Source: an uncultured Ruminococcus sp.
GTDB taxonomy: Bacteria > Bacillota > Clostridia > Oscillospirales > CAG-272
Direction of reading: 5' to 3'
NCBI GenBank assembly: GCA_964624685.1
Contig: CAZUYA010000002.1
Span: 6,423-70,422 of the forward strand
DNA: 64,000 nt
The translations under genes and the position numbers were made by a program. Positions 1 through 64,000 of this stretch are shown piece after piece; position 1 is the first letter of the stretch, and every line of letters begins with the position of its first letter. The notes beneath the pieces were generated by a model. That model saw nothing but the letters and a program-made list of their open reading frames with translations. It was not told where the DNA came from and did no database searches.

Positions 1-347
1 CCGATTTGGAATCCCGTAACAATAATCCGATCGACGGTCGGAAGATCAAAGGAACCATTCACTGGCTTTCGGCAGAAGCCTCCGAAACGACCACGTTGAT
101 GCTATATGACAAACTCTTTACCATTGAAAACGTGAATGATATTCCGGAGAATCAAACTTACAACGATTATCTCAATCCGGATTCGCTCATCAAATTGGAA
201 AATTGTCGCATCGAGCCATGCTTGAAGGAAGCAAAACCGGGGGAACAGTTCCAATTTGTTCGTGTCGGCTACTTCTGCAAAGATATCAAATACGAGAACA
301 CCTTCAATCGAGTGGTTGGTTTGAAAGACAGTTTCCCCAAAAAATAA
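1..347 (+). CDS. glnS: glutaminyl-tRNA synthetase, C-terminal fragment (5' end outside window)
   Basis: The ORF runs off the left edge. The sequence ...GRKIKGTIHWLSA...FQFVRVGYFCKD...FNRVVGLKDSF matches the GlnRS anticodon-binding C-terminus. Confidence 0.85.
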   Translation, partial: DLESRNNNPIDGRKIKGTIHWLSAEASETTTLMLYDKLFTIENVNDIPENQTYNDYLNPDSLIKLENCRIEPCLKEAKPGEQFQFVRVGYFCKDIKYENTFNRVVGLKDSFPKK

Positions 348-358
348 AATATTTCAAA

Positions 359-395
359 CAGCGGCAGACATAGTTAAATGTCTGCCGCTGTTTTC
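359..395 (+). terminator. rho-independent terminator after glnS
   Basis: Perfect 13-bp stem cagcggcagacat/atgtctgccgctg with a 6-nt loop, followed by TTTT. Confidence 0.8.
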
Positions 396-397
396 GG

Positions 398-459
398 AAA
401 CAAAAAATGCGGCAAATTCTCGCTGATCATGCATATCGCCTTTTGCGAAAATTTGCCGC
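398..459 (-). terminator. rho-independent terminator closing the rluD-like/lnt/redox operon
   Basis: 15-bp stem with 1 mismatch (409-423 gcggcaaattctcgc, 445-459 gcgaaaatttgccgc). On the minus strand it is followed by ATTTTTTG. Confidence 0.65.
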
Positions 460-478
460 TTCCATCTACAAACTTCAA

Positions 479-1987
479 TCAATTCAATGCCGCTTCCACA
501 GCAGATTTGAGCGTTTCGTAACTCACAGAACCTTGATATTCGGCAACAACAATATTGTTTTGATCCAAAACCAACGTTCTGGGATAGGAACCGAGACCGC
601 CTAACTTCCAGTAGTAAGCGTCATTTGTATCATACCCGAACAAAATATCGTAATTCGACCAATTGGAGGCAATATAGTCAACCGGATCTTCCCAATCCAT
701 ATCGGCATGAAACGCCGCAACCGTAATCTGATCCCCGTATTCCTCGGCGATCCGTGCAAAGTGCGGCATTTCCTGCACGCAAGGACCGCAGGAAGTGTAC
801 CAGAAATTGATGACAGTCACTTTTCCGATGGTATCGGAAATATTGAAGGTTCCGCCATCTCCAACCAACAATGGCAAATCTGCTTCATAACACAGGTCGC
901 CGACTTGATAACCGAATGCAGCGAAATCACTTCCGGGCGGTGTGGAATCGGTATCCTCACCGGGTGCTTTGTCAATTACATTATAGTAAATCAAAACAAC
1001 AGCAAGTAACAGGATCATGAAAACCGTGATTCCGATTTTCAAAATCTTGTTTCTCCGTTTGATCTTTGCATTGTGTTCCTCGGCAATGCGTTCGGCTTCC
1101 TCAACCGTTACACCTTCGATCTCGTTCGGTGCCAACAACGGCTTCCCACCTTTCCATCGAATGGCTTTGGTCGGACAAACCTGCATACACTCACCGCAAT
1201 TGATACATTCAGCATCACCGACGTGGCGAATATCCATCTTACAATGGCTGACGCAAAGACCGCAATCGGTACATTTCGAGCGATCCACCTTGATGCCTAA
1301 GATGGAAATCCGATTGAATAATCCATACAATGCCCCCAAGGGACAGAAGAATCGGCAGAAAAACCGATAAATGAAAACCGCTCCGATCAAAAAACTGACC
1401 ATCAACAAAAATTTCCATGAAAAAATAGGTCCTAACATCCGAAAACTTCCCGCATTGACCTGATTGGAAAGCAAACCGATCGCGCCTTCCAATGTCCCCG
1501 CCGGGCAGATGTATTTACAAAATGCCGGAAGAGGAAAATCTTTGAACATATAAATTAACGGAAGAACAATAACAAAGACAACCAAGATCACATACTTAAA
1601 ATAGGAAAGGACTCGCGTGATCTTGCCTTTTTTCAATTTCGGTGTTTTAATCTTATGCAAAAGTTCCTGAATCAAACCAAACGGGCACAAAAATCCGCAG
1701 ATCCAACGTCCGAGCAAAATTCCGTACAACATGATAATGCCGACAACATAATACGGCGTTCTGGCATCGCTTGCCGCCAAAGCATTCTGTAAAGCTCCCA
1801 TGGGACAGGCACCGGAAGCACCTGGGCAGGAATAGCAATTCAATCCGGGAGTGCAAACGTTTTTCAAAGGTCCCTGATAGATCTTTCCGTTTTGAAATCC
1901 CTTCAGATTGGCATTAAAAAGAAGTGCCGCATATAACTGGATCAATCGTCTTTTGGTCGGCAAATGCGCTTTTATCCACTTTAACAT
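479..1987 (-). CDS. NapH/MauN-like polytopic 4Fe-4S membrane protein fused to a C-terminal TlpA/ResA-like thioredoxin domain
   Basis: Cys motifs CYSCPGASGACP, CPFG, CPAG and CPLG. Two ferredoxin-type motifs, CTDCGLCVSHC and CINCGECMQVCP. An extra TM helix (ILKIGITVFMILLLAVVLIYY) precedes a thioredoxin fold with FWYTSCGPC. SD ggagagagg lies upstream. Confidence 0.85.
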   Translation of the reverse strand: MLKWIKAHLPTKRRLIQLYAALLFNANLKGFQNGKIYQGPLKNVCTPGLNCYSCPGASGACPMGALQNALAASDARTPYYVVGIIMLYGILLGRWICGFLCPFGLIQELLHKIKTPKLKKGKITRVLSYFKYVILVVFVIVLPLIYMFKDFPLPAFCKYICPAGTLEGAIGLLSNQVNAGSFRMLGPIFSWKFLLMVSFLIGAVFIYRFFCRFFCPLGALYGLFNRISILGIKVDRSKCTDCGLCVSHCKMDIRHVGDAECINCGECMQVCPTKAIRWKGGKPLLAPNEIEGVTVEEAERIAEEHNAKIKRRNKILKIGITVFMILLLAVVLIYYNVIDKAPGEDTDSTPPGSDFAAFGYQVGDLCYEADLPLLVGDGGTFNISDTIGKVTVINFWYTSCGPCVQEMPHFARIAEEYGDQITVAAFHADMDWEDPVDYIASNWSNYDILFGYDTNDAYYWKLGGLGSYPRTLVLDQNNIVVAEYQGSVSYETLKSAVEAALN

Positions 1988-2005
1988 CTCGATTCTCCTC
2001 TCTCC

Positions 2006-3031
2006 TTATCCCAATCCGATACACTCGGTACAAATCCGAACCGCTTTGGCAAGAACATCCCCCATACCACCGTTCAAAATGCCGAGTACAATGAACAAAA
2101 AGGCAATCAACACCACCGCAATACGTACCGCCGTTATATGCCAAGAACGGCTGATTGTCGCACTTTGCACATTCCGTTCGGGAGAACGGGACAGAGCACA
2201 CAACAAAATACCGGTTAGCAACACTGCCGTCATCACGCCGGCAAGTAAGATCCAAAGCGTACCAAGAACGGACGGAGTAATCGAATGTGAAAATCCCGCA
2301 AAAATAAGCACAAAGGTACATATACACAGGCAAACGATCGGCAAAACCAATGCCAACGTTTTGACAGCATCCCGCCGAGTCCACATCATGCTCTCATGGA
2401 TTTCTTCGGATTTCGACTTTCTTCTCGGTGTCGCGGTCGCCAAGATTCCTTTCAGTGCCTCGATCTGCCGCCGACGGCTCCAATCATTGAACAATCGCAC
2501 CGCAATGCAGGTTCCGAATGCGATCACGCTACACAAAATCACCAACCGAATGGCTGCAAACACATCCCCGTTCAAATTGTCCAATGTAAAATTTTCAGCG
2601 TCGAATAAATAGAGCATCGGGGGGATCGCGCAAATCACGCAAACACACGTACAAAGAACGCGGTTACAAAAACGAATCCGATATCCGCGACGCAATGCTT
2701 CGCGCTGTTGCGGCGAAACATCGGCATCATCGATCCGTTTCAACAATCGCGAGATCGTTACCTCCGGCTCAACGGTCGCACGCGCGCGCGGCTTCTCGAC
2801 AGGAAACACCCACGTTAAAATCGCACCGACAACGACCGCGCCGATACACAGATACACCAAACCCGCGATCTTTTCAAATTGTTCAGCCACACTTTCTCTC
2901 GAAAACGGATTTTCTCCGCTGTTGTATATGGCGATACAAGATCCGATCAAACAAACTCCTACGGCAATCAACAAGATCGATAAAACAATACCGTAAATCA
3001 AATGCAATCGCCCAACGGCTGATTTTTTCAT
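2006..3031 (-). CDS. polytopic membrane protein with C-terminal CxxC tail (...RICTECIGLG-stop)
   Basis: About 8 hydrophobic helices. Start chosen at MKKSAVG because a GGAGGAGG SD precedes it; the track start at 3061 has none. There is an 18-nt gap to the downstream 4Fe-4S gene. Confidence 0.7.
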   Translation of the reverse strand: MKKSAVGRLHLIYGIVLSILLIAVGVCLIGSCIAIYNSGENPFSRESVAEQFEKIAGLVYLCIGAVVVGAILTWVFPVEKPRARATVEPEVTISRLLKRIDDADVSPQQREALRRGYRIRFCNRVLCTCVCVICAIPPMLYLFDAENFTLDNLNGDVFAAIRLVILCSVIAFGTCIAVRLFNDWSRRRQIEALKGILATATPRRKSKSEEIHESMMWTRRDAVKTLALVLPIVCLCICTFVLIFAGFSHSITPSVLGTLWILLAGVMTAVLLTGILLCALSRSPERNVQSATISRSWHITAVRIAVVLIAFLFIVLGILNGGMGDVLAKAVRICTECIGLG

Positions 3032-3094
3032 ATAACCTCCTCCCGTGAAGACGGACATCACGGCAATGCTCTTTTGTGATAACCAATCCCTATG

Positions 3095-4702
3095 TCAACG
3101 AGTTTTGCGGCAACGCTCAAAACACTCTCTCCGAACGATTCCCCACAGACACAGGAATATATAAAATGCGATACAGCAATAGACGAAAGCATTGCCGATC
3201 CTACTATACAACGTCGTATGTGTTTTCAATTCCACATCGGCAACGGCATAATCTTTCGTCAAAGCGTCGATCCAAGCCAAATGTTCGCCGCGATCCGTAA
3301 TGACCGCAGAAATTCCGGTATTTCCGGAACGCACCAAATACCGTCCGCTTTCAATCGCCCGCAACATCGCCTGTGACTCATGCTGGTAGATCGCCGCCGA
3401 ATCATAAAACCAGGAATCGTTACTGGACAGCACCAACATTTCGGCACCGGCACGCACGCTATCCAAGGACAGCTCTTCATAAATAGAATCAAAACAGATC
3501 AACGCACCCAACTTTCCGCATGCCGTATCCAAAATTGCAGGATCCGTTCCCGCACTCAAATTGTTATCCATCACCATCGAAAACTCTCCTAACGGAGGTA
3601 CCAAGGTCAAGATCAGATCTTTCATCGGAATATATTCTCCGAACGGAACCAAATGACGTTTCAAATAACAGGTTTCGGCAATCGTTCCGTCCGGATCAAT
3701 CTGATACAATGCGTTGTAGCGGTTTTCCGCTTCATCTCGAAACAAGGCTCCCACGATCAATGTCACATTGCATTCCCGAGCCAGATCGGACAAATACAGT
3801 TTCACATCCGACCGCAGATTCAGCGAATACGGAAATACCGTTTCCGGCATGACAATCAACTCGGCACCTTCTTCAGCCGCTCGGCGCGTCATATCGGCAT
3901 AAATCGCTTTTGTTTTCGAAAGGCTGGTCGAATCATCCCATTTTTCATGAGAATTGACATTCCCCTGCAAAACCGCAACACGCACCGTTTTCTCGGACGG
4001 CGTTTGAAAATTCATCATCCCAATCCCTAACAGGAAATTCGAGGCGACAAGCAATACCGCCATCGCAATGCAAAACACCGAGCGACGAGGACGAAAGCGA
4101 TACAGAACGGCATATGCTAACAATCCGTTGACCAAAAGCAACAAGAAGCTGACAAAATAAGATCCGAACAACGATGCCGACTGCAACATCGGCAACAGCT
4201 TGACTTGTCCTAAACAGAGTCTCCCCCACGGGACACCCGTCCAATGTAATGTGGACGACCATTCAAATACCGTCCACAATGCCGAAAAGACAAACGGGCG
4301 CAATAACGGCGCACGTTGAAATACTTCAGTCCGATGAAGAAGCTTGAACAACAAAAAGACAAATCCGCCGGGCAACGCCTGTAATAAGGGCAGACCGATC
4401 CATCCCGCCGCAACAATGAATATCGAAGAAAAACGATCAATTCCGACCGACTCCAACGGATAAAGATATAAAAACCAGTGGTAGATTATAAAATAATAAA
4501 CATAGATCGTTAAAAAGCCATACCAATAGGTCTTTCCGAGACCGTATTTTGAAGTACCGCACAAACGATAGGCACCGATCAACAAAGGAATCAATGTAAA
4601 CCATTCCAAAAAGCCGATTTGCGGAAAGATCAAAGTCAATGCGGTCAACCCAGCACCGGACAGCAAATACGGCAAGATTCGTTTTTGCTTTTGTTCCGTC
4701 AC
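3095..4702 (-). CDS. lnt: apolipoprotein N-acyltransferase
   Basis: N-terminal multi-TM domain plus a CN-hydrolase domain. An E-K-C triad context is visible: VMPETVFP, YLKRHLVPFGEY, ALICFDSIYEE. Confidence 0.8.
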   Translation of the reverse strand: MTEQKQKRILPYLLSGAGLTALTLIFPQIGFLEWFTLIPLLIGAYRLCGTSKYGLGKTYWYGFLTIYVYYFIIYHWFLYLYPLESVGIDRFSSIFIVAAGWIGLPLLQALPGGFVFLLFKLLHRTEVFQRAPLLRPFVFSALWTVFEWSSTLHWTGVPWGRLCLGQVKLLPMLQSASLFGSYFVSFLLLLVNGLLAYAVLYRFRPRRSVFCIAMAVLLVASNFLLGIGMMNFQTPSEKTVRVAVLQGNVNSHEKWDDSTSLSKTKAIYADMTRRAAEEGAELIVMPETVFPYSLNLRSDVKLYLSDLARECNVTLIVGALFRDEAENRYNALYQIDPDGTIAETCYLKRHLVPFGEYIPMKDLILTLVPPLGEFSMVMDNNLSAGTDPAILDTACGKLGALICFDSIYEELSLDSVRAGAEMLVLSSNDSWFYDSAAIYQHESQAMLRAIESGRYLVRSGNTGISAVITDRGEHLAWIDALTKDYAVADVELKTHTTLYSRIGNAFVYCCIAFYIFLCLWGIVRRECFERCRKTR

Positions 4703-5673
4703 AATGTACCTCCTCCTTCAAATTCTTTTAAGAACCAAATCTGTTCTTGCGGCAACTCAAAAGACTTCCCCTCCAAATATCGCAGATAACTTTCTCCTTC
4801 ACAATGCTTAAAAGTCAATCGAAAAGCATACAATGCCTGATATTTATAGCCTTTTGCCCGATCGTCACGATTGATCCCGTATTTGCCGTCTCCCAGCAAC
4901 GGATGACCGATATGCGCCAATTGAGCGCGGATCTGATGCGTTCGTCCGGTCACCAATTCAACTTCCAACAAGGCATAAGCACCTTTGACTTTCAAAACGC
5001 GGTATTTGGTAATGATTTTTTTATACCCCGATTTGGGCGTATCGGAAATCTCCACCTTATTCTCCGCACTGTCCTTTTTCAAATAGGCGGTCAAAGTCGC
5101 CTGCCGACGTTCCGGACAACCGTGCGTTACGCAAAGATAGCATTTTCGCAATTCATCGTTCCGAATTTTTTCGTTCATCGAGCGCAAAGCCGCCGCATTT
5201 TTTGCGGCAATGACAATCCCGCCGGTGTTCCGGTCGATCCGATTACAAAGAGCGGGGGCGAAAGACTGTTCCGAGGACGGATCGTAAACGCCCTTCTGCG
5301 CCAAGTATGCCTTGACATGCAGGATCAATGTATTATCGGCAGCGGCAGAATCTTCATGAACCAAAACACCCGGACGCTTATTTAACAGCAAAATATTCTC
5401 ATCCTCATAAAGAATGTCCAACTTTGGCGTTACGCGAAACAATGCACCGACATCCTCCCCCGGTGCCGAAAAAAATTCTTCCCTGATAAAGAGTTGAATT
5501 TCATCCCCTTCGCAAAGCATATAATTCTGTTGTGTACGAGCACGATTGACTTTGATCTTTTTGGTTCGGATATACTTATACATCAAGGAAGTCGGCAATC
5601 CTTTGATCGCCTTGGAAAGGAATTTATCCAATCGCTGTCCGGCATCATTGCTCTGAACGATGATCGTTTGCAT
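4699..5673 (-). CDS. RluA-family 23S rRNA pseudouridine synthase (RluD/RluC-like) with N-terminal S4 domain
   Basis: S4-like GQRLDKFLSK..., catalytic-region NRIDRNTGGIVIAAK, and HQIRAQLAHIGHPLLGDGKYG. Start set at MQTIIVQ by homolog length. The SD is poor, so the start is uncertain. The stop overlaps the lnt start (ATGA). Confidence 0.8.
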   Translation of the reverse strand: MQTIIVQSNDAGQRLDKFLSKAIKGLPTSLMYKYIRTKKIKVNRARTQQNYMLCEGDEIQLFIREEFFSAPGEDVGALFRVTPKLDILYEDENILLLNKRPGVLVHEDSAAADNTLILHVKAYLAQKGVYDPSSEQSFAPALCNRIDRNTGGIVIAAKNAAALRSMNEKIRNDELRKCYLCVTHGCPERRQATLTAYLKKDSAENKVEISDTPKSGYKKIITKYRVLKVKGAYALLEVELVTGRTHQIRAQLAHIGHPLLGDGKYGINRDDRAKGYKYQALYAFRLTFKHCEGESYLRYLEGKSFELPQEQIWFLKEFEGGGTL

Positions 5674-5883
5674 GACATAACAGCGGGGAAACTCAAAAAA
5701 GCTTCCCCACACTCCTTTTTTCTTCGGAATTACAAGGTATCGAACATACAATTGCCAAATACTCGGCTGTCGACTGACCGACCGCAGTTTGCAATCATAT
5801 CATCAATAGTTTCTATTATACAACCTTTTTTCGTCTTTTTCAAGTACAAATTGCAAATTCTGCATGATTTTTCGGATTTTTTA

Positions 5884-5912
5884 TTTACATTTTTCCAAAA
5901 TCGTGGTAAAAT
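5884..5912 (+). promoter_or_regulatory. sigma-A-type promoter for mtaB
   Basis: TTTACA, 17-nt spacer, TAAAAT with a TGg extended -10. Confidence 0.55.
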
Positions 5913-5941
5913 ATCAGTATTGAAAACAGAAGGAGTGCCTT

Positions 5942-7291
5942 ATGTCCAATCCCATATACACAGTCGGCATTTATACGCTCGGCTGCAAAGTCAATCAATA
6001 TGAATCGGAAGCCATTGCCGAACGCTTTACCGCCGAAGGATTTCTCGTGCAGGCTCCCACACTGCCTTGCGACATTTACATCATCAACACTTGCACCGTC
6101 ACGGCAGAGTCGGATCGAAAAGCGCGCCAATTGATCCGACGCGCCATTCATCAAAATCCGAACGCCCATATTCTTGTGACCGGATGCTTTTCTCAAACCC
6201 AACCGCAACAAATCGCCTCCATCCACGGTGTCGATTACGTTTGCGGAAATACAAAAAAATCGGCGGTCGTGGATGCCGCCAAAGCGTTGATCGCATCCGG
6301 CATCAAGCCGGAAAAACCGCTGATTTCCGTATCCGCTCCGGACGCTTTCGGATTTGAGCCGATGCAAATCTCCCGGTTTGACCGAACCCGTGCATATGTC
6401 AAAATAGAGGACGGGTGCGAAAGTCGTTGCACATACTGTATCATCCCGTCGGCGCGCGGAAAAATCCGTTCCAAAAAGCCGGACGAGGTTCTGGAAGAAG
6501 TCCAAACATTGACCGCACACGGATGTCGCGAGATCGTGCTCACCGGCATTGAGACCGCCTCCTACGGCAAAGATCTTGAAAGCTATGATCTGGCAGATCT
6601 GCTCTCGGATCTGGATCAAATTCCCGGAATCGGACGCATTCGCCTCGGCTCTTTGGATCCTTCCCTCATGAAACAAGATTTTGTGGATCGGATCGCTTCG
6701 ATTCGATCTTTGGCACCGCATTTTCATCTCTCCATGCAAAGCGGTTCGGATAAAATCCTGGCTCTGATGAAACGAAAATACAACCGCCGCATGGCTTTGG
6801 ACGGAATGGAACGATTGCGACAGGCAATCCCGCAAGTACAATTCACCACAGATATGATCGTCGGCTTTCCGCAAGAGACGGAAGAGGACTTTTCGCAAAC
6901 CATGCAATTTGCAAGGGAAGCACATTTTTTGACCATCCATGTATTTCCCTATTCCAAACGCAGCGGAACGCCTGCCGCATCCATGCCGGGACAAATTCCG
7001 GAAGCCGTCAAACATGCAAGAGTACAAACACTTTCCGAATTGCAAAGCCACATTCAAAAAGAACTGCTGCAAGCCTACATCGGTCAAACCGAACCCGTAC
7101 TTTTTGAAACCTATAAAGACGGTATGGCATACGGTCACACCGCCAACTTCATCGAAGTCGCCTGCCCTGCCGAACAGGAACTTCACGGCATTGTATTGCC
7201 GATACAAATCGAGCGTGTCGATGCGTCTGTTTGTTTCGGAAAACCGTTGACACCTCCTATCGAATCCGAAAGGAAGGAGCTTCCGCTATGA
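5942..7291 (+). CDS. mtaB: tRNA t6A37 methylthiotransferase (MiaB-like, MtaB type)
   Basis: N-terminal VGIYTLGCKVNQYESE, radical-SAM CESRCTYC, C-terminal TRAM-like region. SD aggag lies upstream. Confidence 0.85.
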   Translation: MSNPIYTVGIYTLGCKVNQYESEAIAERFTAEGFLVQAPTLPCDIYIINTCTVTAESDRKARQLIRRAIHQNPNAHILVTGCFSQTQPQQIASIHGVDYVCGNTKKSAVVDAAKALIASGIKPEKPLISVSAPDAFGFEPMQISRFDRTRAYVKIEDGCESRCTYCIIPSARGKIRSKKPDEVLEEVQTLTAHGCREIVLTGIETASYGKDLESYDLADLLSDLDQIPGIGRIRLGSLDPSLMKQDFVDRIASIRSLAPHFHLSMQSGSDKILALMKRKYNRRMALDGMERLRQAIPQVQFTTDMIVGFPQETEEDFSQTMQFAREAHFLTIHVFPYSKRSGTPAASMPGQIPEAVKHARVQTLSELQSHIQKELLQAYIGQTEPVLFETYKDGMAYGHTANFIEVACPAEQELHGIVLPIQIERVDASVCFGKPLTPPIESERKELPL

Positions 7292-9417
7292 ATCCATTCG
7301 CCGTCTTATCGAATTTCAGAAACTACACTCCAGCGCAAATCGCACAACTGAAACAAGAATTGCACCTGACCATGTCGGATAATTTGATCGCATTCTGCAT
7401 CGCCCATTACAAAACCTATGAAAAAAGAGATCCCCATGTTGATGAGATTCGATTGTTGGACAAACTTTCCCGCCTTTCGGAAGAAAACACGACTCTCCGT
7501 TGCATAACGGAACTATCGACGAACGATCCGTTCGTTGCCGAAACATATGCCGATCTGTTGCGAAAACGGAAGACACTGTTTCCGAATAGCTCACATCCGT
7601 GTACCGTTCAAGAAGCGATTCGCACAGCAAACGCATATTTGTTGCGCGCCGGAAAATCGGTCTGTCCCATACCGGCAACGCTTCTTCGAGAAACGGAGAC
7701 CGCCTGTTCCGTACTACCGACATCCACCTGCGTCGGCGCGCCGCATTCTCCCTACAGACTCCGTGTACTCTCCTCCGTAGCTGTTCCGCAATCAAACGAT
7801 CTTTTGATTCTTTTAACACCGACCAAAGCGCAATCCGCTTGTCAATTTCAAAAAGTCGTCCAATCGATCTTGGAATCTCCCGAACTCCATAACAGGATAC
7901 GAGGCGTCTGTCAAATTCGACAAGAAGGACTGCTTTGCAAACTTTTGGAACAGTTTGACAATCTGCAACTGGATCTGAGCGCACTCTCTCCTTCTCGCCT
8001 GCCCATGCCGATGACACTGCTGGTCGAACAACACTATGACGGTTGCTACATTCTCCGTGTTGCCCAAAACGCGCTTGCACTGCTGGAAAAAGTGCTTCCG
8101 ACGGACACAATCGAAGCATCACTCCTCGCGCAACTGTCGGAAAAAGGCGGCTATCTGTTTTGCCGCGGCAGAGGCGGACGCTTTTCCGTCAACACACACT
8201 TTTTACGTACAGTCTTCCGTCGCCACGCTTGTTCGGCAAACATGAATGACGAACAACCGAACATTGCACCCGTTTTACACCGCATTGTGACATCCGAATC
8301 CTGCCGATATCTGACAAATACAGATGGAGCTTTTGCAACCGAAACAACCGCAAAAAACGGCATCACCTGCACGGTTGCTTCTTCCGTTCCGAATGTTTCC
8401 TACTTCAAAACAGCACTTTACACCGCCATCATTCCGGTATTGGCTCTGTCCGCTTGCGGCATTCCGACGGAGGAACAGCAATTTTGTATCGGTCTGGATT
8501 TGCCAAAAGATTCGACCGATCCCATTGCGATCGGCGAGATTCTTTCAACCGTTTTGGGAATTTACAGAGTACAAGCCGAGTTCGGAATCCCCGCACAAAC
8601 AGCATCTCCGATTCCGCACGAATCCGCAAAACACCCGCACCTAACTGTATTTGCACTTGGAAAAGGCTCTGATCTTCCATGTACCTTAACCGATACGGAC
8701 AACTTTGTATATTGTATCCCCGTTTCGATTGACCGAAACGGATTGCCCGTTTTTTCAGAATTGAGACAATTGACCGGTCAATTGGTCCATCTGAATCGGA
8801 CAGGCGCAATCAGCAGTATGCGCATCCTGTGTAACGAAAGCATTACGGACGGCTTGCAAAACATGCGTACAACCGTTCACTGCCATCTGAACGACCTAAC
8901 CGTTGCTTCGGAAGAAAAGCTTCAACTCGCAATTCTGTTGGAAAGTCGCCATGCACTCCCCTACCGTCGGATCGGAAACACAGCCGAGAACACCGCCATA
9001 CCCGCGTTCCATAATGTGTCGAACCGAATCAATTCCCCCGATGCCTCTCTGATCTGGTCGCAAAAGGCAGAAATCGTCCTCATCTCAAAGCAACAGGATA
9101 CGGACGCGGCGGCATTGGTAACCGTTCTAACGGAACAGGGGGCAAACGTCAAACATTTTTCCGACGATCCGAAACAAGCCGATGCAATGTCACGCGCCAT
9201 TCTCGGTTCGCAAACATTGATCCTATGCCCCCGTGTAATCCTTCCGTCCGGTGAACGCATCCGTTTTGCCATCAACACAATGAAAACAGCCGGCGGAAAC
9301 ATTTTTGTACTCGGAAAATCCCCCGTATCCGAATGGATCTCTCTTCCGCATGGCTTCACAGCCGAAATTTTGCAAAAGCTTTGCAAAAAAGGAAAGGAAA
9401 ATCCAAAAAAATCTTAA
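7288..9417 (+). CDS. hypothetical 709-aa protein (possibly a degenerate PurL/AIR-synthase-related fold)
   Basis: Long uninterrupted ORF with SD GGAAGGAGC. Its ATG overlaps the mtaB stop (ATGA). No catalytic motif recognised. The N-terminal ...YEKRDPHVDEIRLLDKL... only faintly resembles FGAM-synthase N-termini. Confidence 0.6.
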   Translation: MNPFAVLSNFRNYTPAQIAQLKQELHLTMSDNLIAFCIAHYKTYEKRDPHVDEIRLLDKLSRLSEENTTLRCITELSTNDPFVAETYADLLRKRKTLFPNSSHPCTVQEAIRTANAYLLRAGKSVCPIPATLLRETETACSVLPTSTCVGAPHSPYRLRVLSSVAVPQSNDLLILLTPTKAQSACQFQKVVQSILESPELHNRIRGVCQIRQEGLLCKLLEQFDNLQLDLSALSPSRLPMPMTLLVEQHYDGCYILRVAQNALALLEKVLPTDTIEASLLAQLSEKGGYLFCRGRGGRFSVNTHFLRTVFRRHACSANMNDEQPNIAPVLHRIVTSESCRYLTNTDGAFATETTAKNGITCTVASSVPNVSYFKTALYTAIIPVLALSACGIPTEEQQFCIGLDLPKDSTDPIAIGEILSTVLGIYRVQAEFGIPAQTASPIPHESAKHPHLTVFALGKGSDLPCTLTDTDNFVYCIPVSIDRNGLPVFSELRQLTGQLVHLNRTGAISSMRILCNESITDGLQNMRTTVHCHLNDLTVASEEKLQLAILLESRHALPYRRIGNTAENTAIPAFHNVSNRINSPDASLIWSQKAEIVLISKQQDTDAAALVTVLTEQGANVKHFSDDPKQADAMSRAILGSQTLILCPRVILPSGERIRFAINTMKTAGGNIFVLGKSPVSEWISLPHGFTAEILQKLCKKGKENPKKS

Positions 9418-9434
9418 AAAAATCAAAAAAGCTA

Positions 9435-9463
9435 TTGCAATTTGAAAAAATATATGTTATAAT
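9435..9463 (+). promoter_or_regulatory. sigma-A-type promoter for rpmB
   Basis: TTGCAA, 17-nt spacer, TATAAT with a TGt extended -10. Confidence 0.7.
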
Positions 9464-9539
9464 TATGACTGTTGCAAAGTAAAAGAAACGGTCGTACCGT
9501 GCGGTACGAGCCAAGAGTATGCTGTAGGAGGTGTCAAAA

Positions 9540-9710
9540 ATGGCAAAATGTTGTATCTGTAACAAGGGCGTCGTTTTCGGTCAGAATGTTTCTCACTCTC
9601 ACCGTAAAACCAACAGAACATGGAAGCCCAATATTCGCAAAGTAAAGTTGGAAGGCAGCAAAGCAATCTATGTTTGTTCTCGTTGCCTGCGCACCATGAA
9701 AAAGGCTTAA
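9540..9710 (+). CDS. rpmB: 50S ribosomal protein L28 (Cys-containing form)
   Basis: 56-aa ORF below the track's length cutoff: MAKCCICNKGVVFGQNVSHSHRKTNRTWKPNIRKVKLEGSKAIYVCSRCLRTMKKA. GGAGG lies 8 nt upstream and a terminator lies downstream. Confidence 0.9.
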   Translation: MAKCCICNKGVVFGQNVSHSHRKTNRTWKPNIRKVKLEGSKAIYVCSRCLRTMKKA

Positions 9711-9732
9711 TGCCAATGTGCAAATAAAGGAA

Positions 9733-9763
9733 GGCAGACACGATGTGTCTGCCCTTTATTTTC
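9733..9763 (+). terminator. rho-independent terminator after rpmB
   Basis: Stem ggcagacac/gtgtctgcc with a 3-nt loop, then CTTTATTTT. Confidence 0.8.
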
Positions 9764-9777
9764 CATCAAAAAGCGAA

Positions 9778-10491
9778 ATGTTAGCAGTCACAAACGATCG
9801 GTTTCCGATTCCGGCTGAAACCGAATTGAAAAAACGCGGGTATTCCGTATTACGACTTCCGCCGCACCCTTTATTACCGACCGCACTTGCCTCACACCCC
9901 GACATGTTGCTTTTCTTTGCGCCGGATGCCGTTTTTTGTACCAAAAGCTACCAAGCAATTGCAAAAAAAGAACTGTCCGCTATTTCAAATGTTTGTCAAA
10001 AACCCATCTGCGCCGTATCGGCTGAATTCGGATCCGTCTACCCGCAGGATATTCTGTTCAATGCGGTCTCTATCGGGCAAACCCTCATTTGCCGCCCGGA
10101 TGCCGTTGCTGCCGAGCTTGCCACGCACCCGAATTACCGCCTTTTACCCGTGCGACAAGGATACACCAAATGCTCCGTGCTCCCGGTCGGCGATCATGCA
10201 CTGATCACCGCCGATTGCGGAATCGCAAAAGCCGCATCGTCCACCGGTCTCGACGTTCTCCTGCTTCAACCCATGCCGATTCATTTGGACGGATACGACC
10301 GCGGCTTCATCGGCGGTACCGCCGGATATGCACCTTACGGTGTCACAACGACCATTCCCTTTTGCGGAAGTTTTGCATCATGTACGGTCGAGGCAGAACA
10401 AATGAGTCAATTTTGCCGTTCACACGGATATACGTTAGAATCAATCGGGGATTTTGAGCCTACAGACTGTGGAACGGTCTTCTTGCTCTGA
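9778..10491 (+). CDS. hypothetical protein, possibly pentein/amidinotransferase-like fold
   Basis: The track ORF starts inside the rpmB terminator, so the start was moved to MLAVTND. Motifs are ASHPDMLLFF, YPQDILFN, VRQGYTKCSV and ITAD. Family assignment is from memory only. Confidence 0.55.
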   Translation: MLAVTNDRFPIPAETELKKRGYSVLRLPPHPLLPTALASHPDMLLFFAPDAVFCTKSYQAIAKKELSAISNVCQKPICAVSAEFGSVYPQDILFNAVSIGQTLICRPDAVAAELATHPNYRLLPVRQGYTKCSVLPVGDHALITADCGIAKAASSTGLDVLLLQPMPIHLDGYDRGFIGGTAGYAPYGVTTTIPFCGSFASCTVEAEQMSQFCRSHGYTLESIGDFEPTDCGTVFLL

Positions 10492-10511
10492 CATCCCGCA
10501 AAGGAGTTATC

Positions 10512-10745
10512 ATGGAAAAAGAAAAAGTGGAACGCATCAACACTTTGGCAAGAAAATCCAAAACCGTCGGACTGACGGAGGAAGAAAAGATAGAACAGCA
10601 ACAATTGCGTGCCGAATATCTTGCCGATTTTCGCGCCGGATTTTCACAGGTTCTGAAAAATACCGTCATCGAATATCCGGACGGATCCAGAGAGTCGCTT
10701 CCGGAATTCAAAAAACGTCAGGAAACCGAAGGAAAATCGAAATAA
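10512..10745 (+). CDS. DUF896/UPF0291 family small protein (YnzC-like)
   Basis: MEKEKVERINTLARKSKTVGLTEEEKIEQQQLRAEYL is the typical N-terminus of this family. SD aaggag lies upstream. Confidence 0.75.
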   Translation: MEKEKVERINTLARKSKTVGLTEEEKIEQQQLRAEYLADFRAGFSQVLKNTVIEYPDGSRESLPEFKKRQETEGKSK

Positions 10746-10771
10746 ACCGACCAAGTTTTTTTCTCAAAGTC

Positions 10772-10800
10772 TTTACAAAATCCTAAAAATATGATATACT
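10772..10800 (+). promoter_or_regulatory. sigma-A-type promoter for the tsaE operon
   Basis: TTTACA, 17-nt spacer, TATACT with a TGa extended -10. Confidence 0.6.
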
Positions 10801-10827
10801 AAAAAAGGAAACTCAGCGGAGGAGATC

Positions 10828-11295
10828 ATGAAACCAACAACCATTGTATATACCTCAAACGTGCTGGAAACCGAAGCCGTCGGTGCAACATTGGCAAATC
10901 GTTTTTTGGAGGAACAACCTTCTCTTCCCCGCTTCATCGCTCTTTACGGCGATCTCGGAGTCGGTAAAACGGCTTTTGTTCGCGGATTTGCATCCGTCAT
11001 AGTCCCCAAAGCCACAGTCCGTTCCCCCACATTCGCATTGGTCAACGAATACCGCGGAGAGCGGCTGTCGCTCTTCCATTTTGATATGTATCGGATTGAA
11101 AGCGAAGAGGATCTGATGTCGGTCGGATACGACGATTACCTGACACGCCGCGGAATTTGTTTGGTGGAATGGAGTGAAAAAATCCCTTACGCTCTGCCGG
11201 AAACATATCTCAAAGTAACCATTGAAAAAAACGATTCCGAGCAACCGGAGCAAAGGAAGATCACGATACAATCCATTGCGGAGGACAATATATGA
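10828..11295 (+). CDS. tsaE: tRNA t6A biosynthesis ATPase TsaE
   Basis: P-loop GDLGVGKTAFVRG, then HFDMYRI and LVEWSEK. Confidence 0.9.
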   Translation: MKPTTIVYTSNVLETEAVGATLANRFLEEQPSLPRFIALYGDLGVGKTAFVRGFASVIVPKATVRSPTFALVNEYRGERLSLFHFDMYRIESEEDLMSVGYDDYLTRRGICLVEWSEKIPYALPETYLKVTIEKNDSEQPEQRKITIQSIAEDNI

Positions 11296-11996
11296 AAATT
11301 TTAGCACTGGACAGCACTGCCGGTGTCGCCTCGGTCGCCCTGTGTGAGGATCAAACACTGTTGGGCGAAATGACTTTGAACAACGGAAACACACATAGCG
11401 AATCCCTGCTTCCGATGATAGAATTTCTCCTTTGCCGTTTTCCGTTGCAACCGAATGAAATCGATCTGTTTGCGGTCTCGCAAGGTCCCGGCTCTTTCAC
11501 AGGCGTTCGGATCGGCATTTCCACAATCAAAGGACTTGCATTCGGCACCGATACACCGTGTATCGGTGTATCGACATTGGAAGCATTGGCATATAATTTA
11601 TGCGACACGAACGGTTTGGTCTGCCCTGTCATGAATGCACGGAGACAGCAGGTCTATACCGCATTGTTTCAAATCTACAACGGAACTTTGGAGCGGTTGA
11701 TGCTGGACAGTGCCATTGCAATTTCCGAATTGGATCAACGCCTAAACGCCTATTCTGCCCCTGTACTGCTTTGCGGAGACGGATGCGACATTGCGCAAAA
11801 AGGCTTAACTCACCCAACCATTCGGGTGTCGGAACGCTACCGACATCAAAGTGCTTATTCCGTAGCGCAGATTGCTTTCCAACAATACCGAAACGGAATT
11901 CGCGGCACGGATCTGACCTTAATGCCGACCTATCTTCGCCTCTCACAGGCAGAACGGGAACGTGCGGCACGACTGGGTACCGACACGGGAATATAA
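11292..11996 (+). CDS. tsaB: tRNA t6A biosynthesis protein TsaB
   Basis: ILALDSTAG... and GPGSFTGVRIGISTIKG. ATGA overlap with tsaE. Confidence 0.9.
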   Translation: MKILALDSTAGVASVALCEDQTLLGEMTLNNGNTHSESLLPMIEFLLCRFPLQPNEIDLFAVSQGPGSFTGVRIGISTIKGLAFGTDTPCIGVSTLEALAYNLCDTNGLVCPVMNARRQQVYTALFQIYNGTLERLMLDSAIAISELDQRLNAYSAPVLLCGDGCDIAQKGLTHPTIRVSERYRHQSAYSVAQIAFQQYRNGIRGTDLTLMPTYLRLSQAERERAARLGTDTGI

Positions 11997-12021
11997 AAAA
12001 CGCTAAGGAAGGACTTTTATC

Positions 12022-12483
12022 ATGAACATTACTCGCATTACCATCGGCAGCGACCATGCCGGTTATGAACTGAAATTGAAAGTGATCGCCCATCTCCGGG
12101 AACGAGGCATCGAAGTACTTGATGTGGGAACCGATTCAACCGAAAGCTGTGATTATCCGAACTTTGCCGGCGCGGTCTGCCGCAATATTCAAAACGGAGT
12201 CACCGAATTGGGAATTTTAATTTGCGGGACAGGAATCGGAATGTCCATGGCGGCAAATAAATATCGCGGGATTCGCGCTGCCGCTTGTTCCGATACCTTC
12301 AGCGCACGCCTCACACGGATGCACAATGACGCAAATGTTCTTTGTTTCGGAGAACGTGTGGTCGGAATGGGACTTGCTTTCGATCTGGTTGATCATTTCA
12401 TCGACGCGGATTTTGAAGGCGGCAAACACCAAAAGCGCGTGGATCTGATTACCGCCATCGAGCAGGCGGAATATCAAGCTTGA
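12022..12483 (+). CDS. rpiB: ribose-5-phosphate isomerase B
   Basis: IGSDHAGYELK, CGTGIGMSMAANK, and a C-terminal RpiB/LacAB signature. Confidence 0.9.
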   Translation: MNITRITIGSDHAGYELKLKVIAHLRERGIEVLDVGTDSTESCDYPNFAGAVCRNIQNGVTELGILICGTGIGMSMAANKYRGIRAAACSDTFSARLTRMHNDANVLCFGERVVGMGLAFDLVDHFIDADFEGGKHQKRVDLITAIEQAEYQA

Positions 12484-12526
12484 ACAGCGGACAACCGCAG
12501 TTGACCGCGGAAAGGAAAGAGGTTCT

Positions 12527-13273
12527 ATGAAACAGGAATTTGTCAAACTTGCCGAAACAGTCTATGAGTTGATGCCGGAAAGTGAAACAGCGGCGATCAT
12601 TCTTGCCGCCGGAAATGCAACGCGCATGAACGGCATCAATAAACAATTGTATCAACTGAAAGGAAAACCCGTACTGGCACATACTCTGACGGCATATCAA
12701 AACTGTCCTCTGATCCGTGAAATCATTGTTGTTACAAAACCGGAAGAATTTGAAACGGTCTTTGCAATGCGCGATCAATACGGAATTACAAAATTGAAAC
12801 ATTTGGTTTGCGGCGGAAAAACCCGTCAGGAATCGGCTCAAAAGGGACTTGCCAAATTGGATGCAAAATTCAAATATGTTGCCATTGCCGACGGTGCGCG
12901 TTGCCTGACAACACCGGCGCAAATTACAAAAGTCTGTCTCATGGCATACCGTCACAAAGCGGCATGTGCGGGACATGCAATCGAAGACACCGTCAAACGC
13001 ACGTCCGTTTTGGGGGCTGTGACCGAAACGGTTGACCGCACCGGATTGTGGCAAGCGCAAACACCGCAGGTCTTTCATGTCGCGTTATATCAAGCAGCGG
13101 TTAAAAAAGCCGAAGGAGACGGTTTTCATGCCACCGATGACGCTTCCCTCATCGAACATTTGGGGTATCGCGTGCATATGGTAGAGTGCGGACGATCCAA
13201 CATCAAAATCACGACACCTCTTGACCTGAATTTGGCACGTGCGATCTTGAACGATCGGAGTTCCAAAAAATGA
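12527..13273 (+). CDS. ispD: 2-C-methyl-D-erythritol 4-phosphate cytidylyltransferase
   Basis: [25 protein letters not shown], and typical IspD length. Confidence 0.9.
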
Positions 13274-13767
13274 TAACCGACATTCGAATCGGTCACGGCT
13301 ATGACGTTCATCGTCTGGTTCCGGATCGTAAACTGATATTGGGCGGCATTGAGATCCCGCATGAATGCGGTCTGTTAGGACATTCCGACGCCGATGTCTT
13401 GGTTCACGCAATCAGTGACGCACTCCTCGGTGCACTTGCGCTCGGTGACATCGGCACCCATTTTCCGGACAGCGATCCGCAATATGCGGGTGCCGACAGT
13501 TGTCTGCTGTTAAAAGCCGTCATGGATCTCGTTCGTCAAGCCGGATGGAAATTCGGCAACCTCGACGCGACCGTGTTGGCACAAGTACCGAAACTGGCTC
13601 CCTACATTCCTGCTATGCGTGAAAAAATTGCCGGCTCCTTGGGCAATGTTCCGATCGACCGGATCAGCATCAAAGCCACCACAGAGGAACACCTCGGCTT
13701 TACGGGAGAAAAATTAGGCATGGCGGCGCATGCGGTTTGCCTGTTGATCAAAGAATCTTCAATATAA
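13270..13767 (+). CDS. ispF: 2-C-methyl-D-erythritol 2,4-cyclodiphosphate synthase
   Basis: [10 protein letters not shown] and [23 protein letters not shown] overlap with ispD. Confidence 0.92.
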
Positions 13768-13947
13768 AATTTATCGTAAGCGTTTTGAGCACGAATCCGT
13801 TTCCTCACATCCTCGTTTTTCACACCTCTGTCGTACTTCAAAAACGCGCGTCTTCAATCACAGAATATGCTTCATTGACCTATTTTGACAAAACAGCGTC
13901 GGATTCGTCCCCATTCGTCAAAAATTTTCCGAAAGTTGGTTTTTTAT

Positions 13948-14604
13948 ATGATCGTAGTCTCCCCCTCCCTGCTGGCTGCCGATTTTGCAAATCTTGCCGC
14001 CGAAGTCAAAAAAATCGAAGATGCCGGTGCAGAATATCTGCATTTGGATGTCATGGACGGTGCTTTTGTCCCCAACATCAGTTTCGGTGCTCCGGTCATT
14101 GCGGCATTACGCCCGCACAGCAAATTGATTTTTGATGTTCATTTGATGATCAATGATCCGATTCGTTACATCGACGATTTTGTAAAAGCAGGTGCAGACT
14201 TGATCACCGTCCACCTGGAAAGTTGTACCGATCCATCGGCAACATTGCAAAAGATCAGCGCACACAACATCAAATGCGCACTTGCAATCTCACCGGCAAC
14301 GCCGGTCGAAAGCATTTTGCCATATCTTTCCGAAATTCAAATGGCACTCGTCATGACGGTCGTTCCCGGATTCGGCGGTCAGGCAATGATTCCGGAAACC
14401 TTGGAAAAAGTGAAAGTGATTCGCCGCTATGCCGATACCGAACATTTGAATTTGGATATTGAAGTGGATGGCGGAATCAATGCAACCAATGTTAAAGATG
14501 CCATCAAAGCCGGAGCAAATGTCATTGTGGCAGGCTCTGCCGTTTTCCATGCAGAACATCCGAAAGATGTCATCCTTGCCATGCACAACGCCGTCAACCA
14601 ATAA
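13948..14604 (+). CDS. rpe: ribulose-phosphate 3-epimerase
   Basis: MIVVSPSLLAADFANL and HLDVMDGAFVPN. Start moved from the TTG at 13885 to the ATG that matches the usual Rpe N-terminus. The SD is weak at both. Confidence 0.85.
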   Translation: MIVVSPSLLAADFANLAAEVKKIEDAGAEYLHLDVMDGAFVPNISFGAPVIAALRPHSKLIFDVHLMINDPIRYIDDFVKAGADLITVHLESCTDPSATLQKISAHNIKCALAISPATPVESILPYLSEIQMALVMTVVPGFGGQAMIPETLEKVKVIRRYADTEHLNLDIEVDGGINATNVKDAIKAGANVIVAGSAVFHAEHPKDVILAMHNAVNQ

Positions 14605-14626
14605 AATGATGCTCTGAATTATTATA

Positions 14627-14666
14627 ACAGTGGCGGTGTGACCGGATTCGGTCACACCGCCACTGT
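14627..14666. terminator. bidirectional terminator between convergent rpe and pncB
   Basis: Long GC-rich hairpin acagtggcggtgtgacc/ggtcacaccgccactgt flanked by A/T runs. Confidence 0.8.
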
Positions 14667-14685
14667 TTGTATGATGATGCAACAA

Positions 14686-16149
14686 TTACGATTGTTGCCG
14701 ATAAACACCGTGCTGCTTTAACATATTTTGCTTAATATCCCAAAGTTTTTGCGAAAGATCCACATAATAATTATGTGGATTGTTAAAGCGACGGACTTCA
14801 TCCCAAATCCCGTCAAGCTCTTCCCTACAATGTTTTTGGATGTCGGAAAGCTTCGGAAGTACATAGACCTGTTTTCCGTTTCGGAACACGGGAACCAACA
14901 ACTCCGTTGCGGTAAAATTTTCCATAACCTTGCGTTTCCAAGTGTAATCCGGATCAAAAATTTCCAGAGGTTGCTCATCATCAATGACCTCATCCCAAAC
15001 ACAAATCACATCTGCCTCAGCCTTTCCGGTATCTCGACCGCGTAAACGATAAACTTTTTTGAAATGCGGCGTGGTGATTTTTCCGACATTCTCGCTGATT
15101 TTAATTTTCGGAACGATCGTACCGTCCGGTTTTTCCACCGCACACAGCTTATATACTCCTCCAAAAACAGGATCACTCTTTGCCGTAATCAGGCGTTCGC
15201 CGACACCGAACGCATCCACTTTCGCATCTTGTCGGATCAACTCGCGAATCAAATATTCATCCAACGAATTGGAAATGATGATGCGGCAATCCGTCCATCC
15301 GGCATCATCCAACATCTTGCGTGCTTTCTGCGTCAAATAAGTAATATCCCCGGAATCAATGCGAATGCCGCATTTCCGAATCCCCAAGGGTGCCAGCACC
15401 TCGTTAAATGCCCGAATCGCGTTGGGAATACCGGATTCTATGACATTATAAGTATCAACCAACAGCACGGCATTTTCCGGATAGATCTTGCAATATGCCA
15501 AAAATGCTTCATACTCGTTATCAAACATCTGTACCCACGAGTGCGCCATCGTTCCCGTTGCGGGAACACCGTAAACTTCATCCGTAATCGTGCAAGCGGT
15601 TGCCGTACAACCGCCGATATAAGCGGCACGTGCACCGAGAACTGCGGCATCTGCCCCTTGTGCGCGACGCGAACCGAACTCACTGACAGCTCTTCCTTTT
15701 GCGGCTCTGACGATTCTCGCCGCTTTTGTGGCAATCAAAGACTGATGATTGATCATCAACAGCACGTATGTTTCGATAAATTGCGCTTCAATGGCTCTTC
15801 CGCGCACAATCATCAGCGGCTCTCCCGGAAAGACAACCGTCCCTTCCGGAACCGCCCAAATATCGCCTTCAAATTTGAAATCACGCAAAAAAGATAAAAA
15901 TTCTTCCGAAAAACAGTTCTTTTCACGCAAAAAAGCAATATCTTCATCGTCAAAATGCAGTTGATTGATATACTCCACCACCTGTTCCAAACCTGCAACC
16001 ACGGCAAAACCGCCATTATCCGGATTGTTACGATAGAACAGATCAAAATAAACGATCTGATCTTTCATCCCGCATTGAAAATAACCGTTGCTCATTGTCA
16101 ACTCGTAAAAGTCAAACAGCATTGTAAGATTTCTTCCAATATCTTTCAT
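14686..16149 (-). CDS. pncB: nicotinate phosphoribosyltransferase
   Basis: MLFDFYELTMSNGYF and GTMAHSWVQ. Start set at MKDIGRN, preceded by the AGGAAAGGA SD. Confidence 0.9.
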   Translation of the reverse strand: MKDIGRNLTMLFDFYELTMSNGYFQCGMKDQIVYFDLFYRNNPDNGGFAVVAGLEQVVEYINQLHFDDEDIAFLREKNCFSEEFLSFLRDFKFEGDIWAVPEGTVVFPGEPLMIVRGRAIEAQFIETYVLLMINHQSLIATKAARIVRAAKGRAVSEFGSRRAQGADAAVLGARAAYIGGCTATACTITDEVYGVPATGTMAHSWVQMFDNEYEAFLAYCKIYPENAVLLVDTYNVIESGIPNAIRAFNEVLAPLGIRKCGIRIDSGDITYLTQKARKMLDDAGWTDCRIIISNSLDEYLIRELIRQDAKVDAFGVGERLITAKSDPVFGGVYKLCAVEKPDGTIVPKIKISENVGKITTPHFKKVYRLRGRDTGKAEADVICVWDEVIDDEQPLEIFDPDYTWKRKVMENFTATELLVPVFRNGKQVYVLPKLSDIQKHCREELDGIWDEVRRFNNPHNYYVDLSQKLWDIKQNMLKQHGVYRQQS

Positions 16150-16205
16150 AAAGCATCCTTTCCTCACATGGGATCTGTTTCTTATCAACAGTATATCACA
16201 TTTTT

Positions 16206-16246
16206 AGAAAAAAAGCAAGATGGGAGAACATTTTTGTTCTCCCATC
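16206..16246 (-). terminator. rho-independent terminator after the ECF S-component gene
   Basis: 11-bp stem gatgggagaac/gttctcccatc. On the minus strand it is followed by TTGCTTTTTTT. Confidence 0.8.
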
Positions 16247-16258
16247 GGTCAATTTTCA

Positions 16259-16771
16259 TCAAGTTCCGAGCCGATCCGTTTTGCGTATCACAGCCGCCAA
16301 TGGCATAATCAAAATTCCCAATGTAAAATTGCTGATCCCGTGAATCACATCCCACGGGAGTCCCGCAACAATCCACGCAAGCGTCGCTTTGAAATCATAT
16401 CCAAAAAACAATGCCTGAGCGGGTGCATAAAGCGTCCCGAACAAAAAGCCGTGTGCGGCACAAACCGTCATATACACAATCGGCGCGATTTTTTTGGGCA
16501 TTCGTTTCGGCAATAACATGGTGACACCCCAAAGGATCGTCCACAGATAGAGATACGGGATCCACCAAATGTTAAAGCCCGCATACAATCCGTTAATCAA
16601 TACATAGATATAGATCGGATACAATGCCTTTTGACGATAGACCAAAGTGATCGCCATGGTAAAGACACCCAACAAGTGAACATTCGGAATCCATTCCATC
16701 AAAATTTTGGAAGAAAACATCAACGCTCCCAACATGGAAAAGATTGCGATCTCTCGGATCGACAGTTTCAT
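16259..16771 (-). CDS. ECF-transporter S component (substrate-capture subunit), cobalamin-linked by context
   Basis: 170 aa with about 6 TM helices, in the style of S components (MKLSIREIAIFSMLGALMFSSK...). It overlaps the upstream DUF4430 gene by 4 nt and lies under a B12 riboswitch. Confidence 0.7.
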   Translation of the reverse strand: MKLSIREIAIFSMLGALMFSSKILMEWIPNVHLLGVFTMAITLVYRQKALYPIYIYVLINGLYAGFNIWWIPYLYLWTILWGVTMLLPKRMPKKIAPIVYMTVCAAHGFLFGTLYAPAQALFFGYDFKATLAWIVAGLPWDVIHGISNFTLGILIMPLAAVIRKTDRLGT

Positions 16772-17247
16772 TTTTCAACCTTAAAGCTGTAGGTTGCGCC
16801 GTCCGTCACGGGCGTGGAATCCACCCCGGTCATGGCATATTCTCCATTGATGTAAAAAGCCCAGTAGGTTCTGTTTACATCGTAATCGGCGGTAATTCCG
16901 TTGACTTTTTTGACGTACAGTCCGTATGCACTGTCTTCACCCTCGATCAAGTGTTCCGCCAAAAGAGCCGCTCCGACCGTTTCCAGATCGGTTTGAATGG
17001 AAAAAGATGTCTCATTTCCGTCACCGTCCACCACGATCAACGTGAAGGCTTTTTTTTGAACGGGTGTCTCCGAGGTATCGGCAGTCGATTCCCCGTTCCC
17101 GTTAGTTGTTTCCGAGGTATCGACGGTCGATTCGCCTTTCCCGTTTGAGTTCTGCCCATTACATCCGAATGTAAACAGTGCTACAGCCGCAATCAGCACA
17201 ATACAAACGATGAATGACAGAATGCGTTGCAATTTTGTCATGTTCAT
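16768..17247 (-). CDS. DUF4430 (transcobalamin-like) lipoprotein
   Basis: Signal peptide with a lipobox-like FTFGC, a Ser/Thr/Glu linker, and a C-terminal YWAFYINGEYAMTGVDSTPVTDGATYSFK block typical of DUF4430. Confidence 0.75.
   Translation of the reverse strand: MNMTKLQRILSFIVCIVLIAAVALFTFGCNGQNSNGKGESTVDTSETTNGNGESTADTSETPVQKKAFTLIVVDGDGNETSFSIQTDLETVGAALLAEHLIEGEDSAYGLYVKKVNGITADYDVNRTYWAFYINGEYAMTGVDSTPVTDGATYSFKVEK
17067..17145 (-). repeat. imperfect 42-bp tandem duplication inside the lipoprotein linker
   Basis: Unit tNtccgaggtatcgNcNgtcgattcNccNttcccgtt occurs at 17067-17103 and 17109-17145. It encodes GESTVDTSET / GESTADTSET. Confidence 0.8.
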
Positions 17248-17289
17248 TTGTTTTTTCTCCTTTAAGAATGATTGATTTTTCTCCGAACC

Positions 17290-17477
17290 GGCGCCCGCAG
17301 TTCATCTGGAGTCGTTTTCGATGCCGGATATTTCGACTTGACAGCAAAACATTCGGTCTTCTCGGAAAAATCCAATGACCTTGTCGCGGGATGCGGCTCC
17401 CGCTTAGAATGTTCCGTTCAAAACTGTCTCACGGCGACGGGCTCGTACAGGATTTTCACCTGTTTCCCCGAACATCG
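17290..17477 (-). promoter_or_regulatory. cobalamin (B12) riboswitch
   Basis: The minus strand reads ...GGGGAAACAGGTGAAAATCCTGTACGAGCCCGTCGCCGTGAGA..., the conserved GGGAA / GGTGAAAATCC / GCCCG core. A B12-box-like GAGAAGACCGAATG follows. It sits between a promoter and a DUF4430/ECF-S operon. Confidence 0.75.
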
Positions 17478-17483
17478 TTCTAT

Positions 17484-17512
17484 ATTATAACACATTTGAA
17501 CCGTTTTTTCAA
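17484..17512 (-). promoter_or_regulatory. sigma-A-type promoter driving the riboswitch operon
   Basis: Minus strand TTGAAA, 17-nt spacer, TATAAT with a TGt extended -10. Confidence 0.65.
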
Positions 17513-17594
17513 TATGCTCGTTGATTTTACGCAAAAAATCTGTGAAAAAATTCACAAAAGAAGGATATTTTTGTCGCTTTTTTTACATTTTTGG

Positions 17595-17623
17595 TTGCAA
17601 TTTGAAAACAAATATGATATAAT
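17595..17623 (+). promoter_or_regulatory. sigma-A-type promoter for the 17678 gene
   Basis: TTGCAA, 17-nt spacer, TATAAT with TGa. It is 26/29 identical to the rpmB promoter. Confidence 0.7.
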
Positions 17624-17677
17624 AATAAAAGAAATCCCGAAATACGGGAAAGATTGGATTATTTGGAGGAAAATATC

Positions 17678-18106
17678 ATGGCAATTAAAATGAGAGTGCT
17701 CTATGATTCCGGAAAAAAGAAAATCAAAACCATTGCCGGAGAAATTAAAGCACACTATGATCTCGGTGTCAATGCGGTCGATACCATTCCGCCCGCTTAT
17801 TCCTGCGACAAAGAAAGAATCGTTATTTTGATGCTTTCGGCAAAAGGCGAAGTCAAAGATTCCATCCGCCTCTTCTGCCAAGAATTGACCAAAGCACGTG
17901 CACAGAACATTGCTTTGATCATTGACGGAGATCAAAAAGCTGCCGAAAACGTCAAACAGATCATTGCAGAGGTTGCACAGAATACGGTTTATGATGAAGT
18001 ACTGTACATCAACGGCGGTCTTCCCATCTTCGGCGGTGCACCGAAGCCGGAAGAGTTGACCGCAATCTTTGAATGGACGGATCGTGTGATTGCAAATTTG
18101 AAATAA
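17678..18106 (+). CDS. hypothetical 142-aa soluble protein
   Basis: Start at MAIKMRV, preceded by a GGAGG SD. A consensus promoter lies upstream and a terminator downstream. No motif recognised. Confidence 0.7.
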   Translation: MAIKMRVLYDSGKKKIKTIAGEIKAHYDLGVNAVDTIPPAYSCDKERIVILMLSAKGEVKDSIRLFCQELTKARAQNIALIIDGDQKAAENVKQIIAEVAQNTVYDEVLYINGGLPIFGGAPKPEELTAIFEWTDRVIANLK

Positions 18107-18183
18107 AGGATCACCGACATAAGCAAGAACAAAAAGCAATTGTCGCCTTGTTTTCTCACAAGCTGTAAACAATTGTAAACAAA

Positions 18184-18210
18184 GCGGAAGGTAGTTACCT
18201 TCCGCTTTTT
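18184..18210. terminator. bidirectional terminator (17678 gene / O-antigen-ligase-like gene)
   Basis: Stem gcggaagg/ccttccgc. TTTTT follows on the plus strand and TTTGTTT on the minus strand. Confidence 0.75.
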
Positions 18211-18249
18211 AAGCCAAACATCACGGATTTTCACCCGTGATGTTTTCGT

Positions 18250-19626
18250 TTATTCGATTGTAGTATTCGACTCCGTACTTTTCTCCATAAAAAGCAACAT
18301 CAAGGCATAATAAAATAACGGATAGGTAATGAAAAACAAAACATCCACCATACCGAACACAAGAAACGCCGATAACCCGATGGCAAGAAAACTTTTTTTC
18401 AAACTCGGTTGACGCAACACCAAGCGAACCGTACAAAATCGATGCCACGCATATGCCAAAAATCCGACGATCCCGGCAGAACCGAGCATTTGAATCCAAG
18501 TGTTATGGTACAGGTACGGATAAACTTTGATCTCCCATGAAGTGTCCGCGATACCGGAATCATAAAATCCCGCGCCGAAAATCGGATGCTTTGAAAATTG
18601 CGTCCACCCGCTCTTCCAACGTTCCAATCTCCCGTTATCGTCAAAGCCGTAATTGATAAAATTTCGCAAAACATCCATCAGTTTGCCCCACAGCAAAAGA
18701 ATTCCGACTCCTCCGATCACGATGACACCCAGTGTCATGAGTCGATTGCGTTTTTTATATGCACCGAAAAAACAGACCGTAATCAAACAAACCGACAGAA
18801 CGGCGGCACCGATCAGCGTCGCTGTCCGACTTTGGGACAACACGGCTGCAACAAATTCCAACAGCCCCAATAAATAAAATATCCAACCATTCCGATGTGT
18901 TGCCGCAAAGTAAAAACATGCCGGCATCAGCATTGTCAGCAATCCTCCGAAGGAATTCCAAACCGCCCATCCCAAACAAACGGTATCTTTTTGAATGACA
19001 CCGTTCTCGATTCGTACATCCCCCATACCGTAAGCAAGAAACAGCTGTGCCACGATCAGTGCACCTGCCAAGGTCAAACAATACAAAAAATAGTCAAACG
19101 CTTTGGAATCAAACCGAACAAACAGCCCGAACAAAAGAAAAATTCCCAAAAGTGCCAACGGAAAAGAACAAGCATAAAGCAAGTTTTGCACGGTATAAGA
19201 CGCACTAAACAATCCGTTGAGCAACAAAACGGCACACAATACAAAAAGACTCGGAAGTACGTTGCTGTTGCGCAGGGATACTGCCCGCCTACGATTGCGA
19301 AGAACAAACAAAAGGATGCCACACAGAAAGGCACCGAACGTAATCGTCAAAATCGTCAGCGGAATCGGTTGTACATAGTAATCACTGAACGTCGGATGAT
19401 TCGGCGTATGTTCTACCGTCACAAAACAGACCGTGCATAAAACCGGCATGACAGCAAACCGAAAATCATCGGCGACCGCACAACCGACCAATACCGTTGC
19501 CATCATGATGATAAAAAATGCGATCTCATATCCCGACGTATGTCCGATCAAAATCAAAACGGTTACCAACATCGCATACCATTTTCCGTTATAGAAATCA
19601 CGCAAACGTTCAAAAGCGGTCTTCAT
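18250..19626 (-). CDS. O-antigen ligase/polymerase-like (Wzy_C) membrane protein
   Basis: About 11 TM helices and a Wzy_C-type block ...VLSQSRTATLIGAAVLSV... followed by an external loop. Confidence 0.6.
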   Translation of the reverse strand: MKTAFERLRDFYNGKWYAMLVTVLILIGHTSGYEIAFFIIMMATVLVGCAVADDFRFAVMPVLCTVCFVTVEHTPNHPTFSDYYVQPIPLTILTITFGAFLCGILLFVLRNRRRAVSLRNSNVLPSLFVLCAVLLLNGLFSASYTVQNLLYACSFPLALLGIFLLFGLFVRFDSKAFDYFLYCLTLAGALIVAQLFLAYGMGDVRIENGVIQKDTVCLGWAVWNSFGGLLTMLMPACFYFAATHRNGWIFYLLGLLEFVAAVLSQSRTATLIGAAVLSVCLITVCFFGAYKKRNRLMTLGVIVIGGVGILLLWGKLMDVLRNFINYGFDDNGRLERWKSGWTQFSKHPIFGAGFYDSGIADTSWEIKVYPYLYHNTWIQMLGSAGIVGFLAYAWHRFCTVRLVLRQPSLKKSFLAIGLSAFLVFGMVDVLFFITYPLFYYALMLLFMEKSTESNTTIE

Positions 19627-20710
19627 GTGTCTCTCCCCCGGTCATGATTTTCAAAGTTTCTTCAAACACATTTTGCAATCGGTATTGCTCCAATTCCGGA
19701 TACCGATAACTTCCAACGCCAAGACATCCGTTCCGAACAACAGTTTCAAAGCAACGGCAAAAAGACGCCATATCACCGGATGGATAAAGCAATTCTTGCC
19801 GCCCGGACATCAGATCCGTTTGCCCTTTGACCGCGGACAGTACCATCGGCAATCCGCATGCCATCGCTTCCATCACGTTGAACGGCAATCCTTCCGACAA
19901 ACTGGCTGAAAGATAACAATCGACCGCGCCAAGATACGGCAAAACAGATGCCTGATCGCCCGGCAAAAAAACGGCATCGTCCAACCGCTTTTCGGCAATG
20001 CGTTCCTCCAACCGCTTGCGTTCGCTTCCCTCACCCAACAAAAGCAATCGCACGGGGTACCCTTTTTCCCGTAGGACCTGAACGGCATCGATCAAAAAAA
20101 TTTGATTTTTCCGAACGCTCAATTCACCGACAAAACAGCAAAGAATCTCATCCTCACTCTTTAAGAAACGGCATCGCAACTCCGTATTACGAACAGGAGC
20201 GGCAATCGACGGCAATCCCATCCCACGCAAGAAAAAAATGTTTCCGCGGCACAGTCCGTATTGCTTTGCGATTCGGTCATCTTCTTCGTTCATGACGGCA
20301 ATTGCATCGGTCTTTCCACGCAACAGCTTTTCGCATCGCAACAAAAAGCGAGCATGAAATCCTCTAACCGGCAAAGAAAACAAATAGCCGTGTACCACAT
20401 TCAGTACATACGGTCTGTTCCGCATTCCGACCATTGCCGCACGAATCAAAAACGCCGCCAAAGACGTATGAACGATGACGCGATCAAATGATTCCCGTTT
20501 CAAAATTTTGCGAATGGAAAACAACGCACGCAAATTGGAAAAACACAGCATTTTTTTTGCAAACGGAATCGGAAAATCAATCTTCTCCCCTTCCGTCGCC
20601 ATCAAAAACACATCCTGTCCCCGTTTCAATGCCGCAATATAAGGACGGTGGAATCGGTTCAAATGCGATGCCGTTGAAGCAACATAAAGAATCTTAAGTC
20701 GTTTCGTCAT
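19610..20710 (-). CDS. glycosyltransferase family 4 (GT-B)
   Basis: N-terminal KILYVASTASHL and C-terminal SLSEGLPFNVMEAMACGLPMV. 17-nt overlaps with both neighbouring genes. Confidence 0.85.
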   Translation of the reverse strand: MTKRLKILYVASTASHLNRFHRPYIAALKRGQDVFLMATEGEKIDFPIPFAKKMLCFSNLRALFSIRKILKRESFDRVIVHTSLAAFLIRAAMVGMRNRPYVLNVVHGYLFSLPVRGFHARFLLRCEKLLRGKTDAIAVMNEEDDRIAKQYGLCRGNIFFLRGMGLPSIAAPVRNTELRCRFLKSEDEILCCFVGELSVRKNQIFLIDAVQVLREKGYPVRLLLLGEGSERKRLEERIAEKRLDDAVFLPGDQASVLPYLGAVDCYLSASLSEGLPFNVMEAMACGLPMVLSAVKGQTDLMSGRQELLYPSGDMASFCRCFETVVRNGCLGVGSYRYPELEQYRLQNVFEETLKIMTGGETHEDRF

Positions 20711-22166
20711 CGTGATCCTCTGTACGCACCCGCACGCCGCCCATTCGTTTCTGTTTATCGCCTTCGTGCTGCTCGCGTTTTACATACTTTTCATGACGGT
20801 TAACCGCGCGCAACGGTGTCAAAAGCAAAATGCGAATATCCAACCAAAACGTCCAGTTTTCGATATAGCTAATGTCCTCTTCAATACGTGCCTGGATGGA
20901 GGTATCTCCGCGCAATCCCTTGATCTGTGCTTGTCCCGTAATGCCGGGACGCAACGTATGCTTGAGCATATACAACGGGATTTCTTTCCGAAATTGTTCT
21001 ACATAAAACGGGACTTCCGGTCTGGGTCCGACCAAAGACATGTCCCCCTTCAAAACATTGAAAAATTGAGGTAATTCATCCAATGCAAATTTGCGAATGA
21101 AAGCACCGAACCTGGTTTTGCGTTCGTCCTTTTCCGTTGACCACCCTGTATCCTGTGTATCATTGACCGTCATGGAACGAAATTTATACATGGTAAATTC
21201 TTTGTTGTGCCGACCGACACGTGTTTGCTTGAACAGCACGGGACCTGGGGATGAAAGTTTCACACCGATTGCCGTAAACAACATCAACGGAGACGTAACG
21301 ATGATCAGAATGAACGATCCTATGATATCAAGTCCTCTTTTCAGAAAGCGATTCATCGGATTATCCAACGGCGTGCTTCGAATATCCAATAGCGGTAAAT
21401 TCCCCATCATGGTGATCTGTCTTGGAGACTTAAAATATCCGCAAATTGCAGGAACAACCATGACTTTGACGCAATTGTTATTACAAACGGAAACATACCG
21501 TGTAATCAACTTTTTGCGAACGGTATCCAATGCAATAATAACCTCGTCGGGACGTTCTTCTTTTAATACTTTATCCAAATCCCCGGTCGTTCCGAGATGC
21601 GGCAGACCGATCACATTCAAATTACCGATATATCCGATCACGGTATAACCGAACTGCGGGTTATCTAAAATCTCTTCCATATATTCATCTGCCATTTCCT
21701 GACTGTCCGTCACAATGAGAATGCGCTTCAGATTGTGCTGACGGATACGCATAGAATGCAAGACGGAAAGCATGGTAATCTTTTTTGATGCAATAATTAA
21801 AAAACTGATAACGGAAGACGACATCAACCATGAAAAATAAAAACCGGCATTCTCGGCGTGAAACATCAAAATCAGTAAAACCGAAATCACAAAAATTTCA
21901 ATATTAACAAGAAAAATCCGTCCGATAAAAAACATCGGCGGTTGAATTCGCATCGGAAGATAAACATTATGAAAATTGTACAGCAAGGAAGCACCTAAAC
22001 AAAAAGTCAAAATAATGACAACCATCTGTACGGAATCAATCGACGTGGAAAAAAAGCCGGTGACAAGACACGACACATATGCAACGGTGACATTCAAAAT
22101 AAAATCCAAAATAACATCCAAACTTTTCAAAACATCGTGAGAACCGTTATTGACATGAAATTTCAA
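20694..22166 (-). CDS. polyprenyl-phosphate glycosyl-1-phosphate transferase (WbaP/EpsB-type initiating sugar transferase)
   Basis: N-terminal TM bundle, a central Rossmann-like region, and a C-terminal bacterial sugar transferase domain (PGPVLFKQTRVGRHNKEFTMYKFRSM...DELPQFFNVLKGDMSLVGPRP). Confidence 0.85.
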   Translation of the reverse strand: MKFHVNNGSHDVLKSLDVILDFILNVTVAYVSCLVTGFFSTSIDSVQMVVIILTFCLGASLLYNFHNVYLPMRIQPPMFFIGRIFLVNIEIFVISVLLILMFHAENAGFYFSWLMSSSVISFLIIASKKITMLSVLHSMRIRQHNLKRILIVTDSQEMADEYMEEILDNPQFGYTVIGYIGNLNVIGLPHLGTTGDLDKVLKEERPDEVIIALDTVRKKLITRYVSVCNNNCVKVMVVPAICGYFKSPRQITMMGNLPLLDIRSTPLDNPMNRFLKRGLDIIGSFILIIVTSPLMLFTAIGVKLSSPGPVLFKQTRVGRHNKEFTMYKFRSMTVNDTQDTGWSTEKDERKTRFGAFIRKFALDELPQFFNVLKGDMSLVGPRPEVPFYVEQFRKEIPLYMLKHTLRPGITGQAQIKGLRGDTSIQARIEEDISYIENWTFWLDIRILLLTPLRAVNRHEKYVKREQHEGDKQKRMGGVRVRTEDHDDETT

Positions 22167-22422
22167 ATTTGCTCTCCTTTCCGTTCATCTTATTACTATC
22201 TTGGTAAATCTTTTGTTATTTTATCATAATTCTTTGAAAAATGCAACACTTATCACCGAAAAATCAAAAAAATCGACAGAAAATATCCTTTTTTGAAGAA
22301 GGAAAGACAAATTACCAAGAAAAACACAAAAAAAGAGGGACACTGAATCCGTAAAAACAATTCTGCATCCCTCCATCGAAACAGCGGACAAGGCGCGGAA
22401 CTCATCCTCGCTTCCGCATGCG

Positions 22423-23202
22423 TCAAAACGGCTCATCAAATTTGATTTTCGCACGCGCCTCCGACACACGAAATGCCGATACCGCCAAAGCCATCCCCAA
22501 ATATCCGATCCCGCCGCTGATACAATCGGCAACATAATAGGTTATCATCAAAAATACCTCACCGATCGTTTGCACGGCTTCTCCCATCCCAACGATCCAA
22601 TAAATATCATAATAAATTCGAGACAAAAGACGTGCTGCCGCCGGCAACAAAGCCGCAAAAAGTACCAATCGCAAAAAACGATTGTTTCGTTCAAAAAATC
22701 CGGAAAACGAAATTCCGTCTGTCAACGGCGGCAAATTTTTTTGCGGATTCGGATTTTGCATTCTCCACACGACAAATACAATCACGACCATGAACAACAG
22801 ATCCACGCCGACACTGAACAAGAAATCAAAGAAAGAAAAATTTTCTCCCAGTGATGCCGCCCCCATCATAGTCAGATATACTATGATTTGTATCACATAA
22901 CGCAAAATTGCACCGACCGCATACGCAATCCAAAACGGAATGCCGTCACGTAAAGAAAAATGAACGCAAACATACAAAACAAACGCAAAGATGCCCCAAT
23001 AAAAAACATAACTCAACAGCGGCTCCACAAACTCCGTCAAGAAAAAGAGCAACAAGCTTCCGCTCCATGCCACATTCGTGGAAAGTTGAAGATAAAGCGG
23101 ATAATATACCAAAGCATACAATATGACCATAACCGCCAAAAAAAAGATCGCCTGCCGCAATAAATATTTTTTTCGCAACTGATCAAAAAGAGCGTTTTCC
23201 AT
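22423..23202 (-). CDS. hypothetical polytopic membrane protein
   Basis: 259-aa ORF with 6-7 hydrophobic helices and a TGcTATAAT extended -10 upstream (23241-23249, minus strand). No family recognised. Confidence 0.55.
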   Translation of the reverse strand: MENALFDQLRKKYLLRQAIFFLAVMVILYALVYYPLYLQLSTNVAWSGSLLLFFLTEFVEPLLSYVFYWGIFAFVLYVCVHFSLRDGIPFWIAYAVGAILRYVIQIIVYLTMMGAASLGENFSFFDFLFSVGVDLLFMVVIVFVVWRMQNPNPQKNLPPLTDGISFSGFFERNNRFLRLVLFAALLPAAARLLSRIYYDIYWIVGMGEAVQTIGEVFLMITYYVADCISGGIGYLGMALAVSAFRVSEARAKIKFDEPF

Positions 23203-23343
23203 AAAAACACCTCCACACGTTCAAAACCGAACTTTTCTGTATTATAGCATATCCCACTCCAAAAATCCTGACCGATTTGTAAATATTTTTTCTTTTTCGC
23301 ATAGAATGATAGCAGATTTTTTCAAAAAAGGAGAAAACCGCGT

Positions 23344-24267
23344 ATGCCGCCGCTTGCTCGAAACTGTTTTTCCGTTCCGTTTGACCACGCGCATTTGAAG
23401 AATCTGCTTGTCCGATTGGAAAAAAGATATTCGTTTTTGAAATCCGATTATCTCGGATGTACGATTTTGAACCGCGAAATTCCGATTTTAACACTCGGTA
23501 ACGGTCCCCGTGCGGTGTTGTATGTAGGAACACATCACGGAATGGAGTGGATCACAGCCGCCATTCTGACACGATGGATCGCCGATTTTTGCAATCTCAT
23601 TGAAACCAACGGTCGGATCGGTCGTCATCGTCCGCGCGACCTGATGGAAAGTTTCACGTTTCATATTCTCCCCATGCTAAACCCGGACGGAACGGATTAT
23701 CAAATTCACGGGCTTGGACAGACACACCCGATGCGTGAACGCATTCTCGCCATGAACGGCGGAAGTGAGGATTTTTCGCATTGGCAGGCGAACGCCCGCG
23801 GTGTGGATCTCAATCATAATTACAATGCCGGGTTTGCCGAATATAAAAAAGCAGAACAGGAACTCGGCATTTTGAGCGGCGCACCAACACGTTACAGCGG
23901 TGAAGAACCGGAAAGTGAGCCGGAGGTTCGTCTGCTCTGCAATTTCATTCGATTTCATACCAATCTGTGCGCGGTACTCACCTTGCACACACAAGGTGAA
24001 GAAATTTACTACAGCAGCAGCGGACAGATTCCGCGCCACGCCGAACAAACCGCAAAACGCCTGTCGGCACTTTGCGGCTACAGACCGTCAAAAGCGGAAG
24101 GATTGGCTTCCTTCGGCGGCTTGACCGACTGGTGCATACAAGCACTCGGACTGCCCGCATTCACCTTTGAATGCGGAAAAGGTATCAATCCGCTTCCGAT
24201 CTCCGATCTGGTACCCATCTACTCCGATCTGCGTCAAACCTTATTTGAATTTTCGCGGTTGTTATAA
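23344..24267 (+). CDS. M14-family zinc peptidase (gamma-D-glutamyl-diamino-acid endopeptidase-like)
   Basis: HxxE in YVGTHHGMEW, plus NPDG and LTLHTQGEEIYY. Confidence 0.8.
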   Translation: MPPLARNCFSVPFDHAHLKNLLVRLEKRYSFLKSDYLGCTILNREIPILTLGNGPRAVLYVGTHHGMEWITAAILTRWIADFCNLIETNGRIGRHRPRDLMESFTFHILPMLNPDGTDYQIHGLGQTHPMRERILAMNGGSEDFSHWQANARGVDLNHNYNAGFAEYKKAEQELGILSGAPTRYSGEEPESEPEVRLLCNFIRFHTNLCAVLTLHTQGEEIYYSSSGQIPRHAEQTAKRLSALCGYRPSKAEGLASFGGLTDWCIQALGLPAFTFECGKGINPLPISDLVPIYSDLRQTLFEFSRLL

Positions 24268-24310
24268 CAATGTCGAATGCAAATCTTTTGTCAAACTTTT
24301 CAAAAAGTGA

Positions 24311-24339
24311 TTGAAAAAAAGCAAAAAATATGATACAAT
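24311..24339 (+). promoter_or_regulatory. consensus sigma-A-type promoter oriented antisense to spoIIID
   Basis: TTGAAA, 17-nt spacer, TACAAT with a TGa extended -10. The only plus-strand gene downstream is at 24751. Confidence 0.5.
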
Positions 24340-24377
24340 AAAGAGGATTGCGGTATCATATACCGATTTCGTTCAGC

Positions 24378-24653
24378 TCAATCTCCCATCAACTGTCGAT
24401 GCGTCTGTTCATATTTTCGTTTGGTCGCTTCCCCGCCGCGTAAATGGCGTTCCTGCTTATTTTTTAACAGCAGGGTTCGAACTTCAGAATACAGACTTTG
24501 ATTGACTGTTTTCAGATTCTGTGTAACATCCTTATGAACCGTACTTTTACTGATTCCAAACACTTGTGCAGCGGCACGAACCGTTGTTTCTTTTTCAACA
24601 AGATATTCTCCCAATACCACACAACGTTCTCTGTGATTCCAATCCGCCACCAT
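24378..24653 (-). CDS. spoIIID: sporulation transcriptional regulator SpoIIID
   Basis: HTH TVRAAAQVFGISKSTVHKDV and a basic C-terminal region NKQERHLRGGEATKRKY. About 90 aa. Confidence 0.9.
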   Translation of the reverse strand: MVADWNHRERCVVLGEYLVEKETTVRAAAQVFGISKSTVHKDVTQNLKTVNQSLYSEVRTLLLKNKQERHLRGGEATKRKYEQTHRQLMGD

Positions 24654-24750
24654 CTCAATTCCCCTTTCCGAAATGCAACTTCACTGCATTCTATGCCGAA
24701 CGTTCGGAAATTAGAATCACATCGTTATTTTTTCAAAAAAGGAACCGCTT

Positions 24751-25524
24751 ATGACAAAGGAAACCGAAAAATTCAAAAATTCCGACATTTTGGAAGGAAT
24801 GACCTCTATTTCAGCTGTTCTGAATGCTCCGTCGGACAATGATCGAACCATCGAAACCGTTTGGATCGATCGTGCAAAAAGAAATAAAAAAACGGCAGAG
24901 ATCGGATTTTTGACAGCAAAATCTCATGAGCTGCATTTTGCGGTAGAATTTACCGACAGTGCTGCCATTGATGCCTATGCCGTAGGAAATACACACGGCG
25001 GGATTCTTGCATTTTGTACCCCGCGTACACTCCCGCCGCTATCGACCGACAAGCTCTTGCCGAACAGCCTATACGTTTATTTGGAAGGGGTGGAAGATCC
25101 GTATAATTTCGGTTATACGATCCGTTCTCTCTATGCGGCAGGCGTTGCCGGGATCGTCTTGCCACAGCACAATTGGATGAATGCCGCCGGGATTGTTGCA
25201 CGCGCTTCAGCCGGAACATCCGAACTGATTCCGATGTACGTTGCAGACGGTGAAACGGCGGTCGATCTCTTCCATCAGATCGGATACACCGTGTTATGCG
25301 CCGGAATCCGAGATTCGGTCTCCATCTTTGACGAGCAATTTCCCTATCCGGTTTTTTTAATCGTCGGAGGCGAAAAGCGCGGCATTTCACGCACGCTCCT
25401 GGATAAAGCCGACCGTATCGTGCGCATAGATTACGGCAGAACCTTCCGCGGCTCCCTTTCCACCGCTTCTGCCGCCGCCGTCATGTCGTTTGAACTTTTC
25501 CGACAACACCGCTCCCGACAATAA
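24751..25524 (+). CDS. TrmH/SpoU-family RNA 2'-O-methyltransferase (RlmB-like)
   Basis: SpoU_sub_bind-like N-terminus, then VFLIVGGEKRGISRTLLDKADRIVRI and GSLSTASAAAV. Confidence 0.8.
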   Translation: MTKETEKFKNSDILEGMTSISAVLNAPSDNDRTIETVWIDRAKRNKKTAEIGFLTAKSHELHFAVEFTDSAAIDAYAVGNTHGGILAFCTPRTLPPLSTDKLLPNSLYVYLEGVEDPYNFGYTIRSLYAAGVAGIVLPQHNWMNAAGIVARASAGTSELIPMYVADGETAVDLFHQIGYTVLCAGIRDSVSIFDEQFPYPVFLIVGGEKRGISRTLLDKADRIVRIDYGRTFRGSLSTASAAAVMSFELFRQHRSRQ

Positions 25525-25620
25525 TCCGAACGGAACATCCGCAACAGCTGTTTCAGCTTTGGTCGCTTGTTCGCATCACAACAGAAATCGAAAATCAAAA
25601 AAGTCTGAAAGGTCGTTATC

Positions 25621-26904
25621 ATGCTGTCAAAAGAACTTTGCAAAACTTATGAATCCATCCTCACCGAGGAATTACAACCGGCAATGGGATGTACGGAACC
25701 GATTGCAATTGCTTACGCCGCAGCCATTTTGCGCGGACTGCTCGGAAAGATTCCGACCAAGGTCACCGTGGCTTTAAGCGGCAACATTATCAAAAATGTC
25801 AAAAGCGTCATCGTTCCGGCAACAGGCGGAATGCACGGCATTGAAGCCGCAGTCGCTGCCGGCATCTTCTCCGGACAATATGAAAAAAAATTGGAACTAC
25901 TGTCTGTTCTGACCGATCGGGATCGAGCCATGATCTCCGATTATCTGAAGCAAGACTGCATCGAAGTAACTACATTGAACACTCCCTGCACATTTGACCT
26001 GCTCATGTGCGGAGAAACCGATGAACATACTGCCAAAGTGCAAATCACGGGGTATCATACCAACCTGGTTCTTGCAGAAGCCGACGGGCAAGATCGTTTG
26101 AATGATTTTATCATCGACCGCCAAGCGAGCAGTACAAAAAATCCGACCGATCGCTCCTTGCTCAATGTCGAAACGATCATCGAATTTGCCGAAACGACCG
26201 ATTTATCAACCGTTCGACCGTTCCTCATGCGTCAAATAGAAATGAATATGGCAATTGCTGAGGAAGGACTTCGCAACCGATACGGTGCCTCCATCGGACA
26301 ACTTCTCTACCGTGACGGAAACGTTTCCGTTCGCGATAAAGCGCGCGCCTATGCCGCCGCCGGATCGGACGCACGCATGAGCGGTTGCGAATTGCCTGTC
26401 TGCATTCTTTCCGAAAGCGGAAATCAAGGCATTACAGCCTCTGTTCCCGTGATCGTCTATGCACGCGAAAACGGGATCGACGAGGAAACATTGTTGCGTG
26501 CGCTCATCGTTTCCGATCTCATTACCATCCATCAAAAAACCGGGATCGGTTGCCTATCTGCCTATTGCGGCGCGATCAGTGCAGGTTGCGGTTGCGCGGC
26601 AGGTATCTGCTATCTTTCCGGCGGAAGATACTACGAAATCGCCCACACCGTCGTCAATGCGGTGGCAATCCTTTCCGGCACCATTTGCGATGGTGCAAAA
26701 CCGTCCTGCGCCGCCAAAATCGCAATGGCAGTGGAAGCCGGATTTGTCGGATTTGAAATGGCATCCACCGGACGGCAGTTCTACGGCGGTGACGGTATCA
26801 TTACCAAGGGCGTGGAAAACACCATCCGCAACATCGGACTGTTGGCACGCGACGGAATGGAAGAGACGGATAAAGAGATTATTCGCATCATGATGAAAAA
26901 ATAA
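25621..26904 (+). CDS. UPF0597 / L-cysteine desulfidase family protein (serine dehydratase alpha-like)
   Basis: N-terminal LQPAMGCTEPIAIAYAAA. Length about 427 aa, with conserved Cys-rich C-terminal blocks (GCLSAYCGAISAGCG). Confidence 0.75.
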   Translation: MLSKELCKTYESILTEELQPAMGCTEPIAIAYAAAILRGLLGKIPTKVTVALSGNIIKNVKSVIVPATGGMHGIEAAVAAGIFSGQYEKKLELLSVLTDRDRAMISDYLKQDCIEVTTLNTPCTFDLLMCGETDEHTAKVQITGYHTNLVLAEADGQDRLNDFIIDRQASSTKNPTDRSLLNVETIIEFAETTDLSTVRPFLMRQIEMNMAIAEEGLRNRYGASIGQLLYRDGNVSVRDKARAYAAAGSDARMSGCELPVCILSESGNQGITASVPVIVYARENGIDEETLLRALIVSDLITIHQKTGIGCLSAYCGAISAGCGCAAGICYLSGGRYYEIAHTVVNAVAILSGTICDGAKPSCAAKIAMAVEAGFVGFEMASTGRQFYGGDGIITKGVENTIRNIGLLARDGMEETDKEIIRIMMKK

Positions 26905-26985
26905 GTTCGTGAAAGCAAAGACCGGACGGCGTCGATCAGATGATCAACACCGCCCAGTCTCTGTTATGAACTTGTTATTTACTGC

Positions 26986-27537
26986 TTACTTTCCGAAATA
27001 ACGATCCAGCAATCCTTGGAATGCTTTGCCATGGCGTGCTTCATCTCTCGCCATTTCGTGAACCGTATCGTGGATGGCATCCAAATTGAGCTGTTTTGCC
27101 AATTTTGCCAACTCAAACTTTCCGGCAGTCGCACCGTTTTCCGCTTCCACGCGCACCGTCAAATTTTGTTTGGTGGAATCGGACACGCACTCGCCCAAAA
27201 GCTCCGCAAACTTTGCGGCATGCTCCGCTTCTTCCAATGCGGCTTCTTTCCAGTACAACGCAATCTCCGGATACCCTTCGCGCGCAGCCACACGGGACAT
27301 TGCAAGATACATTCCAACCTCTGTGCATTCTCCCTGGAAATTTGCACGCAAACCGTCGATGATCTCGGCAGGTGCATCCTTGGCAACCCCTACAATATGT
27401 TCTGCAGCCCATGTCATTTCGCTGCTCTCGACAACCTCTTCAAACTTTTCACCCGGTGCACGGCAAAGCGGACATTTTTCGGGACGAACATCCGATTCCA
27501 CAATCTCGCCGCAAACGGTACATCTCCATTTTTTCAT
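26986..27537 (-). CDS. rbr: reverse rubrerythrin (N-terminal rubredoxin-like plus ferritin-like diiron domain)
   Basis: CTVCGE...CPLC at the N-terminus. ExxH pairs EEAEH and DEARH lie in the four-helix domain. Confidence 0.85.
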
Positions 27538-27587
27538 ATTGATTTCTCCTTGGATAATATTGTTTCGGTCTTTTTGACCTCTTTTCT

Positions 27588-27616
27588 ATTGTAACATACT
27601 TTTTGGGAAATGTCAA
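27588..27616 (-). promoter_or_regulatory. sigma-A-type promoter for rubrerythrin
   Basis: Minus strand TTGACA, 17-nt spacer, TACAAT with TGt. Confidence 0.65.
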
Positions 27617-27659
27617 TTGTTCCGATATAAAAAAATTGTAAAATAATTAGAAAAAAAGC

Positions 27660-27688
27660 TTGATATTCTCGCGATTTTATGGTACAAT
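27660..27688 (+). promoter_or_regulatory. sigma-A-type promoter for the D-Ala-D-Ala carboxypeptidase gene
   Basis: TTGATA, 17-nt spacer, TACAAT with TGg. Confidence 0.6.
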
Positions 27689-27724
27689 TTTCAATAGAAA
27701 CTTGATTGAGAGGAGAAAAAATTC

Positions 27725-28843
27725 GTGCAAGGAAAAGTAGAAAAAAAGAAATCCCCCCCAACCAAAAAAGCCGATTCGGAGACTAAATTGGCTCTGTTTT
27801 TGGTTTTTCTGATCATCGGTGTCGTTATTTTTACGACCGTTTTTGTGTTTCGGACTGCTTTTGCCGATTCCGATCCCGAAACGGAACAACCGGAAACCAC
27901 CGACTCGGAAAACGATCCACATCAACCGACACTTCCCGTATTTTCCAAAGGCACATTGATTCAACCGACACAAACTTCCGCTACAAAACAAATCACACAA
28001 TCCATCCATTCCGAATATGCAATCCTGGTCAATGCCGAAACCGGTGAGATCCTTGCCGCAAAAAACGGCAACGACCGTTTTGCTCCCGCTTCCATGACAA
28101 AAGTCATGACTTTGATCGTCGCTTGCGAACAGTTGAACCGGACCGATCTTGATCGCAAACTGACATTCACACAAGAAGCGTTTGATTACGTCACATCCGG
28201 CTCTTATGCCGGCACCGAACAGATACTTGGTGTCAACTACATCGGTGATACATTCAAAATTCGTGACCTCTTATACGGGATCGGTGTTTCTTCGGCGGCG
28301 GACTGTACATATTTAATTTGCAAAGAAATCAGCGGTTCCGAAGAAACGTTTGTCAATTTAATGAATGCAAAAACTTTGGAACTCGGATTGACCGATACCC
28401 ATTTTGACAATATCATCGGCTATGAAAGCGAGAATAATTATACCACTGCTTGCGACATGGCGGCAATCTTTTCTTACGCCATGCAATGCGATTTGATCAA
28501 CCAAATCTTATGCACGAAAGATTCTTTTCCCTATCGGGGCTATTATGAGACCGATGACGGTTCCGAAGCATCTTACAACCGATACTTCAGCAGCACATTG
28601 AACAACCGTTTGACCTCTTATCAAAGTGTATTCGGTTCTTCCTTCCGTTTGCAAACGGCAACCCTCTTGGGCGGCAAAACGGGATATTTGAAGGAAAACG
28701 GAGTTGTCAATAATTGTTTGGTCTCGTATCTTTCATCCACTTCCGACGGAACAAAATACGTCTTGGTACTGGGATGCAATAACCAATCATCGGCATATAC
28801 CATGCAAGATGTCAAAACGATTTCGGACGCTTATATTGATTGA
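27725..28843 (+). CDS. D-alanyl-D-alanine carboxypeptidase (S11 serine peptidase), membrane-anchored
   Basis: GTG start after a GAGAGGAG SD. N-terminal TM anchor. The SxxK motif lies in PASMTKVMTLIVA. Confidence 0.8.
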   Translation: MQGKVEKKKSPPTKKADSETKLALFLVFLIIGVVIFTTVFVFRTAFADSDPETEQPETTDSENDPHQPTLPVFSKGTLIQPTQTSATKQITQSIHSEYAILVNAETGEILAAKNGNDRFAPASMTKVMTLIVACEQLNRTDLDRKLTFTQEAFDYVTSGSYAGTEQILGVNYIGDTFKIRDLLYGIGVSSAADCTYLICKEISGSEETFVNLMNAKTLELGLTDTHFDNIIGYESENNYTTACDMAAIFSYAMQCDLINQILCTKDSFPYRGYYETDDGSEASYNRYFSSTLNNRLTSYQSVFGSSFRLQTATLLGGKTGYLKENGVVNNCLVSYLSSTSDGTKYVLVLGCNNQSSAYTMQDVKTISDAYID

Positions 28844-28914
28844 TCCGACATCAACAATCCTCCCGCAAAGTTTTGCATATACTGTAAGCAAAGCTTGAAA
28901 CGGGAGGATTTTTT

Positions 28915-29469
28915 ATGTTGGCAGAAAAACCTTATCAGACAGACCGTGCCGTGGAATATGCAAAAACTTGGGCACTTCGACGAAACCCGCTCTTTATTGA
29001 TTTTACGGGCATCGGCGGAAATTGTACCAATTTTGTATCACAATGCGTTTTGGCAGGGAGCTGTACGATGAATTACACGCCCGATTTCGGTTGGTACTAT
29101 ATTTCCCCCCAGGAACGCGCCCCCGCTTGGAGCAGTGTGGAATACTTTTACGATTTTATAACGGGCAATCCGGCTTTTGCCTCTCAAAACGGAGGAATCG
29201 GACCTTTTGCAACGGAGATCACACGCGCCGATGCCACGGTGGGAGACATTGCACAATACGCAAATGCCGACGGTAATTGGTATCATACGGTCATTGTCAC
29301 TGGACTTGACAATAATGAATTGTTGGTCAGCGCACAATCGGATGATGCATTGGATCGTCCGCTCTCCTCCTATCGGTTTGCCGATGTACGATTCTTGAGG
29401 ATTGCAGGAGTACGCATCGAAGTCAATGATGATGATTGTTTTTCCGTTTTGATCGGCGGCGGAAGATAA
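28915..29469 (+). CDS. putative amidase-domain protein
   Basis: GIGGNCTNFVSQCVLAG and WYHTVIVTG, a papain-like Cys/His arrangement. GGGAGG SD. Confidence 0.65.
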   Translation: MLAEKPYQTDRAVEYAKTWALRRNPLFIDFTGIGGNCTNFVSQCVLAGSCTMNYTPDFGWYYISPQERAPAWSSVEYFYDFITGNPAFASQNGGIGPFATEITRADATVGDIAQYANADGNWYHTVIVTGLDNNELLVSAQSDDALDRPLSSYRFADVRFLRIAGVRIEVNDDDCFSVLIGGGR

Positions 29470-29497
29470 CAAATGCCGATTCTTCAAACAAACAAGG

Positions 29498-29532
29498 ATC
29501 GCCTCAACTGTTACAAACACAGCTGAGGCGAT
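29498..29532. terminator. hairpin between convergent genes (likely bidirectional terminator)
   Basis: 13-bp stem with 1 mismatch, atcgcctcaactg/cagctgaggcgat, with a 9-nt loop. The flanking U-tracts are weak. Confidence 0.5.
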
Positions 29533-29537
29533 AAAAT

Positions 29538-30383
29538 TTAAGACGCACTTCCGTTTTTGGTGGTCGGAGCCAGGACGTCACGGACATCAATTTCAGTCAG
29601 CGTACTGTCGCTTGCCAAAAAATTCTTGACTAATTTTAATTTTGTGGACAACTCATCCGTATTTCCGAGTTTGACGGTACAACCGCCTCTCGTCTCGTAA
29701 GAAAGCGCACTTGTTTTGGAAAAATCAATGCTTGCCACTTGTTCCATCAATCCATTCGTTTTCAATGCCTCCGCCAATGTTTGCGTATAGGACAAATTCA
29801 AAGAAGCATTGGAAAAAACGATTGACTTTCCGACTTCGGCTGACAGGATGGACGGCAATACAGTCTCCAAAAACGGTGAAAAATCAGAGCAATCCGACTT
29901 TTCTTCCAAAACATAAAACGAGCCGGTCTTTCGATTGTATTCAAAAGAGATGTATTTTCCGTTATACATGGTGTACATTACGTTTTCTTTCTCTTTCAAT
30001 TCGATTTTCACCGAAAAAGGAAGGACGGAAACCGTACAGGATTGCACATAAGGAGCATGGGCAAACAGACGATTGCAAATTTGCTGCGGATCCAATGCCA
30101 AACTTTCATCGCCCAAAGAAATTCCGGCTGCCTGCAAAATTTGTTCCGACGTGTAATAACCGTTCCCGACCATCTCGACCGTTTGCAATTTGAAGAGCGG
30201 CAAAATTGCCAACAGTAAACACAAAATCAAAGTGATACAGCCGATTCCGAACATCACTCTGCGCAAAAGACGCAACAACGACGGATTCGGTTGTTTTTTG
30301 ATGGTATGCGGAGGACGATTTGGAGACAGCATATCCTCTCCCTGCCCGCGAATAGGAGTTTGGCGTTTCTTTTCCGTGTTCAT
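29538..30383 (-). CDS. ftsQ: cell division protein FtsQ/DivIB
   Basis: Single TM helix followed by a POTRA-like KLQTVEMVGNGYYTSEQILQAAGI. Start set at the ATG that overlaps the murG stop (ATGA). Confidence 0.75.
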   Translation of the reverse strand: MNTEKKRQTPIRGQGEDMLSPNRPPHTIKKQPNPSLLRLLRRVMFGIGCITLILCLLLAILPLFKLQTVEMVGNGYYTSEQILQAAGISLGDESLALDPQQICNRLFAHAPYVQSCTVSVLPFSVKIELKEKENVMYTMYNGKYISFEYNRKTGSFYVLEEKSDCSDFSPFLETVLPSILSAEVGKSIVFSNASLNLSYTQTLAEALKTNGLMEQVASIDFSKTSALSYETRGGCTVKLGNTDELSTKLKLVKNFLASDSTLTEIDVRDVLAPTTKNGSAS

Positions 30384-31534
30384 TGTTTTTCCGTACATTC
30401 CTTTCTGTTCTTTCCTTTTTGAGTAACAAGATCGGTAATTTCCTGCCAGATCATGCGATTGGCATCTTCATCGGCAAACGCGGCAATATGATCCGACAAT
30501 TCCGAACAAATTTTTTCCGAATGCAACAATTGTTCGACCGCATCAATCAAAGCACCGTCTGCCAAATTTTGCTCTTCCACCAGGATTGCCGCACCGGCAT
30601 CTGCCAACGTTTTTGCGTTTTTATATTGATGATTATCGGCAACATGCGGTGACGGAATCAAGATTCCGGCTTTTTTCATGCGTGCCAATTCGGATAAAGT
30701 CATTGCACCGGCACGAGAGATCACCACATCTGCCGCCGCCATATGAAGCGGCATATCGTAAATATAATCCACCAAAATACAATTGCCGCACGCATTCAAT
30801 CCGGCATTTGCAAATTGCTCCTGCGCAACCGCAAAATCCCGTTTTCCGGTTGCATGAACATGCAACAAAGACGGATCTTTTGCCACAACCTGCGACATAA
30901 CATCCATGACTGCACGATTGACTCCTTCTGCACCAAGACTTCCTCCAAACGATAAAATCAATCGCCGCGTTCCTTCAATTCCCAATTGTCTTCTTGCTTC
31001 CTGCTTGGAAATCGCACCGAATCCTCCGCGCAAAGGGTTACCGACTCGCACAATACGGTCACGGACGCGCAATAAATCGCGTGTGGCTTCAAAATTGATC
31101 CAAATGCGATCAACCTTTTTTTGCAATCGACGCACGGCAAGTCCGGGCAGTGCATTGGATTCATGAACGGCAGTCGGAATTCCCATCCTCGCTGCTGCCG
31201 CCATCAACGGCCAACAAGCATATCCGCCGGTTCCGATCACAATATCCGGACAAAATTCTTTCAAAATTCGAACGGTATTTTTGGCATAGGGCGATGTTGC
31301 CGCCAACCAAAGTGCTTTCAGATTGGACAAAGAAAACGAACGTCGGATTCCCATGGATTCAACATAATGCAACGGATACCCTTCCCGCGGAACCAAATCA
31401 TTTTCCTTCCCCGTTTTGATCCCGACAAATTCGATCACAGCCGATGAGTCATTGTTCCGAATGATCTCGGCAATCGCCAATGCGGGGTTAATATGCCCGG
31501 CAGTCCCGCCACCCGTTAAAAGCACACGCATCAC
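30380..31534 (-). CDS. murG: UDP-GlcNAc:lipid I N-acetylglucosaminyltransferase MurG
   Basis: VLLTGGGTAGHINPALA, with a GT28 N and C domain layout. Confidence 0.92.
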   Translation of the reverse strand: MMRVLLTGGGTAGHINPALAIAEIIRNNDSSAVIEFVGIKTGKENDLVPREGYPLHYVESMGIRRSFSLSNLKALWLAATSPYAKNTVRILKEFCPDIVIGTGGYACWPLMAAAARMGIPTAVHESNALPGLAVRRLQKKVDRIWINFEATRDLLRVRDRIVRVGNPLRGGFGAISKQEARRQLGIEGTRRLILSFGGSLGAEGVNRAVMDVMSQVVAKDPSLLHVHATGKRDFAVAQEQFANAGLNACGNCILVDYIYDMPLHMAAADVVISRAGAMTLSELARMKKAGILIPSPHVADNHQYKNAKTLADAGAAILVEEQNLADGALIDAVEQLLHSEKICSELSDHIAAFADEDANRMIWQEITDLVTQKGKNRKECTEKQ

Positions 31535-31837
31535 TTACACCGCCATCCCGCCGACAGTTCCCTGCCACAGCATAGAAGATCCCACAAAGAACACCAAGGT
31601 CAACAATACCGGAATGGTAAACCAACGCTTGTCACCGTGAAAATACGGTACAAAGCAAAACGCAACAAAAGAGAGTGCAGCCCCGCCGAATACAGCACAA
31701 AGGCAACCTAAAATGCCATCAAAGTACTGTGCCGCCAGTTCCGTTCCAAACAAAAACATCCACAACAAATACACTGCGGAAAATCCCAATACTCCGCAAA
31801 AAGCTTTCAAAAAACGTCTGGTCCTGATTTTTTTCAT
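31535..31837 (-). CDS. hypothetical 100-aa membrane protein inside the dcw cluster
   Basis: Three hydrophobic helices. Its stop directly abuts the murG start. No family recognised. Confidence 0.5.
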   Translation of the reverse strand: MKKIRTRRFLKAFCGVLGFSAVYLLWMFLFGTELAAQYFDGILGCLCAVFGGAALSFVAFCFVPYFHGDKRWFTIPVLLTLVFFVGSSMLWQGTVGGMAV

Positions 31838-31858
31838 ATTTGTAACCTCGTTCTCCCT

Positions 31859-33091
31859 TCATATTTTTTGATGTGAAGAATACCGTGAAATGGAAAGAAT
31901 GATTCCGACTTCAAAAATCTGCAACATCAAAGAGGTTCCGCCGTAACTGAAGAACGGCAATGAAATCCCGGTATTCGGTATAGAATTTGTAACCACCGCA
32001 ATATTGAGGATAACTTGCAGTGCCACCTTAAACGTTAAACCATAGACCATCAATGCACTGCAACGATCCGGTGCATGACGTGCAATATGAAATCCGCGCC
32101 AAACGAACGCCACGAACAAACCGATCACAAGTGCGGCTCCGAGAAATCCCAATTCTTCACAAACGATGGTAAAAATAAAATCATTCTGCGGTTGTGAAAC
32201 GTACCCGTATTTTTGACGGCTGTTGCCAAGTCCCGTACCGAACAATCCGCCGGAACCGATTGCCATCAACCCCTGCAACGTTTGCCATGCCGAACCGAGC
32301 GGATCGGCATTTTCGATATTTAACCAAGTATCCACACGTGCCAATGCGTGCGGATAGATCAGGACCAGCATCCCTGCCGCACAAACAACGATTGCCGCCA
32401 ATCCCATCAACCATCGCATTTTGGTGCCACCCAAAAACATCACAACAACACCGACCATTGCAATGATCAACAAGCCCGAAACGTGCTTTTCCAGTGCAAC
32501 GAATACACCGACACCTCCGATCATCATTCCCGGATATAAAACACCGTAACGAAAATCGCCGCCAAAGCGATGGACCGATGTCACCTGTTTCTCATGTTCG
32601 GACAAAAATCGTGCCAATGTCAACACCAATGCCAATTTGGCAATTTCGGAAGGCTGTAAGGTAAAAAATCCAAAATTGATCCAACGCTTTGCCCCACTGT
32701 TCAAATCGGTACCGAGCGGCGTCATAACCAACAAGAGAAGAAAGATAGAAATTCCGTAAAAAATATAGGAAAAATCTTTCCAAAACATGGGGGTGCAATA
32801 CTTGACAATCGGTATGGTAAAAGCAACCGCAAGCAACAAAAAAATCAAATGTCGCGCAATAAAATAGGTGGAATCATCATGATGTTGTTCGGCAAACACA
32901 TAGGAAGCACTGTAAATCATTACACACCCAAACAAAACCAATGCCGCTGTAATGAAAAGCATGGGAACATCTATGCTCCCCTTTTTCGGTGACTCTGCCG
33001 TCATTGCGACAGTTTCTCCAAGATCGGTATCTTCCGAAATCGCTTTTCCAAACGATTCGGCTTTTGATTTTTCGGATCGACGTTGTTCCAC
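31859..33091 (-). CDS. ftsW: SEDS-family peptidoglycan polymerase FtsW/SpoVE
   Basis: 10-TM SEDS layout with conserved blocks QPSEIAKL, GLGNSRQKYGYVSQPQNDFIF and PFFSYGGTS. Confidence 0.88.
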   Translation of the reverse strand: MEQRRSEKSKAESFGKAISEDTDLGETVAMTAESPKKGSIDVPMLFITAALVLFGCVMIYSASYVFAEQHHDDSTYFIARHLIFLLLAVAFTIPIVKYCTPMFWKDFSYIFYGISIFLLLLVMTPLGTDLNSGAKRWINFGFFTLQPSEIAKLALVLTLARFLSEHEKQVTSVHRFGGDFRYGVLYPGMMIGGVGVFVALEKHVSGLLIIAMVGVVVMFLGGTKMRWLMGLAAIVVCAAGMLVLIYPHALARVDTWLNIENADPLGSAWQTLQGLMAIGSGGLFGTGLGNSRQKYGYVSQPQNDFIFTIVCEELGFLGAALVIGLFVAFVWRGFHIARHAPDRCSALMVYGLTFKVALQVILNIAVVTNSIPNTGISLPFFSYGGTSLMLQIFEVGIILSISRYSSHQKI

Positions 33092-33133
33092 CGGATTGCC
33101 TCCTTTCCGACTGTTTTGATGTTTTATCTGCGG

Positions 33134-34129
33134 TTAAAACGCAAACCAAGCAAAAACGCAAAACAAAATTTCAACCAATGTAAACACAAGCACAATTGTG
33201 TTTTCACTCCAACCGCATTGCTCAAAATGATGATGGATCGGTGCCATTTTGAACAATCGTTTCCCTTTTGTTATTTTATAGTAACAGATCTGCAAAAAGC
33301 TGGACAACATTTCCAAAATGTACACAGCACAAACAATTAACCCCATCATCCCGTTTCCGTATCCGAATGCCGCACCGATGGCAAGAGCACCGAAAAACAA
33401 AGAGCCTGTATCTCCCATAAACACACGGGCGGGGTGAAAATTATAAATCAAAAATCCGAGAGAAGAACCGATGAGAACAGCCGAAACCATCGAAAGTCCG
33501 CTGTCGGCACTCTTCAATGCCAATGCGGCATAAAAGAGTCCGATGACACATGTCACGGAAGACGCAAGACCGTCGATCCCATCCGTAATATTCCCGCCAT
33601 TCACCACACCGGTCAAAACAATCACCGCAACGGGATAAAACAACCATCCCAAGTCTAAACTTTGATCCAAAAAAGGAAGCACGATCTCGGACGTCATATT
33701 GCCCGTATAGGACATCACACAAACATAGGCTGAAGCAATGACCAATTGCAAAAACAACTTTTGCATCCTGGTCAATCCTTCGTTCTGTTTTTTCACCAAC
33801 TTACAGTAATCATCCACAAACCCGATGGCACCGTTTGCAACAGCAAACGCAAGTGTTACACTGAGCGAAATCAAATCAACGGCGGTATCCTTGAACGCCT
33901 GATAGATAAAAAATCCTGCCATCACAATCATGGATGCCAAAATGAAACCGATTCCGCCCATAATGGGGGTTCCTTCCTTGGATTTATGCCAACGTGGACC
34001 AATATCCAAGATACGTTGTCCCAATTTATGGGATCGTAAAACCGGAATTAAAAAATGTTCGGCAACAACGGTCAAGCCAAAGATTGCCCCAACGGCAATT
34101 ACAAACAGAACAATCATTTCCTCTGTCAT
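33134..34129 (-). CDS. mraY: phospho-N-acetylmuramoyl-pentapeptide transferase MraY
   Basis: Motifs GFVDDYCKL, NITDGIDGLA and the C-terminal MAPIHHHFE. Confidence 0.92.
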   Translation of the reverse strand: MTEEMIVLFVIAVGAIFGLTVVAEHFLIPVLRSHKLGQRILDIGPRWHKSKEGTPIMGGIGFILASMIVMAGFFIYQAFKDTAVDLISLSVTLAFAVANGAIGFVDDYCKLVKKQNEGLTRMQKLFLQLVIASAYVCVMSYTGNMTSEIVLPFLDQSLDLGWLFYPVAVIVLTGVVNGGNITDGIDGLASSVTCVIGLFYAALALKSADSGLSMVSAVLIGSSLGFLIYNFHPARVFMGDTGSLFFGALAIGAAFGYGNGMMGLIVCAVYILEMLSSFLQICYYKITKGKRLFKMAPIHHHFEQCGWSENTIVLVFTLVEILFCVFAWFAF

Positions 34130-34166
34130 GCGTCCATCCTTCCTTCTGTCACCCCGCTTTGTCGTA

Positions 34167-35588
34167 TCAACGGGATAAAAATCCTGTTTTCATCAAATCA
34201 ATCAACCGCTCCAATCGAATCGAACGGCTTGCCTTAAACAAAATACTGTCTCCTTCTTGCAAATCGGACAACAGCCGCGCACACAGTGTCGGGAACTCGG
34301 TATCATCCGTTACAGACAGGATCCGACTCCGATCCATTCCGCCGTAAGTTGCTCCCTGCGCGATCCATGCACCGCCTGTTCCAACCGTATATAACCAATC
34401 AAACCCAGCCTCGGCAAGTTTTTTTCCGACCATACGGTGCATAGAATCGCTCTCCGTCCCCAATTCCAACATATCTCCGAGTACAGCAACACTTCTGCCG
34501 CCGCAATGCCCGGCAAACTCTGCTACCGTTTCCAATGCGGCGCACATGGATTCCGGTGAAGCATTGTAGCAATCTTCAAAAATCGTCATTCCATGAAATG
34601 GATACCGATTTTGCCGCATACCGACCGTTTCATATCGCAACAATCCGTGTCGAATTTCATCCGTCGAAAGACCAGCCTCCCTGCCGACAGCAAAAGCATA
34701 CAATGCGGCATAAACGTTATGCCGTCCCAATACGCGAATCCGCATATCCGAATAGCAGGTGCCGCGTTCCGAAAGATCAAAAACGGTACAATCCTTTTCC
34801 ACATGAATATTTTGCGCAAAATAATCGGCATCCGAATGACAAAGAGAAACATAGCACGTGCGGAATCCGTCACCGATTCCGGACAGCAACGGTTCATCGC
34901 CGTTGAGCAATAACAGACCGTCCCTCTTTAATCCGAGAAGCAATTCTGTTTTGGCACGGCATATATTCTCACGACTTCCCAATTGTTCCAAATGCGAACT
35001 TCCGATATTGGTAATCACTCCGATATTCGGCTCAGCAGTCAAAGACATTCGTTTGATCTCTCCAAACGCACTCATGCCCATTTCCAATACTGCAAACTCA
35101 CAGGCACCGTCGATTTCCAATATCGACAGCGGCATTCCGATCACACTGTTGTGATTCCCTTTTGAGAAATACACCCGACGCGATTCGGAAAGGACCGCGG
35201 CAATCATATCCTTGGTCGTTGTTTTTCCGACGCTCCCCGTAACGGCAATTTTTTGACAGGACAACGTTTTCTGATACGCATGGGCGCATACGGAAAGAGC
35301 AAGCTCGCTGTCCGGAACAACAATGCAGGTCAGGCTCTCCGTCACCATTGTCGGCAATCGTTCGCAAAGAACGCAACGACATCCGTTCCGAATCGCCGCA
35401 TGAATATAATCATGACCGTCAACACGTGTGCCGCGCAATGCAACGAATACCGTGTTTTGATCCGCTTCCCCAGAATCCGTACACAATCCGCTAATACGGA
35501 CATCCGATGGTGCCGCCCCGTGAAGAACACCGCCGCAAAAATCGGCAAATGCCGCAAGAGACACCGATGTCGGAAATTCAGCCTTCAT
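34167..35588 (-). CDS. murF: UDP-MurNAc-tripeptide--D-Ala-D-Ala ligase MurF
   Basis: P-loop TGSVGKTTTKDM with Mur ligase middle and C domains. Start set at the ATG overlapping the murE stop (ATGA). Confidence 0.9.
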   Translation of the reverse strand: MKAEFPTSVSLAAFADFCGGVLHGAAPSDVRISGLCTDSGEADQNTVFVALRGTRVDGHDYIHAAIRNGCRCVLCERLPTMVTESLTCIVVPDSELALSVCAHAYQKTLSCQKIAVTGSVGKTTTKDMIAAVLSESRRVYFSKGNHNSVIGMPLSILEIDGACEFAVLEMGMSAFGEIKRMSLTAEPNIGVITNIGSSHLEQLGSRENICRAKTELLLGLKRDGLLLLNGDEPLLSGIGDGFRTCYVSLCHSDADYFAQNIHVEKDCTVFDLSERGTCYSDMRIRVLGRHNVYAALYAFAVGREAGLSTDEIRHGLLRYETVGMRQNRYPFHGMTIFEDCYNASPESMCAALETVAEFAGHCGGRSVAVLGDMLELGTESDSMHRMVGKKLAEAGFDWLYTVGTGGAWIAQGATYGGMDRSRILSVTDDTEFPTLCARLLSDLQEGDSILFKASRSIRLERLIDLMKTGFLSR

Positions 35589-37135
35589 GACAGTCCTTCT
35601 CCTTCCCAATCCTTGTCCTTCCGTATTCTTCCCTGCTCAAAACGCTTGAAAAATGCATCACGCACAATTTCACGCTCATCAAAAGGACGTTTTCCTTCTT
35701 TTGTAATTTCGTAAGTTTCATGTCCCTTCCCCGCCAAAAGGATAAGATCGCCCTTTTGTGCTGAAGAAATGACCGATTCGATCGCCTGTTTTCGATTCGG
35801 GATCACCGAATACGGCGTTTCCAAATCCATGCCGGACAAAATCTCTTCGATAATTTTGTTCGGCTCTTCACTACGGCTGTTATCGGAAGTTACGATCACA
35901 ACATCGGCGTTCTGTGATGCAATATGCCCCATCACCGCACGCTTGGTACGATCACGATCTCCGCCGCAACCGAACAATACGATCAGCCGCCCATTATCTG
36001 ATCGGAAGTGTTTGGCAGTATGCAGGAGTTTCTCCAATGCATCCGGAGTATGCGCATAATCAATCAGAACGGTAAAATCGGCACCGGGTAAACGCACCCG
36101 TTCCATCCGTCCTTTGACAACATGGAATGTCGCCAAAGAATTTTGAATCACGGCGGGTGCACAACCGAGTTCCAAAGCGCATATGGCGGCTTGCATGGAA
36201 TTCATAATCGTAAAATCACCCGGTATCGGGCAAGAAATTTTCAAACGAGTACAAACCGAACACAACCGATAGGACACCCCCCATGGATCAACCGTCGGTT
36301 CATCGGCATAGAAATCGGCTTTGCGTCCGCCATTCGAGCATGTGATACAGTCCCCTGATACAGCACGTTGCATTTGCGACGCATACGGAGAATCTGCATT
36401 GATGACGGCAAACCGTGCTTTTTGAAACAGAGTTGCTTTGGCTTGCGCATAGGATGACATCGTTTTATGGAAATCCAAATGCTCCGGGGTTAAATTGGTA
36501 AAAATCGCCGCTTCAAATCGCAACGGTGCCAACTTTTGTAAAGCCAATGCGTGAGAAGAAACCTCCATAACAACATATTCCACATCATCCCGCACCATTT
36601 GCGCCAAAATCGCATACAACTGTTCCGGATCCGGCGTGGTCATATTGGCGGTTCCATCCCATATTGGCAATTCCGGCTTTCTGCCGACCGATTCACATCC
36701 GATCGTTCCGATCAAACCGCAACGATGAAGAGAATTTTCCAAAATTGTACGTATCATATGCGTGACGCTGGTTTTTCCGTTGGTTCCCGTGACTCCGATC
36801 AAACGCAATCGTTCCCCCGGAAAACCGTACCAAGCATGATATAGGTATGCGCAGGTTGATCGGCAATCTCCGCATTGCAAGTAAATGACCGACGATTCGG
36901 ACGGAATTTCAGCATACCGATCCACCAAGATGCATACAGCACCGTTTTTTACGGCATGTTCAATGTAAGTATGCCCGTCTGTATGCAACCCGCGAATACA
37001 AATGAACAGTCCACCCGAAACCACGCGACGCGAATCGGTCGCAAGCCCGACAATCTCCGTGTTTTCAGCCTCCGGCGGACAAAAAACGTCAGCCGCGGCG
37101 CACAAATGTTTCAATTTCACAGTGCCATCCCCCAA
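35585..37135 (-). CDS. murE: UDP-MurNAc-L-Ala-D-Glu--2,6-diaminopimelate ligase MurE
   Basis: GVTGTNGKTSVTHM. The C-terminal motif reads DNSRSEEP where mDAP-type enzymes usually read DNPR (Arg retained). A GTG 5 codons downstream is an alternative start. Confidence 0.88.
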   Translation of the reverse strand: MGDGTVKLKHLCAAADVFCPPEAENTEIVGLATDSRRVVSGGLFICIRGLHTDGHTYIEHAVKNGAVCILVDRYAEIPSESSVIYLQCGDCRSTCAYLYHAWYGFPGERLRLIGVTGTNGKTSVTHMIRTILENSLHRCGLIGTIGCESVGRKPELPIWDGTANMTTPDPEQLYAILAQMVRDDVEYVVMEVSSHALALQKLAPLRFEAAIFTNLTPEHLDFHKTMSSYAQAKATLFQKARFAVINADSPYASQMQRAVSGDCITCSNGGRKADFYADEPTVDPWGVSYRLCSVCTRLKISCPIPGDFTIMNSMQAAICALELGCAPAVIQNSLATFHVVKGRMERVRLPGADFTVLIDYAHTPDALEKLLHTAKHFRSDNGRLIVLFGCGGDRDRTKRAVMGHIASQNADVVIVTSDNSRSEEPNKIIEEILSGMDLETPYSVIPNRKQAIESVISSAQKGDLILLAGKGHETYEITKEGKRPFDEREIVRDAFFKRFEQGRIRKDKDWEGEGLS

Positions 37136-37212
37136 AACCGAAAATTTTCATTTTCACGTCCCGGCAGACAGCTCTGCCCGGCTTCCGAATCAAAAAATAT
37201 GATTGGAAACCA

Positions 37213-39642
37213 TCATTCATTTCCGGGTAACCACCCGTTGTCATAATCTTCTTCATCCAAATAACGGAATGTCACTTCCACAACCGTACCGCGCGGCACC
37301 TCGCTGCCGGCTTCCACCGACTGCGCGATTACACGCGGACCGGTCCCGCTCAAATAGTTTTTTGTCCCCTTGATGCGAATATTCAATCCCGCATTGATCA
37401 AGGTTTGATTTGCCGCTGCAGCAGTCATACCGCTCACATCCGGAACGATGACCGTTTCACTTTCGGCTGTGCCATCCGTATATACGATGATTTTGGAAGC
37501 CGATTTTTCAACAACCGTGTTGGCTTCCGGATACTGTTTGTAAATGATTCCGTCCGAGTCACCTACAACTTCCAGCTCGATGCCCAACGTGGCGCACTGC
37601 TTTTGGGCAGCCGAAACAGACCAATACGTCACCGACGGAATCCGAACCGTCATTTTTTCCAATTCCTCATCGCTGTAAACGGCTTCCACACCCAAATAAG
37701 GAAGGATCCGTTCCATCACATTTCCGACATAGGGTGCGGCAACGGTACTTCCGTATAAGGAACCTTTTGTCGGCTCATCTACAATGATGATAACGGCATA
37801 TTGCGGATTTTCGGCAGGCGCAAATGCGACCGTCGAACAAACATAATCTTCACTGACCGCAAATTCGGAGCTGTCACCGATGTATCCGCAAATACTGCAC
37901 ACATATTTTTGAACACCGTCAATCTTTTTCGGGGTTCCCACGCTGTCACAATGCGGACACTCCCGTTCCTTTTTTTCGGATGTTCCCGTCTTGGCAGCAA
38001 TGCGATAACCGGCTACATAAGCATTTTTCGCGCCGCCGTCTCCGGAAACTCCCTTTTCCAAAATGTCGGCAACCGTTTGGCAGATGTCTTTGCTGATCAC
38101 CTGCCGTTTGGAAGTTGCATCAGCCGAAGAAATGACCGTACCGTTCTCATCGGTCACGGATGAAAACAAATGCGGAGTGACCAAGTAACCGCCGTTTGCA
38201 ACTGCACTGATCGCCGTAATATGTTGAATCAGCGTCACATTGAAATTTTGTCCGAAAGAGTAAATGGCAAGATCCAATTCCGTAAAGGCATCCTCGGAAG
38301 CAAAGATGCTTCCGCCTTCCCCGGGCAAATCAATTCCGGTCCTTTCCAAATATCCGAATGCCTTCAGATATTCATAGAATGTGTCGGTTCCCAAGCGAAG
38401 TCCCACACGCATCAACCACGGGTTGCAGGACTGCTGGATTCCCTGCACAAACGTCAAAGAACCGTGTCCCTGTGTTTTGTGACAGTGAATTTTTTGTCCG
38501 AGCACGGTATGGTAGCCAATGCAACTATACCGTTCATCAAGAGAAACCACATCTTCCTCCAGTGCCATTGCCGCGGTCACGATCTTAAATGTAGAGCCGG
38601 GAATATAAGACTCGGTAATTGCCTTATTTTTCCACATATTCAACAGCAATGCCTGTTTCATGGAACTGTATTCGTCACTGCCGACCGTATAACCGCTTTC
38701 TTCCAACTTCAATAACGATTGTTCGTCCAACGCCCACGGATCATTGAGATCAAAGGAAGGACAGACCGCCATTCCCAAAATTTCCCCCGTATTGACATCC
38801 ATGACGATCCCGGCTGCACGATTTTCACCGCCGGATTCTTCATACGCTTTTTTCAGCTCATCTTCCAATGCCGATTGAACAAACACATCCAACGTTGTCC
38901 GAACATGATAACCGTTCTTTGCCTCAATATATTCTTTATAGCTGTAAGGCATTTCATTCCCGCTCGCATCACGTGCGGTCACATAGCGTCCGTCAGTCCC
39001 GGACAATTTTTCATCGTAATAATATTCCAGCCCGTACAATCCCGTTCCGTCACTTCCGGTAAAGCCCAACACATGGGAAGCAAGCGTATGATACGGATAG
39101 TAACGCGTATAGGTACTTTCCAGATAGATCATCTGTTCCAGATCGTATTCATCAATGAAAGCACGTACAAGATCTGCCGTCTCCTCATCAACCTCTTTTT
39201 GGATGGTTCGATCCAAAAAGCCCGTATAAGTGGTCTGCTTCAAAACAAATTCATAACTTCGATCCAAAATTTCGGACAGGTGTTGTGCAATCAATTCATC
39301 CAATCGAATGTTACTGCCGTTTTGATCATGCTCACTTTGTGCCGATGCAATGGAAGAAGGCGAAATAAAGACACGATAAGTAGAAACATTGGTCGCCAAC
39401 AAAACGCCGTTGCGATCGTAAATATTTCCGCGTGCCGCATGAACGGAAGATTCCGTAGTCATCTGTTGCAACACTTTTTGCTGATAATGTTCGTAATCCA
39501 CCGTTTGCAACAAAAAGATGCGAATCAAAAGTGCCGCAAAAAGCAAAACGGAAACGCCGAACAAAACACTCGCCCGACCGGCAAGTTTGGGATGAATTCC
39601 ACCGTCAGTTTTTATTTCCGTCAGTTGGATAGGCTGTTCCAC
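37213..39642 (-). CDS. class B penicillin-binding protein (FtsI/SpoVD-like) with two C-terminal PASTA domains and a double-CxxC insertion
   Basis: GTG start after a GGAAAGGAG SD. N-terminal TM anchor and dimerisation domain. SxxK = STFK, SxN = SCN, KTG = KTGT. Two PASTA repeats at the C-terminus. Confidence 0.9.
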   Translation of the reverse strand: MEQPIQLTEIKTDGGIHPKLAGRASVLFGVSVLLFAALLIRIFLLQTVDYEHYQQKVLQQMTTESSVHAARGNIYDRNGVLLATNVSTYRVFISPSSIASAQSEHDQNGSNIRLDELIAQHLSEILDRSYEFVLKQTTYTGFLDRTIQKEVDEETADLVRAFIDEYDLEQMIYLESTYTRYYPYHTLASHVLGFTGSDGTGLYGLEYYYDEKLSGTDGRYVTARDASGNEMPYSYKEYIEAKNGYHVRTTLDVFVQSALEDELKKAYEESGGENRAAGIVMDVNTGEILGMAVCPSFDLNDPWALDEQSLLKLEESGYTVGSDEYSSMKQALLLNMWKNKAITESYIPGSTFKIVTAAMALEEDVVSLDERYSCIGYHTVLGQKIHCHKTQGHGSLTFVQGIQQSCNPWLMRVGLRLGTDTFYEYLKAFGYLERTGIDLPGEGGSIFASEDAFTELDLAIYSFGQNFNVTLIQHITAISAVANGGYLVTPHLFSSVTDENGTVISSADATSKRQVISKDICQTVADILEKGVSGDGGAKNAYVAGYRIAAKTGTSEKKERECPHCDSVGTPKKIDGVQKYVCSICGYIGDSSEFAVSEDYVCSTVAFAPAENPQYAVIIIVDEPTKGSLYGSTVAAPYVGNVMERILPYLGVEAVYSDEELEKMTVRIPSVTYWSVSAAQKQCATLGIELEVVGDSDGIIYKQYPEANTVVEKSASKIIVYTDGTAESETVIVPDVSGMTAAAANQTLINAGLNIRIKGTKNYLSGTGPRVIAQSVEAGSEVPRGTVVEVTFRYLDEEDYDNGWLPGNE

Positions 39643-39751
39643 GGCAAGCTCCTTTCCGCATGCTTTTGGGAAAGGCGAGGAGTATTTCCTCGCCTGTCTT
39701 GAATGATTCTATGCTTTTTCGCTGCATTTTATGTTTGATAAGCGCGAATAC

Positions 39752-40654
39752 TCACTTCAAAATTCCAAGTGCATTCAACAACGCCGATAATCCGACCGTT
39801 TTCGGCGGCTCTTCTTCAAATACGTCAATGGAATCTTCCCCTCCCATAGATAAATATTCCATGCGGAGATATTCCCGATCCACCATACCGTATTCATTGA
39901 CTGCAATCTCTCGAATGGTTAAAAGATCGTTTTGAACGCTCAAATCCGACCGCAACTCCGAAACCTCATTGGACAATTGCAAGAATTCCTGTTTTAAGCG
40001 ATTGACTTCCCCTTCTCCCTGTGTCAACATAACGGAGCCGGCAACAATCAACATCAAAGACATTGCAACCGCGGCAATTGCCGCCAGTGCGGAAAGAGGA
40101 AACCGCCGTGTCTCTCGTGTGGTATCCGGCTTGGAAAAATTAAACCATGACGTCGGCGCACACTTGACTTTTTCACGCAATTGTTCCGGCAATCTTCCGA
40201 CCGTTTTTGGAACGGCGGTCATGCGTTGACGCAGATTCGGTTTTTCGATCGTTCGTACAGCCGCCGACCAACGGCAACCGACGGATTCCTCAGCGGTACA
40301 TGTTTGAGATTCGTCAAGAGGTACAGCCAATGAAAAATCCGTATTCCGAATCCGCATGGCACGGGTTTCCGAAAAATATTCGATCAAATCACTTCCGGAC
40401 ATCATTTCTTTCCCATGACGGTAGCGCGCGCCGATATAAGCATCGGAAAGTTTGGAGAGTCGGTACGCTGCCGGTTGCAGTGCGCTCGTTTGTTCTTCAC
40501 ATGCCGCTTGTGCCTCGACTTCGGTACGAACCGCTACAGAAAGCCCACGTGTTGCAAATCGTTCGGCAATCGCACGGATCGCAGGTTCCGGACTAATCTG
40601 CAATGCAGTGGGCGATGATACGTTCGATTCAACATCAACTACAACGGGATTCAT
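39752..40654 (-). CDS. FtsL/DivIC-like cell division protein with a long N-terminal cytoplasmic extension
   Basis: Position between rsmH and the PBP gene. One TM helix followed by a coiled-coil-like EVNRLKQEFLQLSNEVSELRSDL. Start moved to MNPVVVD, preceded by an AAAGGAG SD. Confidence 0.6.
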   Translation of the reverse strand: MNPVVVDVESNVSSPTALQISPEPAIRAIAERFATRGLSVAVRTEVEAQAACEEQTSALQPAAYRLSKLSDAYIGARYRHGKEMMSGSDLIEYFSETRAMRIRNTDFSLAVPLDESQTCTAEESVGCRWSAAVRTIEKPNLRQRMTAVPKTVGRLPEQLREKVKCAPTSWFNFSKPDTTRETRRFPLSALAAIAAVAMSLMLIVAGSVMLTQGEGEVNRLKQEFLQLSNEVSELRSDLSVQNDLLTIREIAVNEYGMVDREYLRMEYLSMGGEDSIDVFEEEPPKTVGLSALLNALGILK

Positions 40655-40702
40655 CTTCAAACTCTCCTTTCTTGTCAAATTTGTATTCCATCGAATCGCC
40701 GA

Positions 40703-41656
40703 TCAAAGTTTTTCGGCAACCCGCAATTTTGCGCTTCGCGAGCGCGGATTTTGTGCCAATTCTTCTTCCGACGGCAGAATCGGCTTTTTGGTCAACACTT
40801 TGATTTGCGGTCGATTTCCACAAACACAGACTGGGAAATTTTTCGGGCAGGTACAACCTCCCGTTAAAGAAGCAAAACACTGTTTTACGATTCGGTCTTC
40901 TAAAGAATGGAATGTAATAATCGCAACCCTTCCACCCGGATTCAACATGGAAACGGCGGACTTGATCGCCGGTGCGATCACATCCAACTCAGCGTTCACT
41001 TCAATGCGCAACGCCTGAAAAGAACGCTTTGCGGGATGGTGTCCGCCATCTCTGGCTTGCGCTGGGATCGACCGTTTGATGATCTCCACCAGTTCCCCTG
41101 TGGTTTCGATCGAAGCCGATTCCCGTGCGCTGACAATATTTGAGGCAATGCGGGAAGAAAACCGTTCTTCCCCGTATTCAAAGAGGATGCGCCGAAGCTC
41201 TTCCTCCGTATATTCGTTCACGATCTGCCGAGCTGTCAGTGGATTTTGCATATCCATTCGCATATCCAACGGCGCGTCGGCTTGATATGAAAATCCGCGT
41301 TCGGCAGTATCCAATTGATAGGATGACACCCCCAGATCTAGCAACAAACCATCCACTCTCTGGATGTCGCGCTCAGCACAAACCCGTGCAATATTTTTGA
41401 AATTGGTATGAACGACCTCGACACGATCTCCGTAAACGGAAAGACGTTCCGTTGCAACACGAACCGCCGTTTCATCTTGGTCCAATGCCAATAATTTTCC
41501 GTTTTCATTCAGACAAGCCGCTATTTCAAAACTGTGCCCCGCGCCTCCGGCAGTTCCGTCAATATAAATTCCATTCGGACGGATCGCAAGAGCTTGGATA
41601 CATTCCCGCAAAAGAACCGACCGATGTGAAAAATGAATCTGTTCTTCCATATCCAT
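40703..41656 (-). CDS. rsmH: 16S rRNA (cytosine1402-N4)-methyltransferase RsmH
   Basis: HRSVLLREC and DGTAGGAGHS, with C-terminal NPRSRSAKLRV. Confidence 0.92.
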   Translation of the reverse strand: MDMEEQIHFSHRSVLLRECIQALAIRPNGIYIDGTAGGAGHSFEIAACLNENGKLLALDQDETAVRVATERLSVYGDRVEVVHTNFKNIARVCAERDIQRVDGLLLDLGVSSYQLDTAERGFSYQADAPLDMRMDMQNPLTARQIVNEYTEEELRRILFEYGEERFSSRIASNIVSARESASIETTGELVEIIKRSIPAQARDGGHHPAKRSFQALRIEVNAELDVIAPAIKSAVSMLNPGGRVAIITFHSLEDRIVKQCFASLTGGCTCPKNFPVCVCGNRPQIKVLTKKPILPSEEELAQNPRSRSAKLRVAEKL

Positions 41657-41730
41657 CCTTCCCTCATTTCATCCGTCTTTCGTAATAAAAGTCTTCATTT
41701 TATACATTCGTCATCGGTTACAATCTTCCG

Positions 41731-42153
41731 TTACAGACCAAGAGCTTCCAATTCGGCAATCATTTCTTCACGGTCCACCTCATCCTTCAGTGCATCGTAA
41801 GAAGCTTCCGCCCAAATTTCGGCATATTGACCGCATCCGACCACCACGATGTTTTTTTCGATCTCGGCATATTCGATCAATTCCGGAGGCAGAACGATTC
41901 GTCCTTGTGCATCCGGAGTTGCCTGCAAGAGCGATGCATGCAGATAGCGCATAATTTTTTCGGAGAGCTTTCTGTTTTGCTCCCGCAAAGGCGCGATATA
42001 GTTTTCCCATCCTTCACGAGAGTAGATTTTCAAGCATTTTTCACGGATGTCCTTCGCTACCACCAAAGGCTGTCCCAATTCCTCACGTAACTTTGCCGGA
42101 ATAAATATTCTGTTTTTCGGATCTAAACCGTGACGATATTCACCACCCAGCAT
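41731..42153 (-). CDS. mraZ: transcriptional regulator MraZ
   Basis: Two SpoVT/AbrB-like repeats with DPKNRIFIPAKLRE and DAQGRIVLPPELIE. First gene of the dcw cluster. Confidence 0.92.
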   Translation of the reverse strand: MLGGEYRHGLDPKNRIFIPAKLREELGQPLVVAKDIREKCLKIYSREGWENYIAPLREQNRKLSEKIMRYLHASLLQATPDAQGRIVLPPELIEYAEIEKNIVVVGCGQYAEIWAEASYDALKDEVDREEMIAELEALGL

Positions 42154-42200
42154 GATGCTCTCCTCCTCTCTCCGAATTTTGATGGAAAGTTAGCGTGTTT

Positions 42201-42240
42201 TGAACCACTTTGCTACACTTCACACCACTTTGCACCACTG
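42201..42240 (-). promoter_or_regulatory. putative MraZ operator: four tandem 10-bp units
   Basis: The minus strand reads cAGTGGTGCA AAGTGGTGTG AAGTGTAGCA AAGTGGTTCA with an exact 10-bp period. It lies immediately downstream of the -10 box. Confidence 0.6.
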
Positions 42241-42248
42241 ACAGGTAT

Positions 42249-42277
42249 ATTATATACTATTTTTTTGAATTGTGCAA
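42249..42277 (-). promoter_or_regulatory. sigma-A-type promoter of the mraZ/dcw operon
   Basis: Minus strand TTGCAC, 17-nt spacer, TATAAT. Confidence 0.65.
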
Positions 42278-42479
42278 GTGGTTTTGAAAAATTTTTTCTG
42301 TTTTTTTTCAGTTTTTCAAGCAAAATCGGCAAGCACCGTAATTTCCGACATCGTTTGCATTCAAGCATTCGAAACCCCCTGTTTCTGAACCGTGATTTCG
42401 GAAACATTCTCTTCCCGAACAAAGCCCCCATCGACATCCACCCGTGAAAACTTTCTTCCATGAACTTTTCAAAAAAAAC

Positions 42480-42508
42480 TTGACGGGGTTTGAAAAATAT
42501 GCTATACT
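42480..42508 (+). promoter_or_regulatory. sigma-A-type promoter of the helicase-nuclease gene
   Basis: TTGACG, 17-nt spacer, TATACT with a TGc extended -10. Confidence 0.65.
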
Positions 42509-42565
42509 GTTAGCTGAATGAATGTTTATTGTACAAGAAACCGCAGAAAGAAGGATGAATAACAG

Positions 42566-45500
42566 ATGGAACAGATAGGACTGTTTGATACACTGTGTGA
42601 GCTTCGTCAAATAATCAAAGTGCGCGAAAAGAAAAAAAGCGGAAAAACGCCCGTGGTCTGCTCGGATGAATCTTTACGTGAGATCATTCGTCTGATGCCT
42701 CGAAAAGCATCCGATTTTTACAGTATCCCCGGAATCGGTCCCGCTTTTGTGGAAAACTATGCTGAAGAATTTCTTGTCGCACTCAATCAAAAAGCCTCCG
42801 ACGGAAACGACGAAAATCATGATGTTGAAGGCACTTTGCGCGAACTTTCCAAAAAATTGATCAATATCAATAAGAGCAACCGCATGCTCTTCCTTCCCAA
42901 ACTCTCTCCAAAATATGCAGTGGATCTGTTCGGTCTTGCCGGACGAATCAATCCGTTGGATATTCTATTCAATGCTGGAACGGAGCCGACCGTGATTGCC
43001 GCCTCCGCCGATCAGGATCTTCCCCGTACCGATCCGGCAAGAGAGCGTTACAAAAATTTGACATCTTTGATCCGTGAAGTCACTCGCGATCTGCGTGACA
43101 AAGGACAGAATGACCTCTATATCGGCTATCCTTTTGTACAGGGAAACCTTGTCAACGGAGAATTCGGCATTCGTGCGCCGCTTTGTCTGTTTCCGGTCAC
43201 ATTGGATCGCTCCACTTCCAATGTGACTGTGGAAGCCGACCCGACACGTGACATTATTTATAACGGAACATTGATTTTGGCGCATGACAAATTCAATGGG
43301 ATTACCTCTCCCATGCCGGACTGCACATTGGAAGATACCGATCCGGACACCTTTTTGCAAACGCTCTTGGATTTTTATGCCGCAAACGACATCCGCATTG
43401 AATATGACAACGACGAATTGAAAAAATTTACGGAATATCCCGGCGAGTCCTTCCCGCATTATGCGCGCGGAACTCTGAAGTTGGTACACAACATCGTCAT
43501 CGGAAAATTCCCCGCTTGTTCCAACTCCATTCAAAAAGACTTTGAAGATATTTTGAACAAAGGACTGGTCAACCGCCTGGTCTCCGATCTTGTTTCGGAT
43601 TACGGTTCCACGGATTTTTATTCCGATCACACCGATTCGGCACCGGAATTGAACAGTCCGGATAAAGCAATCGACATTCGTGAAAGCTCTCTTGTCTATA
43701 TCAATGCGCTCAACAGTGCACAAGAGGCTGTCCTCAATGCATTGAACGAAAATGACGAACTGGTAGTAGAGGGACCTCCCGGAACCGGTAAATCGCAAAC
43801 CATCACCAGTTTAATTACGCAATTCGTCAATCAAGGGAAAACCGTCCTGATGGTCTCCGAGAAAAAAACCGCTCTGGATGTCGTCTATTCCCGACTCGGA
43901 AACCTTTCACGATACGCCATGATGATGGACGATGCCAACAATAAAAACCAATTTTACGGACAATTGGAACGGCTTCTGCTCAGTACCGATGCCAATGTTC
44001 CTCCGGAACTTCCGGATTTATCTCCCATTTCGGCAGAAATTGACGCAGATGTGGCAACTTTGGAAATCATTGCACAGAAATTGTTCTGTCCCGGAGAATT
44101 CGGCGTTGCACCTTACAAGCTCTATATGGAGAACCGTCGAATCAATCTGCAAAGTCACGAGCAGATCAAAACTTACAAAACCATCCGCACGGTGATTACG
44201 GACGAACTTTTGAATTTGAAATACGATGAGGTCAATGCCATTCACAAACGCTTTGCCAACGGACAACTAACAAACAGTCTGGATCACTACCAATTGACCA
44301 TTGAACGGTATCCGTGGTTCTTGAATATGAAGGACGATCTTTCCAACTATGATTTGATCCTCTTTACGGATGCCATTGATGAAATGATTCTGAAGATCGA
44401 CGAATGGCGAAATCAGTCCTTCCTCAAACGTCAAACCTCCAAAGGTCGTTTGACGAAAGAAATCCAACAAATGACAAAGGACTATTTCCAAAAGCTCAAC
44501 GGTGCTTATACCGTCCGCTTGATGATGGAACAGCCGGAAGCGGTCAAACAAAGTTTGAAAGAATTTACCGCAGGATACGCCAATCTCAAACCGGTCGTTA
44601 TGAGTTTGACCGACCATGAAAATATGTACCTGGCGGCACTCCGCAAGATTCACAAAATCTGTGGCGGAACAGTCAGCGAGTGGAATGATGAGCTTTACAA
44701 CACGATCCTGTTTGAGTACATTCAAAAATTTGAAAGTGAAAACCGTACCCTGATTCCGAAAGTTGATTCGTTTGAAAAGATCATTGATTCCATCGAAAAC
44801 AATATCAAAATCAAGCAAGATCTTTCCCGCCAACGAATCACAAAGCTGTTGGCTGATGATTTGAAATATATCACAACATCCAAACGAAAAGGCGAAATCA
44901 GCCGTGCCATTGAAAGTCGTCGGCGCAGCAGCATCGGCAAATTTGTCCAAAAGTTTGATTTTGAATTGTTCAAAGCACTGAAAATTTGGCTAATGACACC
45001 GGACGCGGTCTCCGAGGTTTTGCCGCAACAAAACGATTTGTTCGATCTTTTGATCTTTGATGAAGCTTCACAGTTATATATCGAAAAGAGTATTCCCTCT
45101 TTGATCCGTGCGAAAAAAGTCGTAATCGCCGGAGATCACAAACAACTCCGCCCCTCCAGCCTCGGAGAAGGTCGTTTTGATTTGGAAGATACGTTGGATG
45201 AGGATGCCGAAATTTCGGCGGCACTGGAAGAAGAAAGTCTGTTGGATTTGGCACGCTTCCGTTATCCCGATGTTTTGCTCAACACGCACTATCGTTCCAA
45301 ATACGAAGAATTGATCGACTTTTCCAACTATGCCTTCTATAAAGGTCGCTTGTTTGTTGCTCCCAATACCGATGTTCCGGAAAAGCCTCCCATTGAAGTG
45401 CATCAAGTGAATGATGCCACCTGGCTCGGACGTTCCAATCGCCGTGAAGCCGAAGAAGTCGTTTCACTCCTCAAAGACTTTTTCCAAACCCGCCAAAACA

Positions 45501-46306
45501 ACGAGACCATCGGAATCATCGCTTTCAATGCTTCACAACGGGATACCATCTATGACGTGATCGACGAAGAATCCGTCAAAGACCCCAAGTTCGGCACAAC
45601 GATTCGCGCCGAAATGGCGCGCAAAGATAACGGTGAGGATACCGGACTGTTTGTGAAAAACATCGAAAGCGTTCAGGGAGATGAGCGTGATGTCATTGTC
45701 TTCTCCATCGGATATGCAAAAAACGCAAGCGGAAAATTGGTACACAACTTCGGATGGCTCAATCAAAAAGGCGGTGAAAACCGATTGAACGTTGCCATCA
45801 GCCGCGCCAAGAAAAAGATTCACATCGTCACCTCTTTCCGCCCCGCCGAATTGATGTTGGATGATGCCAAAAACGACGGTCCCGGAATCCTCAAACGGTA
45901 TTTGGAATATGCATTTGCCATCAGTAACGGAAACAAGGATGAGGCTGAAATGATTTTGCGTTCATTCGGCGAAACGTACGGCATTGTGGCGGCACCGCTG
46001 GAAACTGAGTTTGCTCAAAAGGTCGCCGACGCATTGCGTGAAAAAGGCTATGAGATCGACACGCAAGTCGGAATCGGCGGTTATCGCATTGATATTGCCG
46101 TTCGCAAAAACGGAAGATACGTTTTGGGCATCGAGTGTGACGGAAAACTCTACAGTGTCGCTTCCTCGGCAAGAGAACGCGACTATCATCGCCAAAAATA
46201 TTTGGAATCCCGCGGATGGAAAATCAAACGCATTTGGAGCATGGATTGGTGGCGCGATCCGCAACGGGAAATTCATGAGATCTGCATGTTGGCGGACAGT
46301 CTGTAA
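42566..46306 (+). CDS. HRDC-like / DUF4011 / SF1 (Upf1-DNA2-like, AAA_11+AAA_12) helicase fused to a C-terminal Vsr/DUF559-type PD-(D/E)xK nuclease domain
   Basis: N-terminal SDESLREIIRLMPRKASDFYSIPGIGPAFVENYAEEFL. DUF4011-like LYIGYPFVQGNL...IRAPLCLFPVTLDR. Walker A GPPGTGKS (aa 403-410) and motif II DEASQ (aa 832). Further motifs THYRS, VQGDERDVIVFS and RLNVAISRAKKK. C-terminal GYRIDIAV...GIECDG...YLESRGWKIKRIW. Confidence 0.8.
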   Translation: MEQIGLFDTLCELRQIIKVREKKKSGKTPVVCSDESLREIIRLMPRKASDFYSIPGIGPAFVENYAEEFLVALNQKASDGNDENHDVEGTLRELSKKLININKSNRMLFLPKLSPKYAVDLFGLAGRINPLDILFNAGTEPTVIAASADQDLPRTDPARERYKNLTSLIREVTRDLRDKGQNDLYIGYPFVQGNLVNGEFGIRAPLCLFPVTLDRSTSNVTVEADPTRDIIYNGTLILAHDKFNGITSPMPDCTLEDTDPDTFLQTLLDFYAANDIRIEYDNDELKKFTEYPGESFPHYARGTLKLVHNIVIGKFPACSNSIQKDFEDILNKGLVNRLVSDLVSDYGSTDFYSDHTDSAPELNSPDKAIDIRESSLVYINALNSAQEAVLNALNENDELVVEGPPGTGKSQTITSLITQFVNQGKTVLMVSEKKTALDVVYSRLGNLSRYAMMMDDANNKNQFYGQLERLLLSTDANVPPELPDLSPISAEIDADVATLEIIAQKLFCPGEFGVAPYKLYMENRRINLQSHEQIKTYKTIRTVITDELLNLKYDEVNAIHKRFANGQLTNSLDHYQLTIERYPWFLNMKDDLSNYDLILFTDAIDEMILKIDEWRNQSFLKRQTSKGRLTKEIQQMTKDYFQKLNGAYTVRLMMEQPEAVKQSLKEFTAGYANLKPVVMSLTDHENMYLAALRKIHKICGGTVSEWNDELYNTILFEYIQKFESENRTLIPKVDSFEKIIDSIENNIKIKQDLSRQRITKLLADDLKYITTSKRKGEISRAIESRRRSSIGKFVQKFDFELFKALKIWLMTPDAVSEVLPQQNDLFDLLIFDEASQLYIEKSIPSLIRAKKVVIAGDHKQLRPSSLGEGRFDLEDTLDEDAEISAALEEESLLDLARFRYPDVLLNTHYRSKYEELIDFSNYAFYKGRLFVAPNTDVPEKPPIEVHQVNDATWLGRSNRREAEEVVSLLKDFFQTRQNNETIGIIAFNASQRDTIYDVIDEESVKDPKFGTTIRAEMARKDNGEDTGLFVKNIESVQGDERDVIVFSIGYAKNASGKLVHNFGWLNQKGGENRLNVAISRAKKKIHIVTSFRPAELMLDDAKNDGPGILKRYLEYAFAISNGNKDEAEMILRSFGETYGIVAAPLETEFAQKVADALREKGYEIDTQVGIGGYRIDIAVRKNGRYVLGIECDGKLYSVASSARERDYHRQKYLESRGWKIKRIWSMDWWRDPQREIHEICMLADSL

Positions 46307-46380
46307 AGAAAAGATTGTAACACAATCCATCATACAAATTTTGATGTGCGGACACAAAAAAGATTCCGAAATCAAACAAA

Positions 46381-46422
46381 TCAGGCACTCTGCAAAAAAC
46401 AGCAGAGTGCCTGACTTGTTTT
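46381..46422. terminator. bidirectional terminator (helicase gene / flippase gene)
   Basis: Perfect 13-bp stem tcaggcactctgc/gcagagtgcctga, then CTTGTTTT. An A-rich run lies upstream for the opposite strand. Confidence 0.8.
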
Positions 46423-46453
46423 GAAAAGAATCCGGACTGACACAAAGAACCAT

Positions 46454-47854
46454 TCACTTTTTTCTTTCTTGCAAAAGTTGTCTTCCGGCTCGAATCAATG
46501 CCGGTGCATTCACGGCGACCAACAATGCGGTCAAACCGACCGTCCATAAAAATCTGCCACTGACATCCCATGTCATGGCAATTGCGGAAGCACAAAGCAA
46601 CAAGATACTCACACACAACCGCGGCAAGCACCGATGAAAGCGAATCAGACGCGGTGCGTCAATCAACCGCACAACCATCACCAAAGCATAGCTTGCAAAG
46701 GTTGCCACGGCAGCTCCCAATGCTCCCATGCGCGGGATCAATAAAAAATTCAAAAAAATATTGGAACCGGCTCCCAACACAGCCGTTACAAAAGAGTGTC
46801 CGCTCTTTTTCCGTACCAAATATACACTGGCAAGGAACGAAACGATCGCTTCCAGCGCGGCGGCACAAAGCAAGGTCGGCATATATCGCCATGCTTCAAA
46901 ATACGCTTCGTTGAGCAACAACGAAGTCAAAAAACGTGATAACAAAATCAATCCCGCGGTTCCGATCATGATCACGGACAAAAATCCGCTGAATACGCGC
47001 GTATAAAATATCCCGCACGAACGATCATCCGAAGCTTCGGCAACGGCTGAAAACTGCCATGCCTGAAGAAAAATCCCGGAAATCAAATTGACAATGGTCG
47101 GGATTTTGTAAGCTGCCGAATAAATGCCGTTGATACTCTCTCCGCAAAAGTAAGTCACCATGGTACGATCGGACAAATCGGTAATCAACCAACAAATCGT
47201 CGTCGGTACCAACGGCAAACTGAATCGTAACAACTCCAACATCATACGCCGACTGATTTTGGAAAACCGAAACGTCATCCAGAGTTTGGCACGAATCCAT
47301 AGGAAGACACATGTGAAAGCATTTCCGCATACCACGGACAGCACGTATCCGGTCACACCGAGACAGAATCCGTACAAAAACAAAACATTCAATGCCACTG
47401 TCAAAACTGTGTTCAAAATTCCTTGCGCCGCAAACAAGACGGTACGGTCGATTGCCCGCAAATACTGAGACAACACTGCTTGCAGGTCGGCAAACAAGAC
47501 ATACAAAACGATCAGCCATACAAATTCTCGACAGTATTCCACCAACAAAAGTAACGGAGACAGGATCAAAAATACGCCCAAACCCAATGCCAAAAGAATC
47601 AGCGAAGATGAAAAAACCGCTTCTTTATCGGCTTCCCGCTCTGCCGCAAATCGAAAAATGCCGGTACTGACACCAACCGCCGCCAAAGGAATCAAAAAAT
47701 TGGAAAGACTGGTAATCATTTCGGCGACACCGTATTCCGCTGTGGTCAACCACGCGGTATAGAGTGGCATCAGAAAAAAAACAAGAAGCTTGGAGCCGAA
47801 TGTCCCGATGGCTAAAATCGCGGTATTGGACAGTAATTTTTTGGAACGGTTCAT
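46454..47854 (-). CDS. MOP-superfamily polysaccharide/oligosaccharide flippase (Wzx/SpoVB-like)
   Basis: About 14 TM helices. N-terminus KKLLSNTAILAIGTFGSKLLVFFLMPLYTAWLTTAEYG is typical of the polysaccharide biosynthesis protein family. Confidence 0.75.
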   Translation of the reverse strand: MNRSKKLLSNTAILAIGTFGSKLLVFFLMPLYTAWLTTAEYGVAEMITSLSNFLIPLAAVGVSTGIFRFAAEREADKEAVFSSSLILLALGLGVFLILSPLLLLVEYCREFVWLIVLYVLFADLQAVLSQYLRAIDRTVLFAAQGILNTVLTVALNVLFLYGFCLGVTGYVLSVVCGNAFTCVFLWIRAKLWMTFRFSKISRRMMLELLRFSLPLVPTTICWLITDLSDRTMVTYFCGESINGIYSAAYKIPTIVNLISGIFLQAWQFSAVAEASDDRSCGIFYTRVFSGFLSVIMIGTAGLILLSRFLTSLLLNEAYFEAWRYMPTLLCAAALEAIVSFLASVYLVRKKSGHSFVTAVLGAGSNIFLNFLLIPRMGALGAAVATFASYALVMVVRLIDAPRLIRFHRCLPRLCVSILLLCASAIAMTWDVSGRFLWTVGLTALLVAVNAPALIRAGRQLLQERKK

Positions 47855-48505
47855 TTATTTGCTTTCCCGATAACGCATCGCTGCGTCGGCTTTTCCGTCA
47901 CCCGTCGTATCCACGTACACGGTATCAATCGTACCGTCCCCATTTGTATCTGCAAAAATCCGCGCTCCCGTCTTATGCTGATGTTTACGCAACGTCAAAA
48001 ACGTGCTGACGGCATAAACCACAGTCAGAGCAATGATCACCCATCCCATGATACGCATAACCAGATCCAATGCGTTCGCCGGTCCCAAAATAATCAGGAT
48101 CACACCTAAAATCATCTTCGGCATTTCTCCTTTGAACTGCATCATATGATCTTTTGCCATCACAATCGTGACAAAGGGCAAGACGAGCAAATAGATTCCC
48201 AAAACGATCATCAAAACACTGTTATGATGAAAGATCATCATCAATCCGACAAGCGTCGCAATTGCCGATAAAACCAACGATACTTTTCCTTCCGTTGTGG
48301 CAAAGGAAGTGATACCGGCAACCAATCCGGGAACACTGTAGACAACGGTAACGATTCCGAGAATGACAAAAATCAAATTCAACAGCAATCCTGCCGGAAT
48401 TGCCAAAAGTAGGATTCCCGTAATCAATCCGGGCACCGAGAAAGCAATCGCCTGTCCCAATGCGGTCTTTGCATGCTCATCCATTTTCATAGTTGTTTCC
48501 TCCAA
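47855..48505 (-). CDS. hypothetical membrane protein with C-terminal tandem DxDxDG-like calcium-binding motifs
   Basis: Six hydrophobic helices, then ...FADTNGDGTIDTVYVDTTGDGKADAAM. Its stop abuts the flippase start. Confidence 0.55.
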   Translation of the reverse strand: MEETTMKMDEHAKTALGQAIAFSVPGLITGILLLAIPAGLLLNLIFVILGIVTVVYSVPGLVAGITSFATTEGKVSLVLSAIATLVGLMMIFHHNSVLMIVLGIYLLVLPFVTIVMAKDHMMQFKGEMPKMILGVILIILGPANALDLVMRIMGWVIIALTVVYAVSTFLTLRKHQHKTGARIFADTNGDGTIDTVYVDTTGDGKADAAMRYRESK

Positions 48506-48508
48506 AAA

Positions 48509-48979
48509 TCATTGATTTATCATGAGAGAAATCGCATCGGGATGGACATATCCTTCCGGCGATTTTCCTTCATCCAAAAGTGTACGTACCAACGTGGAAC
48601 TGATTTCGGCATGATCGTTTTTCGCATGAATCAATTCGGTGCGAAAGCGCGGATTGTGCGCTGAATTCCAATCAGCCATGTGCAATTCGTATTCGTAATC
48701 GGCATCGTTGCGCCATCCTTTGCAAACCACGTCGGCACCGAGTCGGTCAAACAAATCGATCAACATACCGCACTCGGCAACAACACGCACATTGGGCAAC
48801 TGTGCCACGGTCTTTTCGGCAATCAGCACACGCGTTTCCATGTTAAAGCGATACCGCTTGGCGCGATTGATCATAACCGCAACCACAACTTCATCATACC
48901 GTTTGGCAACTGTTTGGATCACATCCAAATGTCCCAACGTCATCGGATCAAAACTTCCAGGAACAATTGCAAGACTCAT
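48509..48979 (-). CDS. coaD: phosphopantetheine adenylyltransferase
   Basis: AIVPGSFDPMTLGHLDVIQ. About 156 aa. Confidence 0.92.
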   Translation of the reverse strand: MSLAIVPGSFDPMTLGHLDVIQTVAKRYDEVVVAVMINRAKRYRFNMETRVLIAEKTVAQLPNVRVVAECGMLIDLFDRLGADVVCKGWRNDADYEYELHMADWNSAHNPRFRTELIHAKNDHAEISSTLVRTLLDEGKSPEGYVHPDAISLMINQ

Positions 48980-49554
48980 TTTTTATTTTCCTCTTTCCAA
49001 GCCAAAATCGTCACAAATGCCGCACCGTATCGCACAGCGCGAAGCACTTCAAACCGTTGCCGTAAGACCGAATCCGACAGAAAAACATCCTCCGGCTCAG
49101 CACTTTCGCAAACGATCTTTGCCCCGTCTGCAAGTAATTGCTCGCTTTCCAACAACCGCAGAGTGTCCGGAATCAATCCTGCCGCATACGGCGGATCCAA
49201 AAAGACCAATCGAAACTGTCGTTTCCCCTTCATACGCTCCAAACAAGCGCGATGCGGCAAACAAACGATCTCACACTGCGTTAACAAATGCGTTTTTTCG
49301 GCATTGCGGCGCACAATCTCAGTTGCCTGACGGCTGTTGTCGCAAAAGACAGCCGCTCTCGCACCGCGACTGATTGCCTCCAATCCCAACTGTCCGGATC
49401 CAGCAAACAAATCCAGTACATCGGCATCGGCAAGCTCAAACTGCAACATAGAAAATACCGCTTCCTTGGTTCGTTCAGCTGTCGGTCGCGTGTGATCTCC
49501 TTCCGGCGAAACCAACCGAACGCCACGCGCCTTCCCCGTAATGATGCGCATCAT
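48976..49554 (-). CDS. rsmD: 16S rRNA (guanine966-N2)-methyltransferase RsmD
   Basis: RIITGKARGVRL, DLFAGSGQLGLEA, and the DPPY motif in VFLDPPYAAG. Confidence 0.9.
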   Translation of the reverse strand: MMRIITGKARGVRLVSPEGDHTRPTAERTKEAVFSMLQFELADADVLDLFAGSGQLGLEAISRGARAAVFCDNSRQATEIVRRNAEKTHLLTQCEIVCLPHRACLERMKGKRQFRLVFLDPPYAAGLIPDTLRLLESEQLLADGAKIVCESAEPEDVFLSDSVLRQRFEVLRAVRYGAAFVTILAWKEENKK

Positions 49555-49557
49555 GCC

Positions 49558-51417
49558 TCAAGACTCCTTCTTATCCGTTTGTTTTTGACTCAGAAAATAA
49601 GCATAAACAGCCGCTGCATCCCGTTCGGAAATCCCGGGAACATGGGAAATCTCCTCCAAAGATGCCTGTTGCAAGGTTCGCAATCCGCCGAATGCCGTCA
49701 ACAGTTTTTTCGCCTTGACTTCACCGATCCCGGCAATATTCGTCAGCACCGAAGAACGCAACGTTTTCCGTTTGGCATGTTCCATCCTGCCCACGGTATA
49801 GCGGTGTATCTCCTCCTGAATGCGATAGATCAAAGAAAAAACATCCTGCTCCCGTGCAATACTGATTTCTTCCTGTTCCGTGCAAATTGCCCGTGTTTTG
49901 TGATACTCGTCTTTGACCATCCCGAACACCGCAATATCCAATCCCTTTTCCCGCAACAAACCGCGCACTGTCGAAACATGTCCGCGTCCACCGTCCAGAA
50001 GAATTAAATCCGGCATTTTGGAAAACGAACCGTCCGAATCGGACAAATGCTCCAATCGACGGGATAAAGCTTCGTACATGGAAGCATAGTCATCTGTCCC
50101 ACTCACCGTTCGGATGCGAAAAGAACGATAATCTTCCTTCTTAAACTTTCCGTTTTCACAAACAATCATCCCCGCCGTTAAATACTCGGATCCGAAATTG
50201 GAAATATCGTATGCCTCGATCCGTTCCGGATAGTTTTCCATGCACAACAATCCCGCAAGACGCGCCAAAGTCCCCTCAGTCCGCTTGGTATCGGCTTGAT
50301 AAAGTTTTGCTTTTTCGGCTGCGTTTTTCGTAACCATATCGCACAATGTATGCAAAACACCGCGTTCCGGTACACGGATCTGTACTTTATGTCCGCACAG
50401 ACGGGCAAGGTATTCGGAGAGCATCTCCCGATCCTCTTCGCTCATCTCAAATGCCAATAAAATCTGCGGCGGAATCGTCTCCCGATTCCGATAATGTTCA
50501 CACAAAAAAGTGGTCATATCCTCATTTTCCAAAATACTGTCGGCTCCGTAAAGAAAATCTGCCTTATCCTGCAACATTCCGGATCGAATATAAAATACGG
50601 AAACACAAGAGCAGACATCGTCCGACCACAGTGCGACCACATCTTGCTCGGTCTCCGGATCTGCCACAACTTTTTGCTTTTGACTCAATTTTTCCAATGC
50701 TTGCAACGTATCTCTGCAACGTGCCGCCGCTTCATAGCGTTCTTGTTCAGCATAAGCATACATCTGCTCTTCCAGTTGCTTCTTGACATCCCGTGTTTTT
50801 CCGCTCAAAACATCTGCCGCACAACGGATTCGTTCAGCATATTCTTCCGCGCTCACATTCCCTGTACAAACCCCGCAACAACGACCGATCTGATAGTACA
50901 TACACGGACGACCGTGAGCAATATCACGCGGAAATACGCGCGAACAAGTGGGCAGTTGAAAGCTGTGGGAAATCCATTCCAACAGTGCATATGCCGTACC
51001 GGAACCGGAATACGGACCGAAATACTTGGCTTTATCGCTTTCACGGCGGCGTGTGAAAAGGAATCGCGGATAGTCACCACCTGTCAGCTTAATGTAGGGA
51101 TAGGATTTTGCATCTTTGAGTCGAATATTATATTTAGGCGAATACTGTTTGATCAACGTATTCTCCAAAGACAAAGCTTCCATCTCATTGTCGCAAAGAT
51201 AGTAATCGAACTCATAAACCGAAGCAACCATGCGCGCTGTTTTAACGTTTTTTTCTCCGTTTTGAAAATATTGCGATACACGATTCTTCAATTTGCGCGA
51301 TTTTCCGACATAGATCACCTTGCCGTTTCTGTCCCGCATGATATAAACACCCGAACACAGCGGAAGTGCATTCGCTTTTTCCAACAATTCGGCTCTACGC
51401 TTCTCACTTTGCGGCAT
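49558..51417 (-). CDS. uvrC: excinuclease ABC subunit C
   Basis: GIY-YIG motif (SGVYIMRD...VIYVGKS), UVR domain, and C-terminal HhH (IAGIGEVKAKKLL). Start set at MPQSEKR. Confidence 0.92.
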   Translation of the reverse strand: MPQSEKRRAELLEKANALPLCSGVYIMRDRNGKVIYVGKSRKLKNRVSQYFQNGEKNVKTARMVASVYEFDYYLCDNEMEALSLENTLIKQYSPKYNIRLKDAKSYPYIKLTGGDYPRFLFTRRRESDKAKYFGPYSGSGTAYALLEWISHSFQLPTCSRVFPRDIAHGRPCMYYQIGRCCGVCTGNVSAEEYAERIRCAADVLSGKTRDVKKQLEEQMYAYAEQERYEAAARCRDTLQALEKLSQKQKVVADPETEQDVVALWSDDVCSCVSVFYIRSGMLQDKADFLYGADSILENEDMTTFLCEHYRNRETIPPQILLAFEMSEEDREMLSEYLARLCGHKVQIRVPERGVLHTLCDMVTKNAAEKAKLYQADTKRTEGTLARLAGLLCMENYPERIEAYDISNFGSEYLTAGMIVCENGKFKKEDYRSFRIRTVSGTDDYASMYEALSRRLEHLSDSDGSFSKMPDLILLDGGRGHVSTVRGLLREKGLDIAVFGMVKDEYHKTRAICTEQEEISIAREQDVFSLIYRIQEEIHRYTVGRMEHAKRKTLRSSVLTNIAGIGEVKAKKLLTAFGGLRTLQQASLEEISHVPGISERDAAAVYAYFLSQKQTDKKES

Positions 51418-51509
51418 TTCTGACCCCCATCCCAAATAAAAACGGCGTGCATTGCAGAATTGTGTCATTCCGCCGACGCACACCGCCTATGCCTACTTTT
51501 ACTCCATCA

Positions 51510-51776
51510 TCAGGCTTCCGAAAAGCCGCTTTCAGCCAATTCAGCCAAACCCGCAAGTGCAGCGTCCTCATCCTGACCGTCTGCCAGCAACGTTACGGTC
51601 ATATCTTTGGCAATTCCAAGAGACAAGACTCCCAACAGGCTTTTTGCATTCACTCTTCTGTCATCCTTTTCAATCCAAATCGACGCTTTGTAAGTATTTG
51701 CCTTTTGAATAAAAAACGTCGCCGGTCTTGCATGTAAGCCACTGGCATTGGTAATAACGATGTCACGTGAAATCAT
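51510..51776 (-). CDS. ptsH: phosphocarrier protein HPr
   Basis: MISRDIVITNASGLHARPA (His15 context) and KSLLGVLSLG (Ser46 context). Start set at the ATG preceded by an AGGGAG SD. Confidence 0.9.
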   Translation of the reverse strand: MISRDIVITNASGLHARPATFFIQKANTYKASIWIEKDDRRVNAKSLLGVLSLGIAKDMTVTLLADGQDEDAALAGLAELAESGFSEA

Positions 51777-51851
51777 ATGCGTTCGCTCCCTATCTTCAAA
51801 ATGAACTTTATCCGTAAAAGACACACGGATATAAGATTTACGATTATATAT

Positions 51852-51880
51852 AGTATATCAAAAAATGCGAATAATTTCAA
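51852..51880 (-). promoter_or_regulatory. sigma-A-type promoter for ptsH
   Basis: Minus strand TTGAAA, 17-nt spacer, TATACT with TGa. Confidence 0.65.
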
Positions 51881-51947
51881 TAGGCAAACTATAGGATTTT
51901 TACGGTTTCTTTCCCGCGTTTTCGTGCAAAATAGATACAAAATTCCA

Positions 51948-52445
51948 TCATAGAGGTTCTTTTTTCCCGTTTTCACGCTCGATTCGCCGTATTTCGCGCA
52001 CCAATGCGCGAACATAAGCACGGTCGGAATAGCATTCGATCGTCTGCCCTTTCAAAACAGCGGTTCTTCCCGAAATCAAAAATCCGCTTGTGCGATCCGT
52101 CCCTTCAACCTCCACCGTCAAAGTGACATCCACTCTGCTTCCGTCTTCCCACCGTCCTTCGTACAGTGTTCCGTTTTCCTCCAAACAAACCTTTGCCGGT
52201 ACCGACGATAGTTGCCGTAACGTACCGAACTGCTCTCCTCCGGCGTTATAAAACGGTTCGCCGACGGTCAACATGTCAGCTGTTTCTGCATCCACGTTTC
52301 GCATCAGCAGAACAATTTCAGCCGTTTGCAACACATCCTCATCGGTACTGTGCAATGCTCGATGACGCAAACAAATCCCAAGGATTGAAAAAACCAACAT
52401 CAAAATCAAACACAGATCAATCGGATTCAAAAAACGCCGCCGCAT
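51948..52445 (-). CDS. DUF4330-like single-pass membrane protein (paralog 2)
   Basis: Start at MRRRFLNPIDLCLILMLVFSILG, an N-terminal anchor, followed by a beta-rich domain. The ATG lies 1 nt after the upstream stop. Confidence 0.55.
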   Translation of the reverse strand: MRRRFLNPIDLCLILMLVFSILGICLRHRALHSTDEDVLQTAEIVLLMRNVDAETADMLTVGEPFYNAGGEQFGTLRQLSSVPAKVCLEENGTLYEGRWEDGSRVDVTLTVEVEGTDRTSGFLISGRTAVLKGQTIECYSDRAYVRALVREIRRIERENGKKEPL

Positions 52446-52446
52446 C

Positions 52447-52941
52447 TCACTCAGCTCCCTCCTCTTGTACATCAATGATAACGGCATACGGAATATACCA
52501 ATCCCCGATCCGAAACGCTCCTCCGCATCCTGCCGCAATCCGTACATCCGACAGACGCAAACCGTCGCCGGGTGAAAACGAACCCGTTCCCTGGATCGTA
52601 ACATCCATATCCGTATGTCCGATCCACTCGGTAATCAGAATTTTTCCATCCGAAATCACCGCCCGTCGGTGCGGACGTTGCCGAACATCCGTTACAATCC
52701 CCAGTGTCGCTGTTCCGTTTTGTGATCTGACTTCACACCCGACAGGAAATGCCGCTGTTTCCGATGACGTAAACAAGCCGGGATCCACATCGGAAATGCG
52801 AATGGTATAGCGCAATTCCACACTGGGATTTTTTATCCGGTATTGCTTCACCGCATACCAAATTCCGATCCCGCAAACCAAGATTGCCCCCAGCAAACAC
52901 CAATCAACAACCGAAAAGATTCTTCTTTTTTTCTCTGTCAC
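52447..52941 (-). CDS. DUF4330-like single-pass membrane protein (paralog 1)
   Basis: GTG start overlaps the upstream TGA (GTGA), with GGAGG 6 nt upstream. Anchor sequence is FSVVDWCLLGAILVCGIGIWY. Confidence 0.55.
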   Translation of the reverse strand: MTEKKRRIFSVVDWCLLGAILVCGIGIWYAVKQYRIKNPSVELRYTIRISDVDPGLFTSSETAAFPVGCEVRSQNGTATLGIVTDVRQRPHRRAVISDGKILITEWIGHTDMDVTIQGTGSFSPGDGLRLSDVRIAAGCGGAFRIGDWYIPYAVIIDVQEEGAE

Positions 52942-54764
52942 ACCATTGCCTCCCCATGTACCGTAGTCAAAGCACAGGTCATAAAAAACAGACCGATCAT
53001 CCCCGCACAGTACCACAAATGATCAAACAATCCCATGACCAGCACACCGCACAAAGCATACAGGCTCCCCAGACTGTGTCCATATACCGTGCAACGCAAA
53101 AAAAGCAGCCCCAACATCATGAGAAAAACCAATAACCCGAATCCGCCCAATTCAACGGCAATTTGCAAAAAGATCTGATGGGCATGCATCACCGATTCGA
53201 TTCCGCTGAAGGCATATTGCGGATAAACCGCAAAAAAAGCCTCCGATCCGACACCGATACCATAGGGATGTTCCGAAATCATCCGCAAAACGCCGCGCCA
53301 TGTGTACAGACGATAGCGGACGGAAGACTCCCCCAACTGACCGATGCTCGCAAATCTGCGAAAAACGGTGGGCGGTAACCACGACACGGCAAAAGCCGCC
53401 AACGGTAACAGAAAACATCCGAAAGCAAAAGTAGAGCGACTGTGAAAAGCAAAGAACAGGAACAGTTCCAATATCATACCGAGCCATGCGCCGCGCGTCC
53501 AAGTTAAAACCGTACACATACAGATCATTCCCGCAACCCATGCAAATAACAATCGTCTTCCAAATGATTCTTGTCGATCAAAGCAACCGCATAATGCCAT
53601 TGGCAATTGAAATAACAGATAAATTGCCAAAATATTCGGATTCTGAAAAAAGCCGGTCACACGTCCGCCAATATCCGAAAAACGCGCCGCATCCACCCAT
53701 TTCGGTTCCATGCTTCCGAAAAAATATTGGAGAATGCCGTATCCGGAACAGAAAAAAGCAGCCGCTAAAGATGCCGAACGCAACCGCCGCCTCCATAACG
53801 CATGCACAAGCAAAGATTTGGTCGGAAAATACACGCTCGCCAACAAGCATGCACACAAACCGTCCCGTGCAGATCCCCATCCGACAATTCCGCCAAACGC
53901 CAACAACAGGCAAAACAACAGAACAAAAAAATCAACAATTTCAAAGTGAAAAAGCCGTCTCCCGCAAAACAACTTGGCTCCCCATGTCAAATCGGTCAAA
54001 AGAACCGCAAAACACAGAATCACAGTCGGATGAGAGAAGCTGTGCAAAAAAGGAAATATCCCTACAATCAGAACCAAATTCCATTCCGGAACGGCAACCA
54101 AAAGCTTCAAAAGCAAAAATCCCAACAATCCGCAACAACAGTACAGAGGGGAAACCTTCCATGCCGCAACACAAAAAACAAACACGCAAAGCAAGCATCC
54201 GAAAAAGCCGATCCAATGCGCGCATTTTCGTTTTTCAGACAGATCGGAAAATCTTTCAAAAGAGATTTCGCAGGTATCGTACAAAACGAATCGGATCCAT
54301 CGGCTGTTCCGTACAACGGAAAACAACTGACCGCCGGAAAAGAGAAACGGCAAGGAAGCCGCAAGCAAGCCAAAAGAGGCAATCCACTGTCCCATATCGG
54401 AAACCAATCGAGGATGATACCGGGTAACTGCTGCAGATCCGATTCCGCACAAGAACAGAAATGCACCTACCAAAAAGCTGTCTCCCAAAAGAAATCGTTC
54501 TTGCAAAGTTTCGGATATCCGCATCGCAAGACTCTGCTCGCGGATCAGCATCCCCGTGCGATGAAATCGAAACCTCCAACCGTTGCGATCGTAGCCGTTG
54601 TCAAACAATCGAATCCGACGTGCGGCACTTCCGCATTGCTCGATTTTTATATAACAAGCACGGAGGACGGTCAAAACGGTACAGGTAGCAAAAGCCAAGC
54701 GCAAACGGTCGGCAAGTTCCGTCGCATTGCTCCAAAGGAGGCTTTTTCTCCCTTTGTTAAACAT
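52938..54764 (-). CDS. large O-antigen ligase/polymerase-like (Wzy_C) membrane protein
   Basis: 608 aa with at least 12 TM helices and a Wzy_C-like block LTWTRGAWLGMILELFLFF. GGAGGA SD before the ATG at 54764. Confidence 0.55.
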   Translation of the reverse strand: MFNKGRKSLLWSNATELADRLRLAFATCTVLTVLRACYIKIEQCGSAARRIRLFDNGYDRNGWRFRFHRTGMLIREQSLAMRISETLQERFLLGDSFLVGAFLFLCGIGSAAVTRYHPRLVSDMGQWIASFGLLAASLPFLFSGGQLFSVVRNSRWIRFVLYDTCEISFERFSDLSEKRKCAHWIGFFGCLLCVFVFCVAAWKVSPLYCCCGLLGFLLLKLLVAVPEWNLVLIVGIFPFLHSFSHPTVILCFAVLLTDLTWGAKLFCGRRLFHFEIVDFFVLLFCLLLAFGGIVGWGSARDGLCACLLASVYFPTKSLLVHALWRRRLRSASLAAAFFCSGYGILQYFFGSMEPKWVDAARFSDIGGRVTGFFQNPNILAIYLLFQLPMALCGCFDRQESFGRRLLFAWVAGMICMCTVLTWTRGAWLGMILELFLFFAFHSRSTFAFGCFLLPLAAFAVSWLPPTVFRRFASIGQLGESSVRYRLYTWRGVLRMISEHPYGIGVGSEAFFAVYPQYAFSGIESVMHAHQIFLQIAVELGGFGLLVFLMMLGLLFLRCTVYGHSLGSLYALCGVLVMGLFDHLWYCAGMIGLFFMTCALTTVHGEAMV

Positions 54765-54811
54765 AAAAAATCCTCCTACATTCTTGATAAGATGTAAAAG
54801 GATTTTTCAAA

Positions 54812-55510
54812 TCATTTCAGTAAATCGGGGCGCAAACGCTCGGTCAAAGCTCTTGCCTGTTCTTCCCTCCAACGATCGATGTTGGCATGATGACCGGAGA
54901 GCAACACTTCCGGTACTTTGACACCGTGAAACTCGTAAGGACGTGTATATTGCGGATATTCCAGCAAACCGGAGGAAATGCTCTCTTTTTCGTAACACTC
55001 GGCATCGGACAGAACACCGTCCACCAAACGTGCCACACAATCGGTCAAAATGCACGCGGGAATCTCTCCTCCCGTTAATACAAAATCTCCGATGGAAATT
55101 TCTTCATCCACAATTTCGTCCACGATCCGACGATCCACTCCTTCATAATGTCCGCACAGTAAAATCAAATTATCATAATCGCGCGCCAACTCTGCAGCAC
55201 GTGCTTGTGTCAGAATCCGACCTGTCGGAGAAAGGTAGATGACTCGGCGACGGTCGGTTACAAAATTTTCTTCTGCCTGATCGCGCAAGATTGCGGTATA
55301 ACAACGAAAGATCGGCGGTGCCATCATCAACATCCCTTTTCCGCCGCCGTAAGGGGTATCATCCACGCGGTGATGCTTGTCCTCGGAATAATCCCGAATG
55401 TTGTGTGTCAACACCGTAATGGCACCGCTTTTTTGCGCACGTCCGATGATACTTTCTCCCAACACAGTCTCAACCAGATCGGGAAACAATGTCATAATGT
55501 CAAACCGCAT
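54812..55510 (-). CDS. trmD: tRNA (guanine37-N1)-methyltransferase TrmD
   Basis: MRFDIMTLFPDL... and VDDTPYGGGKGMLM, with an SPOUT knot region. Start set at MRFDIM. Confidence 0.92.
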   Translation of the reverse strand: MRFDIMTLFPDLVETVLGESIIGRAQKSGAITVLTHNIRDYSEDKHHRVDDTPYGGGKGMLMMAPPIFRCYTAILRDQAEENFVTDRRRVIYLSPTGRILTQARAAELARDYDNLILLCGHYEGVDRRIVDEIVDEEISIGDFVLTGGEIPACILTDCVARLVDGVLSDAECYEKESISSGLLEYPQYTRPYEFHGVKVPEVLLSGHHANIDRWREEQARALTERLRPDLLK

Positions 55511-56030
55511 GTTCTGCCTCCCCACCATCCAACAAACCGGGAATCGGTCTAAGATAGATCGCATCTTCCGGATCGATGCGTACCAAAAATTCCGGAACAG
55601 CCGGAATCAACGCTTCCCCCGTTTGGGTTTGAACAACATACAGATCCCGTGCGCCGCTCGTATTGACATCGGTCAAAACGCCAAGCGTCTCCCCACTGTC
55701 GGCATGACGCACGGGCAAGCCGAGCAGATCGGAAATAAAATAACTGCCATCCGAAATCGGCAATTCCTCGCGTGCGGCATAAACTTCGGTACCGCGCAAT
55801 CGGGTTGCCTGTTCCTCGTTCGACACACCTTCCAGATTCATCAATACAAACTGCTTAAAAACGGAAGCATGCGATACATGGCGCGGAACATAAACTCCGT
55901 CCGTTAAAAAGTAGATGGTTGTTAAACCCGCCAAAATTTCCGGAGAATCACACCAAGATTCCAATTTGACCGTCCCGCGAAACCCGTGGGTATTGATAAT
56001 TTTACCGCAAGGCAAATACGGAAGCTTCAT
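55500..56030 (-). CDS. rimM: 16S rRNA processing protein RimM
   Basis: LPCGKIINTHGFRGTVKLESW and a PRC-barrel C-terminus. Start set at MKLPYL after a GGAGC SD. Confidence 0.88.
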   Translation of the reverse strand: MKLPYLPCGKIINTHGFRGTVKLESWCDSPEILAGLTTIYFLTDGVYVPRHVSHASVFKQFVLMNLEGVSNEEQATRLRGTEVYAAREELPISDGSYFISDLLGLPVRHADSGETLGVLTDVNTSGARDLYVVQTQTGEALIPAVPEFLVRIDPEDAIYLRPIPGLLDGGEAEHAV

Positions 56031-56172
56031 AAATAAAAAGCTCCTTTCCTCATATTGCTTATAGTATATCATATATCTCAAAAAAATGCAAGAGAACCCT
56101 TCTGTTTTTCTTGCTTTTTTCTTCCAAAAGTAATTTTTTTGCCATCTTTTCAAAATATTTACAAATTAGGGC

Positions 56173-56209
56173 TTGTATATTGATTTGCAAACCGTTATAA
56201 TGTTATAAT
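56173..56209 (+). promoter_or_regulatory. promoter region for yajC
   Basis: TTGTAT, 17-nt spacer, TATAAT. A second TGtTATAAT lies 8 nt downstream. Confidence 0.5.
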
Positions 56210-56241
56210 AAAAAGATTTATATAAACGGAGGTTTTGAAAA

Positions 56242-56514
56242 ATGGATATTACATTTCTGATTATGATGGTCGTCATTTTGGTGGCAATGTACTTTTTTAT
56301 GATCCGCCCCCAAAGGAAACAGGAAAAAGAGCAAAACGCCATGCGCAACAATTTGGAAGTCGGTGATGAAATCACGACCATCGGCGGAATCATCGGGAAA
56401 GTGGTCAGCATCAAAGATGAAACTTGCGTCATTGAGACCACGCATGAGCGTACCAAAATCCGTATTCTGAAGACCGCGATCAATCGTGTGGATGTCAAGG
56501 CTTCGGATCTTTGA
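56242..56514 (+). CDS. yajC: preprotein translocase subunit YajC
   Basis: ILVAMYFFMIRPQRKQEKE and VGDEITTIGGIIGKVVSI. Confidence 0.9.
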   Translation: MDITFLIMMVVILVAMYFFMIRPQRKQEKEQNAMRNNLEVGDEITTIGGIIGKVVSIKDETCVIETTHERTKIRILKTAINRVDVKASDL

Positions 56515-56546
56515 GCTTAAAAATTCTATCTGTCGGTCATAAAAAG

Positions 56547-56595
56547 CCTCTGTTCGGAATAGATTGAAACAACATCTTCCGAACGGAGGTTTTTT
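56547..56595 (+). terminator. intrinsic terminator/attenuator whose 3' arm contains the next gene's SD
   Basis: 13-bp stem cctctgttcggaa/ttccgaacggagg with one G-U pair. It is followed by TTTTTT and directly by the ATG at 56596. Confidence 0.55.
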
Positions 56596-57081
56596 ATGAT
56601 CAATCAAAATCACTCCTCCCGTAACAAGCGGGAAAAATCCATCGCCCACTCGCGTTCCAATACCACCGCCCAAGAAACAGCGTCTTCTCATCTTGCCACC
56701 CATCTTGCAACCAGTTTCGGAATAACCATTCTCATCGGAATGCTCCTTCTGCTGGTCTGCACCGCCATCGCCTATTTTTGTCCAGATCCCAATGCCACCG
56801 TACAAGTATTCGGGCTGATCGCTTCCGCCCTGACCGCTCTTTTCGGTGGCTTTACGTCAATCAAACTGCATAAGCATTCCGCGCTTTTCTGCGGTCTGCT
56901 CAACGGTCTCCTCGTTTCCGCATTCATGCTATTGCTATCCCTCTTCTTCGCAAAATATGCTTCCGGCTATTCAGCCGGGATCTCTTGTCTGTTACACATG
57001 ATATTTTTGGTTTTTTCCGTTCTCGGTGCATATTTGGGACTTCCGAAATCATCGAGCAAAAAGAAGAAAAAAAGGCTCTGA
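56596..57081 (+). CDS. hypothetical 4-TM membrane protein (yajC-linked, possibly TIGR04086-type)
   Basis: Polar N-terminus, four hydrophobic helices and a Lys-rich tail. Family name is from memory of the yajC-adjacent membrane protein in Clostridia. Confidence 0.5.
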   Translation: MINQNHSSRNKREKSIAHSRSNTTAQETASSHLATHLATSFGITILIGMLLLLVCTAIAYFCPDPNATVQVFGLIASALTALFGGFTSIKLHKHSALFCGLLNGLLVSAFMLLLSLFFAKYASGYSAGISCLLHMIFLVFSVLGAYLGLPKSSSKKKKKRL

Positions 57082-57099
57082 TGTCACCGAATCGGTCAT

Positions 57100-57142
57100 A
57101 ACCTGTCCCGTTCCGCATAGGAATCGAGACAGGTTATTTTTT
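57100..57142 (+). terminator. rho-independent terminator
   Basis: Stem aacctgtc/gacaggtt, followed by ATTTTTTG. Confidence 0.65.
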
Positions 57143-57300
57143 GATTCGCAAAAATCCGATTCAAAATGTTCCGCATCCCAAACATTTCAGGTTATCGTTC
57201 ACAATTCATTCATTACCATGACTATAAAAGGTCATAAAAAAAAGGTATAATATAAAGGTTGTAAAAAAGCGGAAATACAAGAAAGGGATCGCTCACCTCT

Positions 57301-59034
57301 ATGAAAAAACTGTTAAAATATTTGAAACCATATACCAAGGAAACCGTGATCAGTCCGCTCTTCAAATGTCTGGAAGCCGTTTTCGATCTGCTCGTCCCCA
57401 TCGTGGTAAAACGGATCATCGACATCGGAATTGCCGAGGAGGATATGGGCTATGTCGGGCGGATGGTTCTTCTGCTGTGCGGATTTGCCGTCATCGGCTT
57501 GGGATGCGCTTTGGTTGCACAGTATTTTGCCGCCAAAGCTGCCATCGGATTTAGCACCGATCTTCGCCGCGACCTGTTTGCTCACATCCAACGTCTCTCT
57601 TACACCGAGACAGATTGCATCGGAACATCCACTTTGATCACGCGATTAACGGGAGATGTCAATCAGGTACAATCCGGCATCAATATGACATTACGCCTTC
57701 TGCTCCGTTCTCCCATCATTGTTTTCGGTGCCATGTTCATGGCGTTTACGGTCAATGCGCAAAGTGCTTGGATCTTTGTTATCGTCATTCCACTCCTGTC
57801 AGCCGTCATTTTTTCCATTCTTCTCAAAAACATTCCGCTTTACAAAAAAGTACAAAAAGATTTGGATCATGTTACATCGGCAACACGTGAAAACCTACAC
57901 GGTGTACGCGTCATTCGTGCCTTTCGTAAGGAACAGGAAGAAATCGATCGTTTCCATAAGATCAACGAAGAACACAATCGCTCACAGAATTTTGTCGGTA
58001 AAATTTCAGCACTGATGAATCCTTTGACTCTGATCATTGTGGATGCCGGGATCATTGCTTTATTGTTGTCCGGTGCCAAATTGGTAGAGATCGGCAACAT
58101 GTCGCAGGGCGATGTTGTGGCAATGACCAACTACATGGCGCAAATTCTGGTCGAGTTGATCAAATTGGCAAATACCATTTTTACGGTCAACAAAGCCTTG
58201 GCATGTGCCGACCGTGTACAACAGGTATTTGAAATTCCCGTTGGAATGGAACGTATGCAACCGCTTGACGCAACCGTTCCGGAACAAGCGCCGGCTGTCA
58301 GCTTTCAAAATGTTTCCCTGACTTACAAAGGCAATGCGGGAAAAACTTTGGAACAGATCAACTTCAGCATTCCCAAAGGCTCTACCGTCGGCATTATCGG
58401 TTCGACCGGTTCCGGAAAGACTTCCCTCGTCAATCTGATTCCTCGCTTTTACGATGCCACAGAAGGAACGGTTTGCGTCAACGGACGTGACGTTCGCACC
58501 TATGATACCGAAGAATTGCGGCGTTTGATCGCCATCGTCCCGCAAAAGGCAGTCCTGTTTTCCGGAACAATCCGTTCCAATCTTTTGTGGGGCAAATCGG
58601 ATGCGACCGACAACGAACTCCGTTCGGCATTGGACTTTGCACAGGCAAAAGAATTTGTCGAACAGAAACCGCTTGGACTGGATGAACCCGTTTCACAGGG
58701 CGGAAAAAACTTTTCCGGCGGTCAACGGCAACGTCTGACCATTGCACGTGCGCTGGTACGCCAAGCCGAAATTCTGATTCTGGACGACAGCTCTTCGGCT
58801 TTGGACTATGCCACCGATGCCGCATTGCGTACTGCAATCAAACAGCTCCCCTATCATCCCACCGTATTTCTGATCTCTCAACGAACTTCCTCAATCCGCC
58901 ATGCAGACCGCATTTTAGTCATGGAAGACGGAATGTTGGTCGGAATCGGTACGCATGAGGAATTACTTTCCACCTGCGGCGTTTACAAAGAAATTCACGA
59001 ATCTCAATATCACAAAGGAGGTGAACCGGCATGA
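57301..59034 (+). CDS. ABC exporter half-transporter (TMD-NBD), degenerate-site subunit
   Basis: Six-TM exporter domain. Walker A GSTGSGKTS and signature FSGGQRQR. Walker B is ILILDDSSSALD, with Asp in place of the catalytic Glu. Confidence 0.88.
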   Translation: MKKLLKYLKPYTKETVISPLFKCLEAVFDLLVPIVVKRIIDIGIAEEDMGYVGRMVLLLCGFAVIGLGCALVAQYFAAKAAIGFSTDLRRDLFAHIQRLSYTETDCIGTSTLITRLTGDVNQVQSGINMTLRLLLRSPIIVFGAMFMAFTVNAQSAWIFVIVIPLLSAVIFSILLKNIPLYKKVQKDLDHVTSATRENLHGVRVIRAFRKEQEEIDRFHKINEEHNRSQNFVGKISALMNPLTLIIVDAGIIALLLSGAKLVEIGNMSQGDVVAMTNYMAQILVELIKLANTIFTVNKALACADRVQQVFEIPVGMERMQPLDATVPEQAPAVSFQNVSLTYKGNAGKTLEQINFSIPKGSTVGIIGSTGSGKTSLVNLIPRFYDATEGTVCVNGRDVRTYDTEELRRLIAIVPQKAVLFSGTIRSNLLWGKSDATDNELRSALDFAQAKEFVEQKPLGLDEPVSQGGKNFSGGQRQRLTIARALVRQAEILILDDSSSALDYATDAALRTAIKQLPYHPTVFLISQRTSSIRHADRILVMEDGMLVGIGTHEELLSTCGVYKEIHESQYHKGGEPA

Positions 59035-60803
59035 GCCAAAGTAAAAACAGCAAACCGAAAAAATATGACGGCAAAACGCTGTCCCGCGTTCTGCACCGTC
59101 TCAAACCATACCGTTTTTCCCTGATCTGTTCCCTCCTGTTTGCCGCCGGCAGTGTCCTCATGACACTGTACGTACCGCTGTTGACAGGGGATGCCATCGA
59201 TTTGATCATCGGACAAAACAATGTCAACCTCTCCGGTGTTATCCAACTTTGTATTCGCATCGGAATTTGTGCCGTTGCCGGAGCGTTGTTTCAATGGTTG
59301 ATGAATGTTTTGAACAATCGCATCACTTACGGGATGGTTCGTCAATTGCGTCGAGAAGCGTTTGAAAAGTTGCAAAGGTTACCGTTGTCCTATCTGGACA
59401 GTCACTCGACCGGCGATACCGTAAGCCGTATGATGTCGGACGTCGATCAATTCACCGATGGATTGTTGATGGGATTTGCACAGTTCTTTACGGGAATCCT
59501 GACCATTGCCGGAACGCTTGTCATCATGCTCATCATCCGTTGGCAGATCGCTTTGGTCGTCGTCTGTCTGACACCGCTTTCCCTTTTTGTTGCGGCTTTT
59601 ATTGCAAAAAAGACCTACTCCATGTTTCATCTGCAATCCAAAACACGTGCCGAACAAACGGCAATTATTGACGAATACATCGGTAACCACAAAGTCGTGG
59701 TGGCATACAGTCATGAAGCGGAAGTGCAGGAGCAATTTGATGAAGTCAATGAACGTCTCGGAAAATGCTCCCTCCGTGCCACCTTTTTTTCTTCCACAAC
59801 CAATCCTTCCACACGATTTGTCAACAATCTGGTTTATGCGGGCGTGGCATTGGTCGGTGCATTTCTCTGCATTTCTCCCAACTTTTCCTTTACAGTCGGT
59901 TCTCTGTCCGTCTTTTTGAATTATGCCAACCAATACACCAAACCGTTCAATGAAATTTCCGGCGTTCTGACCGAACTGCAAAACGCGCTTGCATGTGCCG
60001 CGCGCTTGTTTGAGTTATTGGATGAACAGGAAGTTCCTCCGGATGCACCGAATGCAGAGGTACTGACCGTTGCCGACGGTACCGTTGCCCTCAATGACGT
60101 TTGTTTTTCCTACACGCCGGAACGTGAACTGATCCGGGATCTCAATCTTGCGGTCACCTCTGGGCAAAGAATTGCCATTGTCGGACCGACAGGATGCGGA
60201 AAAACCACACTCATCAACCTGCTGATGCGATTTTACGATGTTAACAGTGGTTCCATCTCCGTCAGCGGCATTGACATCAGAACCATGACACGTGCCAGTC
60301 TCCGTGCCTCTTGGGGGATGGTTTTGCAAGATACCTGGCTCCGCGCCGCCACGGTACGGGAAAATATTTGTATGGGCAAACCGGATGCCACGGATGAAGA
60401 GATGATTGCTGCCGCAAAAGCCGCTCACGCCCATTCTTTCATCAAACGATTGCCAAACGGATATGATACCGTTTTGGGAGAAGGCGGCGGTTCGCTTTCA
60501 CAGGGGCAAAAGCAATTACTTTGTATCGCGCGCGTGATGCTGTGCCTGCCCCCGATGCTGATTTTGGATGAAGCGACCTCCTCTATTGATACACGTATGG
60601 AGCTAAAAATTCAAAACGCTTTTGCCGAAATGATGAAAGGACGTACCACATTCGTAGTTGCCCATCGCCTGTCCACCATTGAATCAGCCGATGTTATTCT
60701 GGTTATGAAAGACGGAAAAATCATTGAGCAAGGCAACCATGGTGAATTGTTGGCAAAACAAGGATTTTATCATCACCTCTACTACAGCCAATTTGCAGGA
60801 TAA
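59031..60803 (+). CDS. ABC exporter half-transporter (TMD-NBD), consensus-site subunit
   Basis: Walker A GPTGCGKTT and Walker B LILDEATSSID with catalytic Glu. The signature is non-canonical, LSQGQKQ. ATGA overlap with the upstream gene. Confidence 0.88.
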   Translation: MSQSKNSKPKKYDGKTLSRVLHRLKPYRFSLICSLLFAAGSVLMTLYVPLLTGDAIDLIIGQNNVNLSGVIQLCIRIGICAVAGALFQWLMNVLNNRITYGMVRQLRREAFEKLQRLPLSYLDSHSTGDTVSRMMSDVDQFTDGLLMGFAQFFTGILTIAGTLVIMLIIRWQIALVVVCLTPLSLFVAAFIAKKTYSMFHLQSKTRAEQTAIIDEYIGNHKVVVAYSHEAEVQEQFDEVNERLGKCSLRATFFSSTTNPSTRFVNNLVYAGVALVGAFLCISPNFSFTVGSLSVFLNYANQYTKPFNEISGVLTELQNALACAARLFELLDEQEVPPDAPNAEVLTVADGTVALNDVCFSYTPERELIRDLNLAVTSGQRIAIVGPTGCGKTTLINLLMRFYDVNSGSISVSGIDIRTMTRASLRASWGMVLQDTWLRAATVRENICMGKPDATDEEMIAAAKAAHAHSFIKRLPNGYDTVLGEGGGSLSQGQKQLLCIARVMLCLPPMLILDEATSSIDTRMELKIQNAFAEMMKGRTTFVVAHRLSTIESADVILVMKDGKIIEQGNHGELLAKQGFYHHLYYSQFAG

Positions 60804-60892
60804 TGCACAAAAGAGAAAGCAAATCATTCCGACATTTTTACAATCAACCACCATTGGAACATGGGTTTATTCATATTCAATTCACGAACCCG

Positions 60893-60901
60893 TGTTATAA
60901 T
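60893..60901 (+). promoter_or_regulatory. extended -10 element upstream of the fused ABC gene
   Basis: TGtTATAAT. No good -35 at 17-nt spacing. Confidence 0.4.
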
Positions 60902-60932
60902 CATTTTATTCACATAATAGGAGGCAAAAGCA

Positions 60933-63929
60933 TTGCTTGAACTGAAACAAATTATCAAAGACTACCGAACGGGAGATTCCGACGTTCGCGCTCTTGACGG
61001 TATCTCTCTGAAATTTCGGGAACACGAGTTCGTTTCGATCCTGGGACCGTCCGGGTGCGGAAAAACGACGCTCTTGAACATCATCGGCGGTTTGGATCAA
61101 TACACATCGGGAGATCTCATCATCAACGGCGTATCCACAAAAGAATATGCAGATGCCGATTGGGATACTTACCGGAACCACTCTGTCGGATTTGTGTTTC
61201 AAAGTTATAATCTGATTCCCCATCAAACGGTACTTGCCAATGTGGAGCTGGCTCTGACACTCTCCGGCATTTCTGCCAAAGAACGCCGCCAGCGTGCAAC
61301 ACAAGCCTTGAAAGATGTCGGGTTGGGCGATCAACTCAATAAAAAGCCGAATCAACTCTCCGGAGGGCAGATGCAACGTGTGGCAATTGCCCGTGCACTT
61401 GTCAACGATCCTGATATTTTGCTGGCAGATGAGCCGACCGGTGCATTGGATACCAAAACCAGTGTACAAATCATGGAGATCTTGAAAGAAATCTCCGGTA
61501 AAAAACTGATTATTATGGTCACACACAATCCGGACCTTGCACGTGAATATTCCTCCCGCATCATCAGTGTATTGGATGGGCACGTGGTGGACGATACGGC
61601 TCCCTATCCGATGACGCAGGAGACGGTGACTGCCGTCGCAACCGATAAGAAACGCTCCAAACGGCATAAACCTTCAACGGATCAGTGCAAAAAGAAAAAG
61701 TCCATGTCCTTTTGGACAGCTTTATCCCTTTCCTTGAACAATTTGATGACTAAGAAAGGGCGAACGTTTATGACATCCTTTGCCGGATCCATCGGTATCA
61801 TCGGCATCGCATTGATTTTGTCCGTTTCCACAGGTGTCAACAACTATATCAATTCCATTCAACGCGATACGCTTGCAAGTTATCCGATCTCTTTGAAAGC
61901 CAGCTCGACCGATCTTTCGGCTCTCATGACGACTTTAATGCAGACCGATCCTGGGCAAAAGAATGACGACCGTGATCCGAATCGCGTTTATGAGACACAA
62001 GTCATTGAGGAATTGATGAATTCACTCAACACCTCCAAACCGAACACCAACGACCTAAAAGCTTTCAAAAAACATTTGGAAGAAACAGAAGCTTTTGATA
62101 AATACTTGACCGCCATTCAATATACGTATGATTTCGATTGGACCATTTTGACAAAGGATAGCTCCGGCAACGTGGTTAAATCCAATGTGATGAAATTGAT
62201 CACTTCCATCTACGGCGGCGGAACAAGCAGCGGGATCATGGGAAGTATCACTTCGTCCGGTTCAATTTTCTCCGAAAATACGATGTATGATTCCTTGGAC
62301 GTGTGGGGAGAAATGCTCCCCGGAAAAGACGGCGAACAAGTCAATGACCTGATCAAAGATGAATACGACCTGATCTACGGAGATTGGCCGCAAGCATATA
62401 ATGAGATCATGTTGGTTGTGACAAAGAACAACGAAATCAGCGATCTGGCACTCTATGCGCTGGGACTCCGCACCGAACAGGAAATCACAGATGAAGTGAT
62501 GGCAGCCCTCAAAGGCGAGGTCATTGAGCTGGAGGAACTCCGTTCCTGGTCGTACGAGGAATTGTGCGGAATGACATTCCGGATGCTGTTGCAATCTGAA
62601 TGTTACCAGTTGCAGGCAGACGGCACCTATGCAGACAGCTCCGAAAATGAGTTCGGCAGAAACCTCCTTTACAACAACTCGGAACTTGGCGTGGATCTGA
62701 AAATTTCGGGGATCCTACGTCCGAACGATACGGCAACGTCAGCCATTCTTGACCGTTATTTGGTGTACACCTCGGCTCTTACGGAGTATGCCATCAAAAA
62801 AACAGCCGAAAGTGACCTGCTCAAACAGCAATTGAACAATCCGAATACGGATATTTTAACGGGACTTCCCTTCCGACCTTCCGTCGTGAATGATTTGACC
62901 ATCGAAGAAAAGAAAGCGGCGGTACAAGCTTACGTCGCAACGTTGAGCGTCAATGAAAAAGCTGCTTTTGCGAAGTTGGCTTATGAATCCTATGTTTCCG
63001 ACAGCGATGTGGAAAAATGGATCACCATGATCGGAGAAGAGAATTTAATTCAAATGCTTGCCGAACAATTGAATTATTCAGCCGATGACATCCGAACGGC
63101 GCTCAACAATGAAGAAATCCGAAAAAATCTTTTGTACCCCATTTTGAAGGAAAAAATTTTGGATTCTCGGGATGCCGACACGGCATTTGCCGCCATGGGA
63201 CTGACCACAAACGAGTTGATTGCCGACTATATGGATCAATACGTCGCCTCCGGTATGAGCAACGAAGAATATGAGTTGGCATACAATCAGTATCTGGCTC
63301 CCGCTTACTCGGAATCCACCTATGAGGACAATCTAATCCTGCTCGGCAATGTCGATCTGGATTCTCCGGACAGCATCAATCTTTACAGCGCAACCTTTGA
63401 GGATAAAGACGAAGTGGAACGGTTGATCAAAGAGTACAATCAAACAGTGGATGAGGAACAACAAATCTCGTGGACGGATTACGTGGCACTGTTAATGTCC
63501 TCCGTCACCATGATCGTAGATGCCATCACGTATGTTTTGATTGCCTTTGTTGCAATTTCTTTGGTCGTTTCGTCGATCATGATCGGCATTATCACGTATA
63601 TCTCCGTTTTGGAACGCACCAAGGAGATCGGCATTTTGCGTGCCATCGGTGCTTCGAAAAAAGATATCCGTCGTGTATTCAATGCCGAAACCTTAATCGT
63701 CGGATTTGTTGCCGGTGTGATCGGCATTCTGATTACCTTGGGATTGATCGTCATCATCAATATCATTCTCTTCCAATTGACAGCCATTCCCAATCTTCAA
63801 GCGTTCCTTCCTCCCGTCGCGGCAATCATCCTGGTCGGTATCAGTATGTTCTTAACATTCATCGCCGGACTGTTCCCATCCGGATTCGCGGCAAAACGCA
63901 ATCCCGTTGAGGCATTGAGAAGCGAATAA
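60933..63929 (+). CDS. fused MacB-type ABC transporter (N-terminal ATPase plus FtsX-like permease with very large extracytoplasmic domain)
   Basis: TTG start after a TAGGAGG SD. Walker A GPSGCGKTT, signature LSGGQMQR, Walker B LLADEPTGALD. TM1 lies at about aa 277-303, followed by roughly 540 aa of soluble region and then a C-terminal FtsX 3-TM bundle (...ERTKEIGILRAIGASKKDI...). Confidence 0.85.
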   Translation: MLELKQIIKDYRTGDSDVRALDGISLKFREHEFVSILGPSGCGKTTLLNIIGGLDQYTSGDLIINGVSTKEYADADWDTYRNHSVGFVFQSYNLIPHQTVLANVELALTLSGISAKERRQRATQALKDVGLGDQLNKKPNQLSGGQMQRVAIARALVNDPDILLADEPTGALDTKTSVQIMEILKEISGKKLIIMVTHNPDLAREYSSRIISVLDGHVVDDTAPYPMTQETVTAVATDKKRSKRHKPSTDQCKKKKSMSFWTALSLSLNNLMTKKGRTFMTSFAGSIGIIGIALILSVSTGVNNYINSIQRDTLASYPISLKASSTDLSALMTTLMQTDPGQKNDDRDPNRVYETQVIEELMNSLNTSKPNTNDLKAFKKHLEETEAFDKYLTAIQYTYDFDWTILTKDSSGNVVKSNVMKLITSIYGGGTSSGIMGSITSSGSIFSENTMYDSLDVWGEMLPGKDGEQVNDLIKDEYDLIYGDWPQAYNEIMLVVTKNNEISDLALYALGLRTEQEITDEVMAALKGEVIELEELRSWSYEELCGMTFRMLLQSECYQLQADGTYADSSENEFGRNLLYNNSELGVDLKISGILRPNDTATSAILDRYLVYTSALTEYAIKKTAESDLLKQQLNNPNTDILTGLPFRPSVVNDLTIEEKKAAVQAYVATLSVNEKAAFAKLAYESYVSDSDVEKWITMIGEENLIQMLAEQLNYSADDIRTALNNEEIRKNLLYPILKEKILDSRDADTAFAAMGLTTNELIADYMDQYVASGMSNEEYELAYNQYLAPAYSESTYEDNLILLGNVDLDSPDSINLYSATFEDKDEVERLIKEYNQTVDEEQQISWTDYVALLMSSVTMIVDAITYVLIAFVAISLVVSSIMIGIITYISVLERTKEIGILRAIGASKKDIRRVFNAETLIVGFVAGVIGILITLGLIVIINIILFQLTAIPNLQAFLPPVAAIILVGISMFLTFIAGLFPSGFAAKRNPVEALRSE

Positions 63930-63959
63930 ACCGAAACCTCGTTTCAAAGATAAACAAGC

Positions 63960-64000
63960 AGGACGATTGAAAAGTCAATTTACGACTTTTCAATCGTCCT
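63960..64000 (+). terminator. probable terminator hairpin (U-tract would lie beyond the window)
   Basis: Perfect 17-bp stem aggacgattgaaaagtc/gacttttcaatcgtcct with a 7-nt loop. It ends exactly at the window edge. Confidence 0.55.

Follow-up and report, generated by a model that had tools for sequence, protein, structure and literature searches.

The stretch of DNA analysed here (the window, 64 kb in length) carries on its minus strand two closely spaced genes, one for a 502-aa fusion protein and, 18 nt upstream of it, one for a 341-aa membrane protein that is called below the partner. The features registered at this locus, with the evidence for each in brackets, are as follows.

356–393, minus strand: second, stronger terminator hairpin (16-bp stem)
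398–459, minus strand: first terminator-like hairpin (15-bp stem 459–409, then a T-run to 398; RNA fold z-score −7.9)
479–1987, minus strand: gene of the 502-aa fusion protein (ORF, Pfam and NCBIfam matches, AF2 model, family alignment A1)
482–901, minus strand: ResA/TlpA-fold thioredoxin domain, aa 363–502 (Redoxin match, Foldseek, PDB profile search, motif statistics)
989–1045, minus strand: fifth transmembrane (TM) helix, TM5, aa 315–333 (hydropathy, AF2, charge bias)
1133–1297, minus strand: ferredoxin-type domain, cytoplasmic in the predicted topology, aa 231–285 (Pfam Fer4, Fer4_7, Fer4_10)
1298–1987, minus strand: membrane module, aa 1–230 (hydropathy and charge analysis, AF2 helices, conservation)
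2006–3031, minus strand: gene of the 341-aa partner (ORF and RBS, topology, AF2, homologues)
2009–2131, minus strand: last TM helix and tail of the partner, aa 301–341, ending in ...GILNGGMGDVLAKAVRICTECIGLG (CD1871A-family module)
2192–2377, minus strand: lineage-specific insertion in the partner, approximately aa 219–280 (alignment with 5-TM homologues)
3095–5751, minus strand: upstream genes, lnt (3095–4702) and an RluA-family pseudouridine synthase (4699–5751) (NCBIfam)

The original prediction, made without database searches, had placed both open reading frames at these same coordinates, and its observation of a two-gene redox pair is real. All motifs that it quoted for the fusion protein (CYSCPGASGACP, CPFG, CPAG, CPLG, CTDCGLCVSHC, CINCGECMQVCP and SCGPC) were confirmed, as was the end of the partner, ...RICTECIGLG-stop. 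No second thioredoxin, NapH-like or tail ORF was found in the 64-kb window.

From its N-terminus the fusion protein is composed of a NapH-like Cys-rich membrane module, a ferredoxin domain with motifs for two [4Fe-4S] clusters, TM5 and a thioredoxin domain that is predicted to be extracytoplasmic. Pfam registered Fer4_5 with 64.3 bits in three stretches (cutoff 22), Fer4 twice, and Redoxin with 50.3 bits over aa 363–495 (cutoff 26.6); the best NCBIfam matches were NapH/MauN and ResA/TlpA, each under its family cutoff. The AF2 model has a pLDDT of 74.9 overall and above 90 in the thioredoxin domain, with moderate confidence in the membrane core (55–85) and values below 50 in the region of the loop-1 cysteines.

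Four TM helices form the membrane module, and an invariant cysteine motif follows each of them, two being predicted to face outward (C45/C51/C54/C61 in loop 1 and C157x3C161P) and two inward (C97x3C101P and C211x3C215P). Eight invariant cysteines are counted as outer-face by prediction. Among 78 cluster representatives with 38–70% identity all 10 cysteines of the membrane module are invariant, as are all 8 of the two Cx2Cx2Cx3C motifs in the ferredoxin domain (C239–C249 and C261–C271), so that the 18 cysteines of aa 1–295 are 100% conserved in fused and unfused proteins. Since TM1 (aa 13–31) is only weakly hydrophobic, the assignment of loop 1 to the outside depends on the positive-inside rule and on the requirement that an even number of TM helices precede the ferredoxin domain. 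A PDB profile search yielded no solved structure of the NapH-like membrane part, and Foldseek against PDB gave matches to the thioredoxin domain only.

TM5, which has KIKRRNK before it and an acidic linker after it, is predicted to take the chain from inside to outside, and the YYNxIDK motif after it is present also in the signal anchor of the standalone thioredoxins of split systems, where this domain is encoded separately. In the predicted topology one polypeptide thus combines two [4Fe-4S] motifs on the cytoplasmic side with an outer WCGPC-type thioredoxin, a single TM helix lying between them. The active site of the latter is S-C400-G-P-C403 (family consensus WCGPC) and its cis-proline is P469, C400-G-P-C403 and P469 being invariant positions in the family alignment and motif statistics. 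Across the family WCGPC and WCTPC are the prevailing active sites, and such sites are those of reducing-type thioredoxins. The domain superimposes on the structures of ResA, DsbE and Etrx2 with Foldseek TM-scores of 0.81–0.89, and its nearest relatives by fold and sequence are the extracytoplasmic reductases ResA, TlpA, CcmG, Etrx and the C-domain of DipZ.

That the thioredoxin lies outside the cell, as originally proposed, is supported by two lines of evidence. Averaged over 90 homologues, the charge bias is +4.3 at the N-terminus, +3.6 in loop 2 and +2.7 before TM5, and it is −4.3 in the linker and −15 in the thioredoxin domain. The standalone thioredoxins of split systems are either lipoproteins with a lipobox and signal peptide or signal-anchored proteins, and are therefore extracytoplasmic. 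In addition, some fusions have a BspA-type LRR_5 domain inserted between TM5 and the thioredoxin, and domains of this type are typical of surface proteins. A cytoplasmic thioredoxin was rejected on the basis of the charge bias and of the anchors in split systems; the outside location remains a prediction with no experimental mapping.

The partner ORF begins with ATG 5 nt downstream of GGGAGGAGG. Its product is predicted to have seven TM helices (the original estimate of about eight did not hold), with the N-terminus inside and the CxxC tail outside, and is modelled by AF2 with a pLDDT of 81.6. The insertion at aa 219–280 adds a two-helix hairpin (TM5–TM6 of the partner) to the common 5-TM form, and 7-TM partners were registered only in the window, in its closest relative (locus L009) and in few close relatives. 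Partner proteins have 1, 3, 5 or 7 TM helices; the number is always odd, which together with the charge bias places the CxxC tail outside. The tail itself, ...KAxxICTECIGLG-COOH, is invariant and conserved in 80/80 loci. No significant fold relative of the partner was found in PDB (best E 0.9).

The last 37 residues of the partner (305–341) match positions 2–38 of the 38-position model NF040920 (CD1871A family) with 37.4 bits against a cutoff of 32, and the tail HMM built in this analysis scores the partner tail with 77.7 bits. The small CXXC family beside 4Fe-4S proteins, which the original prediction had mentioned without verification, was thereby identified. Common to this family and the partner are the last TM helix with NGGxxDVLxKAxxICxECIGxG and the position of the gene directly upstream of a NapH-like 4Fe-4S gene, which holds for the window, for 80/80 loci and for the small-form contexts. 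Typical CD1871A members, however, are single-TM proteins, mostly of 43–48 aa, whereas the window partner has 341 aa and six additional TM helices; it does not meet the small-protein criterion (about 40–50 aa, single TM) and is a member at the domain level only. No published function of the CD1871A family was found in the literature searched. Existing annotations hide the system under "4Fe-4S binding protein" and "hypothetical protein", and a 45-aa tail peptide is wrongly annotated as "thioredoxin".

In all 80 species genomes examined the NapH-like gene has a CxxC-tailed partner immediately upstream, the flanks around this pair being otherwise unrelated among the 80 loci, and the same order was found in 4/4 metagenome contexts. 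At least 8000 database proteins match the fusion, the top 120 of them all with Fer4_5 and Redoxin, and at E≤1e-30 they fall into 860 clusters at 50% identity; the tail family comprises thousands of clusters at 90% identity. At least 600 species genomes carry the module, its main occurrence being in gut and rumen Clostridia. The idea that the fusion is a one-off or an assembly artefact was rejected in view of these matches, clusters and genome loci. Thus none of the three outcomes named in advance as refuting the prediction (a cytoplasmic thioredoxin, absence of co-occurrence elsewhere, a one-off or artefactual fusion) was met.

The thioredoxin is fused in some loci and encoded by an adjacent gene in others (L067, L068, L072–074, L078, L079, L081–088, L093–096), and in essentially all loci examined it is kept in one form or the other; this alternation is independent evidence of a functional link. 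The pair is the core of a conserved module whose three parts are the membrane protein with the CxxC tail, the Fe-S membrane protein of NapH-like type and a thioredoxin located outside the cytoplasm. Among the products of neighbouring genes, secreted proteins with an N-terminal thioredoxin domain, cell-envelope subtilases and Ig-like surface proteins recur, and those downstream are often Ig-like or prealbumin-fold surface proteins. No recurrent metal transporter or chaperone was registered among the neighbours scanned, and no conserved cytoplasmic electron-donor gene was found at the locus.

Immediate surroundings of the pair in the window include lnt (assigned by TIGR00546, 302 bits), an rluC-like gene and a GlnRS-like fragment. 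Both lnt and the gene originally described as rluD-like do lie upstream on the same strand, the latter being the RluA-family pseudouridine synthase; the "tiny gaps" ascribed to them require correction to 63 nt between lnt and its neighbour in the pair, and the single terminator (398–459) was confirmed in part, since two tandem hairpins stand 3' of the fusion gene. The hairpin at 356–393 possibly serves also the convergent gene at 6–347. It is likely that lnt and the pseudouridine synthase are here co-transcribed with the pair, yet they stand outside the conserved module. Their adjacency is lineage-specific, being limited to the window and its closest relative L009, and because of this the implied functional link to lnt and rluC (rluD) is unsupported and was rejected.

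The module has to be compared with several known systems. DsbD, CcdA, ScsB and DipZ likewise supply extracytoplasmic TlpA/ResA-fold thioredoxins with reducing power from the other side of the cytoplasmic membrane, as is proposed here, and DipZ and DsbD also fuse a membrane transporter to a C-terminal thioredoxin-fold domain, that of DipZ being among the structural matches. DsbD, however, works with two cysteines and is fed by cytoplasmic thioredoxin, whereas the module has a NapH-like core with 10 invariant cysteines and cytoplasmic motifs for two [4Fe-4S] clusters. Neither protein of the pair matches the DsbD/CcdA family (PF02683) at E≤0.1, and a scan of 10 window ORFs, most of them for membrane proteins, gave no DsbD-type Pfam match. 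With ResA, StoA, TlpA, CcmG and Etrx the module thioredoxin shares the fold, the best sequence matches and, in split systems, membrane-anchored or lipoprotein attachment. It meets the criteria of a TlpA/ResA-type extracytoplasmic thioredoxin (fold, CxxC, cis-proline and predicted outside location) and fails equivalog membership, with 40.4 bits against a cutoff of 170 for ResA (NF002854) and 36.2 against 230 for TlpA (NF047696). Its active site is WCGPC/SCGPC in contrast to CEPC/CVPC of those proteins, and it goes together with an Fe-S membrane protein, by fusion or linkage, whereas they are served by CcdA.

The membrane part is to be compared with NapH-like proteins. The architecture of NapH/MauN is reproduced (four TM helices, CX3CP after TM2 and TM4, C-terminal 2×[4Fe-4S]), but the family models are not satisfied (TIGR02163, 83 bits vs 213.05; NF007013, 61 vs 234) and the nap/mau operon context is absent, no nap genes being found among the recurrent families of the 55 upstream and 63 downstream neighbours. 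NosR, NirI and PceC/RdhC share with the fusion protein the Fer4_5 TM module and CX3CP motifs (PMC8238504; Meheust et al. 2021), and NosR and NapH likewise carry a C-terminal cytoplasmic di-cluster domain. For NapH-like modules a role as transmembrane conduits that pass electrons to extracytosolic FMN domains was proposed before (PMC8238504), similarly linking the cytoplasmic or membrane side with a redox domain of the same polypeptide that lies outside the cytoplasm. In NosR/NirI/RdhC this outer domain is an N-terminal ApbE-flavinylated FMN domain, whereas here a thioredoxin takes this role at the C-terminus, behind an additional TM helix. The fusion family has four cysteine motifs, two of them predicted to face outward, whereas NapH, NosR and RdhC were described with two CX3CP motifs (PMC5928378), and the obligatory CxxC-tail partner sets it further apart from the FMN conduits. 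Membership in NosR/NirI/RdhC failed, with no FMN_bind Pfam match at E≤0.1 and 31.9 bits against a cutoff of 1000 for the NosR model.

A mechanistic parallel is offered by ferredoxin:thioredoxin reductase (FTR) and by heterodisulfide reductase/DsrK-DsrC, where a [4Fe-4S] cluster converts the one-electron currency of ferredoxin into two-electron disulfide reduction. The redox shuttle of DsrC is a flexible C-terminal arm with two cysteines, which the CxxC tail of the partner resembles. Those systems are soluble or cytoplasm-facing, whereas the window module spans the membrane. No FTR or CCG-domain Pfam match was found at E≤0.1, and the CPC...CPC...CHC motifs are absent; the resemblance to FTR is thus one of mechanism only, drawn by analogy and without sequence relationship.

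Based on these data one can assume, with confidence that only modestly exceeds doubt, that the module is a ferredoxin-fed transmembrane reductase for surface thioredoxins, independent of DsbD/CcdA. The transfer is inferred and has no experimental evidence. The two [4Fe-4S] clusters would be loaded by reduced ferredoxin or another low-potential cytoplasmic donor, and the 10-Cys core would carry electrons across the membrane, either over further Cys-ligated clusters or in the manner of FTR, where a cluster would drive the reduction of a CX3CP disulfide and dithiol/disulfide exchange would come next. Sequence analysis does not discriminate between clusters and dithiols in the core. It counts against the proposal that a Sec-inserted protein would be unusual in having Fe-S clusters at its outer face. 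The electron pair may then reach the fused thioredoxin via the C-terminal CxxC arm of the partner and the outer cysteine motifs, and the thioredoxin would reduce disulfides of surface and secreted proteins, among them the additional thioredoxins displayed at the surface whose genes often lie close by. The originally suggested Fe-S route to an outer thioredoxin is supported in this sense, its electron path, donor and transfer being still inferred; likewise, the pairing with the CxxC tail held, and the role of this tail as relay partner, cofactor ligand or substrate is still an inference.

The direction of electron flow, outward reduction, is inferred from the active-site motif only, and the rival that survives best, although unlikely, is a reverse flow. 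The outer thioredoxin and the CxxC tail would in this case oxidise thiols of secreted proteins, analogously to DsbA/DsbB or MdbA/VKOR, and an acceptor in the cytoplasm would take up the electrons through the cysteine core and the [4Fe-4S] clusters, giving a disulfide-forming pathway for quinone-less anaerobes. Architecture alone leaves the direction unfixed, TlpA-fold oxidases such as SdbA are among the structural matches, and Ig-like/prealbumin-fold surface proteins are frequent downstream; in Actinobacteria the relatives of these proteins depend on oxidative folding. Against it, the active site is mainly WCGPC/CxPC and not of CPHC type, and by sequence the domain stands nearest to reductases (ResA, CcmG, Etrx). 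Low-potential ferredoxin-type clusters are, moreover, ill suited to accept electrons from thiols, and catalysed disulfide formation is hardly required by strict anaerobes.

Also improbable is a different acceptor, a metal or a flavin, or the use of the extra cysteines as a metal-binding or cupric/ferric reductase site like that of CcoG, the thioredoxin and the CxxC tail merely assembling or protecting the outer cysteines or handling metal as in TlpA-Sco. It is favoured by the faint resemblance to CcoG/FixG in NCBIfam (TIGR02745, E 1.5e-6), by a weak SCO1-SenC match (E 0.028) and by the eight invariant cysteines of the predicted outer face, which exceed the need of a simple relay. However, instead of metal transporters or chaperones it is additional thioredoxin-domain surface proteins that recur in the neighbourhood, and the retention of the thioredoxin, fused or adjacent, also speaks against it. 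Still less credible is that the NapH-like core acts as a (mena)quinol dehydrogenase, the thioredoxin and the CxxC tail exchanging with the quinone pool and not with ferredoxin. The membrane modules of NapH and RdhC were proposed to oxidise quinol (PMC5928378, PMC8238504) and NapH/MauN is the best NCBIfam match, but its score is far under the cutoff (83 vs 213) and the invariant cytoplasmic di-cluster domain suggests a cytoplasmic redox partner; menaquinol (about −75 mV) is, besides, too weak to reduce a WCGPC thioredoxin. Mere co-expression with lnt and rluC (lipoprotein maturation, ribosome modification) without interaction of the two proteins, suggested by the common strand, the short gaps and the shared terminators of the four window genes, is effectively refuted by the comparative data, since lnt/rluC adjacency does not extend beyond L009 and the partner-NapH pair persists in 80/80 loci with unrelated flanks.

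The ferredoxin-fed reductase, which remains our preferred reading, can be taken further only tentatively, and we consider the following joint claim slightly more doubtful than probable: the module of gut Clostridia would be a membrane-spanning analogue of FTR, a third, DsbD/CcdA-independent route, in which electrons from cytoplasmic ferredoxin would become a dithiol within the 10-Cys NapH-like core, and this dithiol would be handed to surface thioredoxins by the C-terminal CxxC arm of the dedicated partner, similar to that of DsrC. The function of the CX3CP motifs in NapH, NosR and RdhC is unassigned, disulfide chemistry being considered plausible (PMC5928378). The obligatory pairing of a NapH-like core with a thioredoxin and a CxxC protein provides a testable handle on it, and if the bolder reading is true, the role of these motifs would be revealed. 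No description of the module was found in the literature searched. Extracytoplasmic thiol-redox homeostasis of bacteria is explained almost wholly by dithiol transporters of DsbD/CcdA type fed by cytoplasmic thioredoxin. If the ferredoxin-fed reductase is real, a widespread Fe-S-based alternative would constitute a new entry for reducing power, most likely from ferredoxin, into the cell envelope; it could explain how strict anaerobes keep their surface proteins reduced or, alternatively, how external disulfides in dietary or host proteins are reduced beside cell-envelope proteases.

The genes of the fusion protein and its partner belong to four consecutive open reading frames on the minus strand, followed by two hairpins:

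4699-5751, minus strand, RluA-family pseudouridine synthase (open reading frame and domain match)
3095-4702, minus strand, lnt (TIGR00546, 302 bits)
2006-3031, minus strand, polytopic 341-aa partner (open reading frame)
479-1987, minus strand, 502-aa fusion protein (open reading frame)
459-409, minus strand, first tandem hairpin 3' of the fusion gene, with a T-run to 398 (sequence and fold)
393-356, minus strand, second tandem hairpin 3' of the fusion gene (sequence and fold)

The partner gene starts with ATG, 5 nt after GGGAGGAGG, while the fusion gene begins 18 nt past the upstream stop and has its own AGGAG-type site. All motifs quoted in the original prediction were found, and the single terminator it placed at 398-459 was confirmed in part, as two tandem hairpins were registered (fold z-score of the region -7.9). 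Neighbouring lnt and rluC are common only to the window and its closest relative (locus L009), so comparison of loci shows their adjacency to be a lineage-specific context. Lnt itself, encoded in a genome of Clostridia type, is full-length (TIGR00546 cutoff 133 bits; LNT_N and CN_hydrolase domains); low-GC Gram-positives are generally thought to be without it. Elsewhere in the window a 1246-aa protein (42566-46306, plus strand) combines HRDC, DUF4011 and AAA_11/AAA_12 superfamily-1 helicase domains with a C-terminal MTES_1575/DUF559 restriction-endonuclease-like domain, and its neighbour likely represents the mraZ end of a cell-division (dcw) gene cluster. A 728-aa frame without Pfam match at E<=0.001 (7231-9417, plus strand) slightly overlaps the upstream 449-aa frame (5942-7291), whose tentative assignment as a MiaB/MtaB-like radical-SAM gene rests on its N-terminal sequence alone. 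Two separate polytopic Wzy_C (O-antigen ligase-like) proteins are encoded at 18250-19626 and 52938-54764, both on the minus strand.

Pfam matches in the fusion protein comprise Fer4_5 over three stretches (64.3 bits), a pair of Fer4 motifs at aa 232-280 and, at aa 363-495, a thioredoxin (Trx) domain of the Redoxin/AhpC-TSA type. Since its best NCBIfam matches, NapH/MauN (83 bits, cutoff 213) and ResA/TlpA, are all below cutoff, it is NapH-like and ResA-like rather than NapH or ResA. The last 37 residues of the partner match NF040920, the "CD1871A family CXXC motif-containing protein" (37.4 bits, cutoff 32), which substantiates the link, left unverified in the original prediction, to a small CXXC family found beside 4Fe-4S proteins. 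CD1871A is reported as an NCBIfam family without publication, and its typical members have 43-48 aa. Single-transmembrane (TM) CxxC peptides of this family (41-48 aa; database proteins P0226, P0290, P0292, P0313, P0315, P0333) are named "thioredoxin" in several NCBI annotations of metagenome-assembled genomes (MAGs); the label is misleading, as they are far too short for a Trx fold. CD18710, located beside the namesake CD1871A in C. difficile 630, is listed as belonging to a conjugative transposon (PMC12772354), so that mobility of the module is possible in some lineages.

The fusion is neither a one-off nor an artefact, a reading initially left open: at least 8000 homologues were scored, and each of the best 120 (identity 50-70%) has both Fer4_5 and Redoxin; these come from MAGs of Clostridia or Oscillospiraceae and are named only "4Fe-4S binding protein". 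In some variants Trx is present twice; in others a BspA-type LRR_5 domain is inserted after the extra TM helix, ahead of Trx. Exhaustive profile search gave 860 clusters at 50% identity (E<=1e-30). Scanning one genome per species gave at least 600 matches, and the 80 best loci, all from gut and rumen Clostridia (Oscillospiraceae, Christensenellales, Lachnospiraceae and others), were used further. In four metagenomic contexts with otherwise unrelated flanks, a partner of 262-273 aa without Pfam match, ending in ...CTECxGLG, lies 4-12 nt upstream of the fusion. The tail HMM found the partner directly upstream in 79 of the 80 genome loci, and the remaining one (L046) has a divergent tail, ...KVCSGCIGLF. 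Thus, across the loci examined the pairing is obligatory.

Loci whose NapH-like gene lacks Trx and is short (270-340 aa) have an adjoining Trx gene of about 200 aa, which either overlaps the NapH-like stop or lies just upstream of the CxxC gene (also in L093-096). The product of this Trx gene begins with a signal anchor carrying the YYNFIDK motif, as after TM5 in the window, or with a lipoprotein signal peptide (lipoboxes LTAC, ISGC, LAAC, LGAC, TAGC, LVGC, VSGC). Because such lipoproteins are extracytoplasmic, the Trx component works outside the cell, and the ferredoxin domain, one TM helix from Trx in the fusion, must be inside. Net charge in the 90-sequence alignment of the family (N-terminus +4.3, loop 2 +3.6, segment ahead of TM5 +2.7, linker -4.3, Trx -15) likewise places loop 1 (C45, C51, C54, C61) and C157x3C161P outside, and C97x3C101P, C211x3C215P and both [4Fe-4S] motifs inside. 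The originally predicted orientation therefore held on charge bias and split-system signal peptides; weakly hydrophobic TM1 remains the softest point of the model. About 8 TM helices had been ascribed to the partner, which was not supported: partners have 1, 3, 5 or 7, always an odd number, so N-terminal expansions come as hairpins keeping the tail outward, and the 341-aa protein is the common 5-TM form with one inserted hairpin. The 5-TM partners have about 21 K/R in inside loops versus 3.6 outside, and N-termini of small forms are rich in K/R. The predicted outward loop between TM1 and TM2 (aa 30-56) contains a conserved C..IY..G..P...E motif, common to 3-, 5- and 7-TM partners and absent from 1-TM forms; its function is unknown, though a docking surface is possible.

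Among 78 full-length cluster representatives (45 fused, 33 unfused; 38-70% identity) every one of the 18 Cys in residues 1-295 is invariant (100%), and the tail consensus is GxxNGGxxDVLxKAxxICxECIGLG-COOH. By the topology model, the outer face would carry eight invariant Cys from the membrane complex together with the Trx CxxC, and the inner face twelve Cys. WCGPC and WCTPC, which we take to be of the reducing type, predominate at the Trx active site; the window protein has SCGPC. The AF2 model of the fusion (pLDDT 74.9 overall; Trx >90, membrane core 55-85, Cys-rich loop 1 <50) gave Foldseek matches only for Trx (ResA, DsbE/CcmG, TlpA, Etrx1/2, DipZ C-domain; TM-score up to 0.89), and sequence search found no solved structure for the core. 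The partner is modelled as a helical bundle (pLDDT 81.6) without significant PDB relatives.

In this conserved module, then, ferredoxin-type clusters on the cytoplasmic side are combined with a 4-TM core studded with Cys motifs, and both the CxxC arm and Trx face outward. From this we infer, with modest preference over other readings, a relay in which reduced ferredoxin would load the [4Fe-4S] clusters, electrons would cross the membrane through the Cys core, and outer Cys motifs and tail would hand them to Trx, which would reduce surface clients. The core may use extra Cys-ligated clusters as a wire or FTR-like CX3CP disulfide reduction followed by dithiol exchange; the latter is favoured because of the NosR precedent, where only 8 Fe were found and disulfide chemistry was deemed more likely (PMC5928378). 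Reverse flow, with the module acting as an oxidase, coupling to quinol, and a non-thiol acceptor are rival, less favoured readings. As a reductive relay the module functionally resembles DsbD/CcdA/DipZ, but its proteins have no match to PF02683 and fail membership in that family. Its architectural siblings are the NapH-like/FMN conduits, including NosR and PceC (surveyed in PMC8238504), from which it differs by having Trx in place of the flavin domain and by adding two outward Cys motifs and the obligatory CxxC partner. No description of the module was found in the literature searched.

Among 55 upstream neighbours, 14 are large cell-envelope subtilases (Peptidase_S8, PA and fn3_5), and of 63 downstream neighbours, 9 are surface proteins of Ig-like or prealbumin-repeat type. 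About 11 of 80 loci, as well as L089 and L093, encode additional secreted proteins with N-terminal Trx, either on a long stalk or as lipoproteins. Genes for nap, nos, ccm, DsbD or metal transport did not appear in the recurrent neighbour families. Such neighbours place the module in a cell-surface context. The large Trx-headed proteins, continuing into long regions that are Ig-like or without Pfam match (L089 2136-3884 and L020 6379-9507, both minus strand; L040, L042, L048, L074; L093 3081-4004), are possible clients or surface-displayed thioredoxins on stalks. The very large subtilases, sometimes with LRR_5/Big_2, adjoin the module in about a quarter of loci, mostly divergently (upstream in L012, L016-L018, L020, L026, L027, L029-L031, L038, L045, L067, L071, L074; also L006 1-3854), and reduction of surface disulfides could conceivably go hand in hand with proteolysis outside the cell.
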